Shown piece by piece: positions 1-12,071 of a stretch of DNA of 12,071 nt. The notes beneath the pieces are model-generated. The model was not told the origin of the DNA, did not search any database, and saw nothing but the letters and a program-made list of their open reading frames with translations. How positions within the stretch are numbered: position 1 is the first letter of the stretch; the number at the start of each line of letters is the position of its first letter. The DNA is taken from UHGV virus genome UHGV-0371921; one strand, 5' to 3'. Both the position numbers and the translations under genes were made by a program. Source of the stretch: a virus.

Positions 1-230
1 AGACTGGAGGCTATGATGGAGAAATTATCAGCAAGGGTGTAGAAGAAATTAATGTGTTGACAAGTGAAAAAGTTTTTGTTATAGTGCATCCAGATTCCAG
101 AGTGAAGCATTACTGGAATGCCAGAACAAAAACTTGGACACCGTTTGCAGATTCTGCTACGCCACTTTTAAACCAGAAAGCTCTTGACTCTGCCCCAAGT
201 TATGGGGTTGTTGAAGAAAAGCTAAACTGA
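1..230 (+). CDS. hypothetical protein, C-terminal fragment (5' end outside window); paralog of the 2037..2432 product
   Basis: Open frame in phase with nt 3 runs from the window edge to TGA 228-230. Tail ...VHPDSRVKHYWNARTKTWTPFADSATPLL aligns by eye with ...RHPHSNIAYYWDVLNNEWTPDLQKATVLTPFL of the 2037..2432 product. Confidence 0.6.
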   Translation, partial: TGGYDGEIISKGVEEINVLTSEKVFVIVHPDSRVKHYWNARTKTWTPFADSATPLLNQKALDSAPSYGVVEEKLN

Positions 231-247
231 AACAGTGAGGTGTCACC

Positions 248-538
248 ATGATGGATTTAATTCTAAATATTGATAACGCAGGAGAGTTTAAAGACGATGG
301 TGTAACAAGCATGGACAAACCCTGCTCTGCTAAGGTTGACTCAAAATGGACCTACAAGTTTGACGGAGAGATCTTCGCAAATGATGAGAAGGTTGTAGAT
401 GCTGCAGCCATTTTAAACGCTCTAGGGTACGACCCTGTGAATTCTTTGATCAAGGATCCTGTTGAGTTTGCAGAGTATGTTCGAAAAATGGCAGATCTTG
501 CTGTGGATATTTTAAAAACTATCGACAACAAGCTGTAA
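248..538 (+). CDS. hypothetical protein (96 aa)
   Basis: ATG 248 with GTGAGG 7 nt upstream; protein-like composition; same strand as neighbours. Confidence 0.65.
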   Translation: MMDLILNIDNAGEFKDDGVTSMDKPCSAKVDSKWTYKFDGEIFANDEKVVDAAAILNALGYDPVNSLIKDPVEFAEYVRKMADLAVDILKTIDNKL

Positions 539-544
539 AAACTG

Positions 545-573
545 TTGACACAACGCTTCAGATTTAGTATCAT
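545..573 (+). promoter_or_regulatory. sigma70-like promoter TTGACA-N17-TATCAT
   Basis: TTGACA 545-550, 17 nt spacer, TATCAT 568-573; sits upstream of the HPF-like gene. Confidence 0.5.
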
Positions 574-581
574 TGTTTTCA

Positions 582-606
582 AAGAGGGTTTGGTTCCCTC
601 TTCTTT
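582..606 (+). other. stem-loop in 5' leader (AAGAGGG / CCCTCTT, 7 bp stem, 7 nt loop) followed by TCTTT
   Basis: Perfect inverted repeat 582-588 / 596-602 just after the predicted start site; possible attenuator or leader structure. Confidence 0.4.
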
Positions 607-620
607 AAAAGGAACACGTT

Positions 621-938
621 ATGCAAATTGAGATCACTGGCAACGTAGAAATCACCGAAGGCATGGTGTCTTTCATTTCCCACAAAATGTCAAAACTGGA
701 GCGTCTACATCCTTCTGTAAATCATGCACGTGTAAGTGTAAAAGTTGAAAATGATCACCAGGAAGTTATGGCGTTCATTTTTGACACTTCTGGAAAAGAA
801 GTTATTGCCAAAGCTAAGGGCAGTGATGCTTACGAGGCAACTGACCGTATGGTGGATGTTGCAGCACGTCAGCTGGCTAAATGCGGTGGAAAGAAAGGTA
901 AAGGGAAAGGCAAAGTAAAGATTGACTTTGGAGAATGA
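621..938 (+). CDS. hpf: ribosome hibernation promoting factor-like protein (RaiA/HPF/YfiA, S30AE family) with Lys/Gly-rich C-terminal tail
   Basis: MQIEITGNVEITE...KLE...VSVKVE...GKEVIAKAKGSDAYEATDRMVDVAARQLAK matches by eye E. coli Hpf (MQLNITGNNVEITE...KLE...VVLKVE...GGEIHASAEGQDMYAAIDGLIDKLARQLTK). Weak SD AAGGA; own promoter at 545-573. Confidence 0.7.
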   Translation: MQIEITGNVEITEGMVSFISHKMSKLERLHPSVNHARVSVKVENDHQEVMAFIFDTSGKEVIAKAKGSDAYEATDRMVDVAARQLAKCGGKKGKGKGKVKIDFGE

Positions 939-947
939 GGTGCTACA

Positions 948-1049
948 ATGGGCGTGATTAAGAAATTAGTCCCAAATGTAGAGATTGCATGCTTTGAAAT
1001 TATGTTTGCAATCGCAGTTGTAGTTAATGTGTTAGGTTACGGCTATTAA
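948..1049 (+). CDS. small hydrophobic peptide (33 aa), not in ORF track (below size cutoff)
   Basis: ATG 948 with GAGGTG 6 nt upstream; MGVIKKLVPNVEIACFEIMFAIAVVVNVLGYGY has a hydrophobic C-terminal half; fills the gap between flanking genes. Confidence 0.4.
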   Translation: MGVIKKLVPNVEIACFEIMFAIAVVVNVLGYGY

Positions 1050-1075
1050 TATCAAATAATTGAGGAGACCTCTAA

Positions 1076-1345
1076 ATGAAAATTAAATTATTCAAAACTG
1101 AGCTGGCAGACAAAAACTGTGGACTGGTTGAAGGCATGATTGTCGAAGCACAACCAGTTGACTATATGAAGGTGGTTCGTGATGCCCTTGGTGAAGGTTT
1201 TGATCTGATGGAGCCAGCTCTGCGAGAAGATGTTATCGAGATGGCTAAAAAGCACACACCTGAAGGAATGGTGGTGTTTGTTGCACCAGGTAACGGAGAG
1301 GAGTTGATTGTAACTCCGGATGTGTATGAGATTGTAGAGGAATAA
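1076..1345 (+). CDS. hypothetical small acidic protein (89 aa); paralog of the 2512..2769 product
   Basis: ATG 1076 with GAGGAG 8 nt upstream; shares MKIKL start and C-terminal VFV.PGNGEELIVTPDVYEIVEE-like motif with the 2512..2769 product. Confidence 0.65.
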   Translation: MKIKLFKTELADKNCGLVEGMIVEAQPVDYMKVVRDALGEGFDLMEPALREDVIEMAKKHTPEGMVVFVAPGNGEELIVTPDVYEIVEE

Positions 1346-1365
1346 TCCTGCTTGGATTAGCATAC

Positions 1366-1396
1366 TTCCTCGACAAGGAAGGTTTGTAATTATTTG
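1366..1396 (+). terminator. weak candidate intrinsic terminator (5 bp stem CTTCC/GGAAG then T-rich tract)
   Basis: Inverted repeat 1365-1369 / 1377-1381 followed by GTTTGTAATTATTTG; short stem, so low confidence. Confidence 0.25.
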
Positions 1397-1436
1397 TGGG
1401 AAAGGAATCCCAATCTCTTACCAGAGGTGATACTAT

Positions 1437-1700
1437 ATGATTGTTTATTTTAAAACTTCAGGTGGATACCCTGATTCTCAAAGCTTGATCGGAAAAACGT
1501 GCACAGCATACTCACCTCTTGATGAGGAGGTAGGAGATATTCTACGAAATATGTATCGGATTGATCCCCAAGAAGCCTTTGATCAAAACCTTGTATTTGT
1601 CAAGGGATCAGACATGAAGTCTTTGGGAGCATTCCCTGAAGCAGATGATGATGCCGTTTATTCGTTCATGACCCCTTTTGAAGCTATGGTTGTTGGGTGA
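1437..1700 (+). CDS. hypothetical protein (87 aa)
   Basis: ATG 1437 with GAGGTG 7 nt upstream. Confidence 0.65.
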   Translation: MIVYFKTSGGYPDSQSLIGKTCTAYSPLDEEVGDILRNMYRIDPQEAFDQNLVFVKGSDMKSLGAFPEADDDAVYSFMTPFEAMVVG

Positions 1701-1704
1701 TAAT

Positions 1705-2037
1705 ATGAAAGTACGCTTTATTGGTGAAACAATTCCTGTGCATCTCCGGTCGCCTGGGGATTCTGCAGATCTTGCATCTCAGAAGGCGAGAGGCTATGAT
1801 AAGAAAGTAACCTCAACCGATGTAGTGCTTGAGGCTACTAGTCTACCTGACCCTGCTGCATTCTTTAATCATTATGGATACTATTTCAGCAATCTGATGA
1901 ATATCGGTGAGCTTGTGTTTATTAGTGGTGGAGAAATTGTTAGCAAGCTTGGCGGCGATCCGGATGTCTTTCATGAAACCTGTCCTTTTGCATTTGTGGT
2001 GGGTTCAGATGTGGAAGTTATTGAGGAGGTGCGGTAA
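1705..2037 (+). CDS. hypothetical small acidic protein (110 aa)
   Basis: Track ORF begins at TTG 1678, but the first in-frame ATG (1705) lies 4 nt after the upstream stop and is the more likely start. C-terminus ends ...VVGSDVEVIEEVR. Confidence 0.6.
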   Translation: MKVRFIGETIPVHLRSPGDSADLASQKARGYDKKVTSTDVVLEATSLPDPAAFFNHYGYYFSNLMNIGELVFISGGEIVSKLGGDPDVFHETCPFAFVVGSDVEVIEEVR

Positions 2038-2432
2038 TGGTAAGCCTATACCGTGTTGAGTATAGCTCAGATACTGTATACAACGTAAGAAGCAAAGATC
2101 GCAGCGACAGAGTGCAAGAAATGTATGTTCTTGCCGACAGTCCGTTATCTGCAGCGTTCAAGGCAGGGGCTCTTGCATCTCGTTGGAAATTTGAAGGCGG
2201 ATCTTTCTATGAAGAAACCCTTGAAGATTCTGTTGTTATTTCTTCTGTAGAGGTTTCAGATGACTACGAAGGGAAAAAGTTCGTAATGCGGCACCCACAC
2301 AGCAACATTGCGTACTACTGGGATGTTCTGAACAACGAGTGGACCCCAGATCTTCAGAAGGCTACTGTGCTAACACCGTTTTTGGCAGATAAGTTCCCAC
2401 CAGATGGTAATTTATCCGCACTGTTTCAGTAA
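2037..2432 (+). CDS. hypothetical protein (131 aa); paralog of the fragment at 1..230
   Basis: ATG overlaps upstream TAA (TAATG); GAGGAGGTG SD upstream; HP.S...YW......WTP motif shared with the 1..230 fragment. Confidence 0.7.
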   Translation: MVSLYRVEYSSDTVYNVRSKDRSDRVQEMYVLADSPLSAAFKAGALASRWKFEGGSFYEETLEDSVVISSVEVSDDYEGKKFVMRHPHSNIAYYWDVLNNEWTPDLQKATVLTPFLADKFPPDGNLSALFQ

Positions 2433-2440
2433 TTTTCTTG

Positions 2441-2479
2441 CACACAGGTGTTGACAACACCAACCCTGTGTGAAATAAT
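2441..2479 (+). promoter_or_regulatory. sigma70-like promoter TTGACA-N17-AATAAT with the -35 box embedded in an 8 bp inverted repeat
   Basis: TTGACA 2451-2456, AATAAT 2474-2479; inverted repeat CACACAGG 2441-2448 / CCTGTGTG 2465-2472 flanks the -35 box (possible operator). Confidence 0.5.
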
Positions 2480-2511
2480 ACCTTCATCTTAACAAGACGG
2501 GAGACTGATTG

Positions 2512-2769
2512 ATGAAGATTAAACTGAAAAACCTTGAAATGGCAGAGATTCAGGATGGTGTTGATTTCCGCTCTAAAGATGGTGACATCTTAGAGGTAAA
2601 TCTTCCAACCTACGAGCTGATTAAAGGTTTTGGCAACGTTCAGGAAGAGGATATTCCAGAAGCTCTTATGATGTTGATTCTTGACGGAACTGTGTTTGTA
2701 GGTGAAGGTGAGAACGCTATTGCAATCCCAGGCCATTTTTATGAAGTAGCTGACGAAGAGGTGCTGTAA
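2512..2769 (+). CDS. hypothetical small acidic protein (85 aa); paralog of the 1076..1345 product
   Basis: Track starts at TTG 2509; ATG 2512 with GGGAG 9 nt upstream is preferred. MKIKL start and VFVGEGENAIAIPGHFYEVADEEVL tail resemble the 1076..1345 product. Confidence 0.65.
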   Translation: MKIKLKNLEMAEIQDGVDFRSKDGDILEVNLPTYELIKGFGNVQEEDIPEALMMLILDGTVFVGEGENAIAIPGHFYEVADEEVL

Positions 2770-3120
2770 ATGAAAGTAGAAATTACTGGTTTTGATGTTA
2801 GTGTGGTTCCGGAAGATATTTTAGCTAACTTACCGGAAGGTTTTGGTAACGGTGTTGTGGTGGATGCTGTTCCTCCTACCAAAGACATTCTGCTGCAGTA
2901 TGGTGTAGCAGAGAAAGATGTCGATAAAGTTCTTACAATGATGGCAATCGATCGTGTTGTCGTTGTTAAAGGTCTCGATAATTTTGAGAGTGATCCTCTG
3001 ATTATTCGCGGAGATGACTACAAAATCATCGATAATGAAGGCCAAGAGTTCTATGAGCCTTGTGCAGAAGATATTCTTAACTTATTACTGGAAGCAGGCA
3101 CCGAAGAGGAGGACGAATAA
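2770..3120 (+). CDS. hypothetical acidic protein (116 aa)
   Basis: ATG follows upstream TAA directly; GAGGTG SD; acidic C-terminus. Confidence 0.7.
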   Translation: MKVEITGFDVSVVPEDILANLPEGFGNGVVVDAVPPTKDILLQYGVAEKDVDKVLTMMAIDRVVVVKGLDNFESDPLIIRGDDYKIIDNEGQEFYEPCAEDILNLLLEAGTEEEDE

Positions 3121-3449
3121 TGAAGATTGACCAGTTACTGAAGGCTCGTGCAGAAAAAGCGTACACCATTAAGCTGACCAATCTGGTTCCTACTTGTCAT
3201 CCGGATGTAGGTTGGCCCGAAGGTCTGGTAGAGGGAACTGTAACAGCTGCATACCTTCCTGACATCAAGTACCTTATGGAGATCTTAGAGATGGATGAGG
3301 AAACTGCAGAACAGTTCCAGTTAGATATGAAACAGAGTGGGACTCTGGTTATTCACGGGTGGTATAATACTAAAGATGCAGAAGACCCTCTGGTAACTTC
3401 TAATCTGGCATATGAAATCTTAGGTCCTTTGAACCTGGAGGAAGACTAA
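3120..3449 (+). CDS. hypothetical acidic protein (109 aa)
   Basis: TAATG overlap with upstream gene; GAGGAGGA SD. Confidence 0.7.
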   Translation: MKIDQLLKARAEKAYTIKLTNLVPTCHPDVGWPEGLVEGTVTAAYLPDIKYLMEILEMDEETAEQFQLDMKQSGTLVIHGWYNTKDAEDPLVTSNLAYEILGPLNLEED

Positions 3450-3736
3450 TGAAAGATCTGGTTAAGATTAAGATTAAAGATACCAATGGAGAACTCAGCC
3501 ATTTTGGAATTAATGATGGTGACGAGCTGATCGCACACCTGCCTACTAAGGAGGTTGTAAGCAAAGCAGTTGCCGGAGAAGAAGCTGCAATGCAGGCTGC
3601 AGGCGTGGATGAAAACTATGTAGCTATGTGCATGTGCCGAGATCAGGTTGTTCTGTATAAAGCGTATCGACCAAACGGAGCCACGGAGTGGCTTGTATTC
3701 CGACCCGAAGGATATGAAATCTTAGAGGCACTATGA
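3449..3736 (+). CDS. hypothetical protein (95 aa)
   Basis: TAATG overlap with upstream gene; GGAGG SD. Confidence 0.7.
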   Translation: MKDLVKIKIKDTNGELSHFGINDGDELIAHLPTKEVVSKAVAGEEAAMQAAGVDENYVAMCMCRDQVVLYKAYRPNGATEWLVFRPEGYEILEAL

Positions 3737-3816
3737 TAAATCTTGCCAAGGTTGCAACGGCACTGTTAATTATTTGCTGGTCTGTAACCTTAACACTGTG
3801 TCTTGTATTTCAGTGA
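3733..3816 (+). CDS. small hydrophobic peptide (27 aa, MINLAKVATALLIICWSVTLTLCLVFQ), predicted single transmembrane helix
   Basis: ATG 3733 overlaps upstream stop (ATGA); AGAGG 5 nt upstream; stop TGA 3814-3816; below ORF-track cutoff. Confidence 0.35.
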   Translation: MINLAKVATALLIICWSVTLTLCLVFQ

Positions 3817-3825
3817 GGTGCTTGT

Positions 3826-4089
3826 ATGAACATCCTGATGTGGGTTATAGCAGTGGCGTTTGTTGCATGTTTTTGCTGCTGGGTTGCGGTGAGGATTTCT
3901 GTAGCTACCCTTCGGAAGTTGGGGTTCTCAGAATGGGATATTAATATCCTTTCTTTTCGCAATGAAACAATCTCAGCCGCCCTGCTTTGTAAGAAATTCA
4001 AGTGGGAACCTTGTGAGGTCATGAGCTATCTAAGAACAGGCGATATCCCTGAAAGATTTAAAAAAGTTCTTGACGGCAAAGATAAATGA
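3826..4089 (+). CDS. small membrane protein (87 aa) with N-terminal transmembrane helix
   Basis: ATG 3826 with GTGAGGTG SD 7 nt upstream; N-terminus MNILMWVIAVAFVACFCCWVAV is strongly hydrophobic. Confidence 0.65.
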   Translation: MNILMWVIAVAFVACFCCWVAVRISVATLRKLGFSEWDINILSFRNETISAALLCKKFKWEPCEVMSYLRTGDIPERFKKVLDGKDK

Positions 4090-4117
4090 CAGTATAGTGA
4101 CTAACAAGAGGTGAGGA

Positions 4118-4258
4118 GTGACTGATTTTACTGAAGCTTTAATGATGGCCTTGTCTGTTTTAGCGCTATCGGTGTGTTTTGGGGCGTTATTCACATCTCT
4201 GGTTAAAGTTTTACATACAGTATTATTACCCAAGGGGCGCAGTAATGACGAAGATTGA
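4118..4258 (+). CDS. small hydrophobic peptide (46 aa from GTG 4118, or 38 aa from ATG 4142)
   Basis: AAGAGG 4106-4111 lies 6 nt before GTG 4118; product ...MMALSVLALSVCFGALFTSLVKVLHTVLLPKGRSNDED contains one hydrophobic helix; 3' end overlaps the next gene start by 14 nt. Confidence 0.35.
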   Translation: MTDFTEALMMALSVLALSVCFGALFTSLVKVLHTVLLPKGRSNDED

Positions 4259-4496
4259 CTTGAATGCTGGAGACCATGTTGTTGTCAAATGCATCGGAGA
4301 TTATCTTGGATTCACAATCGGCAATACTTACGAGGCGGTAGTGGCGAAGGTTTATCATGATAAAGTCCTCAGTCTTGTATTTGACTGCGATGATGATGGA
4401 GATGACCGATACGTCTGTGAGGTGCTGGCACGAGACGACAGTGAAGACCAGAAATTCCTGGTTATTGAACTGAACGGTATTTTTGTAGAACGTTAA
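4245..4496 (+). CDS. hypothetical acidic protein (83 aa)
   Basis: Track begins at TTG 4179; the in-frame ATG 4245 with AAGGGG 7 nt upstream is preferred; contains DCDDDGDD acidic stretch. Confidence 0.6.
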   Translation: MTKIDLNAGDHVVVKCIGDYLGFTIGNTYEAVVAKVYHDKVLSLVFDCDDDGDDRYVCEVLARDDSEDQKFLVIELNGIFVER

Positions 4497-4524
4497 TTTA
4501 AAACAACATAAGGAGACTCTTACT

Positions 4525-4830
4525 ATGGCTAAATCTAAAGTTGAACTGTTCACCTCTCTTCCTTCTGACACTGCAGAGCGTGATCGCCTTCGCAAGACAA
4601 TCGAAGAACTGGTGGAACTCCAACTTCAGATTAAAGATCTGAAAGATGCCATTAAGGATATCATTCTCGTTGAGAAGCAGGATCACCTGTATTCTCCTAA
4701 ATTCATCAAATCTTTGGTGGCTACCGAGTTCGATATTCGCTATGAGGCTGAAAAACGTCGAGCTAAAATCGAAGAAGAGGTTGAGCACATGTCCGAGGCA
4801 GACATTCTGTTCAAACGCTCTGTAGAATAA
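4525..4830 (+). CDS. hypothetical charged, probably alpha-helical or coiled-coil protein (101 aa)
   Basis: Consensus AAGGAG 4510-4515, 9 nt before ATG; strong terminator directly downstream; heptad-like charged sequence. Confidence 0.75.
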   Translation: MAKSKVELFTSLPSDTAERDRLRKTIEELVELQLQIKDLKDAIKDIILVEKQDHLYSPKFIKSLVATEFDIRYEAEKRRAKIEEEVEHMSEADILFKRSVE

Positions 4831-4838
4831 TGACAAAG

Positions 4839-4863
4839 AGAGGGGCTTGGGCCCCTCTTTTTA
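4839..4863 (+). terminator. intrinsic terminator (AGAGGGGC-TTGG-GCCCCTCT then TTTTT)
   Basis: Perfect 8 bp GC-rich stem 4839-4846 / 4851-4858 followed by T5 tract. Confidence 0.8.
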
Positions 4864-4885
4864 CTATCTATGAAGGAGATTTGAG

Positions 4886-5218
4886 ATGGGTATACCGATC
4901 ACTGTAAAAGAATTGAATGAACGTGATGCAGGTGGTCTATGGCCTGCACGAAAAATACGCTGCATCCGTATGAAAGAGAACCTTGAGCATCTTGAGCAAC
5001 AGAAACGGATTGAGGTTGGTGATATTTTCGAAGTATTTTATTCTGATCGCCGTAACTGGGAAACCATTCAACCTTCCGGTTTTGTTCTTGCTAAGCTTGA
5101 CACTGGAGAAGTGATTGTTCCTGGGTTGGATATTGTCTTCGAAATTATCCAGGAGTGGGATCCGGACAAGATTAGATACGAAGAGCTATTCGGTGAAGGT
5201 ATTATCAAACCTGTGTGA
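4886..5218 (+). CDS. hypothetical protein (110 aa)
   Basis: ATG 4886 with AAGGAG 7 nt upstream. Confidence 0.7.
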   Translation: MGIPITVKELNERDAGGLWPARKIRCIRMKENLEHLEQQKRIEVGDIFEVFYSDRRNWETIQPSGFVLAKLDTGEVIVPGLDIVFEIIQEWDPDKIRYEELFGEGIIKPV

Positions 5219-5226
5219 GGTGGATT

Positions 5227-5526
5227 ATGTCTACAAAGGCGGCTAAATACTCCTACATGCCATCAACCTCTGCAGAGGTAGACTTTAGTTTCGATGTGTT
5301 TCCACTGTTTGAGGTGGTTCTGGCATACCCAACAATACTATCTACTCCTGAATCACTTGTGCCTGTTAAGTTGCAGAACGCTATGCATTCCATGCACTAC
5401 AACAACAAATGTAGGCACAGATGGTGTCAGGACGAGGAAAAAGATTTGGATAGTTTGAGAGATTTTGACAGTCACCTTTTGACACCTTTCAGCTACTCCA
5501 ACCTTGATAAGCCCTCGTGGGTATAG
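5227..5526 (+). CDS. hypothetical protein (99 aa)
   Basis: Track starts at GTG 5215; ATG 5227 with GTGAGGTGG SD is preferred. Composition is less typical (His/Cys-rich middle), so moderate confidence; followed by a terminator. Confidence 0.5.
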   Translation: MSTKAAKYSYMPSTSAEVDFSFDVFPLFEVVLAYPTILSTPESLVPVKLQNAMHSMHYNNKCRHRWCQDEEKDLDSLRDFDSHLLTPFSYSNLDKPSWV

Positions 5527-5550
5527 CAAAATATCAAATTTAAGACACCT

Positions 5551-5580
5551 AGGACGCTCTGTGGCGTCCTTTTCTTTATC
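5551..5580 (+). terminator. intrinsic terminator (AGGACGC-TCTGTG-GCGTCCT then TTTCTTTAT)
   Basis: 7 bp stem 5551-5557 / 5564-5570 followed by T-rich tract. Confidence 0.7.
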
Positions 5581-5739
5581 TGGTGCACGATTGCATACCT
5601 TGGGCAGTTAATCTCATTACAGAGCGTTTAAGAGCTCCCTACAAACAACTCCATATTTCGAGCGTAGCGAGAACGCACGTCCGTTTTGACCCAAATCACC
5701 ATACGCTCGGATTTTAACCAAACCCTCGCGGCGTTTCTG

Positions 5740-5768
5740 TTGACACATTACCGCTCCAGTGATAATAT
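5740..5768 (+). promoter_or_regulatory. sigma70-like promoter TTGACA-N17-TAATAT
   Basis: TTGACA 5740-5745, 17 nt spacer, TAATAT 5763-5768; a DnaA-box-like ATATCCACA overlaps the start region at 5765-5773. Confidence 0.55.
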
Positions 5769-5788
5769 CCACACATCATTTGGAGAAT

Positions 5789-5890
5789 ATGGGATACACA
5801 ATGAAAACATTGTCAGAGGTTTTGGTGGTGATCCTGATGATCATTACGTCCATAGCAGCTGTTGCCGGAATACTCACGGGTGGAACATGA
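5789..5890 (+). CDS. small hydrophobic peptide (33 aa, MGYTMKTLSEVLVVILMIITSIAAVAGILTGGT)
   Basis: First ORF downstream of the 5740 promoter; GGAGA 3 nt before ATG 5789 (alternative ATG 5801); one predicted transmembrane helix; below ORF-track cutoff. Confidence 0.4.
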   Translation: MGYTMKTLSEVLVVILMIITSIAAVAGILTGGT

Positions 5891-6101
5891 TCAACACACA
5901 CATGCATCTGAAGAGACATCCAAAGGAGTGACTATATGTCCCTTGGCTGAGCCAGTGAAAGAGGAAAACTTAGATTCTGAAGATTCTCCATCTTCGCTCC
6001 AGGTAGATCCTGAGGCTGATGACCTAACGTGGGAAGACATCGTAGATATCTGGTTCTCTATTATGCCTGAGCACGAAGAGTTCAGAGGTGGTAGACTATG
6101 A
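5862..6101 (+). CDS. hypothetical highly acidic protein; 5' end uncertain (track TTG 5862; alternatives TTG 5943, GTG 5955)
   Basis: Open frame with acidic, protein-like C-terminal half (EENLDSEDSPSSLQVDPEADDLTWEDIVDIWFSIMPEHEEF). No good SD before 5862; AAGGAG 5923-5928 instead serves a 4-codon mini-ORF (ATG 5936 to TGA 5948-5950). Confidence 0.4.
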   Translation: MPEYSRVEHDQHTHASEETSKGVTICPLAEPVKEENLDSEDSPSSLQVDPEADDLTWEDIVDIWFSIMPEHEEFRGGRL

Positions 6102-6222
6102 AGCACCGAGCCCACACAGGTTCCTCATGCTAAAGCATGGCCTGAAGAGGCAAACGTGCATAATTCCTGTGCATTGGGACGTATAAAACCCTGTTCACAC
6201 TCTCATTTCCAGAGGAGATTTT

Positions 6223-6438
6223 ATGAAGATAGAAATATTTGGTGGAGCTGACAACACTCGTGGCCTGATTTACCTTGAATTCGATGAATCATACCTGCCA
6301 GAGGTGTTAAATATAGACTCTGTTGCTGAGGCTTTGGGAGTAAACCCTAAAGAACTCCACTCTTGTGCTGAGATCGATGGTTGGGAAGAGACCATGAACA
6401 TTGATTTCAGTGAAGTAGAGGATGAACCGCTGGACTGA
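6223..6438 (+). CDS. hypothetical acidic protein (71 aa)
   Basis: ATG 6223 with GAGGAG 5 nt upstream; last gene of the rightward block. Confidence 0.6.
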   Translation: MKIEIFGGADNTRGLIYLEFDESYLPEVLNIDSVAEALGVNPKELHSCAEIDGWEETMNIDFSEVEDEPLD

Positions 6439-6532
6439 CGCACAATTAGCTGCCCGGCCAAAGTGCTGGAAGCGCACCTATAACACATCTTTCAACTAAA
6501 TTTCCCACCACCACAATCACTTACCTTCCACA

Positions 6533-6565
6533 CATGACTGTTTGCTTGTTTAGTGAGCAGTCATG
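6533..6565 (+). other. inverted repeat CATGACTG-N17-CAGTCATG immediately upstream of a promoter
   Basis: 8 bp arms at 6533-6540 and 6558-6565. Confidence 0.4.
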
Positions 6566-6567
6566 CC

Positions 6568-6595
6568 TTGACATTCTTGCCTATCCTGATAAAAT
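6568..6595 (+). promoter_or_regulatory. sigma70-like promoter TTGACA-N16-TAAAAT reading into the ORF-free zone
   Basis: TTGACA 6568-6573, 16 nt spacer, TAAAAT 6590-6595; no ORF with a ribosome binding site follows. Confidence 0.45.
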
Positions 6596-7119
6596 TAAGT
6601 TCTTCTCTTTTCTTTTACCGAGTAATTCGGGTTTTCTGTTCTCTTCGGTTTGAAGGGGTATGGAGATACACCTGAGTGAACAGGGTGAACAACCGAACCA
6701 TTGGCTATGGCATTAGCATGGCGAAGCGGACGGGTGACGAAAGAGGGGCCGGAGGACACCAGTCACTGCCATATGATATATGGGTGATAACCTGAAGAGT
6801 CTGAATAAGTGTTTAAGTACCAGTCAGAGGAAAAGGTGAATGGTAGCCGAAGGGGAGGGGGGTTTCTTGTATCTTTAATTTGTATATTATGTATACACTT
6901 GTAAACCAATCTCATCTGAATCTGTTTACCACACAAAGCGAATAGAGACAAATATTACCTATTAAACTTGAATTATTTATAGAAAATACCGCAACACCAC
7001 TTAAGTCTTTGATTTTACACACAAATCCTACAGATATTCAGCCTCCCTATTTAACATACCTGTAACATATTCCATACTCTACCTGCCTGATCAATTTACC
7101 CAACTACATCCCCATATTT

Positions 7120-7350
7120 TCCCTGTCTGTACTACCCCTGCCCCGCCGGGAGTCCCGTCATATCTGGCTTTCCAGCAAATATCACACCCACAAATATCAT
7201 TGCCTGAAGAGGGTTTCATCCCATAATACATACCTTGCCTGAAGATCGCTTCATACACCACGTAAATTTTTTAATTGACCTGCAATTTCTCCTCAGATAT
7301 CCCCCTGTCCCGCCGGAGAGGTTGTCTTTTCCCACACAGACCTGAAGAGT
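7120..7350. repeat. degenerate ~175 bp duplication carrying CCCTG(C/T)CCCGCCGG and CCTGAAGAG motifs
   Basis: CCCTGCCCCGCCGGGAG at 7134-7150 versus CCCTGTCCCGCCGGAG at 7302-7317; CCTGAAGAG at 7203-7211 and 7341-7349 (also CCTGAAGAT at 7238-7246). Confidence 0.5.
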
Positions 7351-7544
7351 CAGTCAGAAATATCTGAATGGGCCCAGTTCTGCCCTGTCATGAGCGGTAG
7401 CGACTGGAGTGCTGCCAGGCGGACGGAATGGGAATACTTCTCATTCTTATAATAATTCTCAAATATCGAGGCAGTGAGGCAAATTAATAGGTGAGGCCGT
7501 TCACACAGTGGCACAACATTTGCAATCTATTTTGTGAGGGTGAA

Positions 7545-7579
7545 TGAGAATACCTATCATTGTGAGAATCTTTATCATT
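7545..7579. repeat. imperfect tandem repeat TGAGAAT(ACC/CTT)TATCATT x2
   Basis: Copies at 7545-7561 and 7563-7579, 14 of 17 positions identical. Confidence 0.5.
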
Positions 7580-7933
7580 ACGGGCAATTTAACATAATAC
7601 CCATTATGCGCACCACTGGCGATACATACAGGGATTGATAACATAGGTTACTGTTTACGCACATAACAATTATATTTCTTATTATTTGTGGGGGGATATA
7701 GTTAGCAGCCAATAGATTAGATATTGACCTGCAGACTTCTGACCGTCCAGACGTCTAAACGCCCACACAACAAGGATTATACATACAACACTGAATGTAA
7801 ACAGGGCCGCAAAAATGCTACCATACAAGCTTGTAAATTTTTCATGCAGCACTTGACAAAGAGGAGAAAAACTTGTCTGACATAATATGACACTTTAAGC
7901 ACATTAAACACACTGAACATAATTGACATGCAT

Positions 7934-8038
7934 GACTGTTTACGCTGTCACTATTCACGCTATTACTATTCGCTCGCTTACTGTTCATGACCTTTACTGT
8001 TTACATTCCCAATAGTTTACATAGCTTACTGTTAACGT
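7934..8038. repeat. iteron-like cluster of ACTGTTTAC / TTACTGTT direct repeats
   Basis: Exact ACTGTTTAC at 7935-7943 and 7996-8004 (also 7650-7658 and 8472-8480 outside the cluster); variants TTACTGTTCA 7978-7987, TAGTTTACA 8013-8021, TTACTGTTAAC 8026-8036; all in one orientation. Confidence 0.6.
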
Positions 8039-8064
8039 ATAGATTATTTACTCAAAAATGATAA

Positions 8065-8084
8065 GCCATGCCATTCGTTTGCAT
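8065..8084. repeat. 20 bp direct repeat GCCATGCCATTCGTTTGCAT, left copy
   Basis: Identical 20-mer recurs at 8296-8315. Confidence 0.8.
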
Positions 8085-8130
8085 GACAATAATTATACAT
8101 GACAATAATCGCACTGATTATAATTAGCAT

Positions 8131-8282
8131 GACATAATATAAAAGCAGGGCAACTATTAGCAGATCTATAGTTGCCTTGCTTGTTATGTCATGATTAACT
8201 GAATACAAGGCAACTATGATCTGATTAATAGATTGCAGACAAACTATCACGGGGGTGATGGTTACTGCTTTTATATTATGTC
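8131..8282. repeat. 16 bp inverted repeat pair GACATAATATAAAAGC (8131-8146) / GCTTTTATATTATGTC (8267-8282) enclosing the palindrome
   Basis: Exact reverse complements. Confidence 0.75.
8149..8176. repeat. 28 bp palindrome GGCAACTAT-N10-ATAGTTGCC (candidate protein-binding site)
   Basis: 9 bp arms are exact reverse complements; further GGCAACTAT copies at 8209-8217 (direct) and 8314-8322 (inverted); 12-mer CAAGGCAACTAT is shared by the arm at 8168-8179 and the copy at 8206-8217. Confidence 0.75.
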
Positions 8283-8295
8283 GCGACTCCGTCGC

Positions 8296-8315
8296 GCCAT
8301 GCCATTCGTTTGCAT
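8296..8315. repeat. 20 bp direct repeat GCCATGCCATTCGTTTGCAT, right copy
   Basis: Identical to 8065-8084; preceded by small hairpin CGCGAC-TCC-GTCGCG (8282-8296). Confidence 0.8.
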
Positions 8316-8929
8316 AGTTGCCTTATTGTTACAGATAGAATAATTGTATTGTTAATTATTTCTTATCTTTCTATTAGTCATCTAATGATTCCAGTTAGTA
8401 TAGTAACGTACAGTAAACATTAGACGACTAAAGATTTCTCTGCTTATGGTAACCTAACGTGACAATTCCAGACTGTTTACGAAAAATGTTGACACTTGGG
8501 CCGATTTATGTTATGCAGTTTACACGAATAATTATTTTATGCAGGTATTGACTATTCCGTTATTCTATGGTTGGAATAAATGCTTAGCAGGCTATAGAAT
8601 GGCGAGCGTACGTAAATTCTGAGATCTGGCGGCTATAGTTATACTCGATTTTTCACGTAGAAAACGCTTTTGTAGTTATGTAAGTGTATGACTTATAAGA
8701 ATTTTTAGTTGTTGACAAGCTATTGAAGATATGCATCAGGTTAAATTTTGTGCAAATGCTGCATTACGTGCAATTTTGGAAGGAAAAACGTGTAAAAATG
8801 GCCCTGCTACCACACAATGAAAAATTATGCAATAGTTATTTTATATGTATGTTTGTACAGTGGGGTTAATTGCTGGCTTGTTGATTATTCCATTTGCCAG
8901 GCGGGGCCATTTGTGGTAGGAAAAGAGGA

Positions 8930-8958
8930 GACAAAAGAAAGGGGCTTTAAGCCCCTGA
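8930..8958 (-). terminator. intrinsic terminator of the leftward gene block (minus RNA: AGGGGCU-UAA-AGCCCCU then UUUCUUUUGUC)
   Basis: 7 bp stem plus U tract on the minus strand, just downstream of the last minus-strand stop codons (8976 / 8987). Confidence 0.7.
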
Positions 8959-8975
8959 CCGTGCACCTTGTTGTA

Positions 8976-9110
8976 TTATTTGTTGCTCATCCAGTTTTCC
9001 CAAGCTGCCTGATAATCTGCCTCACTACGGCGGATCTCTTCTTGCTCTTCAAGGCGGATCTCTTCTTCCAGGTACCCCAAGATGTCAGCCTTTTTGGTCT
9101 GGCGTAACAT
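8976..9110 (-). CDS. alternative -1 frame ORF (44 aa, MLRQTKKADILGYLEEEIRLEEQEEIRRSEADYQAAWENWMSNK), possibly the true C-terminal part of the 9238 gene
   Basis: Protein-like acidic sequence with EEEIR repeat; no strong SD of its own; fully overlapped by the track ORF in another frame. Confidence 0.3.
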   Translation of the reverse strand: MLRQTKKADILGYLEEEIRLEEQEEIRRSEADYQAAWENWMSNK

Positions 9111-9238
9111 CCAATCATCTTTTTACGAGTGAAGATCTTATAAGCTTTCTCGCAAACCTCTTTTTTGCTACCTTTCTGGACTTCAAGAATTCTGTAGGCC
9201 ATGTACTGAACTAATTTAAGCTGATCCAGACGTTTCAT
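8987..9238 (-). CDS. hypothetical protein; 3' half likely out of frame (see frameshift finding)
   Basis: ATG 9238 with AAAGAGGA 7 nt upstream; N-terminal 40 aa protein-like, but residues after about 40 are Lys/Arg/Ser/Trp-rich, typical of out-of-frame translation. Confidence 0.4.
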   Translation of the reverse strand: MKRLDQLKLVQYMAYRILEVQKGSKKEVCEKAYKIFTRKKMIGCYARPKRLTSWGTWKKRSALKSKKRSAVVRQIIRQLGKTG

Positions 9239-9315
9239 GATGTTTCCTCTTTATGTGGTTCGTTTTGATTAGTTGATAATACAGCAGTTCGCAGATCAGT
9301 CTTTAGCAATTCATG

Positions 9316-9534
9316 CTATTTACTCACAACGGTGTCGAAAACAAATTTTTCTTTATTGTCTAAACTCACGTATCCGATTCGACCACGCAAGCCGCAAGTA
9401 GTGCCGTACTCGTAACCATTAAGGCCTTTAACCTTCCAATCCGTACCCATTAAAACCGCATTATATTCCTGACCAACTACAAAAGCGCCCCCAGTCGATT
9501 CAATGCAAACAACTTTAATTTTACGGGTTGTCAT
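9316..9534 (-). CDS. hypothetical protein (72 aa)
   Basis: ATG 9534 with AAGAGAG upstream in a CCACACAAAGAGAG leader. Confidence 0.65.
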   Translation of the reverse strand: MTTRKIKVVCIESTGGAFVVGQEYNAVLMGTDWKVKGLNGYEYGTTCGLRGRIGYVSLDNKEKFVFDTVVSK

Positions 9535-9566
9535 TTTCTTTCTCTCTTTGTGTGGTTCTGATTAGT

Positions 9567-9580
9567 GGGCCTTTTGGCCC
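9567..9580 (-). other. GC-rich stem-loop in 5' leader (GGGCC-AAAA-GGCCC on minus RNA)
   Basis: Perfect 5 bp stem; lies between a candidate promoter and the SD of the 9316..9534 gene. Confidence 0.5.
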
Positions 9581-9588
9581 GTGTCATT

Positions 9589-9617
9589 ATCTTATTACTT
9601 ATGGCGGCAGAATTCAA
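9589..9617 (-). promoter_or_regulatory. candidate sigma70-like promoter TTGAAT-N17-TAAGAT (minus strand)
   Basis: Minus-strand -35 at 9617-9612 and -10 at 9594-9589; overlaps the 3' end of the upstream gene. Confidence 0.3.
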
Positions 9618-9867
9618 GTGTTTTTAATTGATAATCTTCCTCAGCCTGGAGTACGACCGCCTCGATCATTTCGTTGGCATTGTTAAAGCCATAACCTTTA
9701 GCGAACTCATCCGCGCCACCTTCGTGATCATGTTCTGCGTTCATCGCTTCCACAAAATGGAATTCCAAATTGTTGAGGTAGGGGCTTGATGTGCCGTCTT
9801 CTTTTTCGATGAGATCCCAAATAGCATTAAAACGTGATTCGACTTCTTGATTAATCCAGCTTGACAT
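9595..9867 (-). CDS. hypothetical acidic protein (90 aa)
   Basis: ATG 9867 with AGGAGAGAGG upstream. Confidence 0.65.
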   Translation of the reverse strand: MSSWINQEVESRFNAIWDLIEKEDGTSSPYLNNLEFHFVEAMNAEHDHEGGADEFAKGYGFNNANEMIEAVVLQAEEDYQLKTLEFCRHK

Positions 9868-9896
9868 AGTGTTTTCCTCTCTCCTGGTTATTGTGT

Positions 9897-9910
9897 GGGC
9901 ACTTTTGCCC
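9897..9910 (-). other. GC-rich stem-loop in 5' leader (GGGCA-AAAG-TGCCC on minus RNA)
   Basis: Directly downstream of the -10 of the 9922-9950 promoter and upstream of the SD. Confidence 0.5.
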
Positions 9911-9921
9911 CTTCAAGATAA

Positions 9922-9950
9922 ATGTTACCCCACCCCATGGCAGATGTCAA
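9922..9950 (-). promoter_or_regulatory. sigma70-like promoter TTGACA-N17-TAACAT (minus strand)
   Basis: Minus-strand TTGACA at 9950-9945, 17 nt spacer, TAACAT at 9927-9922; in a 210 bp intergenic gap. Confidence 0.45.
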
Positions 9951-10036
9951 CGGTTTTTATAGTTCTTATATGACAGGCAGGCCCGGTGATTGTCTCCACC
10001 CGTCGCCAGGTGCCTGCCGTGAAACAAGTATAACAA

Positions 10037-10064
10037 AAAACAGGACCATTGCAAGCCCTGTTTT
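10037..10064 (-). terminator. candidate intrinsic terminator (minus RNA: AAAACAGG...CCUGUUUU running into a U6 tract)
   Basis: Inverted repeat 10037-10044 / 10057-10064 with 12 nt loop; U tract on the minus strand; immediately after the stop of the 10079..10270 gene. Confidence 0.4.
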
Positions 10065-10078
10065 GTAGTTTATAAGGA

Positions 10079-10270
10079 TTATATTTTTTCGCCTATGTAG
10101 TCCGGTCGGTTTTTCTCTGTCATGCGCTTGAGCAATTCTTGCATGTTGCTTATGGCTTGCAGTGTATCCCCTTCCAGACTTGAATCAACATAATCAGGAT
10201 CGTCTATAACCTTTCTATGATTATGATAACGCAGTACCGCCAATACCTTTCTAACTTGTTCGATATTCAT
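10079..10270 (-). CDS. hypothetical protein (63 aa)
   Basis: ATG 10270; weak SD AAAGAGCG; protein-like sequence. Confidence 0.6.
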   Translation of the reverse strand: MNIEQVRKVLAVLRYHNHRKVIDDPDYVDSSLEGDTLQAISNMQELLKRMTEKNRPDYIGEKI

Positions 10271-10281
10271 TTTATCGCTCT

Positions 10282-10416
10282 TTAAAACAAGGTGCCAACC
10301 GTTCCCAATAGATCACTGACTACCAGGACAATACTGATTAGCACATACCTAACCATAAGGGGAAAGAGCGCCAGCGATCCAGCCACAATCCCCAAGGTGA
10401 TGATTATCTTTCTCAT
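10282..10416 (-). CDS. small hydrophobic protein (44 aa), two predicted transmembrane segments
   Basis: ATG 10416 lies 2 nt after the upstream stop (translational coupling); no clear SD; below track cutoff. Confidence 0.4.
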   Translation of the reverse strand: MRKIIITLGIVAGSLALFPLMVRYVLISIVLVVSDLLGTVGTLF

Positions 10417-10418
10417 GG

Positions 10419-10703
10419 TTAACGGTTTACGTAAGCTTTACCGTTTACGGTGATGGGCAGATCTTCCAGGTCTGGATCTTCCTTAAGGTCGCGAGCAAGC
10501 TCACCGCACCGGATACCCTCGAATCCGTAGTACTCTGTTGTGCCGTCATTAAAAGTTTTAGCGGCAAGGCATAAGCGATAAGTAACCCCGATTTGATTGA
10601 CGGCATGGATATCCGTTAGATTAACCTCTTTTGCCAGCTCTTTAGCCATTACAGGCGCATTAAGTCCAACAACCAGGGCAACTACTGCGATCATCTTTTT
10701 CAT
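10419..10703 (-). CDS. small secreted or periplasmic protein with N-terminal signal peptide (94 aa, two Cys)
   Basis: ATG 10703 with AAGAGG 9 nt upstream; MKKMIAVVALVVGLNAPVMA-KEL has positive n-region, hydrophobic core and AxA-like cleavage motif. Confidence 0.7.
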   Translation of the reverse strand: MKKMIAVVALVVGLNAPVMAKELAKEVNLTDIHAVNQIGVTYRLCLAAKTFNDGTTEYYGFEGIRCGELARDLKEDPDLEDLPITVNGKAYVNR

Positions 10704-10731
10704 TGTGTCTAGCCTCTTTCTGCTACGTTTA

Positions 10732-10749
10732 AGGCGGCGGTAACCGCCT
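10732..10749 (-). other. GC-rich stem-loop in 5' leader (AGGCGG / CCGCCT, 6 nt loop)
   Basis: Perfect 6 bp inverted repeat upstream of the SD of the signal-peptide gene. Confidence 0.45.
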
Positions 10750-10794
10750 GTTTATGATTTATTGGTTAATTTTCAGGTATCGCTATAAATTAAA

Positions 10795-11010
10795 CTATGC
10801 TGTACGCTCAACTATAACAACGGTTTGCGGGATCTCACCTTCCACCACTATCAAGGCCTTTTTCTGCGTGATGGATATCTTTACCCGTTGCAGCGTGGCG
10901 GTGAAGTCTTTCATTTCGTCACGTGGTGTTTTAGTGCAATGCCAGATCTCTGGCTTGCCGATCTGCAAGCCTCGCAAGAATTCCGTTTTACCTGTCTTAT
11001 TCGTGATCAT
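10795..11010 (-). CDS. hypothetical protein (71 aa from ATG 11010; track extends to ATG 11034)
   Basis: ATG 11010 has AAGGTG 6 nt upstream, whereas ATG 11034 has no SD; more protein-like than the two overlapping plus-strand ORFs. Confidence 0.5.
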   Translation of the reverse strand: MITNKTGKTEFLRGLQIGKPEIWHCTKTPRDEMKDFTATLQRVKISITQKKALIVVEGEIPQTVVIVERTA

Positions 11011-11020
11011 TTGATTCACC

Positions 11021-11125
11021 TTAACCGATACCATGGGAAGATAGGATCATGTTAGCCATAGTTGCAACCACTCCAACCGATAATGCCAGGCCAACTACTA
11101 CAACCGTGAAAATTTTATCTAACAT
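11021..11125 (-). CDS. small hydrophobic peptide (34 aa, MLDKIFTVVVVGLALSVGVVATMANMILSSHGIG)
   Basis: ATG 11125 with GAGGG about 7 nt upstream; single hydrophobic helix; below track cutoff. Confidence 0.35.
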   Translation of the reverse strand: MLDKIFTVVVVGLALSVGVVATMANMILSSHGIG

Positions 11126-11144
11126 GATTCTACCCTCATTAATG

Positions 11145-11161
11145 GCGGGAAGTATTCCCGC
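11145..11161 (-). other. stem-loop GCGGGAA-GTA-TTCCCGC (7 bp stem, 3 nt loop)
   Basis: Perfect palindrome just upstream of the SD of the 11021..11125 peptide. Confidence 0.45.
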
Positions 11162-11207
11162 GCTATGTAGTACACTTTACCAGATTGTTGACTGTTGTCA
11201 AACTATT

Positions 11208-11387
11208 TTAACGATAATCATCATATGCTTTATTGACCTGGCGAATATAACATTCAAAAGCTAGATCAATAGATTTATATTCACGGATATATTCACCATA
11301 GGAAACCACATACATTTCTATAGCTTCCTCATATGCGAGAAGAATAGAATCTAAGCCTACGATCTCAGTCTTTGCAATAATAGCCAT
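11208..11387 (-). CDS. hypothetical acidic protein (59 aa, MAIIAKTEIVGLDSILLAYEEAIEMYVVSYGEYIREYKSIDLAFECYIRQVNKAYDDYR)
   Basis: ATG 11387 with AAAGAGGA upstream in a CCACAAAGAGGA leader; shares the MAI start context with the 12036 gene; missing from track because below 60 aa. Confidence 0.5.
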   Translation of the reverse strand: MAIIAKTEIVGLDSILLAYEEAIEMYVVSYGEYIREYKSIDLAFECYIRQVNKAYDDYR

Positions 11388-11413
11388 GATTTTTTATCCT
11401 CTTTGTGGTTGGT

Positions 11414-11428
11414 GGGGCTTGTTGCCCC
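11414..11428 (-). other. GC-rich stem-loop in 5' leader (GGGGC-AACAA-GCCCC on minus RNA)
   Basis: Perfect 5 bp stem upstream of the SD of the 11208..11387 gene. Confidence 0.5.
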
Positions 11429-11463
11429 CTTTGATTTATATACTACAGTCTTATATGGTCATG

Positions 11464-11697
11464 TCAACTATTTTCAAAAAATTTTTCTGCTGTGATATTT
11501 TTCCCGGTAGGGTTCGCTACTTTCAAAATTTTATCATGCACTGGACGCCCAAAAGAATAAGATCCGTATACAGTAAACCAATAATCGCCGTCAGGTTGTA
11601 CTATTACCGCCGCATATGGTACGCCTTTTTCGTTTTTGCTGACAAAATAGATCACATTGCCATTAATAGCCTCAGCGCGTTTAATTTGTTCCATCAT
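11464..11697 (-). CDS. hypothetical protein (77 aa)
   Basis: ATG 11697 with AGAGAGG upstream. Confidence 0.6.
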   Translation of the reverse strand: MMEQIKRAEAINGNVIYFVSKNEKGVPYAAVIVQPDGDYWFTVYGSYSFGRPVHDKILKVANPTGKNITAEKFFENS

Positions 11698-11727
11698 GAT
11701 GATTTACCTCTCTTTATTTTCATAATT

Positions 11728-11744
11728 GGGGCCTTTTCGGCCCC
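11728..11744 (-). other. GC-rich stem-loop (GGGGCC-GAAAA-GGCCCC on minus RNA)
   Basis: Perfect 6 bp GC stem between the stop of the 11752 gene and the SD of the 11697 gene. Confidence 0.5.
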
Positions 11745-11751
11745 GCCAGGT

Positions 11752-12036
11752 TTATTTATTGATAGCGTGCAGCGGGAAAGGTACGCCAGGTTGATAGATA
11801 ACTTTTACAACCTCATCAGGGCAAAAGAAATTGCAGAATTCACCCTGATAAGCCTCATCCTCTTTCAATTCTTCATCAACATACTCAAAAAAGTAGTCGA
11901 TGCTTGGATAATCCTGGCCGGGATTATAGTCTACCATCGTTAATAACAATTCTTGATCATTCCGTAGGATATGCATACCCGCTTTTAAGTATTTTGCTTC
12001 CATTTCCACTACATCGCCAACGGTGACAATAGCCAT
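11752..12036 (-). CDS. hypothetical acidic protein (94 aa)
   Basis: ATG 12036 with AGGAG about 8 nt upstream; protein-like; the overlapping 185 aa plus-strand ORF looks like an antisense artefact. Confidence 0.65.
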   Translation of the reverse strand: MAIVTVGDVVEMEAKYLKAGMHILRNDQELLLTMVDYNPGQDYPSIDYFFEYVDEELKEDEAYQGEFCNFFCPDEVVKVIYQPGVPFPLHAINK

Positions 12037-12071
12037 GATTTTAACTCCTATCTATCCACGCACTCGTCTGA

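Follow-up and report, generated by a model that had tools for sequence, protein, structure and literature searches.

Phages of the rV5-like group are among the commonest Escherichia coli phage isolates and are used in biocontrol cocktails, and about half of their genes are without known function. Arrays of small early or accessory paralogues are known from various large lytic phages and from the 'moron' slots of prophages; their genes are short and coupled, carry sigma-70-type promoters of their own, and show lineage-specific copy numbers and allele swaps. All of these features recur (the promoters as consensus-like sites) in the array described here, and such an array is nothing unusual in a large lytic phage. 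The rV5 genome paper listed 33 sigma-70-type promoters and placed the genes treated here at the end of a DNA-metabolism transcription unit, and no functional study of them was found in the literature. The nearest fold class for the models presented below is the SH3-like small beta-barrel (SH3, KOW, PsaE, PhnA-C, Tudor-like), for which the CarS antirepressor of Myxococcus xanthus offers a described precedent as a small, acidic protein of SH3 topology that acts by binding another protein (PMC2926617).

We analyzed a window of 12,071 nucleotides, which shares 98% identity with rV5-like Escherichia phages of the genus Vequintavirus, and found neither tRNA genes nor Rfam matches in it. Whole-genome scanning revealed three duplicated families (A, B and C) that together comprise 12 small genes (two A, five B and five C per genome), with all copies confined to about 8 kb. 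The genes stand in the order B, B, A, unrelated gene, HPF, C, B, B, A, C, C, C, C, such that a B-B-A block is present twice, while one additional B copy lies about 3.6 kb upstream; the family members and promoter-like sites given below with coordinates are all on the plus strand. A preliminary description of this DNA had proposed a single tandem family of paralogues, but leave-one-out profiles (built without the tested member and ranked among 366 six-frame ORFs), hhalign comparisons and HMM scans revealed the three sequence families instead, with every B and C member ranking first of 366. Paralogues within the array are 18-31% identical, and no DNA-level repeats were found between them, so the duplications are old; we attribute the three families to old tandem or segmental duplication. 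Most of the products had also been called strongly acidic, and this is borne out (pI 4.05-4.84, net charge -6 to -20), full-length gp085 of family A (pI 7.8) being an exception.

Family A is, by sequence comparison, a separate and larger protein unrelated to B and C. It is represented by the C-terminal 76 codons of an orthologue of APECc02 gp085 (136 aa) that is cut by the window edge (1..230) and by a 131-aa protein of pI 4.7 (2037..2432, dN/dS 0.04-0.09), whose gene is translationally coupled to the 1705 gene through an ATGA overlap. Homology between the fragment and the 2037 product, previously read from a shared motif, is upheld by a Smith-Waterman score of 111 (z=15.7 against shuffles), with the motif itself being one residue longer than first written (HP.S....YW......WTP rather than HP.S...YW......WTP). 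Within the genome the pair is recovered by BLASTP at E=1.6e-6 and tblastn places the family at two sites per genome, while phrog_7379 gives full-length HMM matches to the 2037 product (E=4.8e-66) and to full-length gp085 (4.9e-74), and our family A HMM gives 6.7e-79 for the member cut by the window edge. A ubiquitin-conjugating E2/UEV fold for this family, prompted by three E2 chains in single-sequence phmmer searches (E=0.34-0.64), was dropped: the E2 matches were gone with the family profile and Pfam offered nothing, hhalign against an approximate E2 alignment gave P=0.079, no better than for unrelated neighbors, the sister-lineage orthologue has WTT in place of WTP, and the position of the catalytic Cys (eight residues before the Trp of W.P) is an invariant Tyr in both paralogues.

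Family C comprises the products of 1076..1345 (89 aa, pI 4.4; leave-one-out HMM E=1.5e-4, dN/dS 0.05) and of a run of four genes at 2512..2769 (85 aa, pI 4.1; 2.2e-5), 2770..3120 (116 aa, pI 4.05, net charge -20; 3.5e-10, Smith-Waterman z=6.6 to the 2512 product), 3120..3449 (109 aa, pI 4.3; 1e-3) and 3449..3736 (95 aa, pI 4.8; 1.8e-5), with the 2770 product carrying an additional acidic C-terminal tail and the 3120 product an N-terminal extension. The MKIKL start and VFV..G...I..P..YE(I/V) C-terminus that had been noted in the 1076 and 2512 products are indeed shared, the two being weakly similar as a pair (z=4.2) and joined by the leave-one-out profiles. Weaker versions of the C-terminal motif had been reported in four further products, and those of 3120 and 3449 are family C members, whereas the 1705 product belongs to family B and the 4886 product to no family. 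At four junctions the last two residues of the motif, 'EE', fall on the same bases as the Shine-Dalgarno GAGG(AGG) that serves the following, translationally coupled gene, and 'MK' starts are common among many genes of the region, so these two motif elements are partly imposed at the nucleotide level. Several GenBank records name the 1076 gene 'sigma 54 modulation factor' (HPF/RaiA, PF02482), a propagated mis-annotation that we correct here: its product has no Pfam match at E<=0.1, and the true HPF is encoded at 621-938 (Ribosomal_S30AE match, 4.4e-13) and bears no similarity to it. HMMER, run exhaustively with the profile of family C, recovered seven genuine small relatives; it also returned four large repeat proteins of 469-2400 aa with 5-18 matched stretches, which were judged compositional artefacts, and inspection of one of them (P0101, 469 aa) showed an Ig-like repeat rich in T, V and D.

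Family B comprises the products of 1437..1700 (87 aa, pI 4.1) and 1705..2037 (110 aa, pI 4.7; leave-one-out HMM E=1.5e-6, Smith-Waterman z=7.8-8.2 to the upstream B genes) and is completed by three genes immediately upstream of the window, with leave-one-out E-values for the family ranging from 8e-6 to 2e-18; its smallest member has 74 aa. The 1437 gene and the family C gene at 2770 were missing from the earlier list of paralogues. The phrog_5009 profile takes in the three upstream genes at 5e-32 to 2.5e-38; it reaches the 1437 product only at 1.2e-4 and misses the 1705 product, in which about 40 residues are inserted between strands 2 and 3. Our leave-one-out profiles, by contrast, take in both window members. 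In mEp021-like prophages, family B genes also lie in the interval that separates Q from the holin gene. Part of this grouping is already held in PHROGs, where phrog_7379 joins both A paralogues and phrog_5009 joins the three upstream B genes and, weakly, 1437; the 1705 product and every family C gene are left there as singletons (phrog_11868, 12359, 12155, 12457, 12794, 13661), so that this resource records neither family C with its five members, nor the wider family B, nor the fold predicted for both.

To compare structures, we used AlphaFold2 models of the 1437 product for family B (pLDDT 97) and of the 2512 product for family C (pLDDT 89), set against each other through secondary-structure strings and library matches. 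The two models have an identical order of secondary-structure elements, matched Gly-to-Pro spacing and, in the corresponding loop, a helical insertion, and in structure comparison both match SH3-like small barrels with five strands in SH3 strand order. From these models, the ten B and C proteins are probably small acidic SH3-like barrels. Their predicted domains span 70-116 residues, begin the first strand at residue 2, have strands 2 and 3 separated by a variable and mostly helical insertion, and in many cases end in an acidic tail; the conserved residues are Gly, Pro, Tyr and hydrophobic ones, and conserved residues of catalytic type are absent from all members. The model (BFVD) of a Vibrio phage Vc1 protein (A0A6M5CA15) matches the family C model over its full length (TM 0.72/0.71, 86 columns, 27% identity, Foldseek E=2.5e-4), a protein that was not recovered by tblastn or HMMER searches. 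Searches of Pfam, NCBIfam and PDB sequences returned nothing usable for any of the families, and a 3liu match (E=0.019) and weak LRAT and RluB matches were treated as chance.

How far the families are related to one another was weighed from these profiles and models. That all of the products originally listed, including the 1-230 fragment and those of 2037 and 4886, form one diverging family is highly improbable: to the eye they share an acidic C-terminus, a hydrophobic VFV strand and the MK start, and B and C have a predicted fold in common, but hhalign places A against B and C (P=0.2-0.35) and the 4886 product against all families (P=0.06-0.42) at the level of unrelated neighbors, the HMM scans gave no match between A and the others or for 4886, and part of the motif is imposed by Shine-Dalgarno sequences overlapping acidic C-terminal codons. 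For B and C we interpret the data differently, as these probably constitute one superfamily derived from a single ancestral barrel, because both models share element order, an SH3-like match and the insertion loop, even though their sequence profiles connect only marginally. The family profiles align by hhalign with P=1.4e-3 (probability 18%), 6.8e-4 in global mode and 0.06 in local mode with an enlarged profile; the best single cross-match, of the 3449 product to the family B profile, covers 52 columns with P=7.6e-4; in 100 column shuffles, 1-2 scored as high as the observed alignment; and HMMER found no B-C cross-matches. It is possible, if rather doubtful, that B and C are independent, that each happens onto an SH3-like small barrel, and that their adjacency is a pile-up of small accessory genes. 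Such independence sits poorly with the same element order, insertion site and Gly-to-Pro spacing in both models, with the interleaving of both families within one array, and with best cross-family P-values (7.6e-4, 1.4e-3) that are lower than all 62 comparisons of unrelated neighbors. None of the products of 4886, 248, 4245 and 6223, the upstream small genes or the minus-strand genes joins B or C (P>0.0035, the lowest of these values resting on 5-15 aligned columns).

Across related phages, array gene order and content are kept in 117 of 120 Vequintavirus records and dN/dS ranges from 0.03 to 0.30, such that the array genes are under purifying selection and, unlike the arrays of other large phages, this one is unusually stable. 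The earlier picture of small, clustered paralogues is borne out, while 'diversifying' finds little in its favor given this order, these ratios and the age of the paralogues. Copy number does vary, with an uncultured sister lineage possessing fewer copies, without the 3120 gene and HPF and with four C genes kept. The most variable array gene is 2512, in whose place phage MiataMamis has, through a sharply bounded swap, an allele of 50% identity, and metagenomes contain chimeric paralogues.

Three sigma-70-like sites, each a near-consensus match, lie in the gap before the HPF gene (545..573, TTGACA-17-TATCAT, 11/12), ahead of the 1076 gene (922..949, 10/12, extended -10) and in the gap before the four-gene C run (2451..2479, TTGACA-17-AATAAT, 11/12, extended -10), making early expression of the array by host RNA polymerase plausible. 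Our preferred reading, to which we assign a probability of roughly 0.6 as a whole, is an accessory array of old duplications in which the B and C proteins are acidic SH3-like barrels serving as early, non-enzymatic binding modules. In this reading the region forms the far end of a long unit in which small accessory genes of an rV5-like Vequintavirus are transcribed together, host sigma-70-type promoters would drive early synthesis of its paralogues, and each paralogue might bind, sequester or modulate a different macromolecule of the host or of a competing element, with contact made through the variable insertion and the acidic surface. Homology within each family, the clustering, purifying selection, the predicted fold and the copy-number and allele differences come directly from the data, whereas the common ancestry of B and C, the early timing and a host-binding or decoy role are things that we infer.

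More specific functions are less probable. We consider it unlikely that B and C are a previously unrecognized superfamily of CarS-like, acidic SH3-topology decoys, with each paralogue neutralizing a different host DNA-binding, nucleoid or defense protein via its variable inter-strand insertion and with the swapped 2512 allele and lineage copy numbers recording an arms race; a sequence relationship between CarS and the array proteins was not detected, and CarS is absent among the structural matches listed. Quite unlikely, too, is a role of the barrels as DNA mimics which, like Ocr or ArdA, would block restriction enzymes or other defenses aimed at DNA. The low pI (4.05-4.8), net charges down to -20, a likely early position in infection and the mimicry of operator DNA by CarS (PMC2926617) would fit such a role, but sequence-database searches found no similarity to any known mimic, and Vequintavirinae are reported to be 'exceptionally susceptible' to restriction-modification systems, without effective protection (PMC8594841), which disfavors Ocr-type anti-restriction; the CarS precedent still leaves room for mimicry directed at some other target. 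Very unlikely is a role as nucleic-acid- or ribosome-binding barrels (KOW, Sm or OapB type) acting on translation together with the neighboring phage HPF, since proteins so strongly acidic, and with no conserved basic patch, bind nucleic acids poorly, and the retention of four C genes in a sister lineage without HPF means that C and HPF are not obligatorily linked.

For rV5-like phages, these results reduce 12 genes of no known function to three families, ten of whose members probably adopt one small acidic barrel fold with a variable insertion and so provide a compact set for interaction and deletion screens. If these proteins are decoys for host proteins, they would represent a new scaffold among phage takeover or anti-defense factors; if they are not, the array would represent ordinary gene duplication in a phage accessory region.

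An all-against-all Smith-Waterman comparison of 41 proteins, encoded by 17 plus-strand and 8 minus-strand window genes and by 16 upstream genes of phage APECc02 (100 shuffles per pair), revealed three clusters of paralogues, titled families A, B and C, where the preliminary description had proposed one tandem family. Family A contains the gene truncated at the window's first position (1-230; APECc02 orthologue gp085) and 2037-2432 (z=15.7), family B contains 1437-1700 and 1705-2037 plus three upstream genes at 1683-1916, 5351-5575 and 5565-5819 of comparison locus L001 (z=5-27), and family C contains 1076-1345, 2512-2769, 2770-3120, 3120-3449 and 3449-3736 (z=3.5-6.6). Because the z-scores for family C were modest, we ran leave-one-out tests with profiles built on orthologues from a search of 5.8 billion proteins, with the tested member and its orthologues left out. 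Every B and C member was recovered at rank 1 among 366 six-frame ORFs from 50 kb of phage DNA (E of 1e-3 to 3.5e-10 for family C and 8e-6 to 2e-18 for family B), and the runner-up ORF never fell below E=0.03. No link from family A to B or C was found. The paralogy first noticed is thus real, and both motifs behind it are present, the first corrected by one spacer residue to HP.S....YW......WTP, while the membership changed: the 4886-5218 product belongs to none of the three families (P=0.06-0.42), and the 2770 and 1437 genes had been missed. The acidity attributed to the group holds for the window products (pI 4.05-4.84) but not for full-length gp085, which is near neutral. Overall, we consider the initial observation partly confirmed.

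As initially described, the proteins are small and clustered. Scanning all 954 six-frame ORFs of the 135-kb APECc02 genome, we found exactly two A, five B and five C copies, all at 38.7-46.7 kb, and no further member at E<0.3. BLASTP within the genome returned few other paralogue pairs, namely tail fibres and two adjacent small-gene pairs, gp019/gp020 (35% identity; APECc02 15806-16396, locus L003) and gp160/gp161 (39% identity; 128128-128654, locus L016), so that the array is the genome's main concentration of paralogues. In APECc02, the window's plus-strand genes form the final part of a ~37-kb leftward unit that starts with ligase, exonuclease, ribonucleotide reductase, thymidylate synthase, PhoH and a ClpP-like protease and has ~40 small genes at its end; the array is plausibly expressed early. 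The rV5 genome paper describes a matching layout of four transcription units, with 33 sigma-70-type promoters and a ‘non-coding’ box (PMC3606486). A second small-gene block (minus strand, 9316-12036) converges with the plus-strand unit across an AT-rich, ORF-free stretch at 6500-9300 (GC 0.34-0.38 around 7500-9000). This stretch holds five plus-strand sites of the motif ACTGTTTACG (7650, 7935, 7996, 8028 and 8472; at most 1 mismatch) as well as a perfect 18-nt inverted repeat (8131-8148/8265-8282). Window-wide, the motif is matched 8 times where 0.5 would be expected, a count reached in 0 of 200 shuffles. The stretch could represent an origin, iterons or a regulatory region. No tRNA genes or Rfam matches were found in the window.

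Over window positions 1-6500, 120 phage records align at 90-98% identity, 117 of them covering at least 80% of the query. Nearly all of the 120 belong to Escherichia phages in the genus Vequintavirus (rV5, FFH2, APECc02, nomine and the BASEL phages Bas48-59). Among these matches, 18 ‘Campylobacter phage’ records (MG0656xx; host given as Campylobacter jejuni) share 95-99% identity with E. coli Vequintaviruses over this region, a surprising host label that may reflect mis-assignment or contamination.

The mid-array gene at 621-938 encodes a phage version of the ribosome hibernation factor (HPF/RaiA; Pfam PF02482, E=4.4e-13). The family C gene at 1076-1345 is labelled ‘sigma 54 modulation factor’ in several GenBank and RefSeq entries (APECc02 gp082, nomine, S127 BCL3); since its product shows neither a Pfam S30AE match nor similarity to the adjacent true HPF, that label looks like a propagated annotation error. 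The array's most conserved gene, 4525-4830 (dN/dS at most 0.02), encodes a 101-aa coiled-coil-like protein with a match to phrog_639 ‘transcriptional regulator’ (E=1e-21) and a weak one to the GapR DNA-binding domain (E=0.04). After the family C run, 3826-4089 and 4118-4258 encode predicted small membrane proteins with hydrophobic N-terminal or central segments, the latter preceded by a sigma-70-like site (4070-4098). Near-consensus sigma-70-like sites, assigned by consensus match only, also lie in the intergenic gaps upstream of HPF (545-573), of 1076 (922-949) and of the four-gene C run (2451-2479). Each gene carries a Shine-Dalgarno sequence; at the coupled, overlapping or abutting plus-strand junctions 1705/2037 (2020-2037), 2512/2770 (2752-2770), 2770/3120 (3100-3120) and 3120/3449 (3432-3449), this sequence (GAGGAGG or GAGG) sits in the final codons of the preceding gene, encoding Glu-Glu or Glu-Val. 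The shared terminal ‘EE’ is therefore partly a nucleotide-level constraint of translational coupling.

On sequence evidence, kinship between families B and C is marginal. Their profiles aligned by hhalign across columns 1-28 (an MK(I/V)K strand, Gly, a strand and Pro) with P=1.4e-3 and a probability of 18%, a score attained by 1-2 of 100 column shuffles. With the C profile enlarged by seven more distant relatives, the local P was 0.06 and the global alignment gave P=6.8e-4, matching up strands 1-3 as well as the C-terminal E(I/V)VE. Of 82 cross-comparisons, the best paired the product of 3449 with the B profile (P=7.6e-4, 52 columns), whereas the lowest P among 62 unrelated-neighbour comparisons was 0.0035, on seven columns only. 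Structure prediction makes the stronger case. AlphaFold2 models from family alignments were confident, with pLDDT 88.7 and pTM 0.76 for the C product of 2512 (E2-5, short helix, E26-28, H34-38, H45-57, E61-63, E70-72, E77-79) and pLDDT 96.9 and pTM 0.86 for the B product of 1437 (E2-5, E21-23, H30-39, H44-49, E52-56, H57-62, E74-78, E83-85). The region between strands 2 and 3 is the variable element, with an insertion there in every C member and in 1437, 1705 and 5565 (L001), and just a loop in the short B members (74-77 aa). We put the probability that B and C share common ancestry at roughly two in three. The sole significant BFVD neighbour of the C model is an 86-residue Vibrio phage Vc1 protein (TM 0.72, 27% identity, E=2.5e-4).

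Family A was also evaluated as a possible E2-like family, as a single-sequence search with the 2037 product hit three ubiquitin-conjugating E2 enzymes among PDB sequences (E=0.34-0.64) over an HPN...W.P core, and the invariant HP.S....YW......W(T)P resembles the E2 core HPN...C...W.P. We rejected this assignment: the family profile did not reproduce these matches, Pfam gave none, an invariant Tyr occupies the catalytic Cys position, the orthologue from an uncultured sister lineage reads WTT rather than WTP, and hhalign against a hand-typed E2 alignment gave P=0.079, no improvement on unrelated neighbours.

The array had further been called diversifying, which was not demonstrable: comparison with three divergent Vequintavirus genomes shows purifying selection on every array gene (dN/dS 0.03-0.30), with the highest values in 2512, 2770 and 248, leaving aside the very short 4118-4258 ORF and its small counts. 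Gene order is identical in every genome inspected. Variation emerges with greater distance. The sister lineage (four IMG/VR contigs, 118-141 kb) has DNA similarity to cultured phages over only 178 nt of 2.9 kb compared and keeps synteny, but its complement is a single A gene, a single B gene and four C genes; these contigs lack HPF, the 1437-1705-2037 block and the 3120 gene, and have unrelated ORFs at the position of the upstream B pair. In rV5-like phages a B-B-A block occurs twice (L001 5351-6230 and window 1437-2432), which suggests segmental duplication. Exchange is seen in phage MiataMamis (PP925834.1, L017), where the 2512 gene alone is replaced by an allele with 50% amino-acid identity, sharply bounded (nucleotide identity 0.61-0.75 over 2501-2800 versus 0.93-1.0 on both flanks) and also found in metagenomes (protein P0094). 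Metagenome proteins also include natural chimeras, some between paralogues and some with N-termini of foreign origin. In P0063 the N-terminal half of one B paralogue is followed by the C-terminal half of another; P0081 combines an N-terminus of the prophage B type with a phage-type C-terminus; in P0051 a foreign N-terminus (precomputed Pfam PF24132) precedes the C-terminal half of the 3120 product; and P0107 is a fusion of gp085 with the 248 product. Family B is likewise present in E. coli prophages of the mEp021-like lambdoid type, where it lies between the Q antiterminator and holin genes, a classic accessory-gene slot, and Vibrio phage CHOED gives a weak match.

We found no annotated homologue in Pfam, NCBIfam or the PDB, PHROGs matches were all of ‘unknown function’, and our literature search found no study of these genes. 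Conservation falls on Gly, Pro, Tyr and hydrophobic residues with no catalytic-looking polar set, making an enzyme role unlikely. KOW matches and the neighbouring HPF would fit proteins that bind nucleic acid or the ribosome, a reading we disfavour because the proteins are acidic and the sister lineage keeps C genes without HPF. The interpretation raised initially is partly supported, in that the proteins are small, acidic, clustered and plausibly early. An anti-restriction role for them is disfavoured, Vequintavirinae being reported as exceptionally susceptible to restriction-modification (PMC8594841). Mimicry of DNA towards some other target is possible, since CarS is an acidic DNA mimic of SH3 topology (PMC2926617). 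By analogy, the best-supported reading is that the array encodes small acidic binding modules, made early, each of which would target a different macromolecule, of the host or of a competitor, through its variable insertion and acidic surface. We interpret the array as duplicated genes in a phage accessory region, with a function proposed by analogy; the present analysis adds modest value in predicting a shared SH3-like fold and defining a set of candidates for experiments.

Follow-up and report, generated by a model that had tools for sequence, protein, structure and literature searches.

A diverged HPF/RaiA-family protein of rV5-like coliphages with replaced ribosome-contact residues and a core under purifying selection

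The rV5-like coliphages encode a protein that is firmly supported as a homolog of the HPF/RaiA family over the whole fold, and that is an atypical member of this family by its Pfam score. Its gene was examined here in a 12,071-nt stretch of viral DNA (UHGV virus genome UHGV-0371921, referred to as the window) that matches rV5-like E. coli myoviruses (genus Vequintavirus) at 95–97% identity across 96–99% of the window. Databases and literature already contain the gene, its promoter and the concept of a phage-encoded HPF: annotation of the gene goes back to the deposition of the rV5 genome, and Mizuno et al. described it in 2019 and tested its product, so that finding it in the window is a rediscovery. 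What is new here is the outlier score of the protein, the replacement of residues that contact the ribosome, purifying selection on the core and a fast-changing tail. The features discussed below are located in Table 1.

Table 1. Positions in the window of the phage HPF gene and of the features in and around it.
Feature	Position	Strand	Remarks
Predicted sigma-70-type promoter (P144 of rV5)	545-573	+	TTGACA, 17-nt spacer, TATCAT
7-bp stem-loop AAGAGGG / CCCTCTT	582-602	+	Predicted transcript 5′ end; weak feature
Shine-Dalgarno-like AAGGA	609-613	+	7 nt 5′ of the ATG; from sequence
HPF/RaiA-family ORF	621-938	+	ATG start, TGA end, 105 aa
HPF-fold core of the phage protein	621-881	+	Pfam/TIGR scores, AlphaFold2 model, Foldseek, pN/pS
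C-terminal tail, residues 88-105 CGGKKGKGKGKVKIDFGE	882-935	+	Basic, Gly-rich, predicted disordered from residue 90
Second promoter-like site	922-949	+	TTGACT, 16-nt spacer, TACAAT; overlaps the I-D-F codons of the tail and the start codon (ATG) of the small ORF that follows
Stop codon TGA	936-938	+	

The gene, its records and its promoters

The counterpart in phage rV5 is ORF144 (gp144, ABI79209; record DQ832317), labelled 'sigma 54 modulation factor', which according to the Pfam description is an old name for the HPF family. Annotations of the gene exist in over 100 GenBank records, where it also goes by hpf, ribosome hibernation factor or RaiA. The rV5 protein and the window protein share 97% amino acid identity, a length of 105 aa, an identical tail, the position of the promoter and the place in the genome, with the window variant differing by three substitutions (V33A, H35Y and T56N). 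A protein identical to that of the window is present in phages DrSchubert and Mangalyan. Virus-encoded HPFs were described by Mizuno et al. for rV5, FV3, JES-2013, FFH2 and O157 typing phage 14 (PMC6375957), and a second paper mentions hpf in five more rV5-like phages 'as already described'. The literature yielded neither functional work on a phage HPF later than Mizuno et al. 2019 nor transcriptomes or proteomes of infected cells.

A scan of IMG/VR for relatives gave two loci and GenBank records were therefore sampled instead. Using tblastn on 50,697 records, the protein was found in 118 phage records at 94–100% identity and elsewhere only in a Salmonella chromosome, and when E. coli HPF was used as the query approximately 118 of the 130 matching phage records belonged to the rV5-like genus. 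The records of ime, nomo, ECP32 and APCEc02 give the ORF at window positions 1076–1345 as a second 'sigma 54 modulation factor', a label that we rejected as a propagated mis-annotation since this ORF has no Pfam match. In the APCEc02 record, the 'sigma 54 modulation factor' label is on the wrong gene.

A reading made from the sequence alone had given the gene its own promoter in an early-gene context, and the promoter prediction was borne out: it fits the sigma-70 consensus at 11 of 12 positions, and the gene sits within a block of small genes. The 12 kb window contains a single exact TTGACA-N17-TATNAT, where 0.01 would be expected by chance, both hexamers are conserved in 15 genus members, and rV5 record DQ832317 has the sigma-70 promoter P144 annotated at the equivalent position. 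Further downstream, the record of phage Murica has a ribosome-binding site annotated at the place matching the AAGGA. Early gene status is suggested by the promoter type and the gene context; transcription would start from the gene's own sigma-70 promoter using unmodified host RNA polymerase, and for this reason expression early in infection is probable.

The second promoter-like site matches the consensus at 10 of 12 positions and has a TG 5′ of its second hexamer. Among L004, L013 and L017 its hexamers are unchanged or improved to TATAAT with a variable spacer, and PhagePromoter predicts a promoter at the corresponding site in phage Gotham. Since the I-D-F codons of the tail overlap with this site, conservation at the end of the tail may partly be at the DNA level. 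The stem-loop in the 5′ leader was considered as a regulatory element and rejected, as its energy (−9.9 kcal/mol) is no better than that of shuffled sequences (z = −0.94, not significant) and the stem, kept in most genus members, is weakened in several and missing from divergent lineage L005. No tRNA was found in the window, nor did any Rfam family reach the gathering threshold there, and a PADLOC search for defence and anti-defence systems returned nothing for the HPF gene or the two ORFs downstream. Paralogy of the small neighbouring ORFs was also discarded, with BLASTP giving one short common motif only, shared by 54–230 and 2037–2432.

Family membership, ribosome contacts and the tail

Homology to HPF and RaiA, proposed earlier by eye, was confirmed with profile searches in which the protein scored above the curated cut-off of Pfam PF02482 (Ribosomal_S30AE; E=4.4e-13, 50.2 bits with a cut-off of 23.7, residues 3–88) and passed that of TIGR00741 (50 bits, cut-off 40.9). 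A sequence search of the PDB matched E. coli HPF chains at E ~1e-12 over residues 1–89, with an identity of 37/88 (42%). An AlphaFold2 model made from a 122-sequence alignment places strands at residues 2–7, 33–43, 46–55 and 60–67 and helices at 13–29 and 70–89, with a mean pLDDT of 81 (86–93 at residues 1–80, below 50 at residues 90–105). The best 33 Foldseek matches in the PDB were all HPF, RaiA or protein Y, and the rmsd given by Foldseek was 0.9 Å to V. cholerae HPF and 1.1–1.5 Å to E. coli HPF over 89 columns, so that the proposed HPF/RaiA fold is upheld by the structure prediction as well.

HPF is the best-matching subfamily, though the score against the short HPF equivalog (NCBIfam NF007780 / PRK10470) is 57.5 bits and below the cut-off of 125. 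The RaiA/YfiA model (NCBIfam NF007654) gave 20.3 bits, far under its cut-off of 158, and the acidic extension that goes with it is not found in the phage protein. PF02482 scores are approximately 50 bits in both of the phage lineages described below, compared with 81–105 in cellular HPF and RaiA. The C-terminal dimerisation domain of long HPF is absent: the protein is 105 aa long, PF02482 is its sole Pfam match and what follows is a disordered tail of 16 residues.

Two E. coli proteins are among the closest known comparisons. Short HPF (YhbH; PDB 2RQL, 6H4N, 6Y69) shares the fold with the phage protein at the identity given above and is of similar length, and both have a basic C-terminus and no C-terminal dimerisation domain; the pI is 8.7 for the phage protein and 6.5 for E. 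coli HPF. Short HPF of gammaproteobacteria sits in the decoding channel of the 30S subunit and acts with RMF to stabilise 100S dimers. In the one published test, the rV5 HPF had no effect on 100S ribosomes and did not co-purify with ribosomes (PMC6375957). RaiA (YfiA, protein Y) has the fold and the family's ribosomal site in common with the phage protein, and both have a C-terminal extension longer than that of HPF, with the longer YfiA tail reported to run toward the RMF site. No RaiA chains were among the PDB sequence matches of the phage protein at E<0.01. Given the low RaiA score, the lack of a RaiA match in the PDB and the basic tail, the name 'RaiA' that RefSeq assigns to the phage gene is generic and not specific.

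S30AE/HPF-fold proteins of approximately 110 aa are also encoded by the jumbo phages GAP32 (Cronobacter, K4F6Q6) and PBECO4 (Escherichia, L7TII8), but these have only 21–22% identity to the window protein in structural alignment, were not recovered by tblastn with the window protein and belong to PHROG 8990 as opposed to 12469. GAP32 was placed elsewhere in the HPF tree by Mizuno et al. (PMC6375957), and the jumbo-phage HPF looks like an independent acquisition.

To look at the ribosome-binding surface, contact residues known from cryo-EM of Gram-negative hibernating ribosomes (bioRxiv 10.1101/2025.10.07.680626) were mapped on the phage protein. In those structures K26, Q29 and Y30 of HPF touch 16S rRNA, with residue 30 stacking on A790; T53 and residue 62 contact m2G966; H55 and E60 contact the C-terminus of uS9; D75 is a contact residue with no partner stated; K80, R83, K87, K89 and K91 are strictly conserved basic residues on 16S rRNA; and the HPF C-terminus touches uS7 and E-site tRNA (bioRxiv 10.1101/2025.10.07.680626). 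Using E. coli numbering, the phage protein retains K23, K26, position 29 (as Arg), E60, D75, R83, K87 and K91, and keeps the hydrophobic character of residue 62. Residue 30 is replaced by Leu, T53 by Phe, K80 by Val and K89 by Gly, H55 corresponds to either Asp or Phe according to the alignment used, and one residue is deleted in the β1-α1 loop. The basic contact set of α2 and the C-terminus is therefore incomplete, with R83, K87 and K91 present and K80 and K89 gone.

The two lost lysines are nearly invariant in cellular sequences, K80 being Lys in 21/22 diverse and 119/119 gammaproteobacterial sequences and K89 in 18/22 and 119/119, respectively. Position 30, where cells have a stacking His, Tyr or Phe, and T53 are likewise nearly invariant. 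Some of positions 30, 53, 55, 60, 62 and 75 vary among cellular HPFs too. A second, divergent phage lineage (P0004, described in the next section) has Leu, Arg, Thr and Ser at positions 30, 53, 80 and 89, and the retained and lost positions coincide in both lineages, which dates the remodelling to before their split.

The tail was initially described as the last 18 residues and as basic, of low complexity and absent from E. coli Hpf. It is indeed longer, basic and of low complexity, but the sequence quoted, KCGGKKGKGKGKVKIDFGE, is 19 residues long (87–105), and E. coli HPF does have a tail, with eight residues past K87 (HKDKLKQH, net charge +2). The difference from E. coli HPF therefore comes down to about 10 extra residues and a Gly-rich composition. 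Counted past K87 in the same way, the tail is 18 residues with a net charge of +4 in the window protein, 16 residues and +3 in P0004, and 26 residues and −4 in E. coli RaiA, so that the RaiA tail is acidic and the phage tail basic. The two phage lineages share tail basicity and extra length and not tail sequence, and between them pN is 0.44 in the tail versus 0.20 in the core.

No part of the protein is more polymorphic in the genus than the tail, whose length and frame vary to give proteins of 99–106 aa. It ends in FGE, FWD or FLD across the genus, 'VK' is lost in phage YN3, and an IMG/VR contig carries the variant GKGKGKGKIDFE. Frameshifts give different ends in Murica (...GKGKAK) and APCEc02 (KCGRKKGKGERQSKD), with the APCEc02 form seen again in P0003, an independent assembly. 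All tail variants of the genus retain the proximal KCG-x-KKGKG segment. In rV5 the tail is translated to the annotated stop, as shown by detection of a VKIDFGE peptide (PMC6375957). A K-[I/W]-D-[F/Y] motif shared by both lineages was set aside as too weak, since it comprises four residues, is lost in the frameshifts and overlaps with the promoter-like site. Variable and often basic C-terminal extensions are common in cellular family members, and the phage tail is thus a variation on a family theme and no new module.

Selection and origin

The core of the protein is under strong purifying selection. Among 14 distinct sequences of the genus, the core has a pS of 0.243 and a pN of 0.014, for a pN/pS of 0.057, and L29, P31, V80 and C88, all of them derived residues, persist while their codons change synonymously. 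An exhaustive HMMER scan of 1.84 billion cluster representatives found only one close relative cluster, P0004, at 65% identity, with cellular homologs at 44% or less in the same scan. The second-best match, P0006 (1160 aa with nine matched stretches), is a PPC-domain repeat protein and was discarded as spurious. The P0004 gene is in the same position of a syntenic early block on phage-sized contigs of 125–137 kb, and only about 30% of its 7 kb region has an alignable counterpart among catalogued phages, at 74–77% nucleotide identity. Synonymous sites between the two lineages are saturated (pS 0.83), and HPF is the best-conserved gene of the block, with 64% amino acid identity compared to 38–60% for five neighbours.

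These findings bear on the age of the gene in phage. Mizuno et al. suggested that its transfer was relatively recent (PMC6375957), which is not supported by the 42% identity to E. coli HPF, the ceiling of 44% for cellular relatives, the phage-like GC content (0.425 for the gene and 0.419 for the window) or the saturated synonymous divergence. The ancestor may derive from a short HPF of gammaproteobacteria or enterobacteria, captured ahead of the split between the two phage lineages, and would have been remodelled since. In isolate YP-6 (OQ376695), codon 4 is TAA and the annotation begins at Met15, owing either to a genuine knock-out or to an error in sequencing. Barring sequencing errors, the YP-6 stop codon and the frameshifts in Murica and APCEc02 show that propagation does not require the gene, or at any rate not the distal part of the tail.

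The published expression test and possible roles

Expression of the protein in the host and ribosome profiling had been suggested as a check on the sequence-only reading, and this check has already been published once, with a negative outcome for ribosome association. Mizuno et al. expressed the rV5 protein from pBAD24 in E. coli NM522, with 1 mM arabinose overnight and continuous induction during growth to OD600 1 (PMC6375957). The protein was seen in crude extract by mass spectrometry, including the tail peptide noted above, but was not detected in purified 70S and 100S ribosomes after a 500 mM NH4Cl wash; 100S levels were unchanged and 70S profiles were normal (PMC6375957). Phage copies of host translation-machinery proteins also include bS21 of pelagiphage HTVC008M and bL12 of Salmonella phage SP-076, and these were incorporated into E. 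coli ribosomes whereas rV5 HPF was not (PMC6375957). Ribosomes were pelleted through a sucrose cushion containing 500 mM NH4Cl from cells harvested at the end of exponential phase, and Mizuno et al. themselves pointed to washing with salt and to the growth phase as what might explain the absence (PMC6375957). With these conditions in mind, the result excludes tight, salt-resistant incorporation and still allows for weaker binding. As the only experiment found none of the protein in purified ribosomes and no effect on 100S, true loss of ribosome binding is a live possibility as well. Ribosome protection or another modulation of the ribosome by the phage HPF is possible.

The best explanation, which we put forward tentatively and at a little short of even confidence, is that the protein is a diverged occupant of the HPF/RaiA site which binds weakly, in a manner sensitive to salt, and competes with or replaces the host factors. 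It would share with HPF and RaiA their binding site in the head-body channel of the 30S subunit (A and P sites), on host ribosomes that are idle, with an affinity that is probably reduced and salt-labile compared to theirs. The Lys-rich tail may partly stand in for K80 and K89, and could make electrostatic contacts of a non-specific kind as it extends to the E site, uS7 and the RMF region. At its most speculative, this explanation would have the protein compete with or substitute for host HPF, RaiA and RMF, and the ribosomes of slow-growing or starved hosts would be held as protected, quickly reusable 70S with no outright shut-off. The negative result of Mizuno et al. is compatible with weak ribosome binding, but loss of K80 and K89 could abolish binding rather than merely weaken it.

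Mizuno et al. put forward an anti-hibernation decoy that competes with HPF and RMF and prevents or dissolves 100S, freeing the ribosomes of a dormant host for phage messages (PMC6375957). A tail reaching 10 residues beyond that of E. coli HPF could extend into the RMF pocket like the YfiA tail, and a weakened contact surface would ease displacement. However, 100S ribosomes were unaffected in the expressing cells, even if they were scarce at the growth phase sampled (PMC6375957), and any occupant of the HPF site would itself be inhibitory, and we consider a decoy unlikely while continuing to take it seriously. It overlaps with the weak site occupancy favoured above, and the difference is chiefly one of emphasis.

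The protein could instead have taken on a new function, using the dsRBD-like HPF scaffold and the basic tail off the ribosome to bind another phage or host RNA or protein. This would agree with the absence of rV5 HPF from purified ribosomes (PMC6375957), with the replacement in both lineages of K80, K89, residue 30 and T53 by residues that are under purifying selection, and with a Pfam score half that of cellular members. That said, many contacts are conserved (K23, K26, D75, R83 and K87), binding was found negative after washing at high salt, and nothing hints at another partner, with PADLOC empty and the Pfam and PHROGs matches being only HPF-family or unannotated. We therefore regard a change of function as improbable to much the same degree as the decoy.

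A more elaborate possibility, which we find doubtful, is that of a re-engineered factor, no longer one for hibernation as the host uses it, in which selection would have removed the tightest rRNA contacts (K80, K89 and residue 30) and added a flexible oligo-Lys tail. Such a protein would bind the decoding channel reversibly with its tail in the RMF/anti-Shine-Dalgarno pocket, and would block or dissolve host 100S, or else protect the A site and 16S rRNA against ribosome-directed toxins and nucleases while dormant cells are being infected. If true, it would represent a viral counter-measure to ribosome dormancy or to a ribosome-targeting defence.

Shut-off of the host, in which tight binding at the decoding region blocks host translation during takeover, was one of the roles initially suggested, and it fared poorly against the published data. 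An HPF-family fold that retains R83, K87, K23 and D75, together with a strong predicted promoter of its own, would suit such a factor. Nevertheless, arabinose-induced cells reached OD600 1, their 70S profiles were normal and the protein did not associate with ribosomes (PMC6375957), and normal growth under continuous induction argues against potent shut-off. Key contact residues are also gone, and an occupant of the A and P sites cannot distinguish ribosomes bound for host messages from those bound for phage messages, leaving shut-off very unlikely. Least credible of all is a neutral passenger or decaying gene with no role in infection, since the nonsense codon in YP-6, the frameshifted tails of Murica and APCEc02 and the lack of an expression phenotype (PMC6375957) have to be set against a within-genus pN/pS of 0.057, a retained position with conservation above that of the neighbours across saturated synonymous divergence, and presence in 118 phage records.

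What these results leave is a puzzle, in that a hibernation factor which has diverged is maintained by strong purifying selection in a genus of virulent coliphages, although the one expression test saw no association with ribosomes. The pattern of remodelling at the level of single residues leads to testable hypotheses and precisely defined mutants. If the protein is active on the ribosomes of starved hosts, it would bear on phage infection of non-growing bacteria, and with that on phage therapy and gut ecology.

Promoter-like sites and small genes around HPF

The HPF gene ends within a promoter-like site whose location, with that of the other features discussed here, is listed in the table. 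Among the relatives the hexamers of this site are either unchanged or bettered to TATAAT while the spacer is variable, and in the divergent lineage, where HPF is only 64-65% identical, a promoter-like TTTACA motif is found immediately 3′ of the HPF stop codon. HPF may therefore be a single-gene unit with promoters on both sides.

Features of the HPF neighbourhood and of the region without annotated CDS (window coordinates)
Feature	Position	Strand	Description
Promoter-like site	922-949	+	TTGACT-16-TACAAT; overlaps the final HPF tail codons and the start codon (ATG) of the ORF that follows
Hydrophobic ORF	948-1049	+	33 aa, MGVIKKLVPNVEIACFEIMFAIAVVVNVLGYGY; immediately 3′ of HPF
AT-rich segment	8001-8500		GC 0.34; inside 6440-9040
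Exact direct repeat	8065-8084 and 8296-8315		20 nt; in AT-rich segment
Perfect inverted repeat	8131-8148 / 8265-8282		18 nt; in AT-rich segment
Hairpin	8143-8157 / 8168-8182		In AT-rich segment

The hydrophobic ORF is annotated in the majority of relatives, and its product, which gave no match in family searches, may be a small membrane peptide. A motif of 33 residues, roughly H-P-x-S-x-x-x-x-Y-W-x-x-x-x-x-x-W-T-P, occurs in two further ORFs on the + strand, 54-230 and 2037-2432 (42% identity, E=1e-6); no other paralogy was detectable among the 17 + strand ORFs of the block.

HPF variants in relatives

Phage YP-6 (L013, OQ376695, 251-568) carries TAA in place of GAA at HPF codon 4, and its annotated HPF begins at Met15, a start from which strand β1 would be missing. 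Either the gene is naturally knocked out in this phage or the stop codon comes from a sequencing error. At codon 8, some members of the genus (phages C14, nomo and Murica; L009-L011) read GNNVEIT like E. coli HPF, whereas the window reads GNVEIT, a one-codon indel in the β1-α1 loop. In cellular HPFs this loop touches 16S rRNA.

Mis-annotations and a doubtful host label

The 89-aa ORF at 1076-1345 (+) is named ‘sigma 54 modulation factor’ in the records of ime, nomo, ECP32 and APCEc02, and a Pfam search with its product gave no match. In APCEc02 the real HPF gene is ‘hypothetical’ and the counterpart of 1076-1345 bears the name; since the label was displaced there from the true HPF to its neighbour, the error appears to have spread from APCEc02. 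Naming HPF itself ‘ATP-dependent protease La Type I’ (OR062528, MT884008-MT884010) is a clear mis-annotation. The HPF region is also contained in 18 UNVERIFIED ‘Campylobacter phage’ GenBank records (MG0656xx, e.g., loci L009 and L014), where its protein identity to E. coli rV5-like phages is 94-98%. These records are assigned to Vequintavirinae, and their host label looks doubtful.

A region without annotated CDS

Roughly 2.6 kb of the window (6440-9040) is without an annotated CDS in the records of the relatives rV5 or ime. The longest ORF within it is at most 72 aa, and tRNA and Rfam searches of the region found no match. It is flanked by convergent gene blocks, the cumulative GC skew reaches its maximum here, and its AT-rich segment holds the repeats and hairpin listed in the table. 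The region may serve as an origin or have a regulatory role.

What the first reader, a model, noticed from the sequence alone, without database searches (positions are those of the whole stretch)
3733..4258. Translationally coupled trio of small membrane proteins
A 27 aa peptide (3733-3816), an 87 aa protein with N-terminal transmembrane helix (3826-4089) and a 38-46 aa peptide (4118-4258) form a compact cassette. Two of the three fall below normal gene-calling cutoffs. Tiny membrane proteins in phage early regions commonly act in superinfection exclusion, inner-membrane depolarisation or holin/antiholin-like functions, or are type I toxin-like peptides.
Basis: partly seen in the sequence, partly recalled or inferred. 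Interest (0 to 1): 0.5.

Follow-up and report, generated by a model that had tools for sequence, protein, structure and literature searches.

The report
Three small phage membrane-protein genes
Three tiny single-pass membrane-protein genes lie side by side in an early operon of an rV5-like E. coli phage: two are already deposited as "hypothetical proteins", the 27-codon one is a real gene that no public record annotates, and none has a known function.

Summary
The three ORFs exist exactly where reported. The window is from an rV5-like coliphage (Vequintavirus). orfB (3826-4089, 87 aa) is rV5 gp150 (PHROG 13956). orfC (4118-4258, 46 aa) is rV5 gp151 (PHROG 16755), already published as "membrane protein, 1 TMD". 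orfA (3733-3816, 27 aa) is annotated in none of 12 records inspected and is absent from a 15-billion-protein collection.

All three behave as genes. orfB and orfC show clear purifying selection. orfA is intact in 118/118 phage genomes. It keeps its length, its 4-nt overlap with the upstream gene and a hydrophobic core through 53% nucleotide divergence (permutation P = 0.0002). A 26-27-codon hydrophobic ORF recurs at the same slot in distant uncultured phages whose orfB is only ~33% identical.

orfB and orfC were together in all six lineage groups sampled. orfA is dispensable: it is deleted, truncated or absent in four lineages.

Each protein has one strongly hydrophobic helix. orfB also carries a conserved four-helix domain, predicted cytoplasmic, with no fold or sequence relative. 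Holin, spanin, type I toxin and defence-family readings found no support. Function remains unknown.

Verdict: ordinary phage accessory membrane proteins, plus one new micro-gene.

The parts
2451..2479 (+). Sigma-70-type promoter (TTGACA-17-AATAAT with TG extension) at the head of the operon that contains the trio; equals rV5 P150
   Evidence: 11/12 match, TG present; annotated as promoter P150 in rV5; sequence
3449..3736 (+). Upstream 95-aa soluble protein (PHROG 12794). Its TGA stop overlaps the orfA start (ATGA), and its last codons (L-E) carry orfA's SD
   Evidence: (dN/dS 0.02-0.06)
3733..3816 (+). orfA: unannotated 27-codon gene for a hydrophobic single-helix micro-protein (MINLAKVATALLIICWSVTLTLCLVFQ). 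Optional member of the module
   Evidence: Intact in 118/118 phage records. Always 27 codons; start ATG<->GTG and stop TGA<->TAA exchanges. Permutation P=0.0002. Positional counterparts in distant clade with dN/dS 0.08-0.47. Never called in 15 billion proteins
3815..3820 (+). Shine-Dalgarno of orfB (GAGGTG), overlapping the orfA stop codon (TGA 3814-3816)
   Evidence: the stop-inside-SD arrangement recurs in every lineage that has orfA
3826..4089 (+). orfB: 87-aa protein (rV5 gp150/ORF155, PHROG 13956). N-terminal hydrophobic helix (about 2-22) plus a conserved four-helix C-terminal domain
   Evidence: dN/dS 0.06-0.11; invariant G33 F34 E36 I39 L42 R45 E47 A51 L54 C55 E64 G72 K80; AF2 pLDDT 84.5
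4070..4098 (+). Promoter-like element TTGACG-17-TATAGT spanning the end of orfB and the spacer. Possible internal promoter for orfC and downstream genes (inferred)
   Evidence: 10/12. Conserved as TTGACT-17-TATTAT in L006/L007 despite divergent flanks. TTGACA-17-TAAACT in L035
4107..4117 (+). Shine-Dalgarno region of orfC (AGAGGTGAGGA)
   Evidence: annotated as RBS in phages LL12 and Mangalyan
4118..4258 (+). orfC: 46-aa single-pass membrane protein (rV5 gp151/ORF156, PHROG 16755). Acidic N-terminus, one TM helix, charged tail
   Evidence: rV5 Table S3 lists it as 'membrane protein, 1 TMD'
4245..4496 (+). Downstream 83-aa acidic protein (PHROG 12851). Its start lies 14 nt inside orfC, and this overlap (14 or 4 nt) is kept in all lineages
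   Evidence: (dN/dS 0.02-0.03)
4525..4830 (+). Last gene of the operon: 101-aa protein of PHROG 639 ('transcriptional regulator'; called DsbA-like in some records)
4839..4862 (+). Rho-independent terminator (AGAGGGGC-TTGG-GCCCCTCT + TTTT) ending the operon
   Evidence: Sequence; annotated as terminator in rV5

Best explanation
Shown: orfA, orfB and orfC are three genuine protein-coding genes of an rV5-like lytic coliphage. They are transcribed by host RNA polymerase from the sigma-70 promoter at 2451-2479, and possibly also from an internal promoter at 4070-4098. They are translated in a chain with their neighbours: ATGA overlap into orfA, orfA's stop inside orfB's SD, and orfC overlapping the next gene. 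Each product has one strongly hydrophobic helix. orfB+orfC is the pair found together in all six lineage groups sampled, inside a conserved five-gene block. orfA is a fast-evolving, dispensable micro-protein that occupies a fixed slot. Inferred: all three insert into the host inner membrane early in infection. By the positive-inside rule, orfB and orfC are N-out/C-in, which places orfB's conserved four-helix domain and orfC's charged tail on the cytoplasmic face. orfA is N-in. I propose they form a small accessory membrane complex with an orfB-orfC core and orfA as a modulator. This complex would act from the cytoplasmic face of the membrane. It would either protect the infected cell's envelope against secondary infection (superinfection exclusion) or tether or sequester a cytoplasmic partner at the membrane. 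It would not take part in lysis. Likelihoods: real genes encoding membrane proteins about 0.85-0.9; orfB-orfC acting together about 0.5; the specific exclusion or tethering role about 0.25.
For: Identity and annotation: rV5 gp150, gp151; PHROG 13956, 16755. Coding signal: third-position-dominated variation and dN/dS of 0.06-0.11 for orfB and 0.14-0.44 for orfC; Fisher tests. orfA: 16/16 aligned genomes and 118/118 records keep the 27-codon frame. There are stop-to-stop and start-to-start codon exchanges. It shows 53% nt divergence without indels while staying hydrophobic, with permutation P=0.0002. ATGA-coupled 26-27-aa hydrophobic ORFs of two other sequence types occupy the same slot in distant phages, with dN/dS down to 0.08. 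Clean losses (deletion, nonsense, start loss, absence) mark it as a dispensable gene. Module: orfB and orfC co-occur in every lineage group examined (rV5-like, L007, L006, L024, L035, L020-L030), with conserved junction geometry. Membrane character: KD19 of 2.3-2.6 and charge distribution. AF2 model of orfB: pLDDT 84.5, helix 2-32 then four short helices. rV5 Table S3 calls ORF156 a 1-TMD membrane protein, and phage A51.2 annotates orfB as 'putative membrane protein'. Expression context: promoter and terminator. Not lysis: the rV5 lysin gp89 and putative holin gp129 are elsewhere.
Confidence: 0.55

Rival explanations
1. orfA is not a functional protein. The 84-nt stretch is a translated spacer (a coupling 'relay' ORF) that only passes ribosomes from the upstream gene to orfB, and the peptide itself is irrelevant.
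For: orfA's stop lies inside orfB's SD and its start overlaps the upstream stop. In lineages without orfA, orfB is coupled directly to the upstream gene with a gap of -1 to 13 nt. Sequence conservation is weak, and three unrelated sequence types occupy the slot.
Against: A pure relay would not need to keep a hydrophobic, charge-free core, yet permutation gives P=0.0002-0.006. Length stays at 26-27 codons in all types. Type-2 peptides show dN/dS as low as 0.08. N3, K6 and C23 are invariant across the rV5-like, L007 and L006 lineages.
Confidence: 0.12
2. The trio is a lysis-control set: a holin, antiholin or spanin-like group that times or executes lysis.
For: Small proteins with one TM helix and charged C-termini resemble class III holins and antiholins. 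The rV5 holin assignment (gp129) is itself only a prediction.
Against: The operon is driven by a host sigma-70 promoter and lies far from the lysin gene gp89. No lipobox for an o-spanin: the residue before the conserved Cys varies among G, A, V, I and L. orfB's conserved domain is predicted cytoplasmic rather than periplasmic. No PHROG lysis category: both families are 'unknown function'.
Confidence: 0.07
3. orfA and/or orfC are type I toxin-like or host-killing peptides that depolarise the inner membrane to shut the host down.
For: Their size (27 and 46 aa) and single hydrophobic helix match TisB, Hok, Ldr, Ibs and Sho-type peptides (established knowledge). Expression from an early promoter would fit host shut-off.
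Against: Type I architecture is absent. There is no dedicated promoter with a long structured leader. There is no antisense RNA: promoter-like sites on the minus strand are at chance level, 6 found against 5.8 expected. No Rfam family was hit, and the orfA region shows no unusual RNA folding (z=-1.26). No NCBIfam or Pfam toxin family was hit. The peptides are embedded in, and translationally chained to, a conserved block of soluble proteins.
Confidence: 0.1
4. orfA is not an independent gene but the C-terminal membrane anchor of the upstream 95-aa protein, added by programmed -1 ribosomal frameshifting near its stop codon.
For: orfA is in the -1 frame relative to the upstream gene and begins exactly at its stop. 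In lineages lacking orfA the upstream protein carries a C-terminal extension.
Against: No slippery heptamer precedes the stop in the window or in L021 (sequences). A start codon (ATG or GTG) with an SD at proper distance is conserved in every intact copy. The extension in orfA-less lineages is acidic, not hydrophobic. There is no stimulatory RNA structure.
Confidence: 0.03

Closest known systems
rV5 gp150 (ORF155) / PHROG 13956 and rV5 gp151 (ORF156) / PHROG 16755
   Same: orfB and orfC are these genes: 100% and about 96% amino-acid identity, with full-length PHROG matches (E 1e-61 and 5e-35). ORF156 was published as 'membrane protein, 1 TMD'.
   Different: Nothing beyond 'hypothetical protein' is recorded for them. 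The link between the two, their conservation in distant uncultured phages and the existence of orfA are not in the records inspected.
T4 Imm and Sp (superinfection-exclusion membrane proteins)
   Same: Small (83 and 97 aa) inner-membrane proteins made early by a lytic myovirus, with accessory and dispensable roles (established knowledge).
   Different: No sequence or family match. Sp's functional domain is periplasmic, whereas orfB's is predicted cytoplasmic. No exclusion phenotype has been tested.
phi29 p16.7 (membrane-anchored early protein that organises phage DNA replication at the membrane)
   Same: N-terminal TM helix followed by a small all-helical cytoplasmic domain, with early expression (established knowledge).
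Type I toxins and small hydrophobic peptides (TisB, Hok, Ldr, Ibs, ShoB)
   Same: Peptides of 19-50 aa with a single hydrophobic helix, comparable to orfA and orfC in size and composition.
   Different: No antisense RNA, no own promoter or leader, no family hit. They are chained translationally inside a phage operon.
Phage and bacterial smORF micro-proteins found by comparative genomics (e.g. PMC11364881, PMC11188072)
   Same: orfA is a typical case: under 30 codons, hydrophobic, missed by gene callers, and detectable only by conservation.
   Different: Here the slot, rather than the sequence, is conserved: three unrelated 26-27-aa peptide types occur with identical gene junctions.

Membership tests
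PHROG 13956 (orfB) and PHROG 16755 (orfC) | Full-length significant match to the family profile | tested here: met
   E=1.2e-61 (1-87 of 87) and 4.7e-35 (1-46 of 46). The distant-clade orfB also hits PHROG 13956 at 5.7e-10.
Holin / antiholin | Membrane protein with at least one TMD and a charged C-terminus | tested here: met
   One hydrophobic helix in each protein, with charged tails in orfB and orfC. This feature is not specific to holins.
Holin / antiholin | Late expression and/or linkage to the endolysin gene | tested here: not met
   The operon has a sigma-70 promoter. rV5 lysin gp89 and putative holin gp129 lie elsewhere.
Holin / antiholin | Causes or delays lysis when expressed with the endolysin | not testable with these tools
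   Needs an experiment.
Two-component spanin | o-spanin lipobox ([LVI][ASTVI][GAS]C) and an i-spanin with a long periplasmic coiled coil | tested here: not met
   The residue before the conserved Cys of orfB is G, A, V, I or L. orfC has LSVC and orfA LIIC/LTLC, neither canonical. orfB's soluble domain is about 55 aa of short helices.
Type I toxin-antitoxin | Small hydrophobic toxin peptide | tested here: met
   orfA (27 aa) and orfC (46 aa) have KD19 of 2.3-2.4. Not specific.
Type I toxin-antitoxin | Antisense or overlapping sRNA antitoxin, and an own promoter with a structured leader | tested here: not met
   No Rfam hit. Minus-strand promoter-like sites are at chance level. No unusual RNA structure. 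The genes are embedded in an operon with overlapping neighbours.
Type I toxin-antitoxin | Match to a known toxin family (Hok, Ldr, TisB, Ibs, Sho, Fst and others) | tested here: not met
   No Pfam or NCBIfam hit at E<=1 for orfA or orfC.
T4 Imm/Sp-type superinfection exclusion | Sequence or profile similarity to Imm or Sp families | tested here: not met
   Pfam scan at E<=1 returns only DUF6522 at E=0.24 for orfB and nothing for orfA or orfC. PHROG categories are 'unknown function'.
T4 Imm/Sp-type superinfection exclusion | Blocks DNA entry of a secondary phage | not testable with these tools
   Needs a superinfection assay.
Known anti-phage defence or counter-defence proteins (PADLOC) | Profile match | tested here: not met
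   No hit for orfA, orfB, orfC or either flanking protein.

The most novel reading that the evidence does not exclude
The slot between the upstream gene and orfB may be a site where transmembrane micro-proteins are repeatedly born, replaced and lost. Three mutually unrecognisable 26-27-aa hydrophobic peptides occupy it with identical junction geometry, and four lineages have none. These peptides, with orfC, would tune a previously unrecognised phage inner-membrane complex built around orfB's fold-orphan cytoplasmic domain. That would give a natural system for studying de novo emergence and turnover of membrane micro-proteins, and a new phage membrane machine.
Probability: 0.15. Interest if true: 0.55.

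Novelty: new member of a known kind. Interest (0 to 1): 0.3.

Why it matters
The practical gain is modest. It adds a never-annotated 27-codon gene to 118 sequenced Vequintavirus genomes, several of which are used or proposed for biocontrol and are part of the BASEL reference collection. It also defines orfB+orfC as a conserved membrane-protein pair whose orfB family has only two 50%-identity representatives among 1.84 billion. If the module proves to mediate superinfection exclusion or membrane tethering, it would be a new, sequence-orphan solution to a known phage task. The orfA slot would then be a neat example of rapid turnover of transmembrane micro-proteins. As it stands, it is a well-supported but functionally uncharacterised accessory module, like many in large lytic phages.

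Tried and rejected
1. Remote homology for orfB. The word-indexed search found 4 clusters and the exhaustive HMM search found 2 representatives. The profile search found 42 clusters, all unnamed and without Pfam domains. No function emerged.
3. Pfam, PHROG, PADLOC, NCBIfam and PDB-sequence scans of all three proteins and their neighbours gave nothing informative.
4. A scan of bacterial genomes for orfB found no relative, so there is no host or prophage homologue.
5. Structured-RNA or sRNA alternatives: no Rfam hit and fold z=-1.26.
6. Homology between rV5-type and distant-type orfC: hhalign probability 5%. They are treated as positional analogues only.
7. Literature. CRISPRi-ART used the rV5-like phage EdH4 only for the capsid and rII genes. 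No transcriptome, Ribo-seq or proteome covering these genes was found.
8. Structure of the coupled downstream 83-aa protein: pLDDT 61.8 with 4 sequences. This is too weak for a fold search, which was not run.
10. Open frame alone was rejected as evidence for orfA, because a second frame of the same stretch is also stop-free. The argument rests instead on hydrophobicity-preserving divergence, junction conservation and synteny.

Full report
SOURCE AND CONTEXT

The window is from an rV5-like lytic coliphage (genus Vequintavirus). The stretch 3400-4600 matches 118 phage records at 91.5-99.6% identity. The whole window is collinear with rV5 itself. An IMG/VR contig (L004) is 100% identical over 3440-4510.

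In rV5 this region belongs to a block of 88 mainly small ORFs (PMC3606486). The trio sits in an operon that starts at a sigma-70 promoter at 2451-2479 (TTGACA-17-AATAAT with an upstream TG), annotated as P150 in rV5. The operon ends at a rho-independent terminator at 4839-4862.

THE OBSERVATION

- orfB is rV5 gp150/ORF155 (PHROG 13956).
- orfC is rV5 gp151/ORF156 (PHROG 16755). The rV5 paper's Table S3 already lists ORF156 as "membrane protein, 1 TMD" and leaves ORF155 blank.
- orfA is annotated in none of the twelve records I inspected: rV5, LL12, A51.2, YP-6, FV3, ECP32, HMD-6, Alma, Mangalyan, PMBT16, JEP1 and WalterGehring. Two of these call ORFs of about 30 codons elsewhere. The exact orfA peptide is also absent from a collection of about 15 billion predicted proteins.

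ARE THEY GENES?

I aligned the window with 15 distinct relatives, spanning 78-99% nucleotide identity.

orfB varies mainly at third codon positions (22/13/57 variable columns at positions 1/2/3). Its dN/dS is 0.06-0.11. Synonymous changes are enriched in both the TM part and the soluble part (Fisher p from 4e-3 to 1e-10).

orfC is always 46 codons, with dN/dS of 0.14-0.44 and p down to 2e-5 in its TM part. Its GTG start in the window is ATG in 10 of 16 sequences. Codons 2-8 carry only synonymous changes against L007. The 46-aa form is therefore the supported one, not the 38-aa form that PMBT16 annotates.

orfA is weaker by dN/dS (0.14-0.59), and a second frame of the stretch is also stop-free. 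Other evidence is stronger:
- It is exactly 27 codons in 16/16 aligned sequences and full-length in 118/118 records.
- Its start alternates between ATG and GTG while always overlapping the upstream TGA. Its stop alternates between TGA and TAA.
- Against the most divergent relative (L006) the stretch has 53% nucleotide differences, compared with 13-23% in the neighbouring genes. It has no indel and no polar residue in its core.
- When those 41 substitutions are placed at random, 30% of trials keep the frame open, but only 0.02% also keep an equally hydrophobic core.

DISTANT RELATIVES AND SYNTENY

An exhaustive profile search of 1.84 billion representatives found only two remote orfB relatives. 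A profile search of 5.8 billion proteins found 42 clusters, all unnamed and nearly all on 20-140 kb uncultured phage contigs.

In the distant clade, where orfB is about 33% identical, the whole block recurs:
- an upstream-gene homologue;
- an ATGA-coupled 26-27-codon hydrophobic ORF;
- orfB;
- a 45-48-aa hydrophobic ORF;
- the downstream-gene homologue overlapping it;
- the 101-aa PHROG-639 protein.

The mini-ORF in the orfA slot comes in two further sequence types (MKENLDLVLAFVILVVLVTVAGIAAL and MNKEMLKLFLGTMAITAVAVITLIILL). Within type 2, dN/dS is 0.08-0.47.

The slot is also empty or decayed in four lineages:
- a clean deletion in L029;
- a premature stop in L026;
- loss of the coupled start in L030;
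- no orfA at all in the intermediate lineages L024 and L035-37, where the upstream protein instead carries an acidic 19-aa extension.

orfB and orfC are present together in every lineage group examined. In L035-37 the gene caller missed orfB because of its overlapping GTG start.

Junction geometry is conserved throughout:
- upstream gene to orfA: 4-nt overlap;
- orfA to orfB: 9-11 nt, with the stop embedded in the SD;
- orfB to orfC: 27-36 nt in the rV5-like and intermediate lineages, 9-11 nt in the distant clade;
- orfC to downstream gene: overlap of 14 or 4 nt.

Between clades, neither orfA nor orfC types are recognisably homologous (hhalign probability 5% for orfC). For these two, what is conserved is position, size, architecture and coupling.

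WHAT THE PROTEINS LOOK LIKE

Each has one 19-residue window with Kyte-Doolittle mean 2.3-2.6, against 0.5-0.8 for the flanking proteins. Each also has a negative summed insertion free energy on the Hessa scale, whose values I entered from memory.

Charge distribution with the positive-inside rule (established knowledge) predicts the following topologies:
- orfA is N-in: K6 precedes the helix and nothing follows it.
- orfB is N-out/C-in: no charge before the helix, three basic residues after it.
- orfC is N-out/C-in: an acidic N-terminus, with basic residues after the helix.

FUNCTION

Nothing in Pfam, PHROGs, PADLOC, NCBIfam, PDB sequences or Rfam assigns a function. I found no transcriptomic, ribosome-profiling or knock-down data for these genes.

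The holin, antiholin and spanin readings are disfavoured. The promoter is host-type, the rV5 lysin (gp89) and putative holin (gp129) lie elsewhere, there is no lipobox, and orfB's domain is predicted cytoplasmic.

The type I toxin reading lacks its defining architecture. There is no antisense RNA, no own promoter or leader, and no toxin family hit.

A -1 frameshift fusion of orfA to the upstream protein is unlikely. There is no slippery site, and a conserved start codon and SD are present.

My best mechanistic guess is explicitly an inference. The orfB-orfC pair, with orfA as an optional modulator, forms a small inner-membrane complex made early in infection. It would act from the cytoplasmic face. 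It would either make the envelope refractory to secondary infection, or tether or sequester a partner at the membrane, loosely as phi29 p16.7 does for replication. I give this specific role about 0.25. I give about 0.85-0.9 to the statement that these are real membrane-protein genes.

NOVELTY

orfB and orfC are already deposited, and orfC is published as a membrane protein. Three things are new:
- the evidence that orfA is a gene;
- the recognition of orfB+orfC as a conserved pair inside a five-gene block shared with distant uncultured phages;
- the turnover pattern at the orfA slot.

This amounts to a new member of a known kind (phage small membrane proteins and smORFs), of modest interest.

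UNCERTAINTIES

There is no experimental support. No dedicated TM or signal-peptide predictor was available. The rV5 authors' TMHMM/Phobius scan did not flag ORF155. orfA statistics rest on few independent lineages. The between-clade equivalence of orfA and orfC is positional, not demonstrably homologous.

Noticed in passing
window 4070-4098: A sigma-70 promoter-like element (TTGACG-17-TATAGT) spans the end of orfB and the orfB-orfC spacer. It is conserved, and closer to consensus (TTGACT-17-TATTAT), in the divergent L006/L007, and present as TTGACA-17-TAAACT in L035. It is not annotated in rV5. It may give orfC and the downstream genes their own transcript.
   Followed up: partly
L003 (rV5 NC_011041) 3449-3719, equivalent to window 3449-3736: The rV5 reference carries 2 extra bases that split the 95-aa upstream gene into gp148 and gp149. 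All 15 other aligned genomes have the intact 95-aa ORF, so this is probably a sequencing error or a strain-specific pseudogene. Similar single-record frameshifts occur at the orfB C-terminus in phage Alma (L019) and in the downstream gene of ECP32 (L017).
   Followed up: partly
window about 6440-8800: An ORF-poor stretch where gene orientation switches; the rV5 paper calls the equivalent 104013-106618 'non-coding'. GC drops to 0.35 at 7800-8400. There is an 18-nt perfect inverted repeat (8131-8148 / 8265-8282) and several short direct repeats. No tRNA or Rfam hit. Some records fill it with many ORFs of about 30-60 codons. It could be an origin or regulatory region.
   Followed up: partly
L021 3125-3460 (also L025, L027, L028, L029, L030): The distant clade carries an extra 110-111-aa gene (zinc ribbon plus TM2 domain, PF05154, E=1.7e-13) between the downstream gene and the PHROG-639 regulator-like gene. 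It is a fourth membrane protein in the same block and is absent from rV5-like phages.
   Followed up: no
window 3120-3449: The 109-aa product of this gene (rV5 ORF152), two genes upstream of orfA in the same sigma-70-driven operon, is listed as 'structural protein (MS evidence)' in the rV5 paper's Table S3. A virion-associated protein is unexpected in what looks like an early operon.
   Followed up: no
phage records MG065635-MG065690 (hits): Eighteen unannotated records named 'Campylobacter phage' with host Campylobacter jejuni are 97-99% identical to E. coli rV5-like phages across this region. They are probably mislabelled or contaminant assemblies.
   Followed up: no
L024 13-273 and L035 1752-2081: In the two lineages that lack orfA, the upstream protein has an acidic C-terminal extension of about 19 aa (…NVYPNDDDDDEIKTLMVTF), and orfB starts -1 to +1 nt from its stop. 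Whether orfA and this extension derive from one another was not resolved.
   Followed up: no
window 621-938: The phage encodes a RaiA/HPF-type ribosome hibernation factor homologue (annotated in rV5 and many relatives). This is known, but notable in a lytic phage.
   Followed up: no
L037 (NCBI GCA_002973135.1, contig JZQG01000013.1): An 11.7-kb contig in an assembly labelled Escherichia coli carries the orfA-less version of the block. It is probably phage DNA co-assembled with the host, not a chromosomal homologue; the genome-wide scan for orfB found none.
   Followed up: no

Follow-up and report, generated by a model that had tools for sequence, protein, structure and literature searches.

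In the small-gene region of a phage, four very short open reading frames with hydrophobic products (micro-ORFs A, B, C and D; Table 1) occupy gaps between co-oriented genes, which raises the question whether such frames are true genes and, if so, what their products might do in the infected cell. They had been presented in the initial annotation as unannotated one-helix peptides with plausible start signals. All four ORFs were found exactly at the coordinates proposed there, and a check of the frames in related genomes showed them to be conserved, and not broken, in close relatives.

The analyzed DNA, below called the window, is a stretch of 12,071 nt, which was assigned by megablast to Vequintavirus (rV5-like Escherichia coli myophages) with 253 matching phage records. 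It was 97% identical to phages ime and APECc02 over 98–99% of its length, 94.8% identical to rV5 (interval 97577–110271 of NC_011041) and practically identical to the IMG/VR contig L003. The window represents the small-gene region of an rV5-like phage, for which 88 mainly small ORFs were reported in the rV5 genome paper (Kropinski et al., 2013, PMC3606486); its genes lie on the plus strand up to approximately 6440 and on the minus strand from approximately 9000 on, and a tRNA scan of the window detected none. For comparison, 17 homologous loci were taken from phages in GenBank and from IMG/VR (whole-window identity of 85–97%), and phi92 and phAPEC8 were included in the analysis of C and D. The locus search in IMG/VR with the neighboring regulator yielded 3 loci, and the set was therefore built mainly from GenBank phages. 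As a separate observation, the so-called non-coding box of rV5 was not empty: it includes a conserved element of 275 nt (95.9–99.7% identity across relatives) preceded by a near-consensus promoter, an AT-rich cluster of short repeats and a conserved membrane-protein ORF, the latter being broken in the window. A structured RNA as the identity of the conserved element at 6596–6875 was rejected, given an MFE z of -0.65 and the lack of any Rfam match or E. coli homologue.

Table 1. Positions and strands of the four micro-ORFs and of the signals associated with them in the window.
Feature	Position	Strand	Description
Promoter-like site	922–949	+	TTGACT-16-TG-TACAAT; ends on the ATG of B
SD of B	937–942	+	GAGGTG, 5 nt before the ATG; overlaps the RaiA-like stop (936–938)
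Micro-ORF B	948–1049	+	33 aa, one-helix peptide, MGVIKKLVPNVEIACFEIMFAIAVVVNVLGYGY
Intrinsic terminator	5551–5570	+	ends the unit preceding A
Promoter of A	5740–5768	+	sigma-70-type with extended -10, TTGACA-17-TG-TAATAT; drives A and the following genes
Micro-ORF A	5789–5890	+	33 aa, one-helix peptide, MGYTMKTLSEVLVVILMIITSIAAVAGILTGGT
(CA)n tract	5893–5902	+	extra (CA) unit, +2 insertion, in the window
Micro-ORF C	10282–10416	-	44 aa, hydrophobic helix, MRKIIITLGIVAGSLALFPLMVRYVLISIVLVVSDLLGTVGTLF
Micro-ORF D	11021–11125	-	34 aa, one-helix peptide, MLDKIFTVVVVGLALSVGVVATMANMILSSHGIG
SD of D	11137–11133	-	GAGGG, 7 nt 5' of the ATG of D
GC-rich 5' hairpin	11161–11145	-	between the promoter and D
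Promoter of D	11174–11201	-	sigma-70-type, TTGACA-16-TG-TAAAGT; D is the first ORF after it

The one-helix character of the products was confirmed: each of the four has a single membrane-helix-like stretch, with Kyte-Doolittle (KD) maxima in the window of 2.45–2.83 over 17 residues and 2.27–2.95 over 19 residues, while the 17-residue maximum across all alleles ranged from 2.32 to 3.11. Each contains one hydrophobic stretch of the approximately 17–23 residues expected of a single bilayer-spanning segment, and TMHMM/Phobius assigned "1 TMD" to the orthologues of B, C and D in rV5. The N-terminal KK (B), RK (C) and K (A and D) suggest an N-in topology by the positive-inside rule. The density of small one-helix proteins in the small-gene region is unusually high: ORFs of 25–50 aa with a 17-residue KD maximum of at least 2.2 numbered 7 in the window against 1.11 ± 0.97 in dinucleotide shuffles, of which 0 out of 200 reached 7, and the same class with an SD-like motif in addition numbered 4 against 0.14. 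The earlier tally of at least seven small hydrophobic products was thereby reproduced in number and for six of its members, the seventh ORF counted here being 8310–8423, in which codon-position periodicity gave no coding signal. This periodicity, calculated for all 196 ORFs of at least 20 aa, was not used as a test on its own, since it scored equally high in frames antisense to real genes; counts of synonymous and non-synonymous changes in each frame took its place. The possibility of A–D being paralogues was ruled out, as they belong to four separate PHROGs and have nothing in common except for hydrophobicity.

The start signals were scored by the duplex energy of the upstream 18 nt against the anti-Shine-Dalgarno (anti-SD) sequence. 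The values were -9.2 kcal/mol for B, -6.4 for A, -6.1 for D and +0.5 for C, as compared to a median of -8.8 kcal/mol for 23 long genes and to a median of -2.0 with a 10th percentile of -6.1 for random positions. The proposed ribosome binding sites were thus clearly present in B and roughly so in A and D, while C had none.

Coding was tested by sorting the variable sites, separately for all three frames, into synonymous and non-synonymous ones. The excess of synonymous sites was confined to the own frame of A (14 synonymous versus 7 non-synonymous variable sites, p = 2.8e-4), C (31 and 36 against 27% expected, p = 6.2e-4) and D (26 and 28, p = 7e-4), with none in the alternative frames. The pN/pS values of these three were mostly within 0–0.6, the most diverged pairs with pS of 0.64–0.71 included (pairwise Nei-Gojobori values of 0–0.37 for A, and 0.16–0.59 for C and 0.18–0.47 for D in informative pairs), and their frames stayed open in relatives at pS of about 0.65–0.7; two D pairs at 1.04 had one synonymous and three non-synonymous changes each. 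Such a pattern shows purifying selection at the amino acid level, the predicted hydrophobic helix being kept in every allele. On this basis A, C and D are very probably real genes, and B, for which variation was scarcer, is likely to be one as well. A literature search for Ribo-seq or whole-cell proteomics of Vequintavirus infection found none.

The view of A as the first ORF after a promoter was borne out: both hexamers of this promoter are kept in 15 relatives, and the preceding unit is closed by an intrinsic terminator, which makes A the first ORF of its own unit. The frame was intact in 16 of the 17 loci with this region, the first two-thirds being replaced in NHEP1, and was found by tblastn in 114 records, all of them Vequintavirus. 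The GGAG of A lies only 3 nt from the ATG at 5789, and the four codons leading from this ATG to the one at 5801 vary freely (GYT, ECT, EYT, KYA, EYA, ERT). In locus L005, A is 28 aa long, lacks the first ATG and has AGAGGAG 8 nt 5' of the second, while in many relatives ATGGAGTACACAATG puts GGAG 6 nt 5' of the second ATG; the family profile (phrog_34195, E = 4.6e-21) has 29 positions, all of which (1–29) are matched by residues 5–33. Since the first codons are free, the first ATG is missing in L005 and the PHROG has 29 positions, the conserved product of A is the 29-aa peptide MKTLSEVLVVILMIITSIAAVAGILTGGT starting at 5801, and the 33-aa form is an optional in-frame extension.

The stop codon of A (TGA, 5888–5890) overlaps the ATG at 5887 of the next gene as ATGA, and the 3' end of A holds the SD-like GGTGGA of the latter. 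This gene codes for an acidic 70-aa protein (phrog_16356), whose usual start is the overlapping ATG. At the (CA)n site the window, L003 and MaxBurger read AACACACACAT, while 15 other loci read A(A/C)ACACACAT; in the former three the insertion shifts the reading frame of the acidic gene behind its fourth codon. The remainder is still open in the window (5862–6101), albeit without a good start, and the gene is intact in PMBT16 and 241Ecol014PP. In the rV5 RefSeq record, A is not called and is spanned in another frame by gp157/ORF162 (101 aa) with a GTG start. No synonymous excess was found in the gp157 frame across A, and this ORF is only an upstream over-extension of the next gene. A fusion of A to the downstream gene in rV5 was ruled out, as gp157 starts at the GTG in a different frame.

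Micro-ORF B follows at a distance of 9 nt a RaiA/HPF-like gene (621–938; PF02482, E = 4e-13), and its SD is kept in every relative, L005 having the form AGGTG. It corresponds to rV5 ORF145 (gp140) and to phrog_15151 (E = 3.7e-26, residues 1–33 of 33), is at least 90% identical in 118 records, exclusively from Vequintavirus, and is intact in 15 of 16 loci, the exception being Mangalyan with GAG changed to TAG at codon 12. With 5 synonymous and 11 non-synonymous sites (p = 0.28), the few variable positions gave no synonymous excess; in the comparison with L005, there were 5 synonymous and 4 non-synonymous changes (pN/pS 0.22). Because there is too little variation for the frame test, the coding status of B rests on the open frame, the strong conserved SD, this low pN/pS and the 118 records. 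The block 951–1100 around B has 12–17% variable columns against a median of 26%, and constraint at the nucleotide level may thus play a part here.

Micro-ORF C, the one without an SD, has its ATG 3 nt after the stop codon TAA (10419–10421) of a 94-aa upstream gene, which suggests termination-reinitiation. It corresponds to rV5 ORF170 (gp165) and to phrog_16005 (E = 1.1e-25, residues 1–44 of 44) and was intact in all 15 loci carrying it, including phAPEC8; in L005 the frame is held through an in-frame deletion of 3 nt at 65% nucleotide identity, in V18 the stop codon is lost, and JEP1 lacks C. It was found in 164 records, which comprised Vequintavirus as well as Phapecoctavirus, Justusliebigvirus and Dompiswa phages, while a large protein database search returned 7 clusters, all from Vequintavirus. 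AlphaFold2 (8-sequence alignment) predicted a single helix over residues 2–43 with a pLDDT of 92.7. Two family assignments of C were rejected. As a lipoprotein signal peptide (LPAM_1) it reached E = 0.06 and 14.2 bits against a cut-off of 20, and Cys is present in no allele. As Pfam DUF7396 (PF24129) four alleles reached 13.0–17.7 bits against a gathering threshold of 27; alleles of the "...DLVLYINSLF" type align residues 2–43 to positions 3–44 of 46 at this sub-threshold level, and the window's own allele had no match at E ≤ 1.

Micro-ORF D has other GC-rich hairpins in relatives at the place of its 5' hairpin, and its stop codon adjoins the SD of the gene that follows, whose ATG is at 11010. 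It belongs to phrog_14631 (E = 7.7e-22, residues 1–34 of 34) and occurs in two alleles, both of 34 aa, the second being that of rV5, V18 and A142 (ORF173). The alleles are identical at 18 of 34 positions, unevenly distributed between the N-terminal (5/17) and the C-terminal (13/17) halves. The window-type allele is 88–97% identical in phi92- and phAPEC8-type phages, and D was present in 157 records from Vequintavirus, Phapecoctavirus, Justusliebigvirus and Dompiswa phages; it was not found in L005, NHEP1 and JEP1.

The description of these ORFs as unannotated could not be maintained, and the idea that missed genes form a systematic class here was likewise not supported. Public records of relatives have all four annotated, and each belongs to a PHROG family (PHROGs v4: 34195 for A, 15151 for B, 16005 for C and 14631 for D, with E of 1e-21 to 1e-26). 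In the rV5 paper, the designation "membrane protein, 1 TMD" is given in Table S3 to ORF145 (33 aa), ORF170 (44 aa) and ORF173 (46 aa), and ORF156, one of the trio of further small hydrophobic ORFs counted in the initial annotation, is also included there (Kropinski et al., 2013, PMC3606486). These three rV5 products (gp140, gp165 and gp168) are orthologous to B, C and D, respectively, D as the other allele, and A alone was not called in rV5, while PMBT16 and the BASEL phages have it called. MaxBurger (BASEL phage Bas54) and PMBT16 have all four annotated; D is annotated also in FV3, V18, ime and A51.2, the last naming both B and D "putative membrane protein". Among annotated records sampled evenly from the tblastn hits, the locus of C bore no annotation in 15 of 25 records, that of D in 18 of 28, that of A in 5 of 21 and that of B in 3 of about 19. 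The micro-ORFs are real, ordinary and already catalogued genes whose annotation is patchy across relatives.

A–D are four unrelated phage genes, each for a protein of 29–44 residues made up almost entirely of one hydrophobic helix. As to function, these proteins would probably be accessory inner-membrane modulators; the further assumption that each acts on a specific partner is tentative. The genes would be read from host-type sigma-70 promoters, with A and D as first cistrons of their units, B coupled to the RaiA/HPF-like gene via the SD overlapping the RaiA-like stop, and C restarting 3 nt past the upstream stop; an early timing would be expected from the promoter type only. The peptides would insert in the host inner membrane, where each of them alone might serve as a dispensable modulator, binding helix to helix to an inner-membrane protein of the host or of a competing phage, in the interest of host takeover, superinfection exclusion or counter-defence rather than of unspecific membrane damage.

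Two lines of comparative evidence lead to this proposal. Firstly, the micro-ORFs seem to behave as autonomous, dispensable cassettes: NHEP1 lacks most of A, JEP1 has no C, Mangalyan has the nonsense codon in B, and D was not found in three loci; C has unrelated flanks in WM and HMD-6; C and D are shared with the Stephanstirmvirinae (phAPEC8, phi92) in contrast to A and B; and the window keeps A although the coupled acidic gene is frameshifted, while NHEP1 keeps the acidic gene without A. Secondly, polar or charged residues are conserved inside the helices, namely E17 in B, R23 and S34-D35 in C and the T-M-A-N motif in D, which would weakly favor specific binding over a detergent-like action. 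From the combination of the cassette pattern with the conserved polar residues, accessory modulators with a specific partner were inferred as the best explanation. Searches of Pfam and NCBIfam for a functional lead to A–D gave only sub-threshold matches (YqzM, YbgT, LPAM_1, DUF7396, a holin model and others), and the only neighbors with an assignable role are the RaiA/HPF-like gene and a putative regulator. No expression, localization or phenotype data on A–D were found in the rV5 paper, which contains virion-only mass spectrometry, or in the BASEL paper.

In a more far-reaching version, possible but unlikely in this full form, each peptide would be a helix-mimic inhibitor of a different inner-membrane machine of the host, with C and D as cassettes mobile between Vequintavirinae and Stephanstirmvirinae, and the set would make up a counter-defence and exclusion toolkit. 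Among its conceivable targets would be a transporter, an abortive-infection effector bound to the membrane or the route by which the DNA of competing phages enters.

Small single-helix peptides may also act on membranes without any partner, by toxin- or holin-like depolarization or permeabilization aiding host shut-off or the timing of lysis, and for A–D this is rather improbable. TisB and Hok are type I toxin peptides. A–D resemble them and DinQ (PMC3567139) in length, composition and single-helix hydrophobicity, and A had a weak match to the phage holin model TIGR01598 in NCBIfam (E = 0.08, 13.2 bits). The cut-off of this model is, however, 39.7 bits, and all family matches were far below the threshold. 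Moreover, the four genes are located outside the lysis genes, the lysin and the putative holin of rV5 being ORFs 89 and 129 beyond the window, and their products end in uncharged C-termini (TGGT, GYGY, GTLF, HGIG) in place of the charged tail of holins; none of the three holin features, i.e., family match, location and tail, was thus observed. Unlike the type I toxins, A–D belong to polycistronic phage units behind constitutive-looking sigma-70 promoters, with no evident antisense RNA or tight repression: the promoter scan produced no convincing antisense promoter facing them, but only weak 9-of-12 matches, such as that at 1027–999 on the minus strand. The conserved polar positions inside the helices also speak against a toxin.

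Slightly less probable still is a role of the peptides as membrane anchors or subunits of their coupled neighbors, in which case the acidic 70-aa protein would be the partner of A, the RaiA/HPF-like factor that of B, and the flanking small proteins those of C and D. The tight junctions described above (ATGA after A, the SD of B on the RaiA stop, 3 nt before C, the stop of D beside an SD) would be consistent with such pairs, but tight packing is general across the whole region, and the partners are separable. C stands in WM and HMD-6 between entirely different flanks, with a weak SD of its own and a terminator after it; the acidic gene persists in NHEP1 without A, and A persists in the window, L003 and MaxBurger, where the acidic gene has no coupled start.

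It is very unlikely that A and D are mere leader ORFs, the translation of which would only open or couple the downstream start with the peptide sequence being irrelevant. Both are indeed promoter-proximal, and the 3' end of A combines an SD-like motif with the ATG overlap. Such a role would, however, leave unexplained the amino acid-level purifying selection and the helix preserved at pS up to 0.64–0.71, and in L005, with an earlier end of A and a separate AGAGGT SD for the next gene, the peptide is still kept.

Finally, a chance frame in conserved non-coding DNA, excluded for A, C and D by the frame-specific synonymous test, is scarcely credible even for B, where 951–1100 would be the 5' leader or promoter of the gene at 1076–1345: the missing synonymous excess, the promoter-like site ending on the ATG, the low variability of the block and the stop codon in Mangalyan are outweighed by a frame open in nearly all loci and strongly conserved in the 118 records, by the best SD of the four at an ideal spacing, conserved even in L005, and by the low pN/pS against that locus.

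The proposed accessory modulators have counterparts in kind among known systems. AcrZ, MgrB, MgtS and CydX are small inner-membrane regulators of bacteria with 50 aa or fewer. A–D share with them the size of 29–44 aa, the single helix with very short tails and the conserved polar residues within it, and helix-helix binding to a larger membrane protein, as proposed here, would be a similar mode of action; in contrast to these regulators, they are phage-encoded and have no sequence relationship to them, so that the likeness is one of kind and not of family. Among phages, Imm and Sp of T4 are exclusion proteins. The phage accessory proteins Gnarl1-3 (40–90 aa) inhibit host pathways (bioRxiv 10.1101/2023.04.06.535777), and Gp11 of phage PhiNM1 is a small membrane protein (PMC11237401). 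Similarly to A–D, all of these are short, come from variable, non-structural parts of phage genomes and have a mosaic presence and absence between related phages, although they have no homology to A–D and are mostly longer; they act on functions of the host envelope, which for A–D is a proposal only. Bacterial small membrane proteins are treated in two reviews (PMC10730256, PMC13525628).

For the current understanding of these phages the results change nothing, and their practical value is modest. Comparative selection, as evidence beyond mere ORF calling, establishes three or four of these tiny frames as real genes. As to annotation, the conserved start of A is moved to 5801, gp157 in the rV5 RefSeq record is flagged as an over-extended ORF in an alternative frame, and C and D lack an annotation in over half of the sampled annotated records. 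Experimental work has neglected phage proteins of this small, single-helix type, and A–D, with their presence in 114–164 sequenced phages and in the tractable Bas54, are convenient candidates for such work. Should the helix-mimic reading be true, the Vequintavirus small-gene region would carry a membrane-directed toolkit such as has so far not been described for peptides of this small size.

Conservation in the window peaked in an element at 6568-6875 (+), where variable columns made up 3-8% compared to a median of 26%, with an identity of 95.9-99.7% across all relatives, including the diverged L005, which otherwise averages 85%. This element was present at no less than 95% identity in 119 phage records and falls within a box termed non-coding in the rV5 genome paper (Kropinski et al., 2013; PMC3606486). 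The inspection of the element revealed no testable coding signal, the Rfam search gave no match at E ≤ 10, and a homologue looked for in E. coli was not found, while the z-score of its RNA minimum free energy was only -0.65. The element is a candidate for either a non-coding RNA or a cis-acting site.

Features of the region and their coordinates
Feature	Coordinates	Strand	Remarks
Promoter-like site, 10/12 matches	922-949	+	-10 hexamer ends on or overlaps ATG of micro-ORF B (948)
44-aa ORF	5583-5717	+	annotated in rV5 (gp156), FV3, PMBT16 and MaxBurger
rv5_gp157/ORF162, RefSeq CDS	5796-6101 in rV5 (L001, NC_011041)		GTG start, frame crossing micro-ORF A
Near-consensus promoter TTGACA-16-TG-TAAAAT	6568-6595	+	conserved element directly behind
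Conserved ORF with membrane helix	~7580-8085	-	inside the 'non-coding' box
Perfect 20-nt direct repeat	8065 and 8296		within the 8060-8330 cluster
Perfect 18-nt inverted repeat	8131-8148/8265-8282		within the 8060-8330 cluster
Promoter-like site, 10/12 matches	10298-10269	-	-10 ends on or overlaps ATG of the gene after micro-ORF C (10270)

The membrane-helix ORF was matched by tblastn in all relatives. Its product has 120 aa in PMBT16; the version in A51.2, annotated as a 'putative membrane protein', has 90 aa. In the window, its Cys-rich N-terminal part is broken by stops, and the intact remainder comprises 56 aa (7682-7852, minus strand) with a GTG start and a maximum Kyte-Doolittle hydrophobicity of 2.99. 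Short repeats were clustered at 8060-8330 in AT-rich DNA (34% GC), coinciding with a conservation island at 8201-8350. Apart from the perfect repeats, the cluster contained two copies of CATGACAATAAT and four copies of AGGCAACTAT in both orientations inside 176 nt, the latter with 0.85 copies expected in the whole window. This arrangement resembles a cluster of iterons or operators and is possibly a replication origin.

Micro-ORF A is a one-helix peptide frame at 5789-5890 (+). The gp157 frame had no synonymous excess across A (5 synonymous and 15 non-synonymous variable sites, or 2 and 18), while such an excess was present in A's own frame; the gp157 annotation is probably an over-extended downstream gene hiding A. 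The acidic 70-aa gene (phrog_16356; 5887-6101, plus strand) usually starts at an ATGA overlap with A. It is frameshifted by a +2 (CA) insertion in the (CA)n tract at 5893-5902, which is common to the window, the essentially identical contig L003 and MaxBurger, and absent in 15 other loci. The frameshift leaves a 14-codon ORF at 5887-5931, and a GTG of the original frame (5928) overlaps its stop codon as GTGA. Either this GTG could serve as a relay restart, or the gene may be inactive in the window. The ORF at 5583-5717, situated between the terminator 5551-5570 and the 5740 promoter, was intact in 12 of 16 and had no coding signature (11/15/13 variable sites by codon position; 11 synonymous and 35 non-synonymous); it is probably not a gene.

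Approximately 18-24 GenBank 'Campylobacter phage' records (MG0656xx), marked UNVERIFIED, lacking annotation and with C. jejuni given as the host, shared 88-99% identity with the E. coli Vequintavirus region studied here, and their names or hosts look doubtful.

Homologues of micro-ORF C (10282-10416, minus strand) in WM (~11200-11350) and HMD-6 had neighbouring sequence on both sides that bears no relation to the window's, as did the FV3 homologue on the downstream side. In WM and HMD-6, C lies between two hairpins, a GC-rich one upstream, where there is also a weak SD (AAAGAG), and a terminator-like one directly downstream. C is therefore a self-contained cassette which moves as a unit. The promoter-like sites at the start codons of B (micro-ORF 948-1049, plus strand) and of the gene following C may be chance matches; were they functional, transcription would begin within or past the start codons of B and the 10270 gene.

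Follow-up and report, generated by a model that had tools for sequence, protein, structure and literature searches.

Reiterated words make up the terminase sites of several phages, among them the R sites of lambda cosB, the hexamers of P1 pac and the pacL boxes of SPP1. In T7, pacB at the concatemer junction is described as the site that the small terminase recognises, and the packaging sequence as the right-end promoter/origin PhiOR together with the junction. According to a recent review, less is understood of concatemer recognition and cutting in phages with exact direct terminal repeats (DTR) than of cos or headful packaging. The sequences of T7 and SP6 were checked directly. T7 carries CCTAAAG words on one strand, on either side of and within its 160-bp repeat, and CCTAAAGAGGGTCTT starts 78 nt before the terminal repeat; in SP6, 14 CTTAGT words were found around the 174-bp repeat, the array word being CCTTAGT. 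The T7 arrays were reportedly named SRL and SRR by Dunn and Studier in 1983, and to our knowledge the short repeats beside the T7 terminal repeat have never been assigned a function.

The window, a 12,071-nt stretch of the virus genome UHGV-0371921, was approximately 97% identical to rV5-like phages, and its source is a Vequintavirus (rV5-like coliphage). Vequintaviruses are common coliphages in therapeutic use. The 460-bp DTR, which forms the physical genome ends, was placed at 7418-7877 by homology mapping from phage Gotham, whose 459-bp repeat (repeat_region 1-459 and 136567-137025) was 95.7% identical to these positions; published DTR lengths are 459 bp and 458 bp. The records of Gotham, YN3 and bov25_3 all have 7418 as their first base, and the study behind one of the three used PhageTerm to type termini; three database records terminate at about 7877. 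Because the DTR maps to these positions, the window is a concatemer junction with the motif in its right arm; in replicating DNA the motif-bearing side is the right-hand one of the junction. On the rV5 map this region is a 2.5-kb 'non-coding' grey box, drawn without ORFs between genes 163 and 164 (Kropinski et al. 2013); termini, motifs, a promoter or a function are not given for it in that paper. A literature search for transcriptome or functional studies of the region found none. The contents described here are new annotation for a box that has been blank since 2013 and is now identified as the concatemer junction, with a conserved, polar family of words on one side and a promoter-driven block that exceeds the neighbouring gene in conservation. 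With the junction mapped, the start coordinates of more than 100 genome records in the databases would be easier to correct.

A first-pass annotation had counted exactly four copies of CCTGAAGAG, all on the + strand, and these were recovered at 6141, 6791, 7203 and 7341 (0.12 copies expected in the window; at least four in 0/200 shuffles). The variant CCTGAAGAT reported at 7238 was also present, and the same site reads CCTGAAGAG in 14 of 18 related genomes. These 18 genomes, 90-99.9% identical to the window over the region, served as the comparison set, and the five sites (A to E, spaced 650, 412, 35 and 103 bp apart in succession) were orthologous across all of them. Copy A (6141-6149) is intergenic, with the small genes 162 and 163 on either side, and was retained in 17/18 aligned genomes. 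Copy B (6791-6799) falls within an ultraconserved block considered below and was the same, flanks included, in 18/18. Copy C (7203-7211) opens a 20-nt unit, TTGCCTGAAGAGGGTTTCAT, in which the motif was invariant in 18/18 genomes and preceded by three variable bases; copy D (7238-7246) belongs to a second such unit, 35 bp after C. Copy E (7341-7349) starts 77 nt upstream of the terminal repeat and was found in 17/18 genomes. The two copies said to extend further are B and E, which have the 12-mer ACCTGAAGAGTC in common, and the CAGTCAGA-type sequence noted after two copies was present at 6821 and 7351 and nowhere else in the window, at unequal offsets from the motif start (30 nt and 10 nt, respectively).

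Across relatives the spacing between copies was shifted by indels with the words themselves retained, and in copies C, D and E together 24/27 positions were invariant (89%) compared with 59% in the non-coding sequence around them (Fisher p = 0.002). In Gotham, whose complete genome has 137,025 bp, nine copies of CCTGAAGAG were counted, eight of them on the + strand, where approximately 0.6-0.9 were expected per strand. Five of the nine fell within 1,177 bp just upstream of the right terminal repeat, all on the + strand (binomial P of about 2e-10 for five copies in one given stretch of that size), leaving only four for the remaining 135.8 kb (three on the + and one on the - strand). The first-pass annotation had set the motif against the prospect that its frequency elsewhere would equal expectation, without bias; this was half realised, the count elsewhere being about 2-3 times the summed expectation and the local cluster strongly non-random and strictly strand-polar. 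When both strands of 7350-9000 were searched in the 18 genomes no copy was found, i.e. none in the terminal repeat or the left arm. The earlier observation of a recurrent motif is confirmed in part: CCTGAAGAG is a real motif, conserved across the genus, and its cluster occupies one strand of the last 1.3 kb of the right end, in gene-free DNA before the terminal repeat.

The genome-wide distribution largely refutes the notion that the motif is a promoter read by a phage-specific polymerase or sigma factor, or that it serves as an operator for nearby genes. The word is short, oriented and over-represented, and copy A stands in front of gene 163, as such a site might; however, the four copies in the other 135.8 kb are unlinked to gene starts, no gene follows four of the five clustered copies before the genome end, and sigma-70-type promoters occur genome-wide, which together make this explanation very improbable. 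The non-host polymerase promoter suggested earlier was dropped on the same grounds, the motif not being spread before genes and having four copies outside the last 1.2 kb. A genome scan located 30 near-consensus sigma-70 promoters, including one at 6568, and 28 of the 30 pointed in gene direction; the rV5 paper likewise describes host-type sigma-70 promoters throughout the genome. A second suggestion, a binding site for a regulator, survives insofar as protein binding is plausible but not as to context, which is a non-coding arm upstream of the DTR and not a gene-regulatory region. The initial interpretation is accordingly supported in part.

Two G/C elements, CCCCTG(C/T)CCCGCCGG, had also been reported and were found at 7135-7149 (box 1, CCCCTGCCCCGCCGG, identical in 13/18 genomes) and 7302-7316 (box 2, CCCCTGTCCCGCCGG, in an indel-rich stretch, with several variants, e.g. 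CCCTCCCCGCCGCCGG, and less conserved than box 1). The copies do not follow these boxes at a fixed distance as had been claimed, since 7135 to 7203 spans 68 nt and 7302 to 7341 spans 39 nt. Of the proposed duplicated module of about 175 bp, a clean duplication was absent and approximately 70 bp of degenerate similarity was present. Under stringent local alignment the only matches were words of 19, 12 and 20 nt; gapped alignment of 7134-7200 with 7301-7365 gave the 70-bp similarity, at a score reached in 0/300 shuffles and with the two CCTGAAGAG copies out of register. A further degenerate similarity, between 6790-6848 and 7340-7375, had a score reached in 1/300 shuffles.

Both alignments speak for growth of the right arm through slippage or duplication of short modules, by which the words would be functionless remnants conserved through close kinship only. 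Consistent with this, 7270-7400 was rich in indels, an extra degenerate TTGCC..AGAG..TTTC unit was present in two relatives (L128 and L135), and units C and D are adjacent at 35-bp spacing. Drift alone nevertheless fails to explain why motif positions are so much less variable than their flanks (89% against 59%), the words persist though the remaining 'module' has diverged past recognition and its spacing has altered, the 7238 site is an exact motif in most genomes, and strand polarity is strict at five sites over 1.2 kb. The duplication relic proposed at first pass is therefore upheld as to module similarity and the additional unit in relatives, and the further step of denying the words any function appears unlikely.

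Units C and D were also compared with the pseudo-ToxI locus of PhiTE, an rV5-like relative. That locus consists of short intergenic units which are transcribed as non-coding RNA, vary in copy number between isolates and can be expanded to escape ToxIN; here, too, short repeated units occupy an intergenic locus of a related phage, and their number differs between genomes (two or three). By this comparison the adjacent 35-nt units opening with TTGCCTGAAGAG would mimic a repetitive antitoxin RNA. Type III antitoxin-like RNAs have near-identical tandem units of about 34-45 nt resembling a host antitoxin, whereas the present units are alike over their first 20 nt only (17/20), and Tandem Repeats Finder gave no array. 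Since, in addition, no similarity was found in 5,426 E. coli genomes or 72,556 plasmids and no match to the Rfam antitoxin families was obtained, a decoy of this kind is highly unlikely.

The locus resembles T7 and SP6 in carrying a phage-specific word of 7-9 nt on one strand of the non-coding DNA that adjoins an exact direct terminal repeat, in several same-strand copies that are enriched over the rest of the genome. Moreover, T7 right-arm sequence CCTAAAGAGGGT matches the first 12 bases of CCTGAAGAGGGT at 11/12 positions and stands 78 nt before the repeat, compared with 77 nt here, and an outward-facing promoter is placed some hundreds of bp upstream in each case (PhiOR at 39229 in T7; 6568 here). 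The likeness to the T7 word could be coincidence, the chance of such alikeness being estimated at about 1% with strand and register allowed for. The T7 and SP6 arrays, however, are dense (8-14 copies, one roughly every 13 bp) and flank the repeat on both sides, in T7 also entering it, whereas the present phage, a 137-kb myovirus unrelated to T7, has five copies in a 1.2-kb stretch, all of them on the right side. A dense array of CCTGAAGAG with a period near 13 bp was not reported by Tandem Repeats Finder, and CCTGAAGAG was not found on both sides of the DTR in any of the 18 genomes. The left arm carries a different word, TGTTTAC, in a 15-16-bp periodic array; this array is more T7-like and could equally be the packaging signal.

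On the strength of position, clustering, polarity, conservation and the analogy with these systems, the CCTGAAGAG copies are tentatively read as cis-acting sites at which a protein would bind for packaging or the processing of ends, which is the reading we prefer. The binder may be the phage's small terminase or an accessory protein that binds the junction. The bound protein would mark the junction and set direction, two precise cuts (7417/7418 and 7877/7878) would follow, and packaging would start; pacB is credited with this role in T7. The pacB-type sites of T7 and T3 are likewise reiterated, oriented short words near cleavage positions, and recognition of the present words by terminase is put forward as a candidate function. 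We infer that a protein binds the words, and that the process served would be packaging or the formation of ends, not replication or transcription. Measured from start to start, copies B to E are 77-627 nt upstream of the DTR, and copy A is 1.28 kb from the cut site. Against packaging sites, the copies are sparse, irregularly spaced and restricted to one side of the DTR. Because copy A is intergenic and so far removed, and because copy B is situated within a block resembling an RNA gene, a single DNA-level role for all five copies is not forced. Together with that block, the words are small, concrete targets for mutation, and if they are a packaging signal, packaging-competent plasmids or transducing particles could be built for this phage group.

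The region is known within one genus only. Relatives outside it were sought with the DNA, with the gene 163 protein and by an 18-mer metagenome scan, all of which returned only Vequintavirus sequences, and the scan of IMG/VR with CCCCTGYCCCGCCGG gave only single chance matches in unrelated contigs.

A near-consensus sigma-70 promoter (TTGACA, 16 nt, TGaTAAAAT; 11/12 matches, extended -10) was located on the + strand at 6568-6595. It faces outward, toward the genome end, 850 bp before the DTR. It is followed at 6597-6864 (+ strand) by an unannotated block of ultraconserved non-coding DNA, which may specify an RNA of about 265 nt and ends in the G run GGGGAGGGGGG (6852-6862). In the neighbouring gene 48% of third codon positions were invariant, compared with 252 of 268 columns (94%) in this block, whose invariance also exceeded that of codon positions 1 and 2 of the same gene. 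The block may be a more interesting object than the motif.

The presence of copy B in this block raises the alternative that the motif works as one element of a conserved non-coding RNA, about 265 nt long, which would start near 6602 from the sigma-70 promoter and stop at the G run close to 6864; a read-through transcript would carry the downstream copies, which could be further sites for the same RNA-binding factor. Such an RNA would agree with the 94% invariance, with conservation that begins at the promoter and ends at the G run, and with the promoter of relative L128, in which both hexamers are retained while the spacer differs at about seven positions and is 2 nt longer. ORFs in the block failed (non-synonymous substitutions; a G run varying by 1-2 nt), every copy is on the transcribed strand, and the predicted fold, computed blind to variation, puts copy B in a purine-rich internal loop between two helices and five of the six recurrent polymorphisms at unpaired positions. 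The folding energy, on the other hand, was no better than that of shuffles (z = -0.8), and compensatory changes were absent because the block hardly varies. No Rfam match was obtained for the element at E up to 10: in Rfam 15, searched with the whole window at gathering threshold and with three sub-regions at E up to 10, matches were at chance level only (best 13.3 bits against a gathering threshold of 45.3 bits). A search of the window for tRNA and tmRNA found none. Copies C, D and E lie past the point where the conserved block stops, copy A is upstream of the promoter, and no local hairpin is common to the five copies. On these grounds an RNA role for the motif is possible, yet rather unlikely.

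A bolder combination, which we rate as distinctly unlikely, would make the block 6597-6864, with its consensus-like promoter, the source of a new structured non-coding RNA at the extreme end of the genome, with CCUGAAGAG as its protein-recognition loop. The same factor would bind the downstream DNA words, and end recognition or packaging would proceed through the RNA and matching DNA sites. The packaging RNA of phi29 offers a loose parallel, here transferred to a terminase-dependent myovirus.

The same stretch presents, in order, a promoter, a G-rich block (G 78, C 36 of 226), the G run and a stretch of 33-35% G+C. This layout would suit a transcription-primed (R-loop type) origin, with the words as sites for an initiator or accessory protein. 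A skew change at 104425-105475 in the rV5 paper lies within the region, and PhiOR, the promoter at the right end of T7, is regarded as an origin that acts together with the junction. The rV5 authors, however, ascribe the skew change to a switch of transcription direction, the words are mostly downstream of the AT-rich stretch and not around it, and no initiator protein is pointed to; an origin is considered improbable.

Several further candidates were discarded. Small ORFs in 6440-7420 carried non-synonymous substitutions, a G run varying by 1-2 nt and, in relative L005, single-base indels, while a - strand ORF in the same interval placed two motif copies in different frames. A hammerhead ribozyme, considered for the likeness of CUGAAGA to the CUGANGA core, gave no covariance-model match at E up to 10, and by eye helix II after copy B closes with G-G and not the required G-C. 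For lambda nut boxB (GCCCUGAAGAAGGGC) a short stem is possible at copy C only, and the phage is not lambdoid. Host mimicry was searched for in E. coli genomes and plasmids with no match. A link to FtsK had been considered for KOPS-like GGGGAGGG, dif-like TGTATATTATGT and a neighbouring ORF labelled 'FtsK'; KOPS words were not enriched, the dif-like stretch was variable or deleted, and the ORF is without an FtsK domain.

In relative L128 a 46-bp insertion was present directly after copy A, with AAGAG flanking the insertion. A second family of short words, AAATATC, is interleaved with the motif on the + strand at 7177, 7192, 7358 and 7461 (span 7177-7467); nine copies were found in the window compared with 3.0 expected, and these four were retained in 18/18 genomes. 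Copies C and D and both G/C boxes are held in a C-rich, G-poor tract on the + strand at 6900-7330 (G 51, C 124 of 431 bases), in which GC skew falls to -0.56. Because mononucleotide shuffles were the sole control, the global duplex energy of the G-rich block with this C-rich tract, approximately 2.7 sd below the shuffles, was given no weight as a sign of long-range RNA pairing.

With rV5-like coliphages such as ime and APECc02 (genus Vequintavirus), the window shared approximately 97% identity. Plus-strand genes ran up to 6438 and minus-strand genes began at approximately 8950; the approximately 2.5 kb of gene-free DNA that separates the two sets corresponds to the "non-coding" box drawn in grey on the published map of rV5, whose authors assigned it no function. 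The region 6141-7349 spans the last intergenic gap of the plus-strand block and the left 900 bp of this box. Direct terminal repeats (DTR) are short in Vequintavirus (459 bp in Gotham; 458 bp in EdH4 and HdK5). The Gotham repeat, present at both ends of its record, mapped to window 7418-7877 with 95.7% identity. The base matching 7418 was the exact start of the Gotham, YN3 and bov25_3 records, the termini of the bov phages having been typed with PhageTerm, and approximately 7877 was the end of the Gotham, ECP2309 and YN3 records. This mapping and these record ends indicate that the window is a concatemer junction, its DTR placed by homology to the ends of relatives and bordered by non-coding DNA on either side, the right-end arm at 6439-7417 and the left-end arm from 7878 to approximately 8950. 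In DNA, protein and metagenome searches for relatives, the junction as a whole was restricted to one genus. Start points in many GenBank Vequintavirus records were scattered, and several lay in the junction at positions other than the true ends; over 100 records could be re-oriented to the start of the terminal repeat.

The 9-mer CCTGAAGAG, reported as recurrent in the first-pass annotation, was found in four exact copies in the window, all on the plus strand (A, 6141; B, 6791; C, 7203; E, 7341), compared with 0.12 expected. The reported near-copy at 7238 (D) was present, and 14 of 18 relatives carried the exact word there. In the complete Gotham genome the motif was present nine times (expectation, 0.6-0.9 per strand), and five of these copies fell within 1,177 bp, in a stretch ending 100 bp upstream of the right repeat (binomial probability approximately 2e-10 for a given stretch). 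The motif was absent from both strands of the DTR and left arm in all 18 genomes. The copies at 6791 and 7341 both carried ACCTGAAGAGTC; both were followed by CAGTCAGA, although the offset was 30 nt for the first and 10 nt for the second.

The window was aligned with 17 related junctions that were 90-99.9% identical to it in this region. All five motif sites were orthologous across the aligned genomes, and any one site had been lost, through a substitution or an indel, from no more than a few of them. In the weakly constrained part of the right arm (6876-7417), copies C, D and E together had 24 invariant positions out of 27, versus 59% of the other positions (Fisher p = 0.002). Copy spacing was variable, with a 17-bp deletion or 48-bp insertion between D and E in many genomes. 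A second word, AAATATC, was found in four plus-strand copies (7177, 7192, 7358 and 7461) within 290 bp across the left edge of the DTR, and these (7177-7467) were kept in all 18 genomes. The arms of a palindrome, TGTATA-N5-TATACA (6882-6898), were kept while its 5-nt spacer varied, and the element was entirely deleted in three genomes; in its core, though not in its flanking arms, it resembles the central part of E. coli dif.

Words that are oriented, one-sided, conserved above background and tolerant of spacing fit cis-acting protein-binding sites in the junction. These properties, with the analogy to T7 and SP6, lead us to favour, tentatively and at somewhat less than even confidence, a role of the motif family in packaging or end formation; we infer both the binding protein and the process. 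A protein would bind the oriented words on one side of the DTR, in a junction that has to be recognised and then cleaved precisely at two places. In T7, CCTAAAG words occupy a single strand within the 160-bp repeat and on either side of it, and CTTAGT occurs 14 times around the 174-bp repeat of SP6; pacB at the T7 junction is said to be recognised by the small terminase. T7 also has an outward-facing promoter/origin, PhiOR, approximately 550 bp before the repeat, and this belongs to the packaging sequence. Among the T7 words is CCTAAAGAGGGTCTT (NC_001604 39700-39714), which begins 78 nt upstream of the repeat. The window has CCTGAAGAGGGTTTC at 7203-7217, with 11 of the first 12 bases alike, and the distance from the start of its last motif copy to the DTR is 77 nt; this likeness may be coincidence. 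Unlike in T7, the motif copies are sparse and one-sided. Short oriented repeats next to the terminal repeat of a phage are a known kind of element, of which this feature is an undescribed variant.

The left arm carries a periodic array of another word that is closer to the T7 arrangement and could equally be the signal. It occupies 7878-8130, directly after the DTR, is made of TGTTTAC-type words with a 15-16 bp period and is similar to the array of short repeats that follows the terminal repeat of T7; it was hypervariable (3% of columns invariant; 115-325 bp long in different genomes). A complex repeat structure spanned 8065-8325, with GCCATGCCATTCGTTTGCAT twice (8065 and 8296), four copies of AAGGCAACTAT in alternating orientation, and a perfect 18-nt inverted repeat (8131-8148/8265-8282). 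This structure has the look of a cluster of protein-binding sites or of a cruciform.

Two CCCCTG(C/T)CCCGCCGG boxes were confirmed at 7135-7149 and 7302-7316. The nearest motif began 68 nt downstream of the first and 39 nt downstream of the second, so the distance is not fixed as claimed. The proposed 175-bp duplicated module did not align, stringent scoring giving only words of 12-20 nt; what stood was a degenerate similarity of approximately 70 bp between 7134-7200 and 7301-7365 in gapped alignment, with a score reached by none of 300 shuffles. A weaker similarity joined 6790-6848 and 7340-7375 (1 of 300 shuffles). The recurrence of the motif is real and very far from random, but two structural claims made about it do not hold. 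That the copies are relics of local duplication is unlikely but deserves some weight. Indels seem to occur at or adjacent to the motif: in the most divergent genome, L128 (IMG/VR UViG_3300010279_000001), and in another relative, L135, the insertion between copies D and E, at approximately 7293, was a further, degenerate TTGCCTGAAGAGGGTTTCAT unit (TTGCC..AGAG..TTTC), and L128 had a 46-bp insertion directly after copy A (window 6149) with AAGAG on both flanks. The motif copies were out of register in the 70-bp alignment, and the motif does not form a true tandem array. Of the interpretations first offered, a protein-binding site is plausible, duplication explains only part of the pattern, and a promoter for a non-host polymerase is implausible, as the motif is not distributed like a genome-wide promoter. 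The phage genome had 30 near-consensus sigma-70 promoters, 28 of them facing the direction of the genes, and a promoter or operator role for the motif is very improbable. The motif region matched no Rfam family, including hammerheads and antitoxin RNAs, and we give hardly any credence to an antitoxin-mimic RNA like the pseudo-ToxI of the related phage PhiTE. The motif region showed no similarity to E. coli chromosomes or plasmids and is not coding.

Copy B lies within a conserved block (6597-6864) preceded by a near-consensus sigma-70 promoter (6568-6595; TTGACA, 16 nt, TGaTAAAAT; 11 of 12 positions matched). In L128 both hexamers were intact, the spacer was changed at approximately seven positions and was 2 nt longer, and identity to the window returned a few bases past the -10 element. 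From just after the -10 to a G run, 252 of 268 columns (94%) were invariant among 18 genomes, compared with 48% of third and 83-89% of first and second codon positions in the adjacent gene, 60% of the rest of the arm and 73% of the terminal repeat. The G run GGGGAGGGGGG (6852-6862) was the exact 3' edge of the block and was length-polymorphic between genomes, as GGGG(G)AGGGGGG (G4-6, A, G5-6). Conservation ended directly after it, in an AT-rich stretch, and three genomes turned to unrelated sequence. The block held no credible ORF and no Rfam match, its folding energy was unremarkable (z = -0.8), and no compensatory changes were available within it; five of six recurrent polymorphisms (6683, 6699-6703 and 6776) fell at positions predicted as unpaired by a fold blind to variation. 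With its promoter (6545-6864) the block is a candidate unannotated non-coding RNA, or origin or packaging element. An RNA-level role for the motif linked to this block is possible but doubtful, and an origin module is less probable still. The promoter-driven invariant block is the part most worth experiment. Copies C and D lie in a C-rich, G-poor plus-strand tract of approximately 430 nt (6900-7330; 51 G and 124 C of 431; GC skew down to -0.56), whose composition would suit Rho loading of transcripts heading to the genome end.

An 83-aa ORF (8987-9238, minus strand), named "DNA translocase FtsK" in some records, found no support in Pfam, where the best match, to an unrelated domain, had an E-value of 0.076. 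A gene for a RaiA/HPF-like ribosome hibernation factor lies at window 621-938; its rV5 annotation is "sigma 54 modulation factor". The 137.5-kb PLSDB entry CP057073.1 is a Vequintavirus genome catalogued as a plasmid of E. coli. Approximately 19 "Campylobacter phage" GenBank records shared 90-97% identity with these coliphages, suggesting that they are mislabelled or contaminated.

Follow-up and report, generated by a model that had tools for sequence, protein, structure and literature searches.

A gene-free zone between converging gene blocks of an rV5-like phage is very probably its genome-end region, with a direct terminal repeat that carries a dif-like Xer site

The window, a stretch of 12,071 nucleotides from virus genome UHGV-0371921, belongs to an rV5-like phage (Vequintavirus). 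Two blocks of genes, each transcribed towards the genome ends, converge there on a zone (6439-8975) in which the ORF survey found no credible gene on either strand. The last plus-strand gene, with AGGAG at -5, ends at 6438, and the first minus-strand gene ends at 8976. The former is intact in all 14 relatives aligned, with 4, 3, and 16 variable columns by codon position. The longest ORF of the gap encodes 68 aa, against 86.7 ± 19.4 aa in 300 dinucleotide shuffles, and the number of gap ORFs of at least 50 aa (8) is close to that of such shuffles (6.5 ± 2.3). This resemblance to shuffled sequence suggests that the gap is non-coding. None of eight gap ORFs matched PHROGs and none reached the Pfam threshold, while all 12 flanking genes tested had PHROGs matches. 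The scan of the window for tRNA and tmRNA was also negative. The first-pass annotation had described an ORF-free zone at the meeting point of two gene blocks, and both points are confirmed. The three ORFs that it named inside the zone (6763-6951 and 8044-8250 on the minus strand, 8817-9107 on the plus strand) do exist; they are intact in 2, 1, and 0 of the 14 relatives, respectively, show no third-position bias in the alignment of these relatives, and are interrupted by a G-run that varies in length, by several indels, and, in FV3, by a deletion of 231 bp. Coding density, put at near 90% on both sides, is somewhat lower with a conservative gene set (0.83 to the left and 0.75 to the right).

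The gap is 7.6 times as large as the next-largest intergenic space of the window (335 bp). The suggestion that phages rarely tolerate so large a gap holds for its size and is weakened for its rarity, since equivalent convergent gaps of 1.5-2.6 kb are found in six genera of the subfamily Vequintavirinae, and the rV5 paper (Kropinski et al. 2013, PMC3606486) draws the gap of that phage as a “non-coding” box. The equivalent rV5 locus (104014-106617) carries no annotation, as is the case in most of the 122 related GenBank records. The members of the Vequintavirinae, a large subfamily, are strictly lytic myoviruses and have been isolated widely. Could the gap be degenerate coding sequence, or a normal gene that sequencing errors have disrupted? 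The adjacent 264-bp gene on the right does carry a 1-nt frameshift in this window, and several submitters annotate small ORFs in the gap. Nevertheless, this deletion in an A-run is all that makes the right-hand boundary look ragged, the gap is common to 122 independent genomes, and the ORFs annotated in it are not conserved and vary among records. With no protein-family matches, an ORF spectrum equal to that of shuffles, and a conservation that follows blocks and motifs rather than codon position, this explanation is hardly tenable.

By homology to relatives, the zone consists of a right-end flank of 979 bp (6439-7417), one collapsed copy of a 460-bp direct terminal repeat (7418-7877), and a left-end flank of 1098 bp (7878-8975), both flanks being non-coding. 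At the nucleotide level, much of the flank DNA is more conserved than the neighbouring genes. The right-end flank opens, after the last plus-strand gene, with a C-rich, G-poor spacer (6439-6567, plus strand; C/G 2.05, with 78-nt windows of C>G). It is variable, with indels in relatives and low identity to L019, and is a possible Rho-loading tract for the plus-strand block; no intrinsic terminator was found in it. A near-consensus sigma-70 promoter follows (6568-6595, plus strand; TTGACA-16-TAAAAT with an upstream TG, 11/12 match) and points towards the terminal repeat. In L019 (about 83% identical), neither the hexamers nor the TG have changed, whereas the spacer carries 6 substitutions and an insertion of 2 nt. 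This strong predicted promoter is conserved, which suggests that part of the zone is probably transcribed. The promoter leads into an ultra-conserved G/purine-rich block (6602-6870, plus strand; C/G 0.53), which is 98-100% identical in 14 relatives and 96-100% in L019, compared with 78-94% for the adjacent gene. A pyrimidine tract and then a small hairpin with a T-run mark its start (6618-6640, plus strand), and it ends in G4AG6 (approximately 6852-6862), where the length of the G-run varies between phages. We considered the block as coding sequence and rejected this, given the loss of the ATG in ev147 and the frameshifting indels of the G-run. It is confined to Vequintavirus. Beyond it lie an AT-rich stretch (6871-7030, 28% GC) and an extremely C-rich, G-poor part of the flank (7031-7417, plus strand; C/G 2.4 over 6900-7350). 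The motif counts against shuffles pointed there to CCTGAAGAG boxes (7203, 7238, and 7341) and AAATATC boxes (7177, 7192, and 7358), all on the plus strand. A copy-number-variable repeat of GGAGTGCTGCC type (7385-7417, plus strand) adjoins the left repeat boundary, and the alignment is rich in indels just to the left of 7418.

The left-end flank also begins with an array, so that copy-number-variable arrays adjoin both repeat boundaries. This one (7878-8060, plus strand; TRF period 15) is made of 15-16-bp units with a ACTGTTTAC core and is hypervariable: identity is 0.52-0.66 with many indels, copy number differs between phages, and LL12 lacks it. ACTGTTTAC with at most one mismatch was found 15 times (3.15 ± 1.87 expected), 9 of them in the gap. 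The next segment (8065-8315) lies between identical 20-bp direct repeats, GCCATGCCATTCGTTTGCAT (8065-8084 and 8296-8315), and FV3 lacks one of these copies together with everything between them. It holds a long imperfect hairpin or cruciform-forming element of 152 nt (8131-8282) with a perfect outer stem of 18 bp. Four GGCAACTAT boxes are associated with it, three inside (8149, 8168, and 8209) and one just outside (8314). The hairpin is far more stable than shuffled sequence (z = -12.4 as DNA, -11.6 and -9.6 as RNA; none of 200 shuffles was as stable) and is invariant within the genus; in rV5 and LL12, a 33-nt insertion falls near its tip, between paired positions of the fold in the window. 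KPP-1, of another genus, has an analogue unrelated in sequence (z = -11.3) at an equivalent position, 309 bp inward of the repeat boundary (254 bp here). The remaining AT-rich part of the flank (8331-8939, plus strand) is well conserved in the conservation profile. Invariant TTGACA/TTGACT boxes (8489, 8548, and 8712, plus strand) are followed by variable spacers and then by invariant downstream segments, and are possibly weak inward-facing promoters; the promoter at 6568 is the only one of the zone with a good -10 at the proper spacing. The zone closes with an intrinsic terminator of the minus-strand block (8940-8956, minus strand), with a 7-bp stem (5 GC pairs) and a T-run. It is the terminator reported earlier at 8930-8958; as a sequence feature it is genuine and confined to the minus strand, and terminators are annotated at the equivalent place in Murica, Gotham, EdH4, and PVP-SE1.

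Both flanks bear on the idea of an ncRNA locus, in which an RNA of about 270 nt from the 6568 promoter, a hairpin RNA of about 150 nt (8131-8282), or both would act in trans. This idea would fit a promoter that looks functional and leads into a block of higher conservation than the neighbouring genes, and it would also fit a hairpin that is very stable on either strand. However, the fold z-scores against shuffles gave no signal in the promoter-led block (-0.6 for the transcript, +1.1 for its long form, and -0.2 in a further test), and no clear terminator follows 6602-6870. The hairpin has no good promoter ahead of it, and, being invariant within the genus, offers no compensatory changes to assess. 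Searches against Rfam gave no match near the gathering score in the whole window, nor in the gap alone at E up to 5. We found no published transcriptome study of these phages. A trans-acting RNA is thus improbable, and this candidate function, one of several proposed from the sequence, found no backing in the folds and in Rfam.

A replication origin, as the function of the zone or as part of it, is somewhat less improbable, though still unlikely. Transcription-primed origins are known from T7, T4, and ColE1. In one version, transcription from the 6568 promoter would yield a G-rich transcript, and its persistent RNA-DNA hybrid would prime replication at the 28%-GC stretch; in another, the ACTGTTTAC array and the hairpin would be initiator-binding or unwinding elements. 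The order of promoter, G-rich block ending in G4AG6, and 160 AT-rich bp fits the former, and the enrichment of iteron-like words and the hairpin (z of about -12) fit the latter. The cumulative GC skew also has its maximum at about 6750-7050, and a change in skew at the equivalent position of rV5 is noted in its genome paper (PMC3606486). This change, however, coincides with the switch in transcription direction and is therefore not independent evidence, a view shared by the rV5 authors (PMC3606486). Moreover, the array is variable in copy number and missing in LL12, FV3 has lost the hairpin segment, the promoter block does not extend beyond Vequintavirus, and the right-end flank of KPP-1 is only about 330 bp long. 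An origin is in any case compatible with a genome terminus and not an alternative to it.

The central 460 bp argue for such a terminus. The left boundary of the repeat falls between 7417 and 7418 (...GTGCTGCCA and then GGCGGACGG) and the right boundary between 7877 and 7878 (...CTTGACAAAGAGGAGAAAAACTTGTC and then TGACATAAT). The record of Gotham has a repeat_region at 1-459 and 136567-137025, with the same sequence at both ends. In EdH4, the first and last 459 bp are identical and the start and end bases are those of Gotham; Korf 2019 reports terminal redundancies of 458 bp (EdH4 and HdK5). Several groups have deposited records that open or close exactly at the equivalent of 7418 or 7877, at least 9 in all. 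The 122 records contain 142 matching places, so that the zone is found in two places in at most 20 of them. Breaks inside the zone in about 20 records would account for this (large insertions could also split a match), where random opening of a 137-kb genome predicts about 2 breaks. Repeats of the same kind occur in other genera: the Hena1 record has 519-bp direct terminal repeats (1-519 and 148324-148842, 100% identical), and KPP-1 has a 514-bp repeat with twofold coverage, analysed by PhageTerm and called T7-type (PMC9862379). The boundary motifs are recognisable in both phages. The comparison with relatives proposed earlier as a check for a terminal-repeat boundary has thus located one at 7418 and another at 7877. 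Since the window holds one collapsed copy of the repeat, the termini of its own phage are deduced by homology (about 96% identity, identical boundaries).

This has to be weighed against published statements that these phages are circularly permuted or packaged by the headful. The rV5 genome is called circularly permuted (PMC3606486), PhageTerm “circular permutated” is listed for bov11CS3 (Svab 2021, PMC8407724), and a 2026 paper infers headful packaging (PMC13211470). If packaging proceeded by headful from circularly permuted concatemers, the repeat would be an artefact of assembly or annotation and the gap a pac region or a transcription-termination zone. However, genomes from independent groups begin or end at exactly the same two bases, and version 2 of the bov11CS3 record likewise starts at the left boundary. 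A fixed short repeat appears in Korf 2019, in the annotations of Gotham and Hena1, and in the coverage data of KPP-1. The boundary motifs are kept across genera while the DNA immediately outside is hypervariable, and k-mer overlap artefacts would not yield 459-519 bp with identical ends. Some of the calls may be explained by the library type, since termini are invisible in transposase-based libraries (PMC5557969). Headful packaging is therefore very unlikely. From these comparisons of sequences and records, the zone is very probably a terminus region with a direct terminal repeat. Only slightly less secure is the reading of the zone as the genome-end (concatemer-junction) region of an rV5-like phage, with both ends brought together in the manner of a concatemer or a circular assembly. 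Genome terminus and packaging are thus the candidate functions of the first-pass annotation that find support. That annotation had committed to no single function, and both the repeat itself and the site described below had escaped it.

Several elements lie within the repeat. An AAATATC box (7461-7467, plus strand) is placed exactly 43 bp inside the left boundary. KPP-1 has it at the same distance, and in both phages, which belong to two genera, a tandem pair lies upstream; 4 of the 5 plus-strand copies in the window and all 3 in the KPP-1 locus are no more than 500 bp from the boundary. A tandem pair of 17-bp repeats, TGAGAAT-N3-TATCATT (7545-7579, plus strand), corresponds to part of a 34-bp “repeat_region” annotated in nomo and magaca, and the KPP-1 repeat carries related AATGAGAAT and TATCATT repeats. 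In the window, this pair ends 7 bp before the XerD arm of a 28-bp dif-like Xer site on the minus strand, GGTGCGCATAA-TGGGTA-TTATGTTAAAT (7587-7614), which along the plus strand runs from the XerD arm (7587-7597) through the central region (7598-7603) to the XerC arm (7604-7614). Neither of the two 11-bp arms differs from that of the experimentally confirmed E. coli dif, the site at which the host resolves chromosome dimers (0 mismatches in 22 positions; chance expectation 0.00). Every Vequintavirus locus has the site, and Gotham and EdH4 have it in both terminal copies; a 36-mer over it is identical in 113 of the 122 Vequintavirus records and has one mismatch in the other 9. About 75 records from further genera of the Vequintavirinae also have it: in Mydovirus, Henunavirus, Avunavirus, Seunavirus, and Certrevirus, the XerD arm matches at 11 of 11 positions and the XerC arm has 0-2 mismatches. 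In all six genera, it lies within the convergent gene-free gap, and within the repeat wherever this has been mapped. It is the only detectable similarity of the gap to Hena1, Av-05, and 262-kb contigs. A site conserved beyond its surroundings, across otherwise unalignable gaps, suggests a real XerCD substrate under selection, which we consider probable from these alignments.

The centre of the site is TGGGTA here and TAGGTA, CGTGTA, CGTGTT, or GGTGTA in other genera, never the TGTATA of the host, and the orientation of the site flips; these features fit recombination of phage with phage. They bear on the possibility that the site serves integration at the host dif, by an IMEX-like carrier or in a pseudolysogenic state. 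Filamentous phages use exactly such a strategy (PMC3025954), a filamentous prophage sits at dif in UTI89, and the outer 2 bp on each side of the centre match the host dif in Vequintavirus (TG..TA). Nevertheless, none of the 5,426 complete E. coli genomes has an integrated copy (the best gap matches span 40 nt), the centre differs from that of the host at 2 of 6 positions and changes by genus while the arms are fixed, and the phages are described as strictly lytic. Integration is thus very unlikely. We found no published report of a dif-like site in the terminal repeat of rV5-like phages. The non-coding gap and the terminal redundancy have been published before, and the dif-like site within the repeat is the new point; in the text searched, neither Kropinski et al. 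2013 nor Korf et al. 2019 connects the gap with the termini, describes its separate elements, or refers to a Xer site.

A genome-end region of this kind suggests the following scheme. Replication would produce concatemers with one repeat copy per junction; terminase would recognise the junction and cut at the two fixed boundaries, and the second copy would arise by extension synthesis at staggered nicks, as described for T3/T7. The mechanism for this class of short exact direct repeats is stated in PMC5557969. Candidate recognition and cleavage signals are the motifs conserved at the boundaries, the AAATATC boxes, and the variable arrays that adjoin the repeat. Packaging would leave two Xer sites in direct repeat on each genome, and once the DNA has been injected, XerC/XerD of the host could recombine them into a circular, exonuclease-resistant monomer, with a linear by-product of repeat length; the same site could alternatively resolve circular multimers. 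Recombination by XerCD between the terminal copies, circularising the genome, appears to be the likeliest use of the site, although we put circularisation as its main role at below even chances. More tentative still is the proposal for the Vequintavirinae as a whole that host XerCD circularises the injected genome or resolves or unlinks circles, with the flanking elements as candidates for activation, regulation, or packaging. If true, this would be a host-recombinase counterpart of the Cre/lox system of P1 and a use of Xer outside integration, and the promoter-led G-rich block and the cruciform element of about 150 nt, 250-310 bp inside the left end, would be candidates for activation or regulation, or for packaging. 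At the chromosomal dif, XerD needs activation by FtsK. No phage substitute for it was found among the domains of 12 neighbouring proteins, which include no recombination-related domain, and a neighbouring gene labelled “DNA translocase FtsK” has no match to the FtsK-gamma domain.

Among known systems, the locus resembles the concatemer junction of T7 and T3. In T7, short-repeat arrays (SRL/SRR) reportedly flank the repeat directly, and a promoter, phiOR, is said to fire towards the junction from the right-end side. The arrays at 7385-7417 and 7878-8060 parallel SRL/SRR, and the 6568 promoter parallels phiOR. Shared features are a short exact direct repeat at each end of the virion DNA, bounded at fixed positions and produced site-specifically (PMC5557969), and the long non-coding stretch on both sides of it. 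On the other hand, the repeat is longer here (460 bp against 160-231 bp), the carrier is a myovirus with a genome of 137 kb, and the stretch of non-coding DNA is larger (2.5 kb). Both gene blocks point outward to the ends here, while the early genes of T7 run inward from the left end; the promoter is of host sigma-70 type, T7 is not known to have a Xer site, and there is no sequence similarity.

The site itself has the 28-bp layout of E. coli dif, cer, and psi, with an 11-bp XerC arm, a 6-bp centre, and an 11-bp XerD arm. In cer and psi, the XerD arm is perfect and the XerC arm drifts, as in the other phage genera. It differs from dif in its centre (TGGGTA against TGTATA) and in its location in a phage terminal repeat, and hence twice per virion genome, and KOPS are not enriched (2 occurrences, facing opposite ways, where 0.79 ± 0.93 were expected). 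A dif-like sequence through which a virus would exploit host XerCD recalls IMEX, filamentous phages such as CTXphi and the CUS-1-type prophage that integrate at dif. The sites of IMEX usually combine a degenerate XerD arm with a longer central region (PMC3025954). Here, in contrast, the XerD arm is perfect, the centre is of 6 bp, and the carrier is a large lytic myovirus; the lack of integrated copies and the centre unlike that of the host also set it apart from IMEX. The closest functional analogy for two direct Xer sites in terminal repeats may be lox/Cre of P1. There, a site in the terminal redundancy circularises the injected linear genome without homologous recombination and also resolves plasmid dimers. 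P1 uses its own recombinase and packages by the headful, so that lox lies in the redundancy of only some virions, whereas here the recombinase would be that of the host and every virion would carry two sites.

The 2.5-kb gap between the converging gene blocks (6439-8975) matched 122 phage records at ~86 to 97% identity, nearly all of them Vequintavirus (rV5-like coliphages), and 98 to 100 of these covered at least 80% of the query. A contig in IMG/VR is 99.9% identical and presumably the origin of the window. The equivalent stretch of rV5 (104014-106617, from ORF163 on the plus strand to ORF164 on the minus strand) carries no annotation. It corresponds to the grey box without ORFs, "labeled non-coding," in the published rV5 map, whose authors described a change in GC skew at this zone and did not find the bidirectional terminator expected there (PMC3606486). 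For all gap ORFs of 25 aa or longer, we asked in 14 relatives whether the frame was intact and whether variation was biased by codon position, and we scanned eight of these ORFs against PHROGs and Pfam. None was both intact and third-position biased, so the ORF-free zone proposed by the first-pass annotation is real, and the 14 relatives showed no conserved gap ORF that sequencing errors could have broken in the window. The three ORFs that had been named inside it (6763-6951 and 8044-8250 on the minus strand, 8817-9107 on the plus strand) are not credible genes: they were intact in two, one, and none of the 14 relatives, and their sequences are interrupted by a G-run that varies in length, by several indels, by the loss of 231 bp in FV3, and by the insertion of 568 bp in rV5 and Murica. 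The longest gap ORF had 68 aa, versus 87 ± 19 in shuffled sequences. None of the eight scanned ORFs matched PHROGs or reached the Pfam threshold, and protein-coding readings of the gap were ruled out by these tests, all negative. All 12 flanking genes tested matched PHROGs. The gene bordering the gap (6223-6438) is a true gene, with AGGAG at -5, an intact frame in 14/14 relatives, and 4, 3, and 16 variable columns at the three codon positions. Coding density in a conservative gene set was 0.83 and 0.75 on the two sides, which is high but slightly lower than the claimed "near 90%," and the next-largest intergenic space in the window is 335 bp. The hairpin at 8940-8956 is, as annotated, a terminator, acting on the minus strand. 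No known RNA was identified by Rfam (in the window or in the gap alone) or by ARAGORN.

A sensitive search revealed two query positions within the gap at which several records begin or end, each of these records having two matching places. Gotham annotates a repeat_region at 1-459 and 136567-137025, and the EdH4 record begins and ends at those bases too. Aligned to the window, this direct terminal repeat spans 7418-7877: GTGCTGCCA precedes the left boundary and GGCGGACGG starts at 7418, while AAACTTGTC ends at 7877 and TGACATAAT follows the right boundary. Records from other groups (YN3, bov11CS3, bov25_3, EcoIv14a_Aya, ECP2303, ECP2309, and Pr121LW) open or close exactly at these boundaries. 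The 142 matching places in 122 records imply that up to 20 records hold the zone twice. This would be consistent with ~20 records broken inside the zone, where ~2 breaks are expected if a 137-kb genome is opened randomly; large insertions could split matches too. Since the boundaries lie inside the gap in relatives, the window shows two genome ends joined, with a predicted layout of a 979-bp right-end flank (6439-7417), one collapsed copy of the 460-bp repeat, and a 1098-bp left-end flank (7878-8975). Among the functions suggested for the gap, that of a genome terminus is thus supported. In related genera, a 514-bp repeat of KPP-1 (Mydovirus) is backed by twofold coverage and by PhageTerm (PMC9862379), and the Hena1 record (Henunavirus) annotates 519-bp direct terminal repeats. 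Some 18 to 19 unannotated records (MG0656xx) titled "Campylobacter phage," with Campylobacter jejuni as host, are 88 to 96% identical to this E. coli phage group across the gap and look mislabeled or contaminated.

The gap and the repeat were each already in the literature but were not connected to each other. Once recognized as the genome-end region, the gap is ordinary, as is the identification of the termini itself. Its value is practical. Among the ~120 Vequintavirus genomes on deposit, most have been opened at arbitrary positions; in some records, spurious genes are annotated over the repeat; and the literature is divided, several papers calling these phages circularly permuted or proposing headful packaging (the rV5 paper, PMC3606486; Svab et al., PMC8407724; a 2026 paper, PMC13211470). 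Termini are invisible in transposase libraries (PMC5557969). Correct ends are useful for synthetic rebooting, engineering, and comparative genomics in a group popular in therapy and biocontrol.

The zone is not a neutral spacer, since an alignment of 16 sequences, including a metagenomic relative that is ~83% identical, showed block-wise conservation. The right-end flank contains a sigma-70 promoter at 6568-6595 (11/12 match plus TG). Both hexamers are kept in the metagenomic relative, where the spacer has six substitutions and a 2-nt insertion, a functional signature at the level of sequence for this predicted promoter. The 270 nt downstream are 96 to 100% identical, versus 78 to 94% in the adjacent gene. 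This block is G-rich (C/G of 0.53), was found in Vequintavirus only, was negative in coding tests, and ends in a G-run of variable length at ~6852-6862 (bounds approximate), which is G4AG6 in the window and ranges from G5AG6 to G7AG6 among the relatives. The G-run lies ~250 nt downstream of the strong promoter, is followed by a T-rich stretch, and holds one of the two KOPS-like octamers of the window. We take it to resemble the mitochondrial CSBII element, where an R-loop is stabilized by a hybrid G-quadruplex. A large structured RNA starting at the 6568 promoter was rejected, as fold z-scores (-0.6, -0.2, and +1.1) gave no signal. After the G-rich block come 160 bp at 28% GC and then a very C-rich, G-poor tract (C/G of 2.4) that reaches the repeat. 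From their composition, the C-rich tracts at 6439-6563 and 6982-7315 are likely Rho-loading regions, and Rho loading would likely replace the "missing" terminator for rightward transcription. TTGACA boxes are enriched in the gap, all on the plus strand, but only the promoter at 6568 has a convincing -10 element, and the overall count of promoter-like sequences in the gap equals that of shuffles. We found no Vequintavirus transcriptome study in the open-access literature.

The repeat boundaries themselves are invariant, while the DNA directly outside both of them is hypervariable. Adjoining the left boundary on its outer side is a GGAGTGCTGCC-type repeat whose copy number varies, and adjoining the right one is an array of 15- to 16-bp units with an ACTGTTTAC core. 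The window and KPP-1 each have an AAATATC box at precisely +43 relative to the left boundary, preceded in both cases by a tandem pair; the two repeats are otherwise alike only in the boundary motifs and one central island. These boundary motifs, fixed-offset boxes, and variable arrays offer ready cis elements for studies of terminase recognition. The word ATGACA(T)AATA recurs at the right boundary (7878-7888, TGACATAATAT), in tandem at 8082 and 8098 (8082-8109), and in both outer-stem arms of a 152-nt hairpin (8129-8140 and 8271-8282), and may be a further protein-binding motif of the left-end flank.

Folded as DNA, this hairpin (8131-8282) reaches a z-score of -12.4, a stability matched by 0/200 shuffles. 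At the corresponding position, KPP-1 has a branched hairpin without sequence similarity (z = -11.3); it lies 309 bp inward of the boundary, versus 254 bp in the window. The gap of PVP-SE1 (Seunavirus) also shows a very stable branched hairpin (L155 3201-3400), at ~-75 kcal/mol in 200 nt (a value given without a shuffle control) and ~570 bp from the dif-like site described below, which would extend this conservation of structure without sequence. The genus is too uniform to yield a covariation signal for the 152-nt hairpin: the few changes mostly break mid-arm pairs. FV3 is missing exactly the segment between the 20-bp direct repeats GCCATGCCATTCGTTTGCAT (8080-8296). The lost stretch holds the hairpin along with three of the four GGCAACTAT boxes. 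Either the conserved element is dispensable, or the repeats were collapsed in the FV3 assembly. A MITE-like or mobile element at 8065-8315 was rejected, since the segment is single-copy and its inverted repeats do not adjoin the 20-bp direct repeats, and deletion between the latter explains the FV3 difference better.

At the right edge of the gap, a 264-bp gene (8976-9238, minus strand) is frameshifted in the window at a T-run at ~9112-9116 (A5 versus A6 in relatives) and split into ORFs 8987-9238 and 8976-9110. The split, shared with rV5_ev146, means that either the homopolymer was misread in sequencing or the gene is a pseudogene. In several records this gene is called "DNA translocase FtsK," a label unsupported by Pfam. 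At the same edge, rV5, Murica, and ev147 carry ~565 extra bp (insertion point at 8948). The additional 420-bp gene found there (L002 6603-7022; rV5 ORF164) is also present in LL12, 366V, and EPFV3 and absent from the window, nomo, slur16, and JeffSchatz. The Murica record notes that it "contains Rel homology domain," and we found no Pfam match for it.

The central island of the repeat contained a 40-nt match in ~36 E. coli chromosomes. It is dif itself and the only match of the gap in the E. coli genome search, which revealed no other host-derived sequence. The match in UTI89 is E. coli dif, GGTGCGCATAATGTATATTATGTTAAAT, present once in the K-12 terminus locus and confirmed experimentally (Kono et al., PMC3025954). 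In UTI89, dif (L023 4008-4035; 1652987-1653014) adjoins filamentous-phage-like genes (zonular occludens toxin family protein, secretin, and DUF2523) that appear to be a Xer-integrated prophage. Such a prophage beside dif accounts for the slightly longer match to the phage site in the ~36 genomes. The window site, GGTGCGCATAA-TGGGTA-TTATGTTAAAT (7587-7614, minus strand), has 0/22 arm mismatches (0.00 expected by chance) and by its sequence is assigned to the dif family. It is strongly conserved as a Xer-type site: it was found in every fetched Vequintavirus locus and in both terminal copies of Gotham and EdH4, with one arm mismatch in nomo and a TAGGTA center in rV5. A 36-nt query was identical in 113 records and had one mismatch in nine more. 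It also retrieved ~75 records from other genera of Vequintavirinae, where the matched DNA nearly always lacks annotation.

In these genera, the site lies inside the mapped repeat of KPP-1, inside each annotated terminal repeat of Hena1, in the middle of a 1.9-kb convergent gene-free gap of Av-05 (Avunavirus), in a 2,268-bp convergent gene-free gap of PVP-SE1, and, in Certrevirus, in a 1.5-kb gap of phiTE and in one further contig. The Seunavirus and Certrevirus gaps were found through the site, since their termini could not be located via the conserved neighboring gene because gene order differs there; a search with the last gene before the gap yielded only three loci among divergent relatives. 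The XerD arm is 11/11 everywhere, the XerC arm has zero to two mismatches, and the 6-bp center varies by genus and is never the TGTATA of the host. Hena1 and Av-05 carry the site in the opposite orientation to that of the window, and it is the only detectable similarity between the window gap and the Hena1, Av-05, and 262-kb contigs. In phiTE (L156 1796-2296), an HNH endonuclease gene that looks like a homing-type insertion lies within the otherwise gene-free terminal zone, ~300 bp from the site. Two large viral contigs carry a perfect-arm site and a degenerate one ~100 bp downstream in the same orientation: a 262-kb contig (L035 1286-1313 and 1393-1420) and a 155-kb contig (L027 276-303 and 372-399), where both sites fall in the first 400 bp and which had no megablast match in the phage collection. 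Neither the site sequence nor a link of dif-like sites with phage terminal repeats was found in the open-access literature.

We propose that terminase cuts concatemers at both boundaries, with the repeat duplicated by extension synthesis as in the T3/T7 model, and that the boundary motifs, AAATATC boxes, and flanking arrays would be the recognition elements. Host XerCD would then act on the injected DNA and recombine the directly repeated Xer sites at its two ends, producing a circular monomer along with a linear by-product of 460 bp. Resolving or unlinking circular intermediates of replication may be a further role of the site. Judged by sequence, conserved arms with a free center and free orientation would suit recombination between identical phage copies and would not fit integration at the host dif; no integrated copy of the phage was found in 5,426 E. 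coli genomes. At chromosomal dif, FtsK is needed to activate XerD. No substitute emerged from the neighboring proteins or from the KOPS analysis: the 87-aa neighbor labeled "DNA translocase FtsK" lacks an FtsK-gamma domain and any other relevant one, and KOPS guidance was rejected, as the octamers show no enrichment and the two that occur are oppositely oriented. None of the 12 neighboring genes had a recombination-related function (PHROGs; no Pfam match at threshold), their PHROG families comprising 11 of unknown function and one transcriptional regulator. By analogy with CTXphi, where a XerC-first pathway is resolved by replication, such a pathway is possible for the phage site.

The surprising part is the dif-like site, with perfect host arms, placed in the terminal repeat and conserved across six genera. 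Finding one in the terminal repeats of an entire subfamily of lytic myoviruses is unexpected and can be tested directly. The hypothesis is that a linear genome with only 460 bp of redundancy would thereby reach its replicating form and escape RecBCD. If so, the phages should depend on host xerC and xerD, and perhaps on ftsK, and this dependency could affect host range and resistance.

The genome ends resemble the T7 concatemer junction, which has flanking short-repeat arrays and a promoter directed towards the junction; the window likewise combines a repeat, such arrays, and a promoter aimed at the junction. To our knowledge, exploitation of Xer is known in small integrating elements and not in large lytic phages. 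The phage site differs from that of IMEX and, by the tests available, does not belong to one. The closest functional analogy for Xer sites in terminal repeats is phage P1, which carries lox, the target of Cre, in its terminal redundancy.

Follow-up and report, generated by a model that had tools for sequence, protein, structure and literature searches.

What does the "non-coding" DNA of rV5-like phages contain? The rV5 genome paper has, since 2013, drawn a gap of ~2.5 kb as a "non-coding" box without explanation, and it reported that the replication origin could not be located; none is known for rV5. Phages of this type (Vequintavirus; BASEL Bas48-62) have been isolated widely, and besides their role as model phages they are applied in O157 biocontrol and in therapy cocktails. 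We examined the left edge of this ORF-free gap in a stretch of Vequintavirus DNA of 12,071 nucleotides (virus genome UHGV-0371921), the whole of which is called the window here. A first-pass annotation, made from the letters of the window, had proposed that a promoter at this edge drives a candidate non-coding RNA.

The surroundings of this edge are unusual in several respects. The locus is a transcription convergence point that coincides with the cumulative GC-skew maximum, and within the gap lie an array of iteron-like motifs and a second island of ultra-conserved repeats. With so many iterons and repeats, the region has the look of one that controls replication or packaging. The stretch 6530-6900 occurs once per genome when complete phage genomes are searched by blastn. 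A diversity-generating (DGR) template repeat was considered and rejected, as the same searches place the sequence at a single site per genome and a second, adenine-variable copy (VR) is absent.

The features that precede the proposed RNA are as follows.

6533 to 6565, plus strand: inverted repeat, or hairpin of the plus strand RNA, immediately upstream of the -35 element.
6568 to 6595, plus strand: sigma-70 promoter with an extended -10 element (TTGACA, 16 nt, TGaTAAAAT).

The promoter, initially described as a good TTGACA-N16-TAAAAT match, is borne out: the -35 hexamer TTGACA (6568-6573), the 16-nt spacer and the -10 hexamer TAAAAT (6590-6595) score 11/12, and a TG at 6587-6588 makes it an extended -10 promoter. 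Sites that reach at least 11/12 number four in the 12-kb window (57, 545, 2451 and 6568; 0.41 expected), all on the plus strand and co-oriented with the early genes, and three of them carry the TG (0.03 expected). Among 28 variants, none of the 15 sites in the hexamers and TG varies, while 8 of the 13 spacer positions do (Fisher p = 4e-4). The hexamers and TG are likewise invariant in three lineages, while spacer length spans 16-18 nt through a 2-nt insertion. Judged from these alignments, the promoter hexamers are under separate selection. The promoter fits the TTGACA-N17-TGnTAxxxT class of rV5 early promoters and resembles P036, P051 and P074 (rV5 Table S4); despite being of the same class, it is missing from that list. 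A search of the literature turned up neither a transcriptomic or promoter study of Vequintavirus nor any RNA-seq, northern or TSS data from its members.

Both arms of the 8 bp inverted repeat that had been noted before the promoter are present in the sequence (CATGACTG, 6533-6540; CAGTCATG, 6558-6565) and pair by Watson-Crick rules over 8 bp. Folded as plus strand RNA, the repeat becomes a 14-bp hairpin when G.U pairs are counted (-18 kcal/mol, z = -6.4), and none of 200 shuffles was as stable. Changes in the L015 lineage are limited to two apical pairs and the loop, and the A6534G substitution of L007 and L018 retains a G.U pair. The 5' arm contains an iteron-like motif, ACTGTTTGC.

Downstream of the promoter, the sequence is dominated by a single conserved block and its internal landmarks.

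6602 to 6862, plus strand: ultra-conserved non-coding block of 261 nt, the proposed RNA body, with the transcription start site predicted at about 6602 (+/- 3 nt).
6602 to 6616, plus strand: 5' polypyrimidine tract, CUUCUCUUUUCUUUU, invariant in the main and L018 lineages.
6788 to 6830, plus strand: variable-length segment within the block, with lineage-specific indels.
6849 to 6862, plus strand: G tract, GAAGGGGAGGGGGG, the 3' boundary of conservation.

The composition is as it had been described, pyrimidine-rich and then G/A-rich, and both parts are extremes within the whole 12 kb. Positions 6601-6650 are 76% pyrimidine, the maximum among all 50-nt windows, and positions 6650-6860 are 66.4% purine, in the top five among all 211-nt windows (mean 0.50, sd 0.056).

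The first-pass annotation had counted an absence of conservation in related genomes against its proposal; the segment is instead the most conserved part of the window, and the block supplies its most conserved 200-nt bin (0.989). Identity over the segment is 97-99.7% in about 118 Vequintavirus genomes, and a metagenomic lineage retains 95-98% there as against about 80% in the flanking genes; the evolutionary rate of the block is several-fold below that of the genes beside it. Among the 28 variants, 22 of its 261 sites vary (8%), compared with 32 of 38 (84%) in 6863-6900 (p = 1e-22). The first 60 nt are the only part with no variable site at all (0/60). Conservation starts at the predicted +1 (~6602) and stops at the last G of the GGGG(G)AGGGGGG tract (6862), and independent lineages diverge from these same boundaries outward, L007 and L018 on the left and L012, L028 and L015 on the right. 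Within the block, 20 positions are substituted, variation occurs only at a small number of recurrent hot spots (6699-6703 and 6775-6776), and six extra GenBank genomes added no new variable position. Length is more variable: the L018 lineage gains 14 nt at 6792, loses 1 nt at 6807 and gains 13 nt at 6818, and the L015 lineage is without about 6762-6830. Measured from the -10 element, the G tract lies 253, 280 or 197 nt away in the three lineages. At single-base resolution, this pattern of conservation fits a promoter with its transcribed non-coding unit.

Such a block could also be conserved as a gene for one or more small proteins, for example through the 39-aa ORF that begins with GTG (6676-6795). 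The plus strand otherwise offers a 40-aa ORF (6553-6675) whose start lies upstream of the promoter. The initial description, of in-frame peptides of less than 40 codons with no proper Shine-Dalgarno sequence, is only partly right about the latter, since an SD-like GGAG (6662-6665) lies 10 nt ahead of GTG 6676, and it made no mention of the minus strand ORFs of 54 aa and 62 aa that lie over the segment. In addition to the GGAG, small CDSs have been annotated over the block by the depositors of NHEP1, Mangalyan and HMD-6, whereas careful annotations leave the region empty. Every ORF, however, is disrupted by a 1-nt insertion at 6744, by indels of 14, 13 and 1 nt, or by changes in G-run length. 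The insertion at 6744, found in L018, is a +1 change inside the 39-aa ORF, much of which is deleted in L015, and 6 of the 8 substitutions in this ORF would be non-synonymous, with no third-codon-position bias. Because of the frameshifting indels in the L018 and L015 lineages, no ORF is conserved. The block ORFs match no Pfam or PHROGs family, and a collection of 5.8 billion proteins contained no ORF from the block and no homologue of its translations. In the genomes compared, then, the block lacks coding capacity, and a small-protein gene here is almost certainly the wrong reading. A 208-aa minus strand ORF in the C-rich tract further downstream (L022 and L023) was also set aside; its translation looks spurious and comes from the G-rich strand.

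The locus is likely to be an RNA gene because a strong promoter precedes a protein-free stretch of 261 bases that is the best-conserved DNA nearby. Our main reading, to which we give a probability of roughly one half, is that the promoter and block form a self-contained early non-coding unit, with 6602-6862 as the body of a stable trans-acting RNA of ~260 nt whose 3' end is made with the assistance of Rho.

The RNA-structure evidence for this reading is modest. The global fold of 6600-6880 is not more stable than that of shuffled sequence (MFE z = -0.65). RNAalifold returned a covariation term of +2.97, a net penalty, with 1 compensatory pair among 73 predicted pairs in an alignment with few substitutions (20 positions). 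That pair, a CG-to-GC change in L015 and L017, lies in the stem at 6763-6787 and was the one such change seen when homologous regions were compared. The earlier proposal of a non-coding RNA is partly supported, by the promoter and the conserved non-coding block. Variable sites do favour predicted unpaired positions (0.58 vs 0.36, p ~ 0.01), and fold stability stands out only locally, at 6653-6675 (z = -2.3) and in the upstream hairpin at 6533-6565. The local hairpins of the block are listed here.

6618 to 6646, plus strand: candidate from the terminator scan, a small hairpin (CCGAG-UAA-UUCGG, 6618-6630) with a U-rich run behind it.
6654 to 6673, plus strand: hairpin with a GGAG loop at 6662-6665 (-6 kcal/mol, z = -2.3).
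6763 to 6787, plus strand: hairpin UCAC-UG-CCAUAU-GAU-AUAUGG-GUGA with loop-located changes.

In the hairpin at 6654-6673, substitutions are limited to the loop (G6662A in L017 and L026; G6665U in L015 and L017). Those in the hairpin at 6763-6787 recur at 6775 and 6776 in its 3-nt loop, and one sequence (L035, G6782A) breaks a pair. Between the 5' CU tract and the G tract at 6849-6862, a 14-bp helix could form (-14.5 kcal/mol). Since the same is true of any CU tract and G tract, the pairing does not stand out statistically, and a 5'-3' closing helix was discarded as statistical evidence.

The first of these hairpins, with its U-rich run, resembles a weak terminator or a pause site in the predicted fold, which raises the alternative of a short Hfq-type sRNA made of the first ~40 nt: a CU-rich, anti-Shine-Dalgarno-like seed would be followed by the 6618-6630 hairpin and U-run terminator, and the remainder of the block would be read-through. 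The confinement of complete invariance to the 5' 60 nt is in keeping with such an RNA, as is the terminator-scan flag, and L015 preserves the hairpin through a one-base slide of its stem (gaining C6617-G6631 and losing G6622.U6626). The hairpin is nevertheless weak in the window (-4.5 kcal/mol, z = -0.9; -8.5 kcal/mol, z = -2.8 in L015) and its U run is interrupted (GUUUUCUGUU), while read-through leaves unexplained why the next 220 nt are nearly as conserved and end sharply. We regard the short sRNA as very doubtful.

The extent of conservation itself raises another alternative. The ~240 of 261 block positions that are invariant exceed what most structured RNAs need, and could instead reflect constraint at the DNA level or homogenisation by recombination. 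The block would then be a protein platform for replication, packaging (pac) or recombination, or a recombination-homogenised segment, and opening or regulating it would be the promoter's only task. The near-total invariance outside a few hot spots, which persists with the six more genomes included, is what such an element would show. The unit has iteron-like motifs on either side (upstream ACTGTTTGC at 6537, downstream an inverted GTAAAC), and the gap around the block is itself conserved above the level of the genes in divergent lineages. Several genome assemblies, moreover, were opened inside the gap, though their ends are scattered and mark no single site. Against a DNA element, conservation sets in at the predicted transcription start and excludes the spacer and discriminator, and the promoter hexamers show their separate selection; internal length differs by >80 nt between lineages, unlike a fixed protein-DNA architecture; and the strand-specific G.U pairing upstream, together with the loop-restricted changes, points to RNA. 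On balance, we hold an element that acts purely as DNA to be unlikely.

How the transcript of an RNA gene would end depends on the DNA that follows the block.

6863 to 6990, plus strand: AT-rich, fast-evolving DNA directly 3' of the G tract (74% AT in the window).
6900 to 7350, plus strand: tract rich in C and poor in G (C 29%, G 12%), which in plus strand RNA would match a Rho-utilisation (rut) site in composition.

The terminator scan found no intrinsic terminator (GC-rich hairpin plus U tract) at 6840-6900. A U/T run follows the G tract in one of three versions of the downstream DNA and is absent in L012, L028 and L015; only TT is conserved. The tract at 6900-7350 has a GC skew of -0.3 to -0.6 in all three lineages, including L015, where the sequence is no longer alignable, and it is thus conserved in composition and not in sequence. 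Its composition suggests a Rho terminator. The G tract, the sole such tract in the window, is G4AG6 here and G5AG6-7 in other genomes, and it is kept in all three lineages even where both flanks have diverged.

The position of this tract raises the alternative of a cis-acting origin transcript, in which an R-loop would be anchored by the G5AG6 RNA or by an RNA-DNA hybrid G-quadruplex, and the RNA, stopped or processed at the G tract, would prime or activate synthesis into the AT-rich DNA. Several features agree with this arrangement. As expected of a CSBII or ColE1 RNA II type of origin transcript, every lineage keeps the tract (GAAGGGGGAGGGGGGTT), on the non-template strand, where the predicted RNA ends, and easily melted DNA follows, 62-74% AT in three unrelated versions. 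Conservation stops exactly at this tract, and the non-template strand of the block is G-rich (35% G, skew +0.3). The iteron-like array, the second repeat island and the lack of a known rV5 origin agree with it as well. The surroundings argue the other way, in that convergent transcription with a cumulative GC-skew maximum is at odds with the usual divergent layout of an origin, and the iteron array lies >1 kb downstream of the unit, beyond the rut-like tract. The G cluster, too, is at the 3' end of the transcript, whereas typical R-loop-forming sequences have theirs near the promoter, and an R-loop has no need of 240 invariant bases. To our knowledge, termination of E. coli RNA polymerase at a G-quadruplex is not established, which also counts against such a transcript. 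We consider a cis-acting origin transcript rather unlikely.

The more specific proposal is that the unit is the bacterial-virus counterpart of mitochondrial LSP-CSBII, in which a G5AG6 RNA/DNA G-quadruplex would halt and anchor a transcript of the host polymerase, and the resulting R-loop would prime or license rV5-type DNA replication in its first round. At CSBII, G-quadruplexes of RNA, DNA and hybrid type, a transcription stop and anchoring of the primer R-loop have been described (PMC8780183; PMC6317783). The human mtDNA alleles of CSBII are G5AG7, G6AG7 and G6AG8 (PMC8780183), to which the phage tract is close, being within one G of G5AG7. We think a true counterpart of this kind quite improbable.

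Returning to the trans-acting RNA, the steps it requires can be set out from these features. Host sigma-70 RNA polymerase would initiate at the extended -10 promoter (6568-6595), which is of the class of other early phage promoters, and transcription from about 6602 would yield an untranslated RNA with a functional body at 6602-6862 (about 260 nt). A CU tract at the 5' end, a GA-rich core, a number of small hairpins and a G5AG6-type tract at the 3' end would make up this RNA. Lacking a classical hairpin-plus-U terminator, polymerase would enter the C-rich, G-poor 6900-7350, within which Rho would terminate the transcript, and exonucleases would trim it back to the G tract, held by pairing with the 5' CU tract or by a G-quadruplex. 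The RNA itself would be the product, stable, present early in infection and acting in trans, most plausibly through binding to a host or phage protein or nucleic acid.

We next compared the element with known families and relatives. The first-pass annotation had failed to match it by eye to tmRNA, RNase P, 6S RNA or a group I intron, and a covariance-model scan against Rfam 15 (4227 families) agrees: no match in the window reached the gathering threshold, and none lay in 6530-6900 at E <= 10. The divergent loci of L015 and L018 gave no Rfam match at E <= 1, and a tRNA/tmRNA scan found none. Likenesses noticed by eye to a sarcin-ricin loop, a B12 box, GEMM-I and a type I-F CRISPR repeat (TCACTGCC) had no model match and were dropped. 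No tandem array was detected in 6400-7800 (TRF, minimum score 30), nor any direct-repeat family within the block. A blastn search of 5,426 E. coli genomes gave no match that would indicate a host origin or an antisense target, a degenerate 30-mer from the core was unmatched in GTDB bacterial genomes, and the single plasmid match was a mis-filed Vequintavirus genome. In the search for distant homologues, IMG/VR gave 2 contigs, and the JGI/ENA metagenomes gave 5, each of these 5 a close relative. The protein families of 71 aa and 139 aa that flank the locus are limited to the same phage group, at identities of at least 77-80%. Attempts to extend the locus by synteny were abandoned: the Dsb-like regulator gene of Mydovirus and Seunavirus stands in another context without the gap, and in the L036 lineage the 139-aa gene adjoins an unrelated ORF-free region. 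In the collections searched, the element is restricted to the Vequintavirus (rV5-like) phage group, and its sequence makes an as yet undescribed RNA gene of these phages the likeliest reading.

The left end of the "non-coding" box now has an anatomy, comprising an early promoter, a 261-nt body, a CSBII-like G tract and a rut-like tract, and since the body is the slowest-evolving DNA nearby, the blank region becomes a testable, gene-sized target. A trans-acting RNA, if true, would represent a new phage ncRNA family, possibly with a role in host takeover or counter-defence. If the element acts in cis, it may mark a replication origin, and if it is a counterpart of CSBII, the long-missing rV5 origin would lie inside the "non-coding" region. 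Annotators are advised to make no more small-ORF calls over the block.

Among known systems, mitochondrial LSP-CSBII shares the order of parts, with a promoter, a G-rich untranslated RNA (100-550 nt), a GnAGm end and then T's and AT-rich DNA, and the phage G5AG6-7 is nearly the allele G5AG7 (PMC8780183). It differs in that a multi-subunit bacterial polymerase takes the place of a single-subunit one, the phage locus is a transcription convergence zone, the phage sequence homology ends with the G tract, and the phage R-loop and origin are hypothetical. ColE1 RNA II and the T4 R-loop origins oriF and oriG are looser likenesses. At its 3' end, the unit resembles Rho-terminated, 3'-trimmed transcripts, which also have no intrinsic terminator, and a C>G tract of ~400 nt follows it in all lineages; the function of Rho here is predicted from composition, and the opposite strand of the tract would yield a G-rich RNA. 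In design, the RNA recalls 6S RNA and CsrB/CsrC, namely the 180-370 nt size class, the promoter of an abundant RNA, a purine-rich body and a possible 5'-3' closing helix, but it has no model match and no repeated hairpin module. It shares GGA and SD-like motifs with CsrB/CsrC, with six GGA in 261 nt; a CsrB-type sponge for CsrA was rejected, as such RNAs present about 9-22 in the loops of repeated hairpins, and the one GGA in a predicted loop (6662) is mutated in L017 and L026. The block is larger than typical antisense RNAs and has no gene opposite. Unlike described phage RNAs, it has no Rfam match, and unlike the type III antitoxin RNAs ToxI and pseudo-ToxI it is without tandem 34-36-nt repeats. 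An RNA made from a dedicated promoter, in lytic-phage DNA that holds no ORF, would nonetheless resemble phi29 pRNA, T4 RNAs C and D, lambda OOP and the pseudo-ToxI of PhiTE, a phage of the same subfamily (Vequintavirinae) in which non-coding DNA harbours this functional ncRNA (PMC3475682).

Blastn searches with 6400-7000 and with the whole ORF-free gap matched about 120 phage records, all of them Vequintavirus (rV5-like E. coli myophages). The element occurs once per phage genome and is restricted to Vequintavirus and the uncultured phages most closely related to it; no similarity to it was detected in E. coli or other bacterial genomes, and the sole match in a plasmid search was a misfiled phage genome, the E. 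coli 'plasmid' CP057073.1 (137,565 bp), which is a Vequintavirus. Eighteen GenBank records labelled 'Campylobacter phage' are also Vequintavirus genomes. In every carefully annotated relative, the early-region + strand genes stop at the homologue of the 71-aa ORF at 6223-6438, followed by about 2.5 kb without genes and then by - strand genes from the right. The rV5 genome paper shows this gap as a box shaded grey and marked 'non-coding', with genes 163 and 164 on either side; a bidirectional terminator was expected there by the authors and none was found, nor was the replication origin located (PMC3606486). The segment 6568-6880, which the first-pass annotation had proposed as a promoter-driven, purine-rich candidate ncRNA, forms the left edge of that box. 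Several depositors (NHEP1, Mangalyan, PMBT16) have strung small hypothetical CDSs across the gap. Its right edge in most relatives is a 139-aa gene, absent at 8958-8976 from the window, FV3 and pangalan; this gene family was found in the Vequintavirus-type phage group only, and in one lineage (L036) it adjoins a different 1.6-kb ORF-free, repeat-rich region. Within the gap, indel hot spots lie at 7280-7300 and 7395-7400, with insertions in some relatives of 48-70 nt that could form hairpins (e.g. in contig L007 at 7294, in L002 and L010 at 7396).

The proposed TTGACA-N16-TAAAAT promoter at 6568-6595 was confirmed as an 11/12 consensus match with an extended -10:

6568-6573, + strand, -35 hexamer TTGACA
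16 nt between -35 and -10, + strand, spacer
6587-6588, + strand, TG of the extended -10
6590-6595, + strand, -10 hexamer TAAAAT

Weak matches (at least 9/12) occurred in the region at no higher rate than in shuffled sequence. At 11/12 or better, four occur in the window against 0.41 expected (57, 545, 2451 and 6568, all on the + strand), and three of the four carry the TG, against 0.03 expected. Those at 57, 545 and 2451 are near-consensus sigma-70 promoters (11/12, perfect TTGACA) that precede early gene blocks; two of them are rV5 promoters P144 and P150, and the TTGACA-N17-TGnTAxxxT style is common to the published rV5 list. The promoter at 6568-6595 is missing from that list because the search there covered gene-upstream DNA only. 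Annotations of relatives make the early ORF at 621-938 a ribosome-associated translation inhibitor of the RaiA/HPF type, which hints at manipulation of host translation by the early region.

The 8-bp inverted repeat reported before the promoter (6533-6565) is present, and as + strand RNA it folds into a 14-bp hairpin (-18 kcal/mol, z = -6.4). Because it contains four G.U pairs, and A6534G preserves a wobble pair, this hairpin would work solely as + strand RNA; it is probably the 3' structure of the upstream operon and not a DNA operator. The iteron-like motif ACTRTTYAC also lies within it (6537).

The first-pass annotation had named a lack of conservation in related genomes as refuting; instead, in an identity profile against seven relatives, 6601-6800 scores highest (0.989) of all 200-nt bins in the 12 kb. 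Two further lineages were recovered from public assemblies using the flanking 71-aa protein. In the L018 lineage (L018-L023 and IMG/VR contig L007) early genes are about 80% identical to the window and the block 6602-6862 is 95-98% identical; in the L015 lineage (L015-L017) early genes are about 72% identical and the 5' 100 nt of the block 90%.

Variable positions among 28 distinct variants of the main and L018 lineages
-35, TG and -10: 0/15
Promoter spacer: 8/13, plus a 2-nt insertion (Fisher p = 4e-4)
Discriminator, 6596-6601: 3/6
6602-6661: 0/60
Whole block, 6602-6862: 22/261
6863-6900: 32/38 (p = 1e-22 versus the block)

Variation among the 28 variants thus fits promoter anatomy at each base. 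The left boundary of the block is defined by L007/L018 and the right, independently, by L012 (Mangalyan), L028 and L015, in which the sequence after the last G is unrelated. Recurrent changes fall at 6699-6703 and 6775-6776, and six extra GenBank genomes contributed zero new variable positions. This comparative evidence argues strongly, at the level of sequence, for a discrete module of promoter plus non-coding body, and the candidate ncRNA reading is the best supported. We estimate a probability of about 0.5 that the element is a stable early RNA acting in trans. A function at the level of the DNA itself is unlikely, and a short 5' sRNA is very unlikely.

The described succession of pyrimidine-rich and G/A-rich sequence corresponds to extremes of the window: 6601-6650 is 76% pyrimidine, the maximum among all 50-nt windows, and 6650-6860 is 66% purine, which places it in the top five 211-nt windows. 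The claim that ORFs stay below 40 codons holds approximately for the + strand (at most 40 aa), whereas the - strand has ORFs of 54 and 62 aa. That the block encodes protein is nevertheless extremely improbable, as no ORF on either strand stays intact across all lineages. Insertions in the L018 lineage comprise +1 at 6744, 14 nt at 6792 and 13 nt at 6818, alongside a 1-nt deletion at 6807; in L015 about 6762-6830 is missing and other gaps of 2 and 9 nt occur, and G-run length differs among sequences. Six of the eight substitutions in the 39-aa ORF would change the amino acid, no block ORF matches a Pfam or PHROGs family, and none is present in the protein collection.

In keeping with the earlier failure to recognise a known RNA, no Rfam family matched the window, the gap (E <= 10) or the divergent loci, and no tRNA or tmRNA was found. 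The observations for RNA structure in the block are modest. Against it stand an MFE z-score of -0.65, an RNAalifold covariation penalty and one sequence that disrupts a stem pair; in its favour, mean unpaired probability is 0.58 at substituted positions versus 0.36 overall (permutation p ~ 0.01), and recurrent substitutions are located in the loops of hairpins 6654-6673 and 6763-6787. The compensatory changes suggested as a check amounted to one pair among 73, CG to GC in L015/L017 within hairpin 6763-6787. A small hairpin at 6618-6630 is retained in L015 by a stem slide of one base. The 5' CU tract (6602-6615) and 3' G tract (6849-6862), which form the very ends of the conserved block, can pair (14 bp, -14.5 kcal/mol), which is a model and not evidence, because any CU tract pairs with a G tract.

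No hairpin-plus-U terminator was found at the 3' end. The G tract GAAGGGGGAGGGGGGTT, unique within the window, is retained in all lineages (G4AG6 in the window, G5AG6-7 elsewhere), and is followed by three unrelated sequence versions, all 62-74% AT and only one with a U run. GTAAAC, the inverted form of the iteron-like motif, lies directly 3' of it. Farther on, C makes up 29% and G 12% of the + strand over about 6900-7350; this GC skew, as low as -0.6, is kept in all three lineages although L015 is unalignable there, such that composition and not sequence is conserved. By composition this looks like a Rho-utilisation (rut) tract on the + strand. Transcription from 6568-6595 and from the upstream operon would end here via Rho, and trimming back to the G tract may fix the stable 3' end. 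Read from the - strand, 6900-7350 would yield G-rich RNA; gene callers placed spurious - strand ORFs of up to 208 aa there in some contigs (L022, L023).

A cis-acting R-loop or origin (primer) transcript is rather unlikely, yet a serious rival because the non-template strand is G-rich, the downstream DNA is AT-rich, and an iteron array (7935-8036) and a repeat island (8060-8600) are nearby. The locus, however, is a convergence point of transcription, the iterons lie more than 1 kb away past the rut-like tract, and the response of E. coli polymerase to such a G tract is conjecture. The array repeats ACTRTTYAC roughly every 15 bp (7935, 7950, 7964, 7978, 7996, 8012, 8028; TRF period 15 at 7942-7971), with further copies at 6537, 6921, 7650, 7797, 8413 and 8472; allowing one mismatch, there are 15 matches in the window versus 3.15 expected, 9 of them in the gap. 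The ultra-conserved, repeat-packed island at 8060-8600, which may serve as a replication origin or in packaging, holds a 20-nt direct repeat GCCATGCCATTCGTTTGCAT (8065, 8296), a perfect 18-nt inverted repeat (8131-8148/8265-8282) and four copies of CAAGGCAACTAT in both orientations; identity at 8200-8300 is 0.99 even in the L015 lineage, with its genes at about 0.72. Elsewhere, CCTGAAGAG occurs in four exact copies and one with a single mismatch (6141, 6791, 7203, 7238, 7341), two identical copies of ACCTGAAGAGTC lie at 6790 and 7340, and a small hairpin TGAAG-N4-YTTCA is present twice (7200-7219, 7235-7254).

The element, a candidate phage-encoded ncRNA from a much-used group of phages, fits none of the families described so far. 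It differs from ToxI in that a search found no tandem repeats of ToxI type. Its G tract is almost identical to human mitochondrial CSBII, whose alleles (G5AG7, G6AG7, G6AG8) form RNA, DNA and hybrid G-quadruplexes (PMC8780183) and which halts LSP transcription and anchors the replication-priming R-loop (PMC6317783).

Follow-up and report, generated by a model that had tools for sequence, protein, structure and literature searches.

Genome context of the repeat locus

The window analysed here, a stretch of 12,071 nucleotides, is DNA of a Vequintavirus (rV5-like) coliphage, and the genome to which it belongs is that of a virulent myovirus. The repeat-rich locus lies inside a gene-free gap of about 2.5 kb known from vequintaviruses (window ~6439-8986), which the rV5 map marks as a 'non-coding' box and in which the rV5 authors expected bidirectional terminators; these were predicted, but none was found (PMC3606486). 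The initial annotation, which placed the locus in an ORF-free zone where two gene blocks converge, was correct on this point and matches that box. A 68-aa ORF on the - strand (8044-8250), annotated in MiataMamis, was rejected as protein-coding because indels interrupt it in relatives and a Pfam search gave no match. The labels 'DNA translocase FtsK' and 'transcriptional regulator' attached to neighbouring genes were also set aside for want of Pfam support: a Pfam search of ten neighbouring small proteins returned no Pfam domains and hence no DNA-binding, Rep or Par domains. A tRNA scan of the window found none.

The physical ends of the genome fall within the same gap. In EdH4, Gotham and YN3, both ends of the record carry an exact repeat of 458-459 bp, which maps to the direct terminal repeat (DTR) of the window (Table 1); in Gotham it is annotated as repeat_region 1..459, and a redundancy of 458 bp was given by Korf 2019. 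The window holds a single, collapsed copy of this repeat, and a collapsed junction had been considered as an artefactual source of the locus. However, the position of the DTR in the end-anchored relatives makes the locus unique DNA rather than a junction artefact: it falls outside the DTR, and records beginning at the physical end carry it unchanged. The locus is found 188-445 bp inboard of the DTR boundary at the left genome end, and the guessed tie to a genome end is thus upheld by position, with the DTR 188 bp upstream. A motif similar to that at the right end of the DTR (CTTGACA..GAG..TTGTG) closes the DTR in nine sister-genus loci, 234-405 bp ahead of their element, and TGACATAATAT is also present directly past the DTR end, at 7878.

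The spacer between the DTR and the core is 34-76% identical to relatives per 40-bp bin and has numerous indels. Its repeats comprise a 9-bp unit (ACACATTAA), 15-bp TGTTTAC/TATTCAC units and two copies of CATGACAATAAT (TRF), and TGTTTAC occurs seven times compared with 2.1 expected. GC content is 0.33-0.35 across 8000-8800, an AT-rich stretch beside the repeats.

Table 1. Features of the locus and its flanks, in window coordinates
Feature	Position	Strand	Basis or remark
Direct terminal repeat (DTR), one collapsed copy; physical genome ends	7418-7877	.	End-anchored relatives
Conserved DTR right-end motif CTTGACAAAGAGGAGAAAAACTTGTC	7852-7877	+	Comparison with sister genera
Hypervariable spacer with short repeats and left 20-mer	7878-8125	.	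Alignment, TRF
Promoter-like composite TTGACA-N12-TACGC, upstream of element	7923-7945	+	Motif scan
20-bp direct repeat, left copy	8065-8084	+	Kept in 13/15 relatives, distance to core variable
Near-invariant core block	8126-8335	+	97-99% identity among carriers
Left arm of perfect 18-bp inverted repeat, A-rich on + strand	8131-8148	+	
Palindromic hairpin, GGCAACTAT copies 1 and 2; on - strand followed by UUUUAUAUUAU	8143-8182	.	
GGCAACTAT copy 3	8206-8218	+	Perfect complement of copy 2 (8168-8179) and copy 4 (8313-8324)
+ strand hairpin GCAG...CUGC around AACUAUCAC-GGGG-GUGAUGGUU	8235-8268	+	
Right arm of 18-bp inverted repeat; U-tract UUUUAUAUUAU at 8269-8279 after + strand hairpin	8265-8282	+	
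CGCGAC-UCC-GUCGCG hairpin; with arm end forms TGTCGC...TCGCGCCA, like sister genera	8282-8296	+	
20-bp direct repeat, right copy	8296-8315	+	Single copy retained in FV3
GGCAACTAT copy 4 (CATAGTTGCCTT)	8313-8324	-	
Two more TTGACA-N12/17-TATGC motifs, AT-rich stretch	8489-8516, 8712-8734	+	Motif scan
Intrinsic terminator closing - strand gene block	8940-8956	-	Terminator scan; EdH4 annotation

Repeat architecture

All repeat elements reported in the initial annotation were recovered, two of them with altered extent. The 20-bp direct repeat GCCATGCCATTCGTTTGCAT is perfect, as is the inverted repeat, which measures 18 bp rather than 16. The '28-bp palindrome' exists but consists of two 9-bp arms with a 10-nt spacer between them; the arms extend to 15 bp (8143-8157 and 8168-8182) with one G.T pair. 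The four copies of GGCAACTAT, at 8149(+), 8168(-), 8209(+) and 8314(-), allow the alternative pairings 1:2, 2:3 and 3:4, and the CGCGAC-TCC-GTCGCG hairpin follows the right arm. The repeats exceed chance by a wide margin: GGCAACTAT has four copies against 0.14 expected, a number reached in 0 of 200 shuffles. The fold of the 221-nt core has z = -8.4 to -11.2 relative to shuffles. The 20-mer, the 18-mer and GGCAACTAT recur at no other place in the 12-kb window or in 50 kb of a related genome, in keeping with the claim that the repeats are local and not scattered.

The proposed likeness to an iteron, operator or centromere array did not hold, because there are just two 20-mers and the 9-mers alternate in orientation, pairing with each other. 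An iteron origin was rejected since the 20-mers are 231 bp apart without a same-orientation array, the neighbours encode no initiator domains, and DnaA boxes (TTWTNCACA) are absent from 7100-12071, locus included; an AT-rich region does adjoin the repeats. A ParB/parS or ParR/parC centromere was rejected in view of the virulent myovirus, the absence of such domains in the neighbours and the absence of a tandem array in the locus. What stands of the earlier reading is that the locus is non-random, local and associated with a genome end.

Conservation among vequintaviruses

The core is present at 95% identity or more in 118 of 120 vequintavirus records, as one copy in one orientation. Its identity among carriers (Table 1) compares with 92-97% in the DTR, and the DNA to its left is hypervariable; the distance from core to DTR differs between members of the genus (114-347 bp). 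Variation is limited to spacers and loops: spacers between GGCAACTAT copies vary, the copies never do, and in rV5 and A112b an insertion of 33 bp separates copy 2 from copy 3. The helices are invariant inside the genus, and the window lineage thus has no covariation support of its own. In rV5-type phages a terminator-like hairpin directly precedes the left arm. A search of IMG/VR for bridging lineages with an invariant 20-mer returned near-identical copies only.

The FV3 assembly shows a clean deletion, in which the 231 bp between the 20-mers, and with them the whole core, are gone and a single 20-mer is left. FV3 is a described, viable phage. Such a presence/absence polymorphism with a 20-bp direct repeat at its bounds, together with perfect terminal inverted repeats, is what a mobile foldback (MITE-like) element might leave, and the collapsed DTR inside the window might suggest an assembly artefact; an invertible switch would be a related explanation. 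All of these are close to refuted and highly improbable. The element occurs once per genome at a constant locus and orientation in 118 records, all 118 of which are collinear over the segment, contrary to an invertible switch. E. coli chromosomes and true plasmids have no copy (the only 'plasmid' match is a phage genome), and the 20-mers do not abut the 18-bp arms, which argues against a MITE or foldback transposon.

Counterpart in sister genera

In four sister genera, a perfect 18-22-bp long-range inverted repeat enclosing hairpins occupies the same place. The counterpart phages are KPP-1, PVP-SE1, EspYZU14 and Hena1 (Mydovirus, Seunavirus, Henunavirus), which share a layout of a DTR in the convergent gap and then the long-range inverted repeat. 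The PD06 and KP13-26 loci were rejected as bridging lineages, being from another subfamily and not syntenic.

The 58 pairs of the sister element are 98.3% paired. Sixteen of the pairs are altered on both sides, compared with 5.1 +/- 1.5 in shuffles (0/500) and with one to four double-changed pairs when the alignment register is slid; in the outer arm, 10/19 pairs are compensatory. Judged by these changes, base pairing is under selection in the sister genera. Because the repeats co-vary in a manner that keeps base pairing, they point to a folded strand rather than to independent protein sites. An interpretation of the sister hairpin TGATAAGGATTATCA as Fur-box-like was dismissed, as the hairpin sequence changes with compensation.

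The sister element resembles that of the window in its place within the gap, after the DTR and before the first - strand gene, in having hairpins just inside each arm, and in having a direct repeat after a shared tail, TCGCGCCA, which is identical in both. The outer half of the right arm (ATATTATGTCGC in the window, TTATTGTGTCGC in the sister genera) matches at 10/12 positions, and the outer part of the left arm, GACATAAT in the window, corresponds to GACACAAT of the sister genera, with the right arm changed to match. Between genera, an arm change of C:G to T:A is compensated in the left arm and is the sole compensatory change involving the window. The elements differ in size (205-250 nt in the sister genera versus ~150 in the window), and their inner helices and junction sequences are unrelated. 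R1, a covariance model built in this analysis from the sister-genus element, had no match to the window element, its best window match (E=0.51, 8334-8415) lying outside the element. An Rfam 15 scan of the window and three sister loci gave no relevant match at E<=1.

The covariation also bears on the idea of a protein-binding array, with GGCAACTAT-N10-ATAGTTGCC serving as a dimer operator accompanied by weaker copies, or with the 18-mers serving as paired sites for an initiator or a terminase (cosB/pac-like). In the sister genera, arms and hairpins co-vary so that pairing is kept and sequence is not, and this explanation is distinctly unlikely, even though the repeats stay invariant and the spacers do not, the half-sites have an operator-like geometry, the locus is near the packaging cut (188-445 bp from the DTR boundary), and TGACATAATAT recurs directly after the DTR end. 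The spacing to the cut is not constant (114-347 bp), the ten neighbouring ORFs have no DNA-binding domains, rV5 and A112b tolerate an insertion between copies 2 and 3, and the element is dispensable in FV3 (as assembled). These comparisons suggest that the element probably works through a folded strand and not as a row of protein sites; its likeliest form is an RNA that doubles as a transcription stop.

Strand preference, terminator-like and promoter-like signals

Hairpin 8143-8182 has a folding energy of -22.6 kcal/mol on the + strand (z -5.5) and of -24.8 kcal/mol on the - strand with its tail (z -6.1); the Murica annotation labels this palindrome a terminator. Hairpin 8235-8268, the core of which (8242-8263) was matched in a terminator scan, folds on the + strand only (-17.1 kcal/mol, z -4.1, versus -6.2 and z -0.2 for the - strand mirror). 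Each arm doubles as a U-tract after the strong hairpin of its own strand, 8235-8268 on the + strand and 8182-8143 on the - strand, an arrangement like that of face-to-face terminators. Whole-element MFE, with both strands folding about equally, gives no consistent strand preference and was not used as evidence. Wobbles in supported sister helices are of the + strand G.U type (3 columns, 12 cells) versus one A.C, and the window has G.T pairs at 8148/8177 and 8245/8260; with the strand-specific folding of 8235-8268, these point to the + strand.

The composite promoter-like motif occurs three times compared with 0.13 expected, every copy being on the + strand and in the gap, and KPP-1 has the same motif both before and after its element. 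The copy at 7923 is missing in many relatives. No canonical sigma-70 promoter was found upstream of the element, the TTGACA-TAYGC spacing being mostly 12-14 nt.

A plain pair of face-to-face intrinsic terminators, in which the inverted repeat would stem from a shared CUGC-UUUUAUAUUAU module, is an unlikely account of the whole element. It fits the hairpin and U-tract of each strand, the annotated terminator in Murica and a site where bidirectional terminators were predicted and not found (PMC3606486); however, the - strand block is already closed by a strong terminator (8940-8956), and sister-genus arms are poor U-tracts. Nor does it account for the complementarity that is perfect and co-evolves along entire arms in five lineages, the repeated 20-mer, the third and fourth copies of GGCAACTAT, the invariant GC hairpin, or conservation above that of neighbouring DNA.

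A cis-acting DNA structure for genome-end biology, in which an unwound or displaced strand folds back, is fairly unlikely but has more in its favour. It might act in DTR regeneration at concatemer junctions, in packaging start, or in replisome priming or loading, by possible analogy with the T7 'hairpin end' intermediate (a precedent in the literature), plasmid single-strand origins and primosome assembly sites. In four to five genera the element keeps to a constant side of the DTR and lies some hundreds of bp inward of it; both flanks of the DTR are rich in indels and carry arrays of short repeats, as in T7 beside the terminal repeat; and the ends of KPP-1 are T7-type by PhageTerm. Long, perfectly matched arms are commoner in inverted repeats that work at the DNA level, the overall fold of both strands is about equal, and an AT-rich stretch follows the element. 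Against this, the distance to the DTR varies (114-405 bp), the viable FV3 does without the element, the locus has no DnaA box, and the T7 inverted repeat is on the other side of the junction. The wobble bias, moreover, is to the + strand, which would be the leading-strand template for forks heading to this end and not the 3' overhang strand.

Proposed function

The best reading, a tentative one, is that the genome end carries a structured RNA of the + strand or a terminator domain; with the same reserve, the repeats would be paired strands of one fold-back element and not independent sites. This reading draws on the conserved place of the element, which lies in the gap devoid of genes, some hundreds of bp inboard of the left DTR, on selection for pairing in the sister genera and the likeness of their arms and tail to those of the window, and on conservation in 118/120 genomes with variation in spacers and loops only. 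It is also suggested by terminator-like modules on both strands, together with the Murica annotation and the expectation of the rV5 authors, and by promoter-like motifs, on the + strand only, that bracket the element in both genera.

In this RNA or terminator domain, the perfect 18-bp outer helix (8131-48/8265-82) would enclose the GGCAACTAT hairpins and the G-loop hairpin, and be followed by the GC hairpin and then the repeated 20-mer. The + strand would be transcribed inward from the genome end, with the TTGACA...TAYGC motifs as candidate promoters. The palindrome would form, then the 8235-8268 hairpin, and transcription would stop in the U-tract 8269-8279; pairing of the A-rich left arm with the U-rich 3' end could then close the RNA into a compact form resistant to nucleases. 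A mirror-image stop would be made on the - strand by the palindrome and the same U-rich sequence, and the element may in addition act as an insulator for the converging gene blocks and the genome junction.

Several observations count against an RNA: the non-canonical promoter spacing, the frequent lack of the 7923 motif, the lack of an Rfam match, the failure of R1 on the window, the invariant helices in the genus, the poor sister U-tracts, the inconsistent strand of whole-element MFE, and the terminator-like hairpin before the left arm in rV5-type phages. Perfect 18-22-bp helices are also unusual in functional RNAs and would be RNase III substrates.

A stronger proposal, that the window and sister elements form an undescribed Vequintavirinae-wide family of structured non-coding RNAs with a dedicated role, is possible but doubtful. 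If true, an RNA would be encoded at the leading genome end, where no protein genes run in its direction, and might serve, for example, as an early host-takeover or anti-defence RNA, or as a packaging or replication cofactor akin to phi29 pRNA and ColE1 RNA II.

Isolates of rV5-like phages come from many sources, and these phages serve in E. coli O157 biocontrol and form part of phage-therapy collections. The 2.5-kb 'non-coding' region of their genomes has stayed empty since 2013, and the searched literature contained no transcriptome or functional study of it in any vequintavirus. New for this region are the physical genome ends, the adjoining near-invariant fold-back element and its covariation-supported counterpart in sister genera. 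The element offers a handle on convergent transcription termination, end processing or replication start, and may reveal a new phage RNA. For engineering, the 20-bp repeats mark a site naturally prone to deletion (compare FV3), and the locus is a candidate insertion point, whether safe or unsafe. Spurious small ORFs are currently annotated across the element.

Comparison with known systems

The T7 genome has a short exact DTR flanked on the inside by the SRL and SRR short-repeat arrays and, close to the concatemer junction, an inverted repeat that was proposed to fold back; this inverted repeat, giving a 'hairpin end', was reportedly described by Chung, Nardone and Hinkle in 1990. The present locus has the same three components: a short exact DTR, adjacent short-repeat arrays and an inverted repeat near the junction. 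It differs in that the T7 repeat is on the right-end side, T7 has its own RNA polymerase, and the sequences are not related; to our knowledge, no hairpin-ended intermediates have been described for rV5-like phages. In T5, the injection-stop region is likewise a long non-coding stretch, rich in repeats and palindromes and tied to the terminal repeat, but it adjoins a 10-kb repeat packed with pre-early genes, whereas the DTR here is 460 bp and gene-free.

Terminase arrays (lambda cosB R sites, P1 pac, SPP1 pacL/pacR) consist of short sites, some of them inverted, a few hundred bp from the cut, and the locus similarly has several short, partly inverted sites near a packaging cut. Here, however, the distance to the cut is 114-347 bp, repeats co-vary so as to preserve pairing, and FV3 lacks the element. 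With convergent Rho-independent terminators the element shares a hairpin and U-tract per strand, A-tract/U-tract complementarity and a position between convergent units; it differs in having two hairpins ~90 nt apart within an 18-bp helix, extra conserved parts, and conservation far beyond the needs of a terminator.

The 6S and Y RNAs are stable RNAs closed by a helix of their 5' and 3' termini, and phi29 pRNA is encoded at the left end of its genome. The present element has no Rfam match and no sequence or architecture in common with these RNAs. It shares with them a predicted closing helix and several hairpins, along with conserved unpaired junctions (in the sister genera) and, as for pRNA, a place next to a genome end.

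Genomic setting and terminal repeat

The window belongs to a Vequintavirus (rV5-like) coliphage, with 95-97% identity to many isolates. As the initial annotation stated, the repeat element lies in an ORF-free zone between converging gene blocks: a gene-free gap of about 2.5 kb (approximately 6439-8986) with a + strand block on one side and a - strand block on the other, the latter ending at a strong terminator (8940-8956). The rV5 paper (PMC3606486) draws this gap as a 'non-coding' box, in which bidirectional terminators were expected and not found. Three independent records (EdH4, Gotham and YN3) are opened at the physical end, and in each the first 458-459 bp recur exactly at the other end; the Gotham record annotates these repeats, and Korf et al. 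give a redundancy of 458 bp. The physical ends that the initial annotation suggested mapping are thereby located: the repeats map onto 7418-7877. Thus, the direct terminal repeat (DTR) is present once in the window, in collapsed form, and therefore its source contig crosses the genome junction. The element is single-copy DNA lying 188-445 bp inward of the left end of the genome, and the distance from DTR to left arm is 114-347 bp within the genus. The element is no artefact of the junction, since it lies outside the DTR and its sequence is unchanged in the records that begin at the physical end.

Within the DTR, short (A/G)TGAGAAT motifs are repeated both in the window (7455-7569) and in Klebsiella phage KPP-1 (2414-2467 of its locus, L019). 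They might be a candidate site for terminase or another end-binding protein, being DTR-internal in both Vequintavirus and KPP-1, although the count in the window (4 versus 2.8 expected) is not above chance.

Several annotations around the gap deserve mention. The window, EdH4 and nomo lack, at 8939-8958, a gene of about 540 bp including flanks (rV5 gp159, 139 aa); rV5, Murica, YN3, isim and others have a gp159-type gene directly after the - strand terminator, a presence/absence polymorphism at the gap edge. For 8987-9238 (-) and its neighbours, the labels 'DNA translocase FtsK', 'sigma 54 modulation factor' (in some) and 'transcriptional regulator' are copied between records; none had Pfam support in the 10 small ORFs tested beside the gap. 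MiataMamis and others have strings of tiny ORFs annotated over the non-coding gap. Eighteen to 24 UNVERIFIED 'Campylobacter phage' records (MG0656xx) are ordinary vequintaviruses with doubtful host labels, and a 137.5-kb 'non-mobilizable plasmid' from an E. coli culture (PLSDB CP057073.1) is a vequintavirus genome. IMG/VR contig IMGVR_UViG_2051223002_000007 is identical to the window over the compared region.

Repeat structure and predicted folding

All repeats listed initially, and the GC-rich hairpin, were found in the window (see table). The reported 16-bp inverted repeat is perfect but is truly 18 bp long, and the '28-bp palindrome' is present as two spaced arms that can be extended with one G.T pair. 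The claim that the repeat density exceeds chance was borne out (GGCAACTAT occurs four times versus 0.14 expected; 0/200 shuffles), and the 221-nt core has folding z-scores of -8.4 to -11.2. No other copy of the element motifs was found in the window or in 50 kb of related genome, so the repeats are not scattered, as they would be under the initial annotation's own objection.

Coordinates of the repeat element, neighbouring motifs and the sister-genus element
Feature	Record	Position	Strand	Description
Direct repeat	Window	8065-8084 and 8296-8315		20-mer GCCATGCCATTCGTTTGCAT
Inverted repeat	Window	8131-8148 / 8265-8282		18 bp, perfect
Palindrome	Window	8143-8157 / 8168-8182 (extended arms)		9-bp arms, 10-nt spacer; extended arms 15 bp, one G.T
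GGCAACTAT	Window	8149, 8168, 8209, 8314	+, -, +, -	Four copies
Hairpin	Window	8282-8296		CGCGAC-TCC-GTCGCG
Short repeats, right DTR flank	Window			9-mer ACACATTAA; 15-bp TGTTTAC/TATTCAC units; CATGACAATAAT
TTGACA-N11-18-TAYGC	Window	7923-7945, 8489-8516, 8712-8734	+	
TTGACA-N11-18-TAYGC	KPP-1 (L019)	2699-2723, 3090-3112		
Sister-genus element	KPP-1 (L019)	2839-3044		205-250 nt across loci
Sister-genus element	L020	4173-4391		
Sister-genus element	L021	4174-4396		
Sister-genus element	L022	4206-4453		

Overall, 8127-8287 is predicted to fold into a long imperfect hairpin. On the + strand, 8235-8268 forms a hairpin (GCAG...CUGC around AACUAUCAC-GGGG-GUGAUGGUU; -17.1 kcal/mol, z -4.1) with UUUUAUAUUAU (8269-8279) directly 3' of it; its - strand mirror shows no folding (z -0.2). 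The palindrome, in turn, folds on the - strand (-24.8 kcal/mol, z -6.1) and is followed by the same U-rich sequence. Since each strand thus has a hairpin and a U-rich sequence, each 18-bp arm doubles as the U-tract of an inward-facing terminator-like module; the palindrome is labelled a terminator by the Murica annotators. The GGCAACTAT copies alternate in orientation and could adopt alternative folds through 1:2, 2:3 or 3:4 pairing. The two wobble pairs in the window (8148/8177 and 8245/8260) are G.T on the + strand, and MFE values for the whole element have no consistent strand preference; the assignment to the + strand depends on a few wobble positions.

Conservation within Vequintavirus

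Conservation was compared over 15, later 18, relatives. Both DTR flanks are hypervariable: the right (7890-8125) has indels and short repeats of varying copy number, and the left (7250-7410) is likewise indel-rich. Among carriers, block 8126-8335 shows 97-99% identity, which exceeds that of the DTR. The element's repeats are invariant; substitutions are seen in the loop of the palindrome, in the spacer that separates GGCAACTAT copy 2 from copy 3, in the G-loop and across the decayed region 8225-8240. The spacer carries a 33-bp insertion, TTAACATCCTCGAGACGAAGGCTATGCCTGAGT, in rV5 and A112b (at window 8186), and rV5, Murica, V18 and A112b have an extra hairpin with a UUCG-type loop immediately left of the left arm. 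A 170-bp core is present at 95% identity or more in 118 of 120 vequintavirus records, as a single copy in one orientation. With this single copy and orientation in the 118 records and no copies in E. coli genomes or true plasmids, a mobile element, an inverton or an artefact is close to excluded. The exception is FV3 (NC_019517; 1283-1320), which retains one 20-mer and lacks exactly the 231 bp between 20-mer copies. Either the direct repeats are recombinogenic and produced this clean deletion, or possibly long palindromes were dropped in assembly or cloning.

A counterpart in sister genera

KPP-1 (Mydovirus) has a 514-bp DTR, T7-type by PhageTerm, in a similar convergent gap and with a similar end motif (CTTGACAAGGAGAGAGAATTGTG versus CTTGACAAAGAGGAGAAAAACTTGTC in the window). 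A perfect 21-bp inverted repeat lies about 310 bp inboard of it, with arms 164 nt apart. Anchoring on the conserved first gene traced the same feature to PVP-SE1 and EspYZU14 (Seunavirus; 18-20-bp arms, 183 nt apart) and to Hena1 (Henunavirus; 22-bp arms, 204 nt apart, 260 bp from the annotated DTR), and a viral-contig scan with an invariant inner motif brought the set to nine distinct sister-genus sequences.

Their alignment gave a multi-helix consensus of 58 pairs, with 98.3% of cells paired. Two-sided changes occur in 16 pairs; shuffling gave 5.1 +/- 1.5 (0/500), and sliding the register gave 1-4. Compensatory changes are found in 10 of 19 outer-arm pairs and in 5 of 11 pairs of one hairpin. 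Thus, the repeats are kept because of pairing. Non-Watson-Crick pairs are G.U on the strand matching the window's + strand (3 columns, 12 cells), versus one A.C. The junctions GTGTTATCGTGGCG / GCCACGATAACGCGAACGA are invariant and repeated once more past the element, which is followed by a GC stem and UUUUUAUUU. This element, which has strong covariation support and no Rfam match, is itself a candidate for a new family of structured RNA or DNA.

The covariance model built from the sister element (R1) does not detect the window element, which makes the latter a putative member of this family at most; the inner parts of the two show no relationship. Common to both are genomic position, perfect arms that pair at long range, each with a hairpin immediately interior to it, and a direct repeat past the tail. 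The outer half of the right arm is akin (ATATTATGTCGC versus TTATTGTGTCGC, 10/12), and the post-arm sequence TCGCGCCA is the same (8/8). In the shared part, the single arm difference, G to A on the right, is matched by C to T on the left. We read the window element as a diverged homologue or close functional analogue. The element has no covariation of its own within the window lineage, and the pairing argument is extended to it from the sister genera with the caveat that its family membership is putative.

Plain convergent terminators would account for the inward-facing module on each strand, but they leave the co-evolving arm complementarity and the extra invariant parts unexplained, and the - strand block already has its own strong terminator; this explanation is unlikely. 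A protein-site array, as initially proposed, is a little more doubtful still, as it would not account for the covariation and there is no obvious binding protein.

Possible inward transcription and genome-end function

TTGACA occurs five times on the + strand of the gap and not on the - strand. The composite TTGACA-N11-18-TAYGC occurs three times, on the + strand only, versus 0.13 expected (0/200 shuffles); one copy is 185 bp upstream of the left arm and two are downstream of the element. In KPP-1, + strand composites lie 116 bp upstream and 46 bp downstream of its element. Judged by sequence, the composite may be a phage-specific promoter or binding site. Elsewhere in the gap, 6568-6630 (+) has a near-consensus sigma-70 promoter (TTGACA-16-TAAAAT with TG, 11/12) and, about 25 nt downstream, a small T-run hairpin (6618-6630); a very short transcript or regulatory leader may result.

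We tentatively favour, as a reading that may well prove wrong, a folded + strand RNA domain. Transcription would run inward from the genome end and stop at the 8235-8279 module; the A-rich 5' and U-rich 3' arms of the RNA could close into an 18-bp helix. On the opposite strand, the mirror-image stop would act as an insulator for the concatemer junction and the two converging blocks. However, the composite spacing is mostly 12-14 nt, unlike sigma-70 promoters, the upstream composite is missing from many relatives, and in rV5-type phages a terminator-like hairpin abuts the left arm.

The gap and DTR had been described before. The papers searched mention neither the element nor its near-invariance, its relationship with the genome end or the sister counterpart supported by covariation. 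The window element has no Rfam match, and the searched literature holds no transcript, end-intermediate or binding data.

The main alternative to the RNA domain, possible but rather improbable, is a DNA-level fold-back that would serve terminal-repeat regeneration, packaging initiation or replisome loading. It draws on analogy with the hairpin-end model of T7, in which DNA fold-back reportedly takes part in terminal-repeat processing; an essential role in end processing is hard to square with the FV3 deletion and with the variable distance from the DTR. Short-repeat arrays adjoin the terminal repeat of T7, and the variable repeat arrays beside the vequintavirus DTR are similar.

Follow-up and report, generated by a model that had tools for sequence, protein, structure and literature searches.

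A one-adenine homopolymer lesion in the rV5 gp160 ortholog of a Vequintavirus genome

The last gene of a leftward gene cluster in the virus genome UHGV-0371921 is spread over two reading frames, which raises the question of whether its product is made by programmed recoding or whether the gene has lost its frame through the loss of a single nucleotide, in the phage itself or in its recorded sequence. The window, i.e., the whole stretch of 12,071 nt that was analyzed, contains this gene at positions 8976–9238 on the minus strand. The initial annotation described it as a probable −1 frameshift next to a short tandem repeat and named a programmed frameshift, a homopolymer sequencing error, and a pseudogene as the explanations to be considered.

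Reading frames of the gene and its intact relatives

The ORFs of the window included a minus-strand ORF of 83 aa at 8987..9238, starting from ATG 9238, and a second minus-strand ORF of 44 aa at 8976..9110, which lies in another frame and overlaps the first one. A good Shine–Dalgarno sequence (GAGG) precedes ATG 9238. The distance from this ATG to the stop at 8976 is 263 nt (3 × 87 + 2), and the C-terminal frame is therefore the −1 frame. The 0 frame, which had been described as protein-like for about 40 codons, was protein-like exactly up to codon 40, after which the protein continued in the −1 frame to the stop at 8976. Searching the window by tblastn with the intact ortholog of phage JeffSchatz placed aa 1–40 in one frame and aa 40–87 in the other, both with 100% identity, which confirmed the acidic C-terminus that had been read in the −1 frame. 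A terminator-like hairpin (8956–8940) and a T tail follow 3′ of the gene stop, so that the term "terminal leftward gene" holds for this window; the tail itself contains a window-specific A4/A5 homopolymer discrepancy at 8933–8936. Scans of the window against Rfam and for tRNA genes gave no matches. The features of the locus are listed in Table 1.

Table 1. Coordinates of the features at the disrupted gene (positions in the window)
Feature	Position	Strand	Basis or remark
Disrupted rV5 gp160/ORF165 ortholog (PHROG 11701; 87 aa if intact)	8976..9238	−	263 nt vs. 264 nt in relatives
A5 run (plus strand: T5), where one nt is missing compared with A6 of orthologs	9120..9124	−	Alignment, indel lists, run lengths across loci
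First A6 run of the gene, AGC AAA AAA GAG (Ser-Lys-Lys-Glu)	9161..9166	−	Intact in the window
Second A5G run, CCAAAAAGG, not the lesion	9091..9095 (motif 9089–9097)	−	Same in intact orthologs
Tail of the 83-aa product read out of frame (43 basic residues, MIGCYARPKRLTSWG...)	8987..9118	−	Product of the deletion; not a conserved coding frame
44-aa ORF bearing the genuine C-terminal half, MLRQTKKADILGYLEEEIRLEEQEEIRRSEADYQAAWENWMSNK	8976..9110	−	ORF list, tblastn
Ribosome-binding region, AAAGAGGAAACATC ATG	9241..9251	−	Read from the sequence
Intrinsic-terminator-like hairpin, AGGGGCTTAAAGCCCCT, and T-rich tail	8931..8956	−	Ends the leftward gene cluster
Two 24-nt units, 75% identical, with an exact 15-nt repeat (9029–9043 / 9053–9067)	9016..9067	−	Encodes EEEIR(L)EEQ-EEIR(R)

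The gene region matched 142 phage records, nearly all of which were Escherichia Vequintavirus (rV5-like myoviruses), with APECc02 (99.8%), rV5_ev146 (99.7%), and JeffSchatz/Bas55 (99.6%) as the best regional matches, while the best identities over the whole 12 kb were about 97% in the phage collection, which hence does not contain this very genome. The window belongs to Vequintavirus, i.e., to an rV5-like coliphage. In APECc02, rV5 (gp160/ORF165), and Gotham, the gene is annotated as a single 264-nt CDS translated into one 87-aa protein, the C-terminus of which is the −1-frame peptide of the window. The sole length difference in the DNA alignment with these three phages was one A (A6 in the relatives and A5 in the window), the codons at the lesion being CGY AAA AAA GAT in the relatives vs. 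CGT AAA AAG ATG in the window (9119–9127). Thus, the comparison with orthologs, which the initial annotation itself had put forward as a check, rejected its reading of a probable or programmed −1 frameshift: the orthologs have the −1-frame sequence as their C-terminus, in one frame, with A6 and a single 87-aa ORF.

The two A5G runs had been placed correctly, CGTAAAAAG at 9119–9127 and CCAAAAAGG at 9089–9097, and the break indeed falls at the former, whereas the latter is irrelevant, as it is the same in intact orthologs. The rare AGG codon that had been noted after it is no codon at all in the true frame (ACC AAA AAG GCT). Slippage at the second run or at AGG was rejected on the same grounds, and also because its product would differ from the family at residues 41–48.

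The restored protein of the window was identical to APECc02_064 and rV5 gp160 and matched PHROG 11701, which comprises 87-aa Vequintavirinae hypothetical proteins and is listed as function unknown, over profile positions 1–87 of 87 (E = 1e-54). In a large protein collection, the gp160 family formed 26 clusters, most of them of 87 aa. The window shares with this family the place of the gene as the last one of the leftward cluster, upstream of the terminator, and its position after the gp161 and gp162 homologs is kept in the annotated regions of APECc02, rV5, Gotham, ime, and JeffSchatz; however, the window copy is frame-disrupted, unlike the other members. When 35 JeffSchatz proteins were mapped to the window by tblastn, all were found intact in one frame except the gp160 ortholog, which was the only split gene. 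The AlphaFold2 model of the family was all-helical, with a long helix at residues 50–86, and of low confidence (pLDDT 64.5). A Pfam scan of the 87-aa protein returned only sub-threshold matches to unrelated families (LRR_TTSS, 15.7 bits; DUF2726, 14.3 bits).

It should be noted that many GenBank records (APECc02_064, ime_92, and many of the MN8505xx/MN8506xx series) label this gene "DNA translocase FtsK". This assignment is unsupported: the Pfam scan revealed no FtsK/SpoIIIE ATPase or gamma domain, PHROG 11701 is of unknown function, and the protein has only 87 aa. The label looks like a propagated annotation error.

The tandem repeat next to the break was also described correctly, namely, as a perfect 15-bp direct repeat (9029–9043 / 9053–9067) with a period of 24 that encodes the EEEIR repeat. 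At the protein level, it corresponds to a small duplication (EEEIRLEEQ / EEIRRSE) inside the C-terminal helix. By a rough estimate, an exact 15-mer repeat in 263 nt is far beyond chance (~3e-5). TRF scored no array in the gene, because only two copies are present. The repeat is conserved in orthologs, with one mismatch in the first copy in rV5, and is contracted by one 24-nt unit in one allele of the family (P0013). The repeat is real, conserved, and unremarkable. The frame break is situated at least 52 nt upstream of it, and no mechanism links the two.

Recoding, deletion, or miscall

That the full-length protein is normally made by programmed −1 ribosomal frameshifting, or by transcriptional slippage, at U_AAA_AAG was considered extremely improbable. 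The 0-frame codons at the junction are CGU AAA AAG, in which the A-site tetramer A_AAG, the most shift-prone one in E. coli (PMC4066793), is present, a −1 slip after codon 40 yields the exact 87-aa wild-type protein, and a hairpin can be drawn from 6 nt downstream. However, restoration of the wild type follows automatically from the deletion of one A in a Lys-Lys A6 run and hence is no evidence of design. The two-frame layout is not conserved: with the intact 264-nt gene as the query, the gene was exactly 264 nt, a single ORF with A6, in 58 of the best 60 of 121 phage records. The heptamer is imperfect, having U at position one, so that P-site re-pairing is mismatched at its first position, and no GGAGG-like, i.e., Shine–Dalgarno-like, element was found in the 20 nt upstream of the slip site (AAGATCTTCACTCGT). 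The downstream 69 nt folded at −17.3 kcal/mol, no better than shuffled sequences (mean −14.45; z = −1.03; 29 of 200 shuffles folded as well), and the intact orthologs share this sequence. According to Sharma et al. (2014), tetramers without stimulators shift at about 0.15% (~0.147%) against a background of about 0.11% (0.112%), A_AA.G being the best of them, and reach up to 5.6% only with a strong pseudoknot (PMC4066793). Transcriptional slippage requires long A/T tracts, typically of 7–9 nt or more, as is well established (PMC5009743), whereas the junction tract is far shorter (5 nt, 9120–9124). Programmed frameshifting was thus rejected by the comparison of orthologs, by the lack of stimulators, and by the efficiencies in the literature.

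The window shares AAA_AAG, tRNA-Lys, and a meaningful −1 product with the E. coli dnaX and IS-element sites, which consist of A_AAA_AAG, a Shine–Dalgarno-like element, and a hairpin or pseudoknot; unlike those sites, its heptamer begins with U and has neither an upstream stimulator nor significant downstream structure, and the two-frame layout is absent from the orthologs of the gene. The locus also resembles "savior" or compensated indels, such as that of the G7 run of the herpes simplex thymidine kinase gene, which shows compensatory frameshifting at a low level (PMC5009743), where a homopolymer indel occurs and rare slippage could regenerate the wild type, as here; nevertheless, the locus bears no sign of selection for the indel or of a need for residual product, and the expected leak is at the 0.1% level. 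At most, residual −1 slippage would make the locus a "compensated indel" as the Atkins review uses the term (PMC5009743), adventitious and at trace level. Consequently, of the three explanations offered in the initial annotation, the programmed frameshift was dropped, while the homopolymer miscall and the fresh pseudogene were retained. The locus is an ordinary 1-nt homopolymer lesion in a known but uncharacterised phage gene family and represents a miscall or else a fresh pseudogene.

A genuine slipped-strand deletion of one A in the phage DNA of this lineage was the preferred reading, with a probability of about 0.5. Under such a mechanism, an ordinary 87-aa Vequintavirus accessory gene would have lost one A (A6 to A5) in codons 39–41 by a Streisinger-type slipped-strand event, so that a dispensable gene would very recently have acquired a loss-of-function allele. 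Translation from ATG 9238 would then run correctly for 40 residues and out of frame for 43 basic ones before stopping at 8987, and everything after residue 40 would be replaced, including the predicted long acidic C-terminal helix and the EEEIR repeat. Background −1 slippage on U_AAA_AAG would at most produce traces of the exact wild-type protein, with no recoding signal involved. It is reasonable to suppose that the truncated product is non-functional.

Streisinger slipped-strand frameshifts occur at short homopolymers, and runs of A are their classical hot spots in the rII and lysozyme genes of phage T4. The window resembles these cases in having a change of ±1 nt in an A6 run of a phage gene that is recurrent at the same tracts (A5 and A7; both runs) and in the truncated out-of-frame product, and nothing essential distinguishes it from them.

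A sequencing or assembly artefact, in which the phage truly carries the intact 87-aa gene with its A6 and the homopolymer was undercalled as A5 in the consensus, was considered a quite realistic, though tentative, alternative. An undercount of 1 nt in a 6-nt homopolymer is the classic error of flow-based sequencing. The exact 83-aa product is recorded on three contigs, of which the listed two belong to JGI 2051223002 (mc18a_MC18A_contig18185, also IMG/VR UViG_2051223002_000007) and Logan SRR053014. The JGI contig was 99.96% identical to window positions 1864–12057, differing by one SNP and otherwise in homopolymers only (8933–8936 and 6852–6862), while the Logan contig was identical to positions 6858–12057 save for 8933–8936. 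The window has A4 at 8933–8936, where both the JGI and Logan assemblies have A5, and G4AG6 at 6852–6862, where the JGI contig has G5AG5; the close relatives compared also lack these miscounts, and the window-specific lengths are likely consensus errors in its source. The disagreement between the window and its sisters means that at least one assembly contains homopolymer errors, and the miscounts in the window raise the prior probability of an artefact. The sample accessions also look like old, presumably 2010-era, data, from a time when pyrosequencing was common. Both halves of the gene have 100% amino acid identity to intact orthologs; the complete absence of decay downstream of the break is as compatible with an artefact as with a very recent mutation.

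Against an artefact, A5 in the gene is common to the window and to the JGI and Logan assemblies despite their differences at other runs, although the three may derive from one read set, in which case their agreement is not independent. No frame break was found at 36 of the 37 coding homopolymer runs of at least 5 nt in the window, so that only one run breaks a frame, and the JGI sister contig had no other mid-gene frameshift in 13 further genes. In addition, the same class of alleles was found in other data sets and in an isolate genome. Compared with typical flow-based or nanopore miscalls, the window likewise has a single-base undercount in a 6-nt run together with two other discrepant homopolymers; in contrast to them, its A5 is common to three assemblies and the remaining coding sequence is clean. 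We infer that the base was lost from the phage DNA itself and is not missing from the reads alone. The more exotic readings of the locus, even when combined, were judged clearly improbable.

Alleles of the A-runs and the control gene

When a 67-nt query centred on the run was used, the A5 allele was found in none of the 69 matching phage records. Meanwhile, alleles at the lesion run were revealed in other backgrounds. A5 was present in the lineage of the window (P0023) and in three further backgrounds, P0024 (ERR4562514), P0027, and P0028. A7 was likewise present in three backgrounds, namely, rV5_ev146 (LR699804.1, record positions 108719–108983), in which the gene has 265 nt, the NCBI assembly GCA_028607445.2, and two ENA gut-metagenome contigs; some names of the A7 contigs (k127_) suggest a short-read metagenome assembler. 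The other A6 run of the gene (GSKK|E) was shortened to A5 in P0025, P0026, and P0029, and in phage Alma (P0021) A5 at this first run was part of a double shift restored downstream. In P0018, an in-frame deletion of 42 nt was found between both A-runs, which sit in a 13-nt direct repeat. Of the best 60 phage records, the two departing from 264 nt were rV5_ev146 and "Campylobacter phage D1", the latter with 266 nt (the P0022 allele). The pattern scan of IMG/VR for further alleles returned the sister contig only, that of metagenome contigs returned two contigs, both with A6, and that of genome contigs gave no matches. As A5 and A7 alleles recur in independent backgrounds, such mutations appear to circulate and to be tolerated, and the number of lesion alleles found in nature indicates that, at least in some conditions, the phages can do without the gene.

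The annotation of the isolate genome of rV5_ev146 splits the gene into a pair of "Phage protein" genes (41 and 44 aa), which should be treated as one frameshifted gene. Another peculiarity of the public records is that 17–24 MG0656xx entries named "Campylobacter phage" (host C. jejuni) are 93–99% identical to this E. coli Vequintavirus region, and these are probably mislabelled or contaminant genomes.

The rV5 gp171 homolog (window 11755–12036, minus strand, 94 aa), which has one mid-gene T6 run, served as the control gene. Frameshift alleles located exactly at T6 were detected in its family, namely, P0049 (56 aa, 5 members) and P0050 (52 aa, 3 members), among approximately 385 members, i.e., at a per-run frequency of the same order as in the target gene. 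Locus-specific hypermutability was therefore not supported. As the control gene shows the same class of alleles, homopolymer frameshift alleles, whether mutations or errors, are general to these small accessory genes in public data and no peculiarity of the target gene.

The same comparison bears on contingency switching, according to which the two A6 runs would be mutational ON/OFF switches used by Vequintaviruses to vary accessory-gene expression, and which was considered very improbable. The recurrence of A5, A6, and A7 alleles at the second run and of A5 at the first one in several independent backgrounds agrees with it, as does the fact that the intact gp160-family gene holds two of the few coding homopolymers of at least 6 nt in the window. 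However, the T6 run of the control gene has a similar per-run frequency of frameshift alleles (P0049, P0050), 6-nt A/T tracts are short in comparison with known phase-variable tracts, and intact A6 strongly predominates among the best 60 of the 121 phage records. An extended version, in which low-level −1 slippage on AAA_AAG would add a leaky third state to these A6 ON/OFF switches and lead to heterogeneous expression, was rated lower still. If true, the resulting heterogeneity of the accessory protein could be of use, for instance, as a form of bet-hedging where a host defence senses the protein.

Neighbourhood of the gene and its annotation

Directly downstream of the gp160 ortholog, phages rV5, ime, and Murica contain an extra gene of 139 aa (rV5 gp159/ORF164), for which the Murica record notes a "Rel homology domain". 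In ime, this gene is flanked by two copies of the terminator hairpin, whereas a single hairpin is present in the window, APECc02, JeffSchatz, and Gotham, all of which lack the 139-aa cassette. The arrangement of these sequences suggests that the cassette was gained or lost between the hairpin copies.

The leftward and rightward gene clusters of the window are separated by a 2.3-kb gene-poor stretch (~6640–8975), the core of which (~7890–8130) is hypervariable among close relatives. Since the annotated terminal repeat of Gotham (record positions 1–459) adjoins this stretch, the physical ends of the genome probably map to it. The last 14 bases of the window (12058–12071) matched neither the sister contig nor any relative, all alignments stopping at 12057, and may represent a contig-end artefact or a junction.

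Other length differences were observed away from the target gene. At 10270–10281 (T4 vs. T5) and 11388–11395 (T6 vs. T5), the window has lineage-specific differences from APECc02, ime, and JeffSchatz, which are located in the spacers just upstream of two start codons; being intergenic, they are harmless to the reading frames, and they could change the spacing of the ribosome-binding sites. In the JGI sister contig, about 290 nt of the JeffSchatz bas55_0118 homolog are missing (contig ~4414–4420), and at ~1647 A8 is found vs. A6 two codons before the stop of the bas55_0110 homolog. An 88-aa fusion (P0046–P0048) unites the N-terminal 54 residues of the gp171 homolog (11755–12036) with the C-terminal part of a 63-aa protein (10079–10270), which points to a deletion of about 1.5 kb that removed the intervening genes in some Vequintavirus genomes.

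As a lesion of the gp160 ortholog, the frame break carries little biological weight and is a routine point of annotation and quality control. The gene is to be annotated as a frameshifted rV5 gp160 ortholog (pseudogene or low-quality sequence), and neither as a case of recoding nor as two genes. AAA_AAG sites created by indels in A-runs encoding Lys-Lys mimic frameshift signals, and alleles of ±1 nt are frequent at 6-nt homopolymers in small accessory genes of Vequintaviruses in public data, which calls for caution in screens for recoding in phages.

Follow-up and report, generated by a model that had tools for sequence, protein, structure and literature searches.

The early arm of rV5-like coliphages raises the question of what the short GC-rich stem-loops repeated in front of its leftward genes do. 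The window analyzed here is the whole stretch UHGV-0371921 (12,071 nt), which represents such a Vequintavirus early arm and matches APECc02 at 97%. Its leftward arm (8976-12071) is 23% intergenic, the gene content of this arm varies among relatives, and the genes located behind the hairpins encode hypothetical proteins of 34-94 aa.

Hairpins of the Leftward Arm

The first-pass annotation had placed six palindromes before leftward genes, and all of them are found exactly there, each 18-35 nt upstream of a leftward ATG:

9567-9580, before a leftward ATG: GGGCCttttGGCCC
9897-9910, before a leftward ATG: GGGCActttTGCCC
10732-10749, before a leftward ATG: AGGCGGcggtaaCCGCCT
11145-11161, before a leftward ATG: GCGGGAAgtaTTCCCGC
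11414-11428, before a leftward ATG: GGGGCttgttGCCCC
11728-11744, before a leftward ATG: GGGGCCttttcGGCCCC

These six perfect GC stems have a uniform G-first polarity, and their loops are AAAA, AAAG, AACAA, GAAAA, UAC, and UUACCG. Using a definition of perfect hairpins that requires a stem of at least 5 bp with at least 4 GC pairs and a loop of 3-7 nt, we identified seven in the region 8976-12071, compared with 1.26 ± 1.06 expected; this is a 5.5-fold enrichment over dinucleotide shuffles, none of which reached seven in 500 trials. Six of the seven are intergenic, against the 23% share of intergenic DNA (binomial p = 8e-4). Counted over its entire genome, the closest relative has 3.4 hairpins per kb of intergenic DNA versus 0.44 per kb of coding DNA (7.7-fold). 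Folded as RNA, the six have energies between -8 and -15 kcal/mol and z-scores between -0.95 and -3.6 (-10.7 kcal/mol and -3.6 for the hairpin at 9567-9580).

Promoters, Spacing, and Leaders

The hairpins belong to longer modules, and two related features occur elsewhere in the window:

9535-9617, (-) strand: cassette 1, before gene 9316-9534 (72 aa); promoter with -35 TTGAAT at 9617-9612 and -10 TAAGAT at 9594-9589, an 8-nt spacer, hairpin GGGCCaaaaGGCCC at 9580-9567, and leader ACTAATCAGAACCACACAAAGAGAGAAAGAAA at 9566-9535
9868-9950, (-) strand: cassette 2, before gene 9595-9867 (90 aa); promoter TTGACA-17-TAACAT at 9950-9922, an 11-nt spacer, hairpin GGGCAaaagTGCCC at 9910-9897, and a CA-rich leader with SD
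10704-10749, (-) strand: hairpin-only module, before gene 10419-10703 (94 aa); hairpin AGGCGGttaccgCCGCCT at 10749-10732, leader, and SD
11126-11201, (-) strand: cassette 4, before the 34-aa membrane ORF 11021-11125, which starts at 11125; promoter TTGACA-16-TAAAGT at 11201-11174, spacer gtactACATAGc, hairpin GCGGGAAtacTTCCCGC at 11161-11145, and leader CATTAATGAGGGTAGAATC
11388-11467, (-) strand: cassette 5, before gene 11208-11387 (59 aa); promoter TTGACA-16-TAGTAT at 11467-11440, an 11-nt spacer, hairpin GGGGCaacaaGCCCC at 11428-11414, and leader ACCAACCACAAAGAGGATAAAAAATC
11698-11744, (-) strand: hairpin-only module, before gene 11464-11697 (77 aa); hairpin GGGGCCgaaaaGGCCCC at 11744-11728, leader, and SD
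9239-9275, (-) strand: hairpin-less leader CAACTAATCAAAACGAACCACATAAAGAGGAAACATC, before gene 8987-9238; unstructured upon folding
545-620, (+) strand: rightward-arm module, before the ATG at 621; promoter TTGACA-17-TATCAT at 545-573, an 8-nt spacer, hairpin AAGAGGGtttggttCCCTCTT at 582-602, and leader

Two of the stem-loops had been described as following sigma70-like promoters; both promoters are present, but the true count is four, those at 11467-11440 and 11201-11174 having been overlooked. Three of the four score 10/12 and the remaining one (9617-9589) scores 8/12, and AAAA-rich tracts lie upstream of them; the promoter of cassette 2 is also annotated in rV5 (P168) and Gotham. The associated placement of hairpins at transcript 5' ends is supported, at the level of predicted starts, for four of the six; the other two have no promoter, and upstream of the hairpin at 10749-10732, no convincing promoter was found. 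With transcription start sites predicted at 7 ± 1 nt after the -10 box, the hairpin would begin at about +2 to +7 of the transcript, leaving about 1-2 unpaired 5' nucleotides in cassette 1, which has an 8-nt spacer, and about 3-7 in the other cassettes. The spacing between the -10 box and the hairpin is tight, at 8-12 nt in the window and in APECc02 and 8-13 nt genome-wide and across three phage groups. A pool of 85 candidate promoter-hairpin pairs gives a peak at 10-13 nt, and another survey, of four phage groups, gives one at 10 nt, whereas the distance from hairpin to ATG is far looser (about 13-30 nt for the compact hairpins listed in the latter survey). The leader thought to be common to three genes is exact for those starting at 9238 and 9534, where the repeat is longer than claimed, ACTAATCA(G/A)AAC..CCACA(C/T)AAAGAG; the leader at 9239-9275 is a direct repeat of that of cassette 1, and the gene starting at 11387 has a shorter variant, CCACAAAGAGG.

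Recurrence in the Genome and in Other Phages

A genome-wide search, also proposed in the first-pass annotation, found the module in other intergenic regions, contrary to the refuting outcome named there. APECc02 contains at least nine further sites of the same design, and at nine of these the promoter reaches a score of 8/12 or more; its hairpin cassettes form a cluster at 23.7-33 kb, one copy each is found at 5.4 and 41.8 kb, and the rightward-arm hairpin at 582-602 has its equivalent at 41830-41850. Only about 8-9 of the 44 strong gene-proximal promoters of APECc02 carry a hairpin, thus the hairpin is dispensable for early expression. Phi92-like and Cronobacter CR8-like phages show the design in a more regular form, with the order TTGACA-N16/17-TAnnnT, ACATAG, GC hairpin, CA-rich leader with SD, and ATG. 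The leftward arm of Justusliebigvirus PD06 has about 11 such sites and Certrevirus CR8 has about 8-9, and the ACATAG box is conserved in them.

Similarity to PeSL Cassettes

Promoter-early stem-loop (PeSL) cassettes are known from the T4-type phages RB49/phi1, PST/T4, and nt-1/KVP40 (Arbiol et al., 2010, PMC2839356; Comeau et al., 2014, PMC4122927), where ORFans of hyperplastic regions are preceded by a sigma70 promoter and a GN-loop-CN stem-loop; in one subclass the stem-loop comes downstream of the -10 box, and 'half' PeSLs and cases of cassette recombination are described as well (PMC2839356, PMC4122927). Mini-circles arising when flanking cassettes recombine are a further PeSL feature. The modules described here share with PeSLs a sigma70 promoter that is close to consensus and preceded by an A/T-rich tract, the G-run/C-run stem-loop, the SD, and the ATG of a small ORFan. 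They likewise occur in numerous copies grouped in a plastic early region, some of them degraded or half, and indels or replacements between close relatives join at cassettes. A promoter of the PeSL kind is present in four of the six window modules, the other two being 'half' cassettes, and the location of the stem-loop downstream of the -10 box agrees with one PeSL subclass. However, in RB49/phi1 the PeSL stem-loop mostly lies in the space separating the -35 box from the -10 box or over the latter, whereas here it is fixed 8-13 nt after the -10 box, inside the cassette's own predicted transcript. Further differences are the ACATAG box conserved in one subfamily, the missing U tract, and junctions that fall mostly at the leader or SD repeat. 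The lineages are also unrelated, being Vequintavirinae and Stephanstirmvirinae here and T4-like for PeSLs, and related cassettes occur in Justusliebigvirus and Certrevirus; this is a matter of taxonomic scope and not of mechanism.

Possible Termination and Attenuation

The hairpins resemble intrinsic terminators in their GC-rich 5-8 bp stem, 3-6 nt loop, and intergenic location after a stop codon; they differ in having no U tract on the transcribed strand and in being located downstream, not upstream, of the next promoter. Canonical intrinsic terminators coexist in the same arm:

10037-10064, (-) strand: 11-bp stem directly followed by a run of six T, 3' of gene 10079-10270; annotated as a terminator in EdH4
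8940-8956, (-) strand: AGGGGCTtaaAGCCCCT + TTCTTTTG, closing the leftward arm, with six T in the 8 nt after the stem; marked as a terminator in both Gotham and EdH4

Real terminators of this arm and genome have 5-7 T in the tail, and all six hairpins have 0-3 T in the 8 nt past the stem. The absence of a U tract on the coding strand, as stated in the first-pass annotation, is thereby confirmed, and its conclusion that these are not canonical terminators is supported; judging by their sequences, the hairpins are unlikely to be efficient intrinsic terminators.

A rather unlikely alternative is that they are PeSL-type attenuators or terminators that damp upstream transcription, so that each ORF is mainly driven by its own promoter, with the position after the promoter imposed by a space constraint. 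The same function was proposed for PeSL stem-loops, one of which acted as a strong terminator in a reporter in the original work, where PeSL211/210 cut lacZ as much as rrnB T1. A stop codon lies just before the hairpins, at 14 nt from the APECc02 equivalent of 9567-9580 and at 7 nt from 11744-11728 (the stop of gene 11752-12036), and the promoters overlap the 3' ends of upstream genes, so that the earliest non-coding position left free lies downstream of the -10 box. Attenuation would also fit the hairpin-only modules, and the hairpin at 11414-11428 was called a 'putative terminator' by the EdH4 annotators on the basis of delta-G alone. However, besides the T-poor tails and the use of canonical U-tract terminators at the ends of arms and operons, attenuation would be redundant in the three cassettes that directly follow a canonical terminator (window 10064-10037, APECc02 30263, and EdH4 107-121); in the first of these, no read-through remains for cassette 2 to attenuate. 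In addition, the hairpin would be part of the cassette's own transcript, and its spacing to the -10 box is far tighter than to the stop codon or the ATG.

Sequence Conservation and Possible Recognition by a Factor

Most stems are retained in a comparison of 17 relatives, and in 17 orthologous sets nearly all variants fold, although terminal stem pairs are weakened in a few relatives; the cassette 1 hairpin is present in 17 relatives, where its loop changes and one variant has a G:U pair. Orthologs frequently differ by substitutions and indels in the loop (for example, aaaa to ggga). Two orthologous stem changes are C to U substitutions that are paired as G:U on the sense strand only, and several CR8 paralogs have a common A.C mismatch on the sense strand, its antisense equivalent being G.U. 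Entire hairpins are exchanged as well: GGGGCAAgacgtTTGCCCC replaces the hairpin at 9897-9910 at the same position in relatives, the one at 11145-11161 has the alternative allele GGGCG..CGCCC in four relatives, and a phi92-like ortholog has a different hairpin, GGGGCGgtaaCGCCCC, at the place of 10732-10749. The latter also has a loop-inversion allele (TTACCG versus CGGTGA) in Mangalyan and EduardKellenberger and a related TGA-loop variant in YN3. The hairpin at 11414-11428 is deleted in Gotham, and the ortholog of gene 11464-11697 in phi92-like phages is preceded by a cassette with a full promoter and GCGGGAAgtggtTTCCCGC.

An improbable explanation is that the ACATAG box and a G-first hairpin (e.g., GGCGGGAAAtggTTTCCCGCC) form a recognition element, in RNA or DNA, that is bound by a phage or host factor co-regulating early genes, such as an antiterminator/processivity factor, an RNA protector, or a shut-off repressor. 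The paralogous cassettes of PD06, CR8, and L009 keep ACATAG/ACGTAG and a stem of the GCGG(G/C)AA..TTCCCGC type despite differing promoter spacers and leaders; however, this similarity could stem from recombination or gene conversion between cassettes. The uniform G-first polarity and the A.C mismatch retained among CR8 paralogs are consistent with such an element, as is the limited distribution of the motif: three of 36 IMG/VR contigs matching a 15-mer have it in a genuine cassette context, the rest being chance-like, and this context is confined to these ~149-kb myoviruses. Against recognition, the six hairpins of the window share neither stem sequence nor loop, loops of orthologs mutate freely, and entire hairpins are swapped for unrelated ones. 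Moreover, a search next to all hairpins on the coding strand for boxA (CGCTCTTTA-like) gave no match, and Rfam 15 covariance models run against 8700-12071 produced only two sub-threshold chance hits and no family match. Lambdoid nut sites have a comparable promoter-proximal 5-bp GC stem and A-rich loop, and GGGGCCgaaaaGGCCCC has the GAAAA loop known from lambda boxB; unlike nut sites, the hairpins here exist in many copies with unrelated loops that are unconserved in orthologs, and no N-like factor was identified.

Gene Gain and Loss at Cassettes

Colinearity breakpoints relative to 12 relatives are located inside cassettes, with 15-46 nt overlaps formed by leader or promoter-hairpin repeats, and inserted ORFs each come with their own promoter, hairpin, and leader. 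Gene 9316-9534, which is flanked by the direct repeat of the leader common to the genes starting at 9238 and 9534, is absent from four relatives (EdH4, PMBT16, JEP1, and MaxTheCat), and the leader at 9239-9275 is the recombination partner in its loss. Cassette 4 is the junction of one- and two-gene insertions in relatives; EdH4 has two cassettes in tandem at a place that is occupied in the window by a single recombinant, joined at CATTAATGAGGGTA; and in ECP32 the module 11698-11744 is fused straight to gene 10795-11034. The promoter, hairpin, and leader exist as multiple repeats and therefore provide short homologies for deletion, insertion, and exchange of ORFs between related phages. As self-contained inserted expression units with their own promoter, the cassettes resemble morons of temperate phages; unlike morons, which are organized as promoter-gene-terminator, they form tandem co-directional arrays in a lytic early region, with the hairpin 5' of the gene rather than a 3' terminator.

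The location of these junctions would suit palindromes that act at the DNA level only, as recombination or template-switch hot spots or as by-products of cassette spread with no RNA role, which we nevertheless consider quite improbable. The loop inversion at 10732-10749 is a typical quasi-palindrome template-switch signature, PeSL crossovers were mapped inside a stem-loop, and the comparison of G:U with A:C gives no proof of a sense-RNA structure. However, the junctions mostly use the leader or SD repeat and less often the palindrome, the two orthologous stem substitutions pair only as sense-strand G:U, and selection on a transcript feature is favored by a distance to the -10 box that is fixed, an orientation in the 5' UTR that is constant, and the unrelated replacements at the same site. 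It is very improbable that the hairpins are antisense terminators, which would block transcription from the convergent arm by means of the T-rich complement of the -10 box and spacer that follows the hairpin on the opposite strand, since a scan flags only two of the six (10732-10749 and 11414-11428) as terminator-like on the (+) strand, the antisense tail of ACATAG-type cassettes (CTATGTGAT..) has no T run, and the arm is already closed by strong bidirectional terminators.

Proposed Function of the Cassettes

With moderate confidence, we favor modular early-gene cassettes of the PeSL kind, in which the hairpin most likely serves as a generic end-protecting and insulating structure at the RNA level and the repeats serve as homologies for ORF shuffling. 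A full cassette would consist of an A-rich tract and a near-consensus sigma70 promoter read by the unmodified host RNA polymerase; a 5-8 bp GC-rich stem-loop, 8-13 nt further on, predicted to be the earliest structure in the mRNA; an unstructured, CA-rich leader that is poor in G and carries the SD; and the ATG of a small ORFan. Most likely, the hairpin would make its own cassette transcript less accessible to RppH and RNase E at the 5' end, and in read-through or processed polycistronic RNA it would form a stable 3' or 5' boundary between cistrons. By stopping foreign upstream sequence from base-pairing with the leader and SD, it would also allow an ORF moved with its cassette to be expressed in any context. 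The hairpin-only modules (10732-10749 and 11728-11744) represent half-cassettes or intercistronic versions of this element.

E. coli mRNAs are stabilized by 5'-terminal stem-loops (Emory, 1992; Bouvet and Belasco, 1992; Arnold, 1998). The cassettes share with the stabilizers of ompA and papA (Emory, Bouvet, Arnold, Bricker and Belasco) and with synthetic 5' hairpins a short stable hairpin near the predicted 5' end, followed by an unstructured RBS leader, and the proposed effect is likewise hindrance of 5'-end-dependent decay by RppH and RNase E. They differ in that the predicted 2-7 or so unpaired nucleotides exceed the best-working near-flush layout, a hairpin at the extreme 5' end being expected to leave at most about 2-4 nt unpaired, and some copies are internal and promoterless. 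Because two or more unpaired 5' nucleotides are enough for RppH, compared with the 3-7 predicted for most hairpins, classical 5' stabilization would be partial, with cassette 1 alone being ideal. Scanning RNase E, moreover, easily bypasses simple stem-loops orthogonal to the RNA path (PMC9943677), which counts against end protection. Further points against the favored reading are the small share of strong APECc02 promoters with a hairpin, the two promoterless hairpins of the window, the deletion in Gotham and the weakened terminal pairs in a few relatives, the A.C mismatch of the CR8 paralogs, and the strong termination by one PeSL stem-loop in a reporter. On the other hand, rV5 probably encodes a homolog of Srd, and the Srd protein of T4 stimulates the action of RNase E on host mRNA, which would provide a rationale for protected phage 5' ends.

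Thus, the cassettes are best read, from the analysis presented here, as equivalents, in Vequintavirinae/Stephanstirmvirinae, of the PeSL cassettes that T4-type phages carry, and their repeats are best read as driving the shuffling of ORFs.

Genomic Context of the Leftward Gene Array

By megablast, the region 8800-12071 of the window matched 248 phage records, and all good matches are rV5-like myoviruses of the genus Vequintavirus, with Escherichia phage APECc02 at the top (97.4% identity); an IMG/VR contig is 99.97% identical to the window. The leftward genes (12036 to 8976) converge on rightward genes that occupy positions 1 to ~8000. In annotated relatives, the stretch consists of very small hypothetical genes, all in one direction, adjoining the genome end or a non-coding region, and the annotated signals comprise only a few predicted sigma70 promoters and terminators. 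About 20 records titled 'Campylobacter phage', many of them UNVERIFIED, share 92-100% identity with E. coli rV5-like phages here and are probably coliphage contaminants or have mislabelled hosts.

The segment between the convergent arms (~8040-8970) is mostly non-coding and contains several repeats:

8065 and 8296: perfect 20-nt direct repeat, GCCATGCCATTCGTTTGCAT
8131-8148 and 8265-8282: perfect 18-nt inverted repeat
8282-8296: palindrome CGCGACtccGTCGCG, kept in all relatives

This segment corresponds to the 'non-coding' box on the rV5 map, and phage Gotham has an annotated terminal repeat nearby; it may therefore have a role in packaging or replication, or mark the terminus. In the adjacent gene (8976-9238, minus strand), the A6 run at 9110-9125 is 1 nt shorter in the window than in APECc02 and rV5; this deletion breaks a conserved 264-nt gene (87 aa), the product of which is oddly named 'DNA translocase FtsK' in the APECc02 annotation, into the overlapping frames 8987-9238 and 8976-9110, and could represent either a sequencing/homopolymer error or a genuine frameshift.

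Promoter/Stem-Loop Cassettes Upstream of Leftward Genes

All six palindromes described in the first-pass annotation (9567-9580, 9897-9910, 10732-10749, 11145-11161, 11414-11428, and 11728-11744; hereafter hp followed by the start position) were found exactly at these coordinates, each with a leftward ATG 18-35 nt downstream. Under a strict hairpin definition (perfect stem of at least 5 bp, at least four GC pairs, loop of 3-7 nt), the region 8976-12071 contains seven hairpins, compared with 1.26 +/- 1.06 in 500 dinucleotide shuffles, none of which reached seven; six of the seven are intergenic, though intergenic DNA makes up 23% of the region (p = 8e-4). The folding energies of the six coding-strand hairpins range from -8 to -15 kcal/mol, with z-scores of -0.95 to -3.6. 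Four hairpins follow a sigma70-like promoter, so that the two promoters reported initially are both present but their count was too low:

9617-9589, minus strand: promoter TTGAAT-17-TAAGAT, score 8/12, hairpin 8 nt past the -10 hexamer
9950-9922, minus strand: promoter, score 10/12, hairpin 11 nt past the -10 hexamer
11201-11174, minus strand: promoter, score 10/12, hairpin 12 nt past the -10 hexamer
11467-11440, minus strand: promoter, score 10/12, hairpin 11 nt past the -10 hexamer

The remaining two, hp10732 and hp11728, lack a credible promoter. As had been proposed, the stems lack a U tract on the coding strand (0-3 T in the 8 nt past each of the six), whereas both real terminators of the leftward arm (8940-8956 and 10037-10064) have one. 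The leader CCACA(C/T)AAAGAG, thought to be common to three genes, is exact before the genes starting at 9238 and 9534, where the similarity reaches ACTAATCA(G/A)AAC, but gene 11387 has a shortened form. Gene 9238 has a hairpin-less leader, unstructured by RNA folding.

The sole coding-region hairpin of the leftward arm (10952-10971, GGCTTGCcgatctGCAAGCC) lies within gene 10795-11034. A phi92/phAPEC8-like IMG/VR locus (L009) has GGCTTAC..GTAAGCC at the same codons, a synonymous double change that keeps the pairing and could be due to chance or to an internal RNA structure.

Recurrence in the Genome and in Other Phage Groups

The module is also present in other intergenic regions, both in APECc02 and on the rightward arm of the window; its absence from such regions, which the first-pass annotation had named as refuting the proposal, is not observed. 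In the complete APECc02 genome, hairpins occur at 3.4 per kb of intergenic DNA, against 0.44 per kb of coding DNA. Its 50 intergenic hairpins constitute two classes, namely canonical terminators with a tail of 5-7 T, and U-less hairpins that start 8-12 nt past a promoter (score of at least 8/12) and end 18-35 nt before an ATG. The U-less hairpins and the rightward-arm copy are as follows:

APECc02 5425, 24538, 27087, 27804, 30263, 30918, 32440, 32770, 41830: promoter-linked U-less hairpins
APECc02 30600, 31600, 44814: promoter-less U-less hairpins
Window 545-573 and 582-602, plus strand: promoter and hairpin of a cassette copy

Across all promoter-like matches in APECc02, the following hairpin is most often 8-12 nt away. 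Only ~8-9 of the 44 strong gene-proximal promoters (at least 10/12) carry a hairpin, and the remainder have short unstructured leaders of 20-30 nt; the hairpin is optional at strong promoters.

Two other rightward-arm structures were noted. The hairpin at 4839-4858 (AGAGGGGCttggGCCCCTCT), with a weak promoter-like site just upstream, resembles a bidirectional terminator because of its T-rich tails on both strands, and 5551-5570 is a canonical terminator on the plus strand.

In Justusliebigvirus PD06 (phi92-like, Stephanstirmvirinae), the leftward early arm contains ~11 highly regular cassettes in the order TTGACA-16/17-TAnnnT, five nt, ACATAG/ACGTAG, hairpin, CA-rich leader with SD, and ATG. 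Example hairpins are GGCGGGAAAtggTTTCCCGCC and GGCGGCAatggTGCCGCC. The ACATAG-hairpin leader is likewise found at ~8-9 of the ~21 early promoters on that arm of Cronobacter phage CR8 (Certrevirus). For promoter-hairpin candidates pooled over the window, APECc02, PD06, L009, and the Vequintavirus loci, the gap between the -10 hexamer and the hairpin peaked at 10-13 nt; in a second survey with CR8 added the mode was 10 nt, and compact hairpins showed a hairpin-to-ATG gap of ~13-30 nt. The first gap is peaked and the second loose; thus, the hairpin is positioned by the promoter and transcript start, with neither the start codon nor the preceding stop codon as its reference point.

Exact occurrences of ACATAGGGCGGGRAA in IMG/VR amounted to 36 contigs, with a genuine cassette context in only three, each of ~149 kb and belonging to these groups; the others look like chance matches, the rough chance expectation for the collection being greater than the observed count. 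A protein-anchored IMG/VR search yielded only 4 loci.

Conservation of Stems and Loops

In alignments of the six intergenic regions from 17 Vequintavirus genomes, nearly all variants keep a hairpin fold at the same position. The loops vary by substitution (aaaa to ggga/gaaa, aaag to aagg, ttaccg to ttactg, gaaaa to gataa) and by indels of 1-3 nt. Stem changes are few: two C to T changes retain coding-strand G:U pairing (hp9567 in PMBT16, hp9897 in EduardKellenberger), three weaken the terminal pair, and one deletion destroys hp11414 in Gotham. At several positions the replacement allele is another hairpin at the same site. For instance, hp9897 is replaced by the 7-bp GGGGCAAgacgtTTGCCCC in PDX and C2, hp11145 by GGGCG..CGCCC in four phages, and the hairpin of gene 10703 is AGGCGGttaccgCCGCCT in the window and GGGGCGgtaaCGCCCC in the phi92-like ortholog. 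Taken together, the refolding variants, free loops and replacement alleles indicate that selection favours the stem-loop rather than a particular sequence.

In a comparison of the window with three Vequintavirus relatives (L012, L014, and L021), the hp10732 loop, TTACCG in the sense orientation in the window, appears inverted as CGGTGA in Mangalyan and EduardKellenberger, which at the sequence level is the signature of a quasi-palindrome template switch; YN3 has a related hp10732 variant with a TGA loop.

A count of G:U against A:C, meant to discriminate between sense RNA, antisense RNA, and DNA, gave a mixed picture, with sense G:U pairs in several Vequintavirus and phi92-like stems and recurrent sense A.C in CR8. 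In the latter phage (locus L026), paralogs, e.g., at sense positions 3064, 4674, and 7304, read GCGACGC-acacc-GCGCCGC with the same coding-strand A.C mismatch, a would-be G.U pair on the opposite strand. RNAalifold found no consensus pairing when 20 paralogous ACATAG cassettes were aligned with MAFFT, as their stems and loops are of unequal length and the arms fall out of register; the covariation evidence therefore rests on the orthologous comparisons.

Cassettes as Sites of ORF Turnover

Close relatives differ in the genes that their leftward arm contains, and the intergenic modules are the recombination junctions. In blastn comparisons of the window with 12 relatives, colinearity breaks inside these modules, where the flanking alignments overlap by 15-46 nt; the overlaps are explained by the junction sequences, which are repeated leader or cassette segments. 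For example, gene 9316-9534 is located between two leader copies, ACTAATCAnAAC..CCACAyAAAGAG, and is missing in EdH4, PMBT16, JEP1, and MaxTheCat, where the promoter and hairpin of cassette 1 (hp9567) are joined to gene 9238 via a hybrid leader. At 11131-11145, EdH4, MaxBurger, and PMBT16 have an additional ORF followed by a second full promoter-hairpin cassette, and Mangalyan has two additional ORFs, each with its own promoter, hairpin and leader; the window has a single recombinant cassette with the joint at CATTAATGAGGGTA. In ECP32, three genes are absent and the module of hp11728 is fused to gene 11034.

ORFs 9595-9867, 10795-11034, 11208-11387, and 11464-11697 have DNA or protein homologs in unrelated phages, including jumbo phages, a Kayfunavirus, phages with T1-like/Drexlerviridae-size genomes, and phi92/phAPEC8-like phages, a distribution consistent with horizontal movement of single-ORF modules. 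A link to RB49 through the annotation of rV5 ORF167 was rejected: tblastn with the 90-aa protein gave no RB49 match at E <= 1e-5 among the 40 listed of 148 hit records, and the matches listed include homologs in unrelated ~45-50 kb phages.

Comparison with Promoter-Early Stem-Loops

The closest described system is the promoter-early stem-loop (PeSL) of T4-type phages (PMC2839356, PMC4122927), and the window cassettes show all its sequence-level defining features. PeSLs are repeated cassettes that combine a strong sigma70-like promoter with a G-run/C-run stem-loop and are placed between the upstream stop codon and the SD/ATG of an ORFan; they cluster in hyperplastic regions, exist also as degraded half copies, and recombine to give indels and mini-circles. 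They comprise five positional subclasses, one with the stem-loop downstream of the -10 box (PMC2839356, PMC4122927). In contrast, the present cassettes belong to another phage lineage, have a single and fixed hairpin position inside the cassette's own transcript, carry the ACATAG box in one subfamily, and lack anything resembling a U tract. The rV5 genome paper, with its lists of 33 promoters and 20 terminators, leaves promoter-proximal hairpins unmentioned, the Certrevirus paper describes the promoter alone, and our literature search found no transcript maps of Vequintavirus, phi92, or phAPEC8. The cassettes are real and reach further than the first-pass annotation had proposed; conceptually, they represent PeSL-like promoter/stem-loop cassettes in another group of large virulent phages.

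Possible Function of the Hairpins

The sequence comparisons show the anatomy of the cassettes, their recurrence, the retained pairing, the missing terminator tails, and the recombination junctions; the function of the hairpin is inferred. We favour the view that a hairpin at the transcript start would protect the RNA end and insulate the transcript, since the hairpin is tied to the transcript start and 5'-terminal stem-loops are established mRNA stabilisers in E. coli (Emory 1992, Bouvet & Belasco 1992, Arnold 1998). Protection of this kind is also suggested by the probable T4 Srd homolog encoded by rV5 (gp11; rV5 genome paper), T4 Srd being a stimulator of RNase E on host mRNA. Several caveats apply to it: RppH requires only two unpaired 5' nt, and the single-stranded 5' segment predicted before the hairpin is 2-7 nt; simple stem-loops are easily bypassed by scanning RNase E (PMC9943677); most strong promoters have no hairpin, and two hairpins have no promoter.

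The main rival is the reading of the PeSL authors, in which the stem-loops are terminators or attenuators, and it keeps this position because one PeSL stem-loop acted as a strong terminator in a reporter. With a canonical terminator immediately upstream of three of the cassettes, however, attenuation there would be superfluous, which argues for the end protector.

The conserved ACATAG box, like the GCGGGAA..TTCCCGC stems of phi92-like and CR8-like cassettes, suggests binding by a specific factor. A broader proposal, which we consider rather improbable, is that the ACATAG box and G-first GC hairpin heading some early mRNAs form a dedicated cis-regulatory leader common to rV5-like, phi92/phAPEC8-like, and CR3/CR8-like myoviruses, read by a putative phage or host factor that would define a co-regulated early-gene regulon, with the same element serving as a portable address tag of mobile ORFan cassettes; it might act, for instance, by selectively shielding these mRNAs from Srd-stimulated RNase E, by processive antitermination, or by a timed shut-off.

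An Rfam scan of 8700-12071 at E <= 1 found no family, with two chance matches only. Other known elements were rejected: a boxA search found none adjoining any hairpin, as nut-like sites would have; N4-type hairpin promoters for a virion RNA polymerase do not fit, given the consensus sigma70 promoter ahead of the hairpins and the absence of a giant RNAP-like gene from the annotations; and the stems, of merely 5-8 bp, do not suit RNase III sites.

Implications

The cassettes offer a simple annotation rule for early transcription units in therapeutic phages of the rV5-, phi92-, and CR3-like groups, of which more than 300 have been sequenced, and give defined junctions at which accessory ORFs can be engineered or deleted. 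They are also a natural set of compact parts (promoter plus 5' UTR), some with a 5' hairpin and some lacking one, for probing how 5' structure affects mRNA fate during infection, and the hairpin's unusual fixed placement, right at the predicted transcript start, makes the choice between a terminator and a 5' protector directly testable. If correct, our reading would mean that gene shuffling by promoter/stem-loop cassettes is not confined to T4-like phages but recurs as a design among large virulent myoviruses dependent on the host polymerase.
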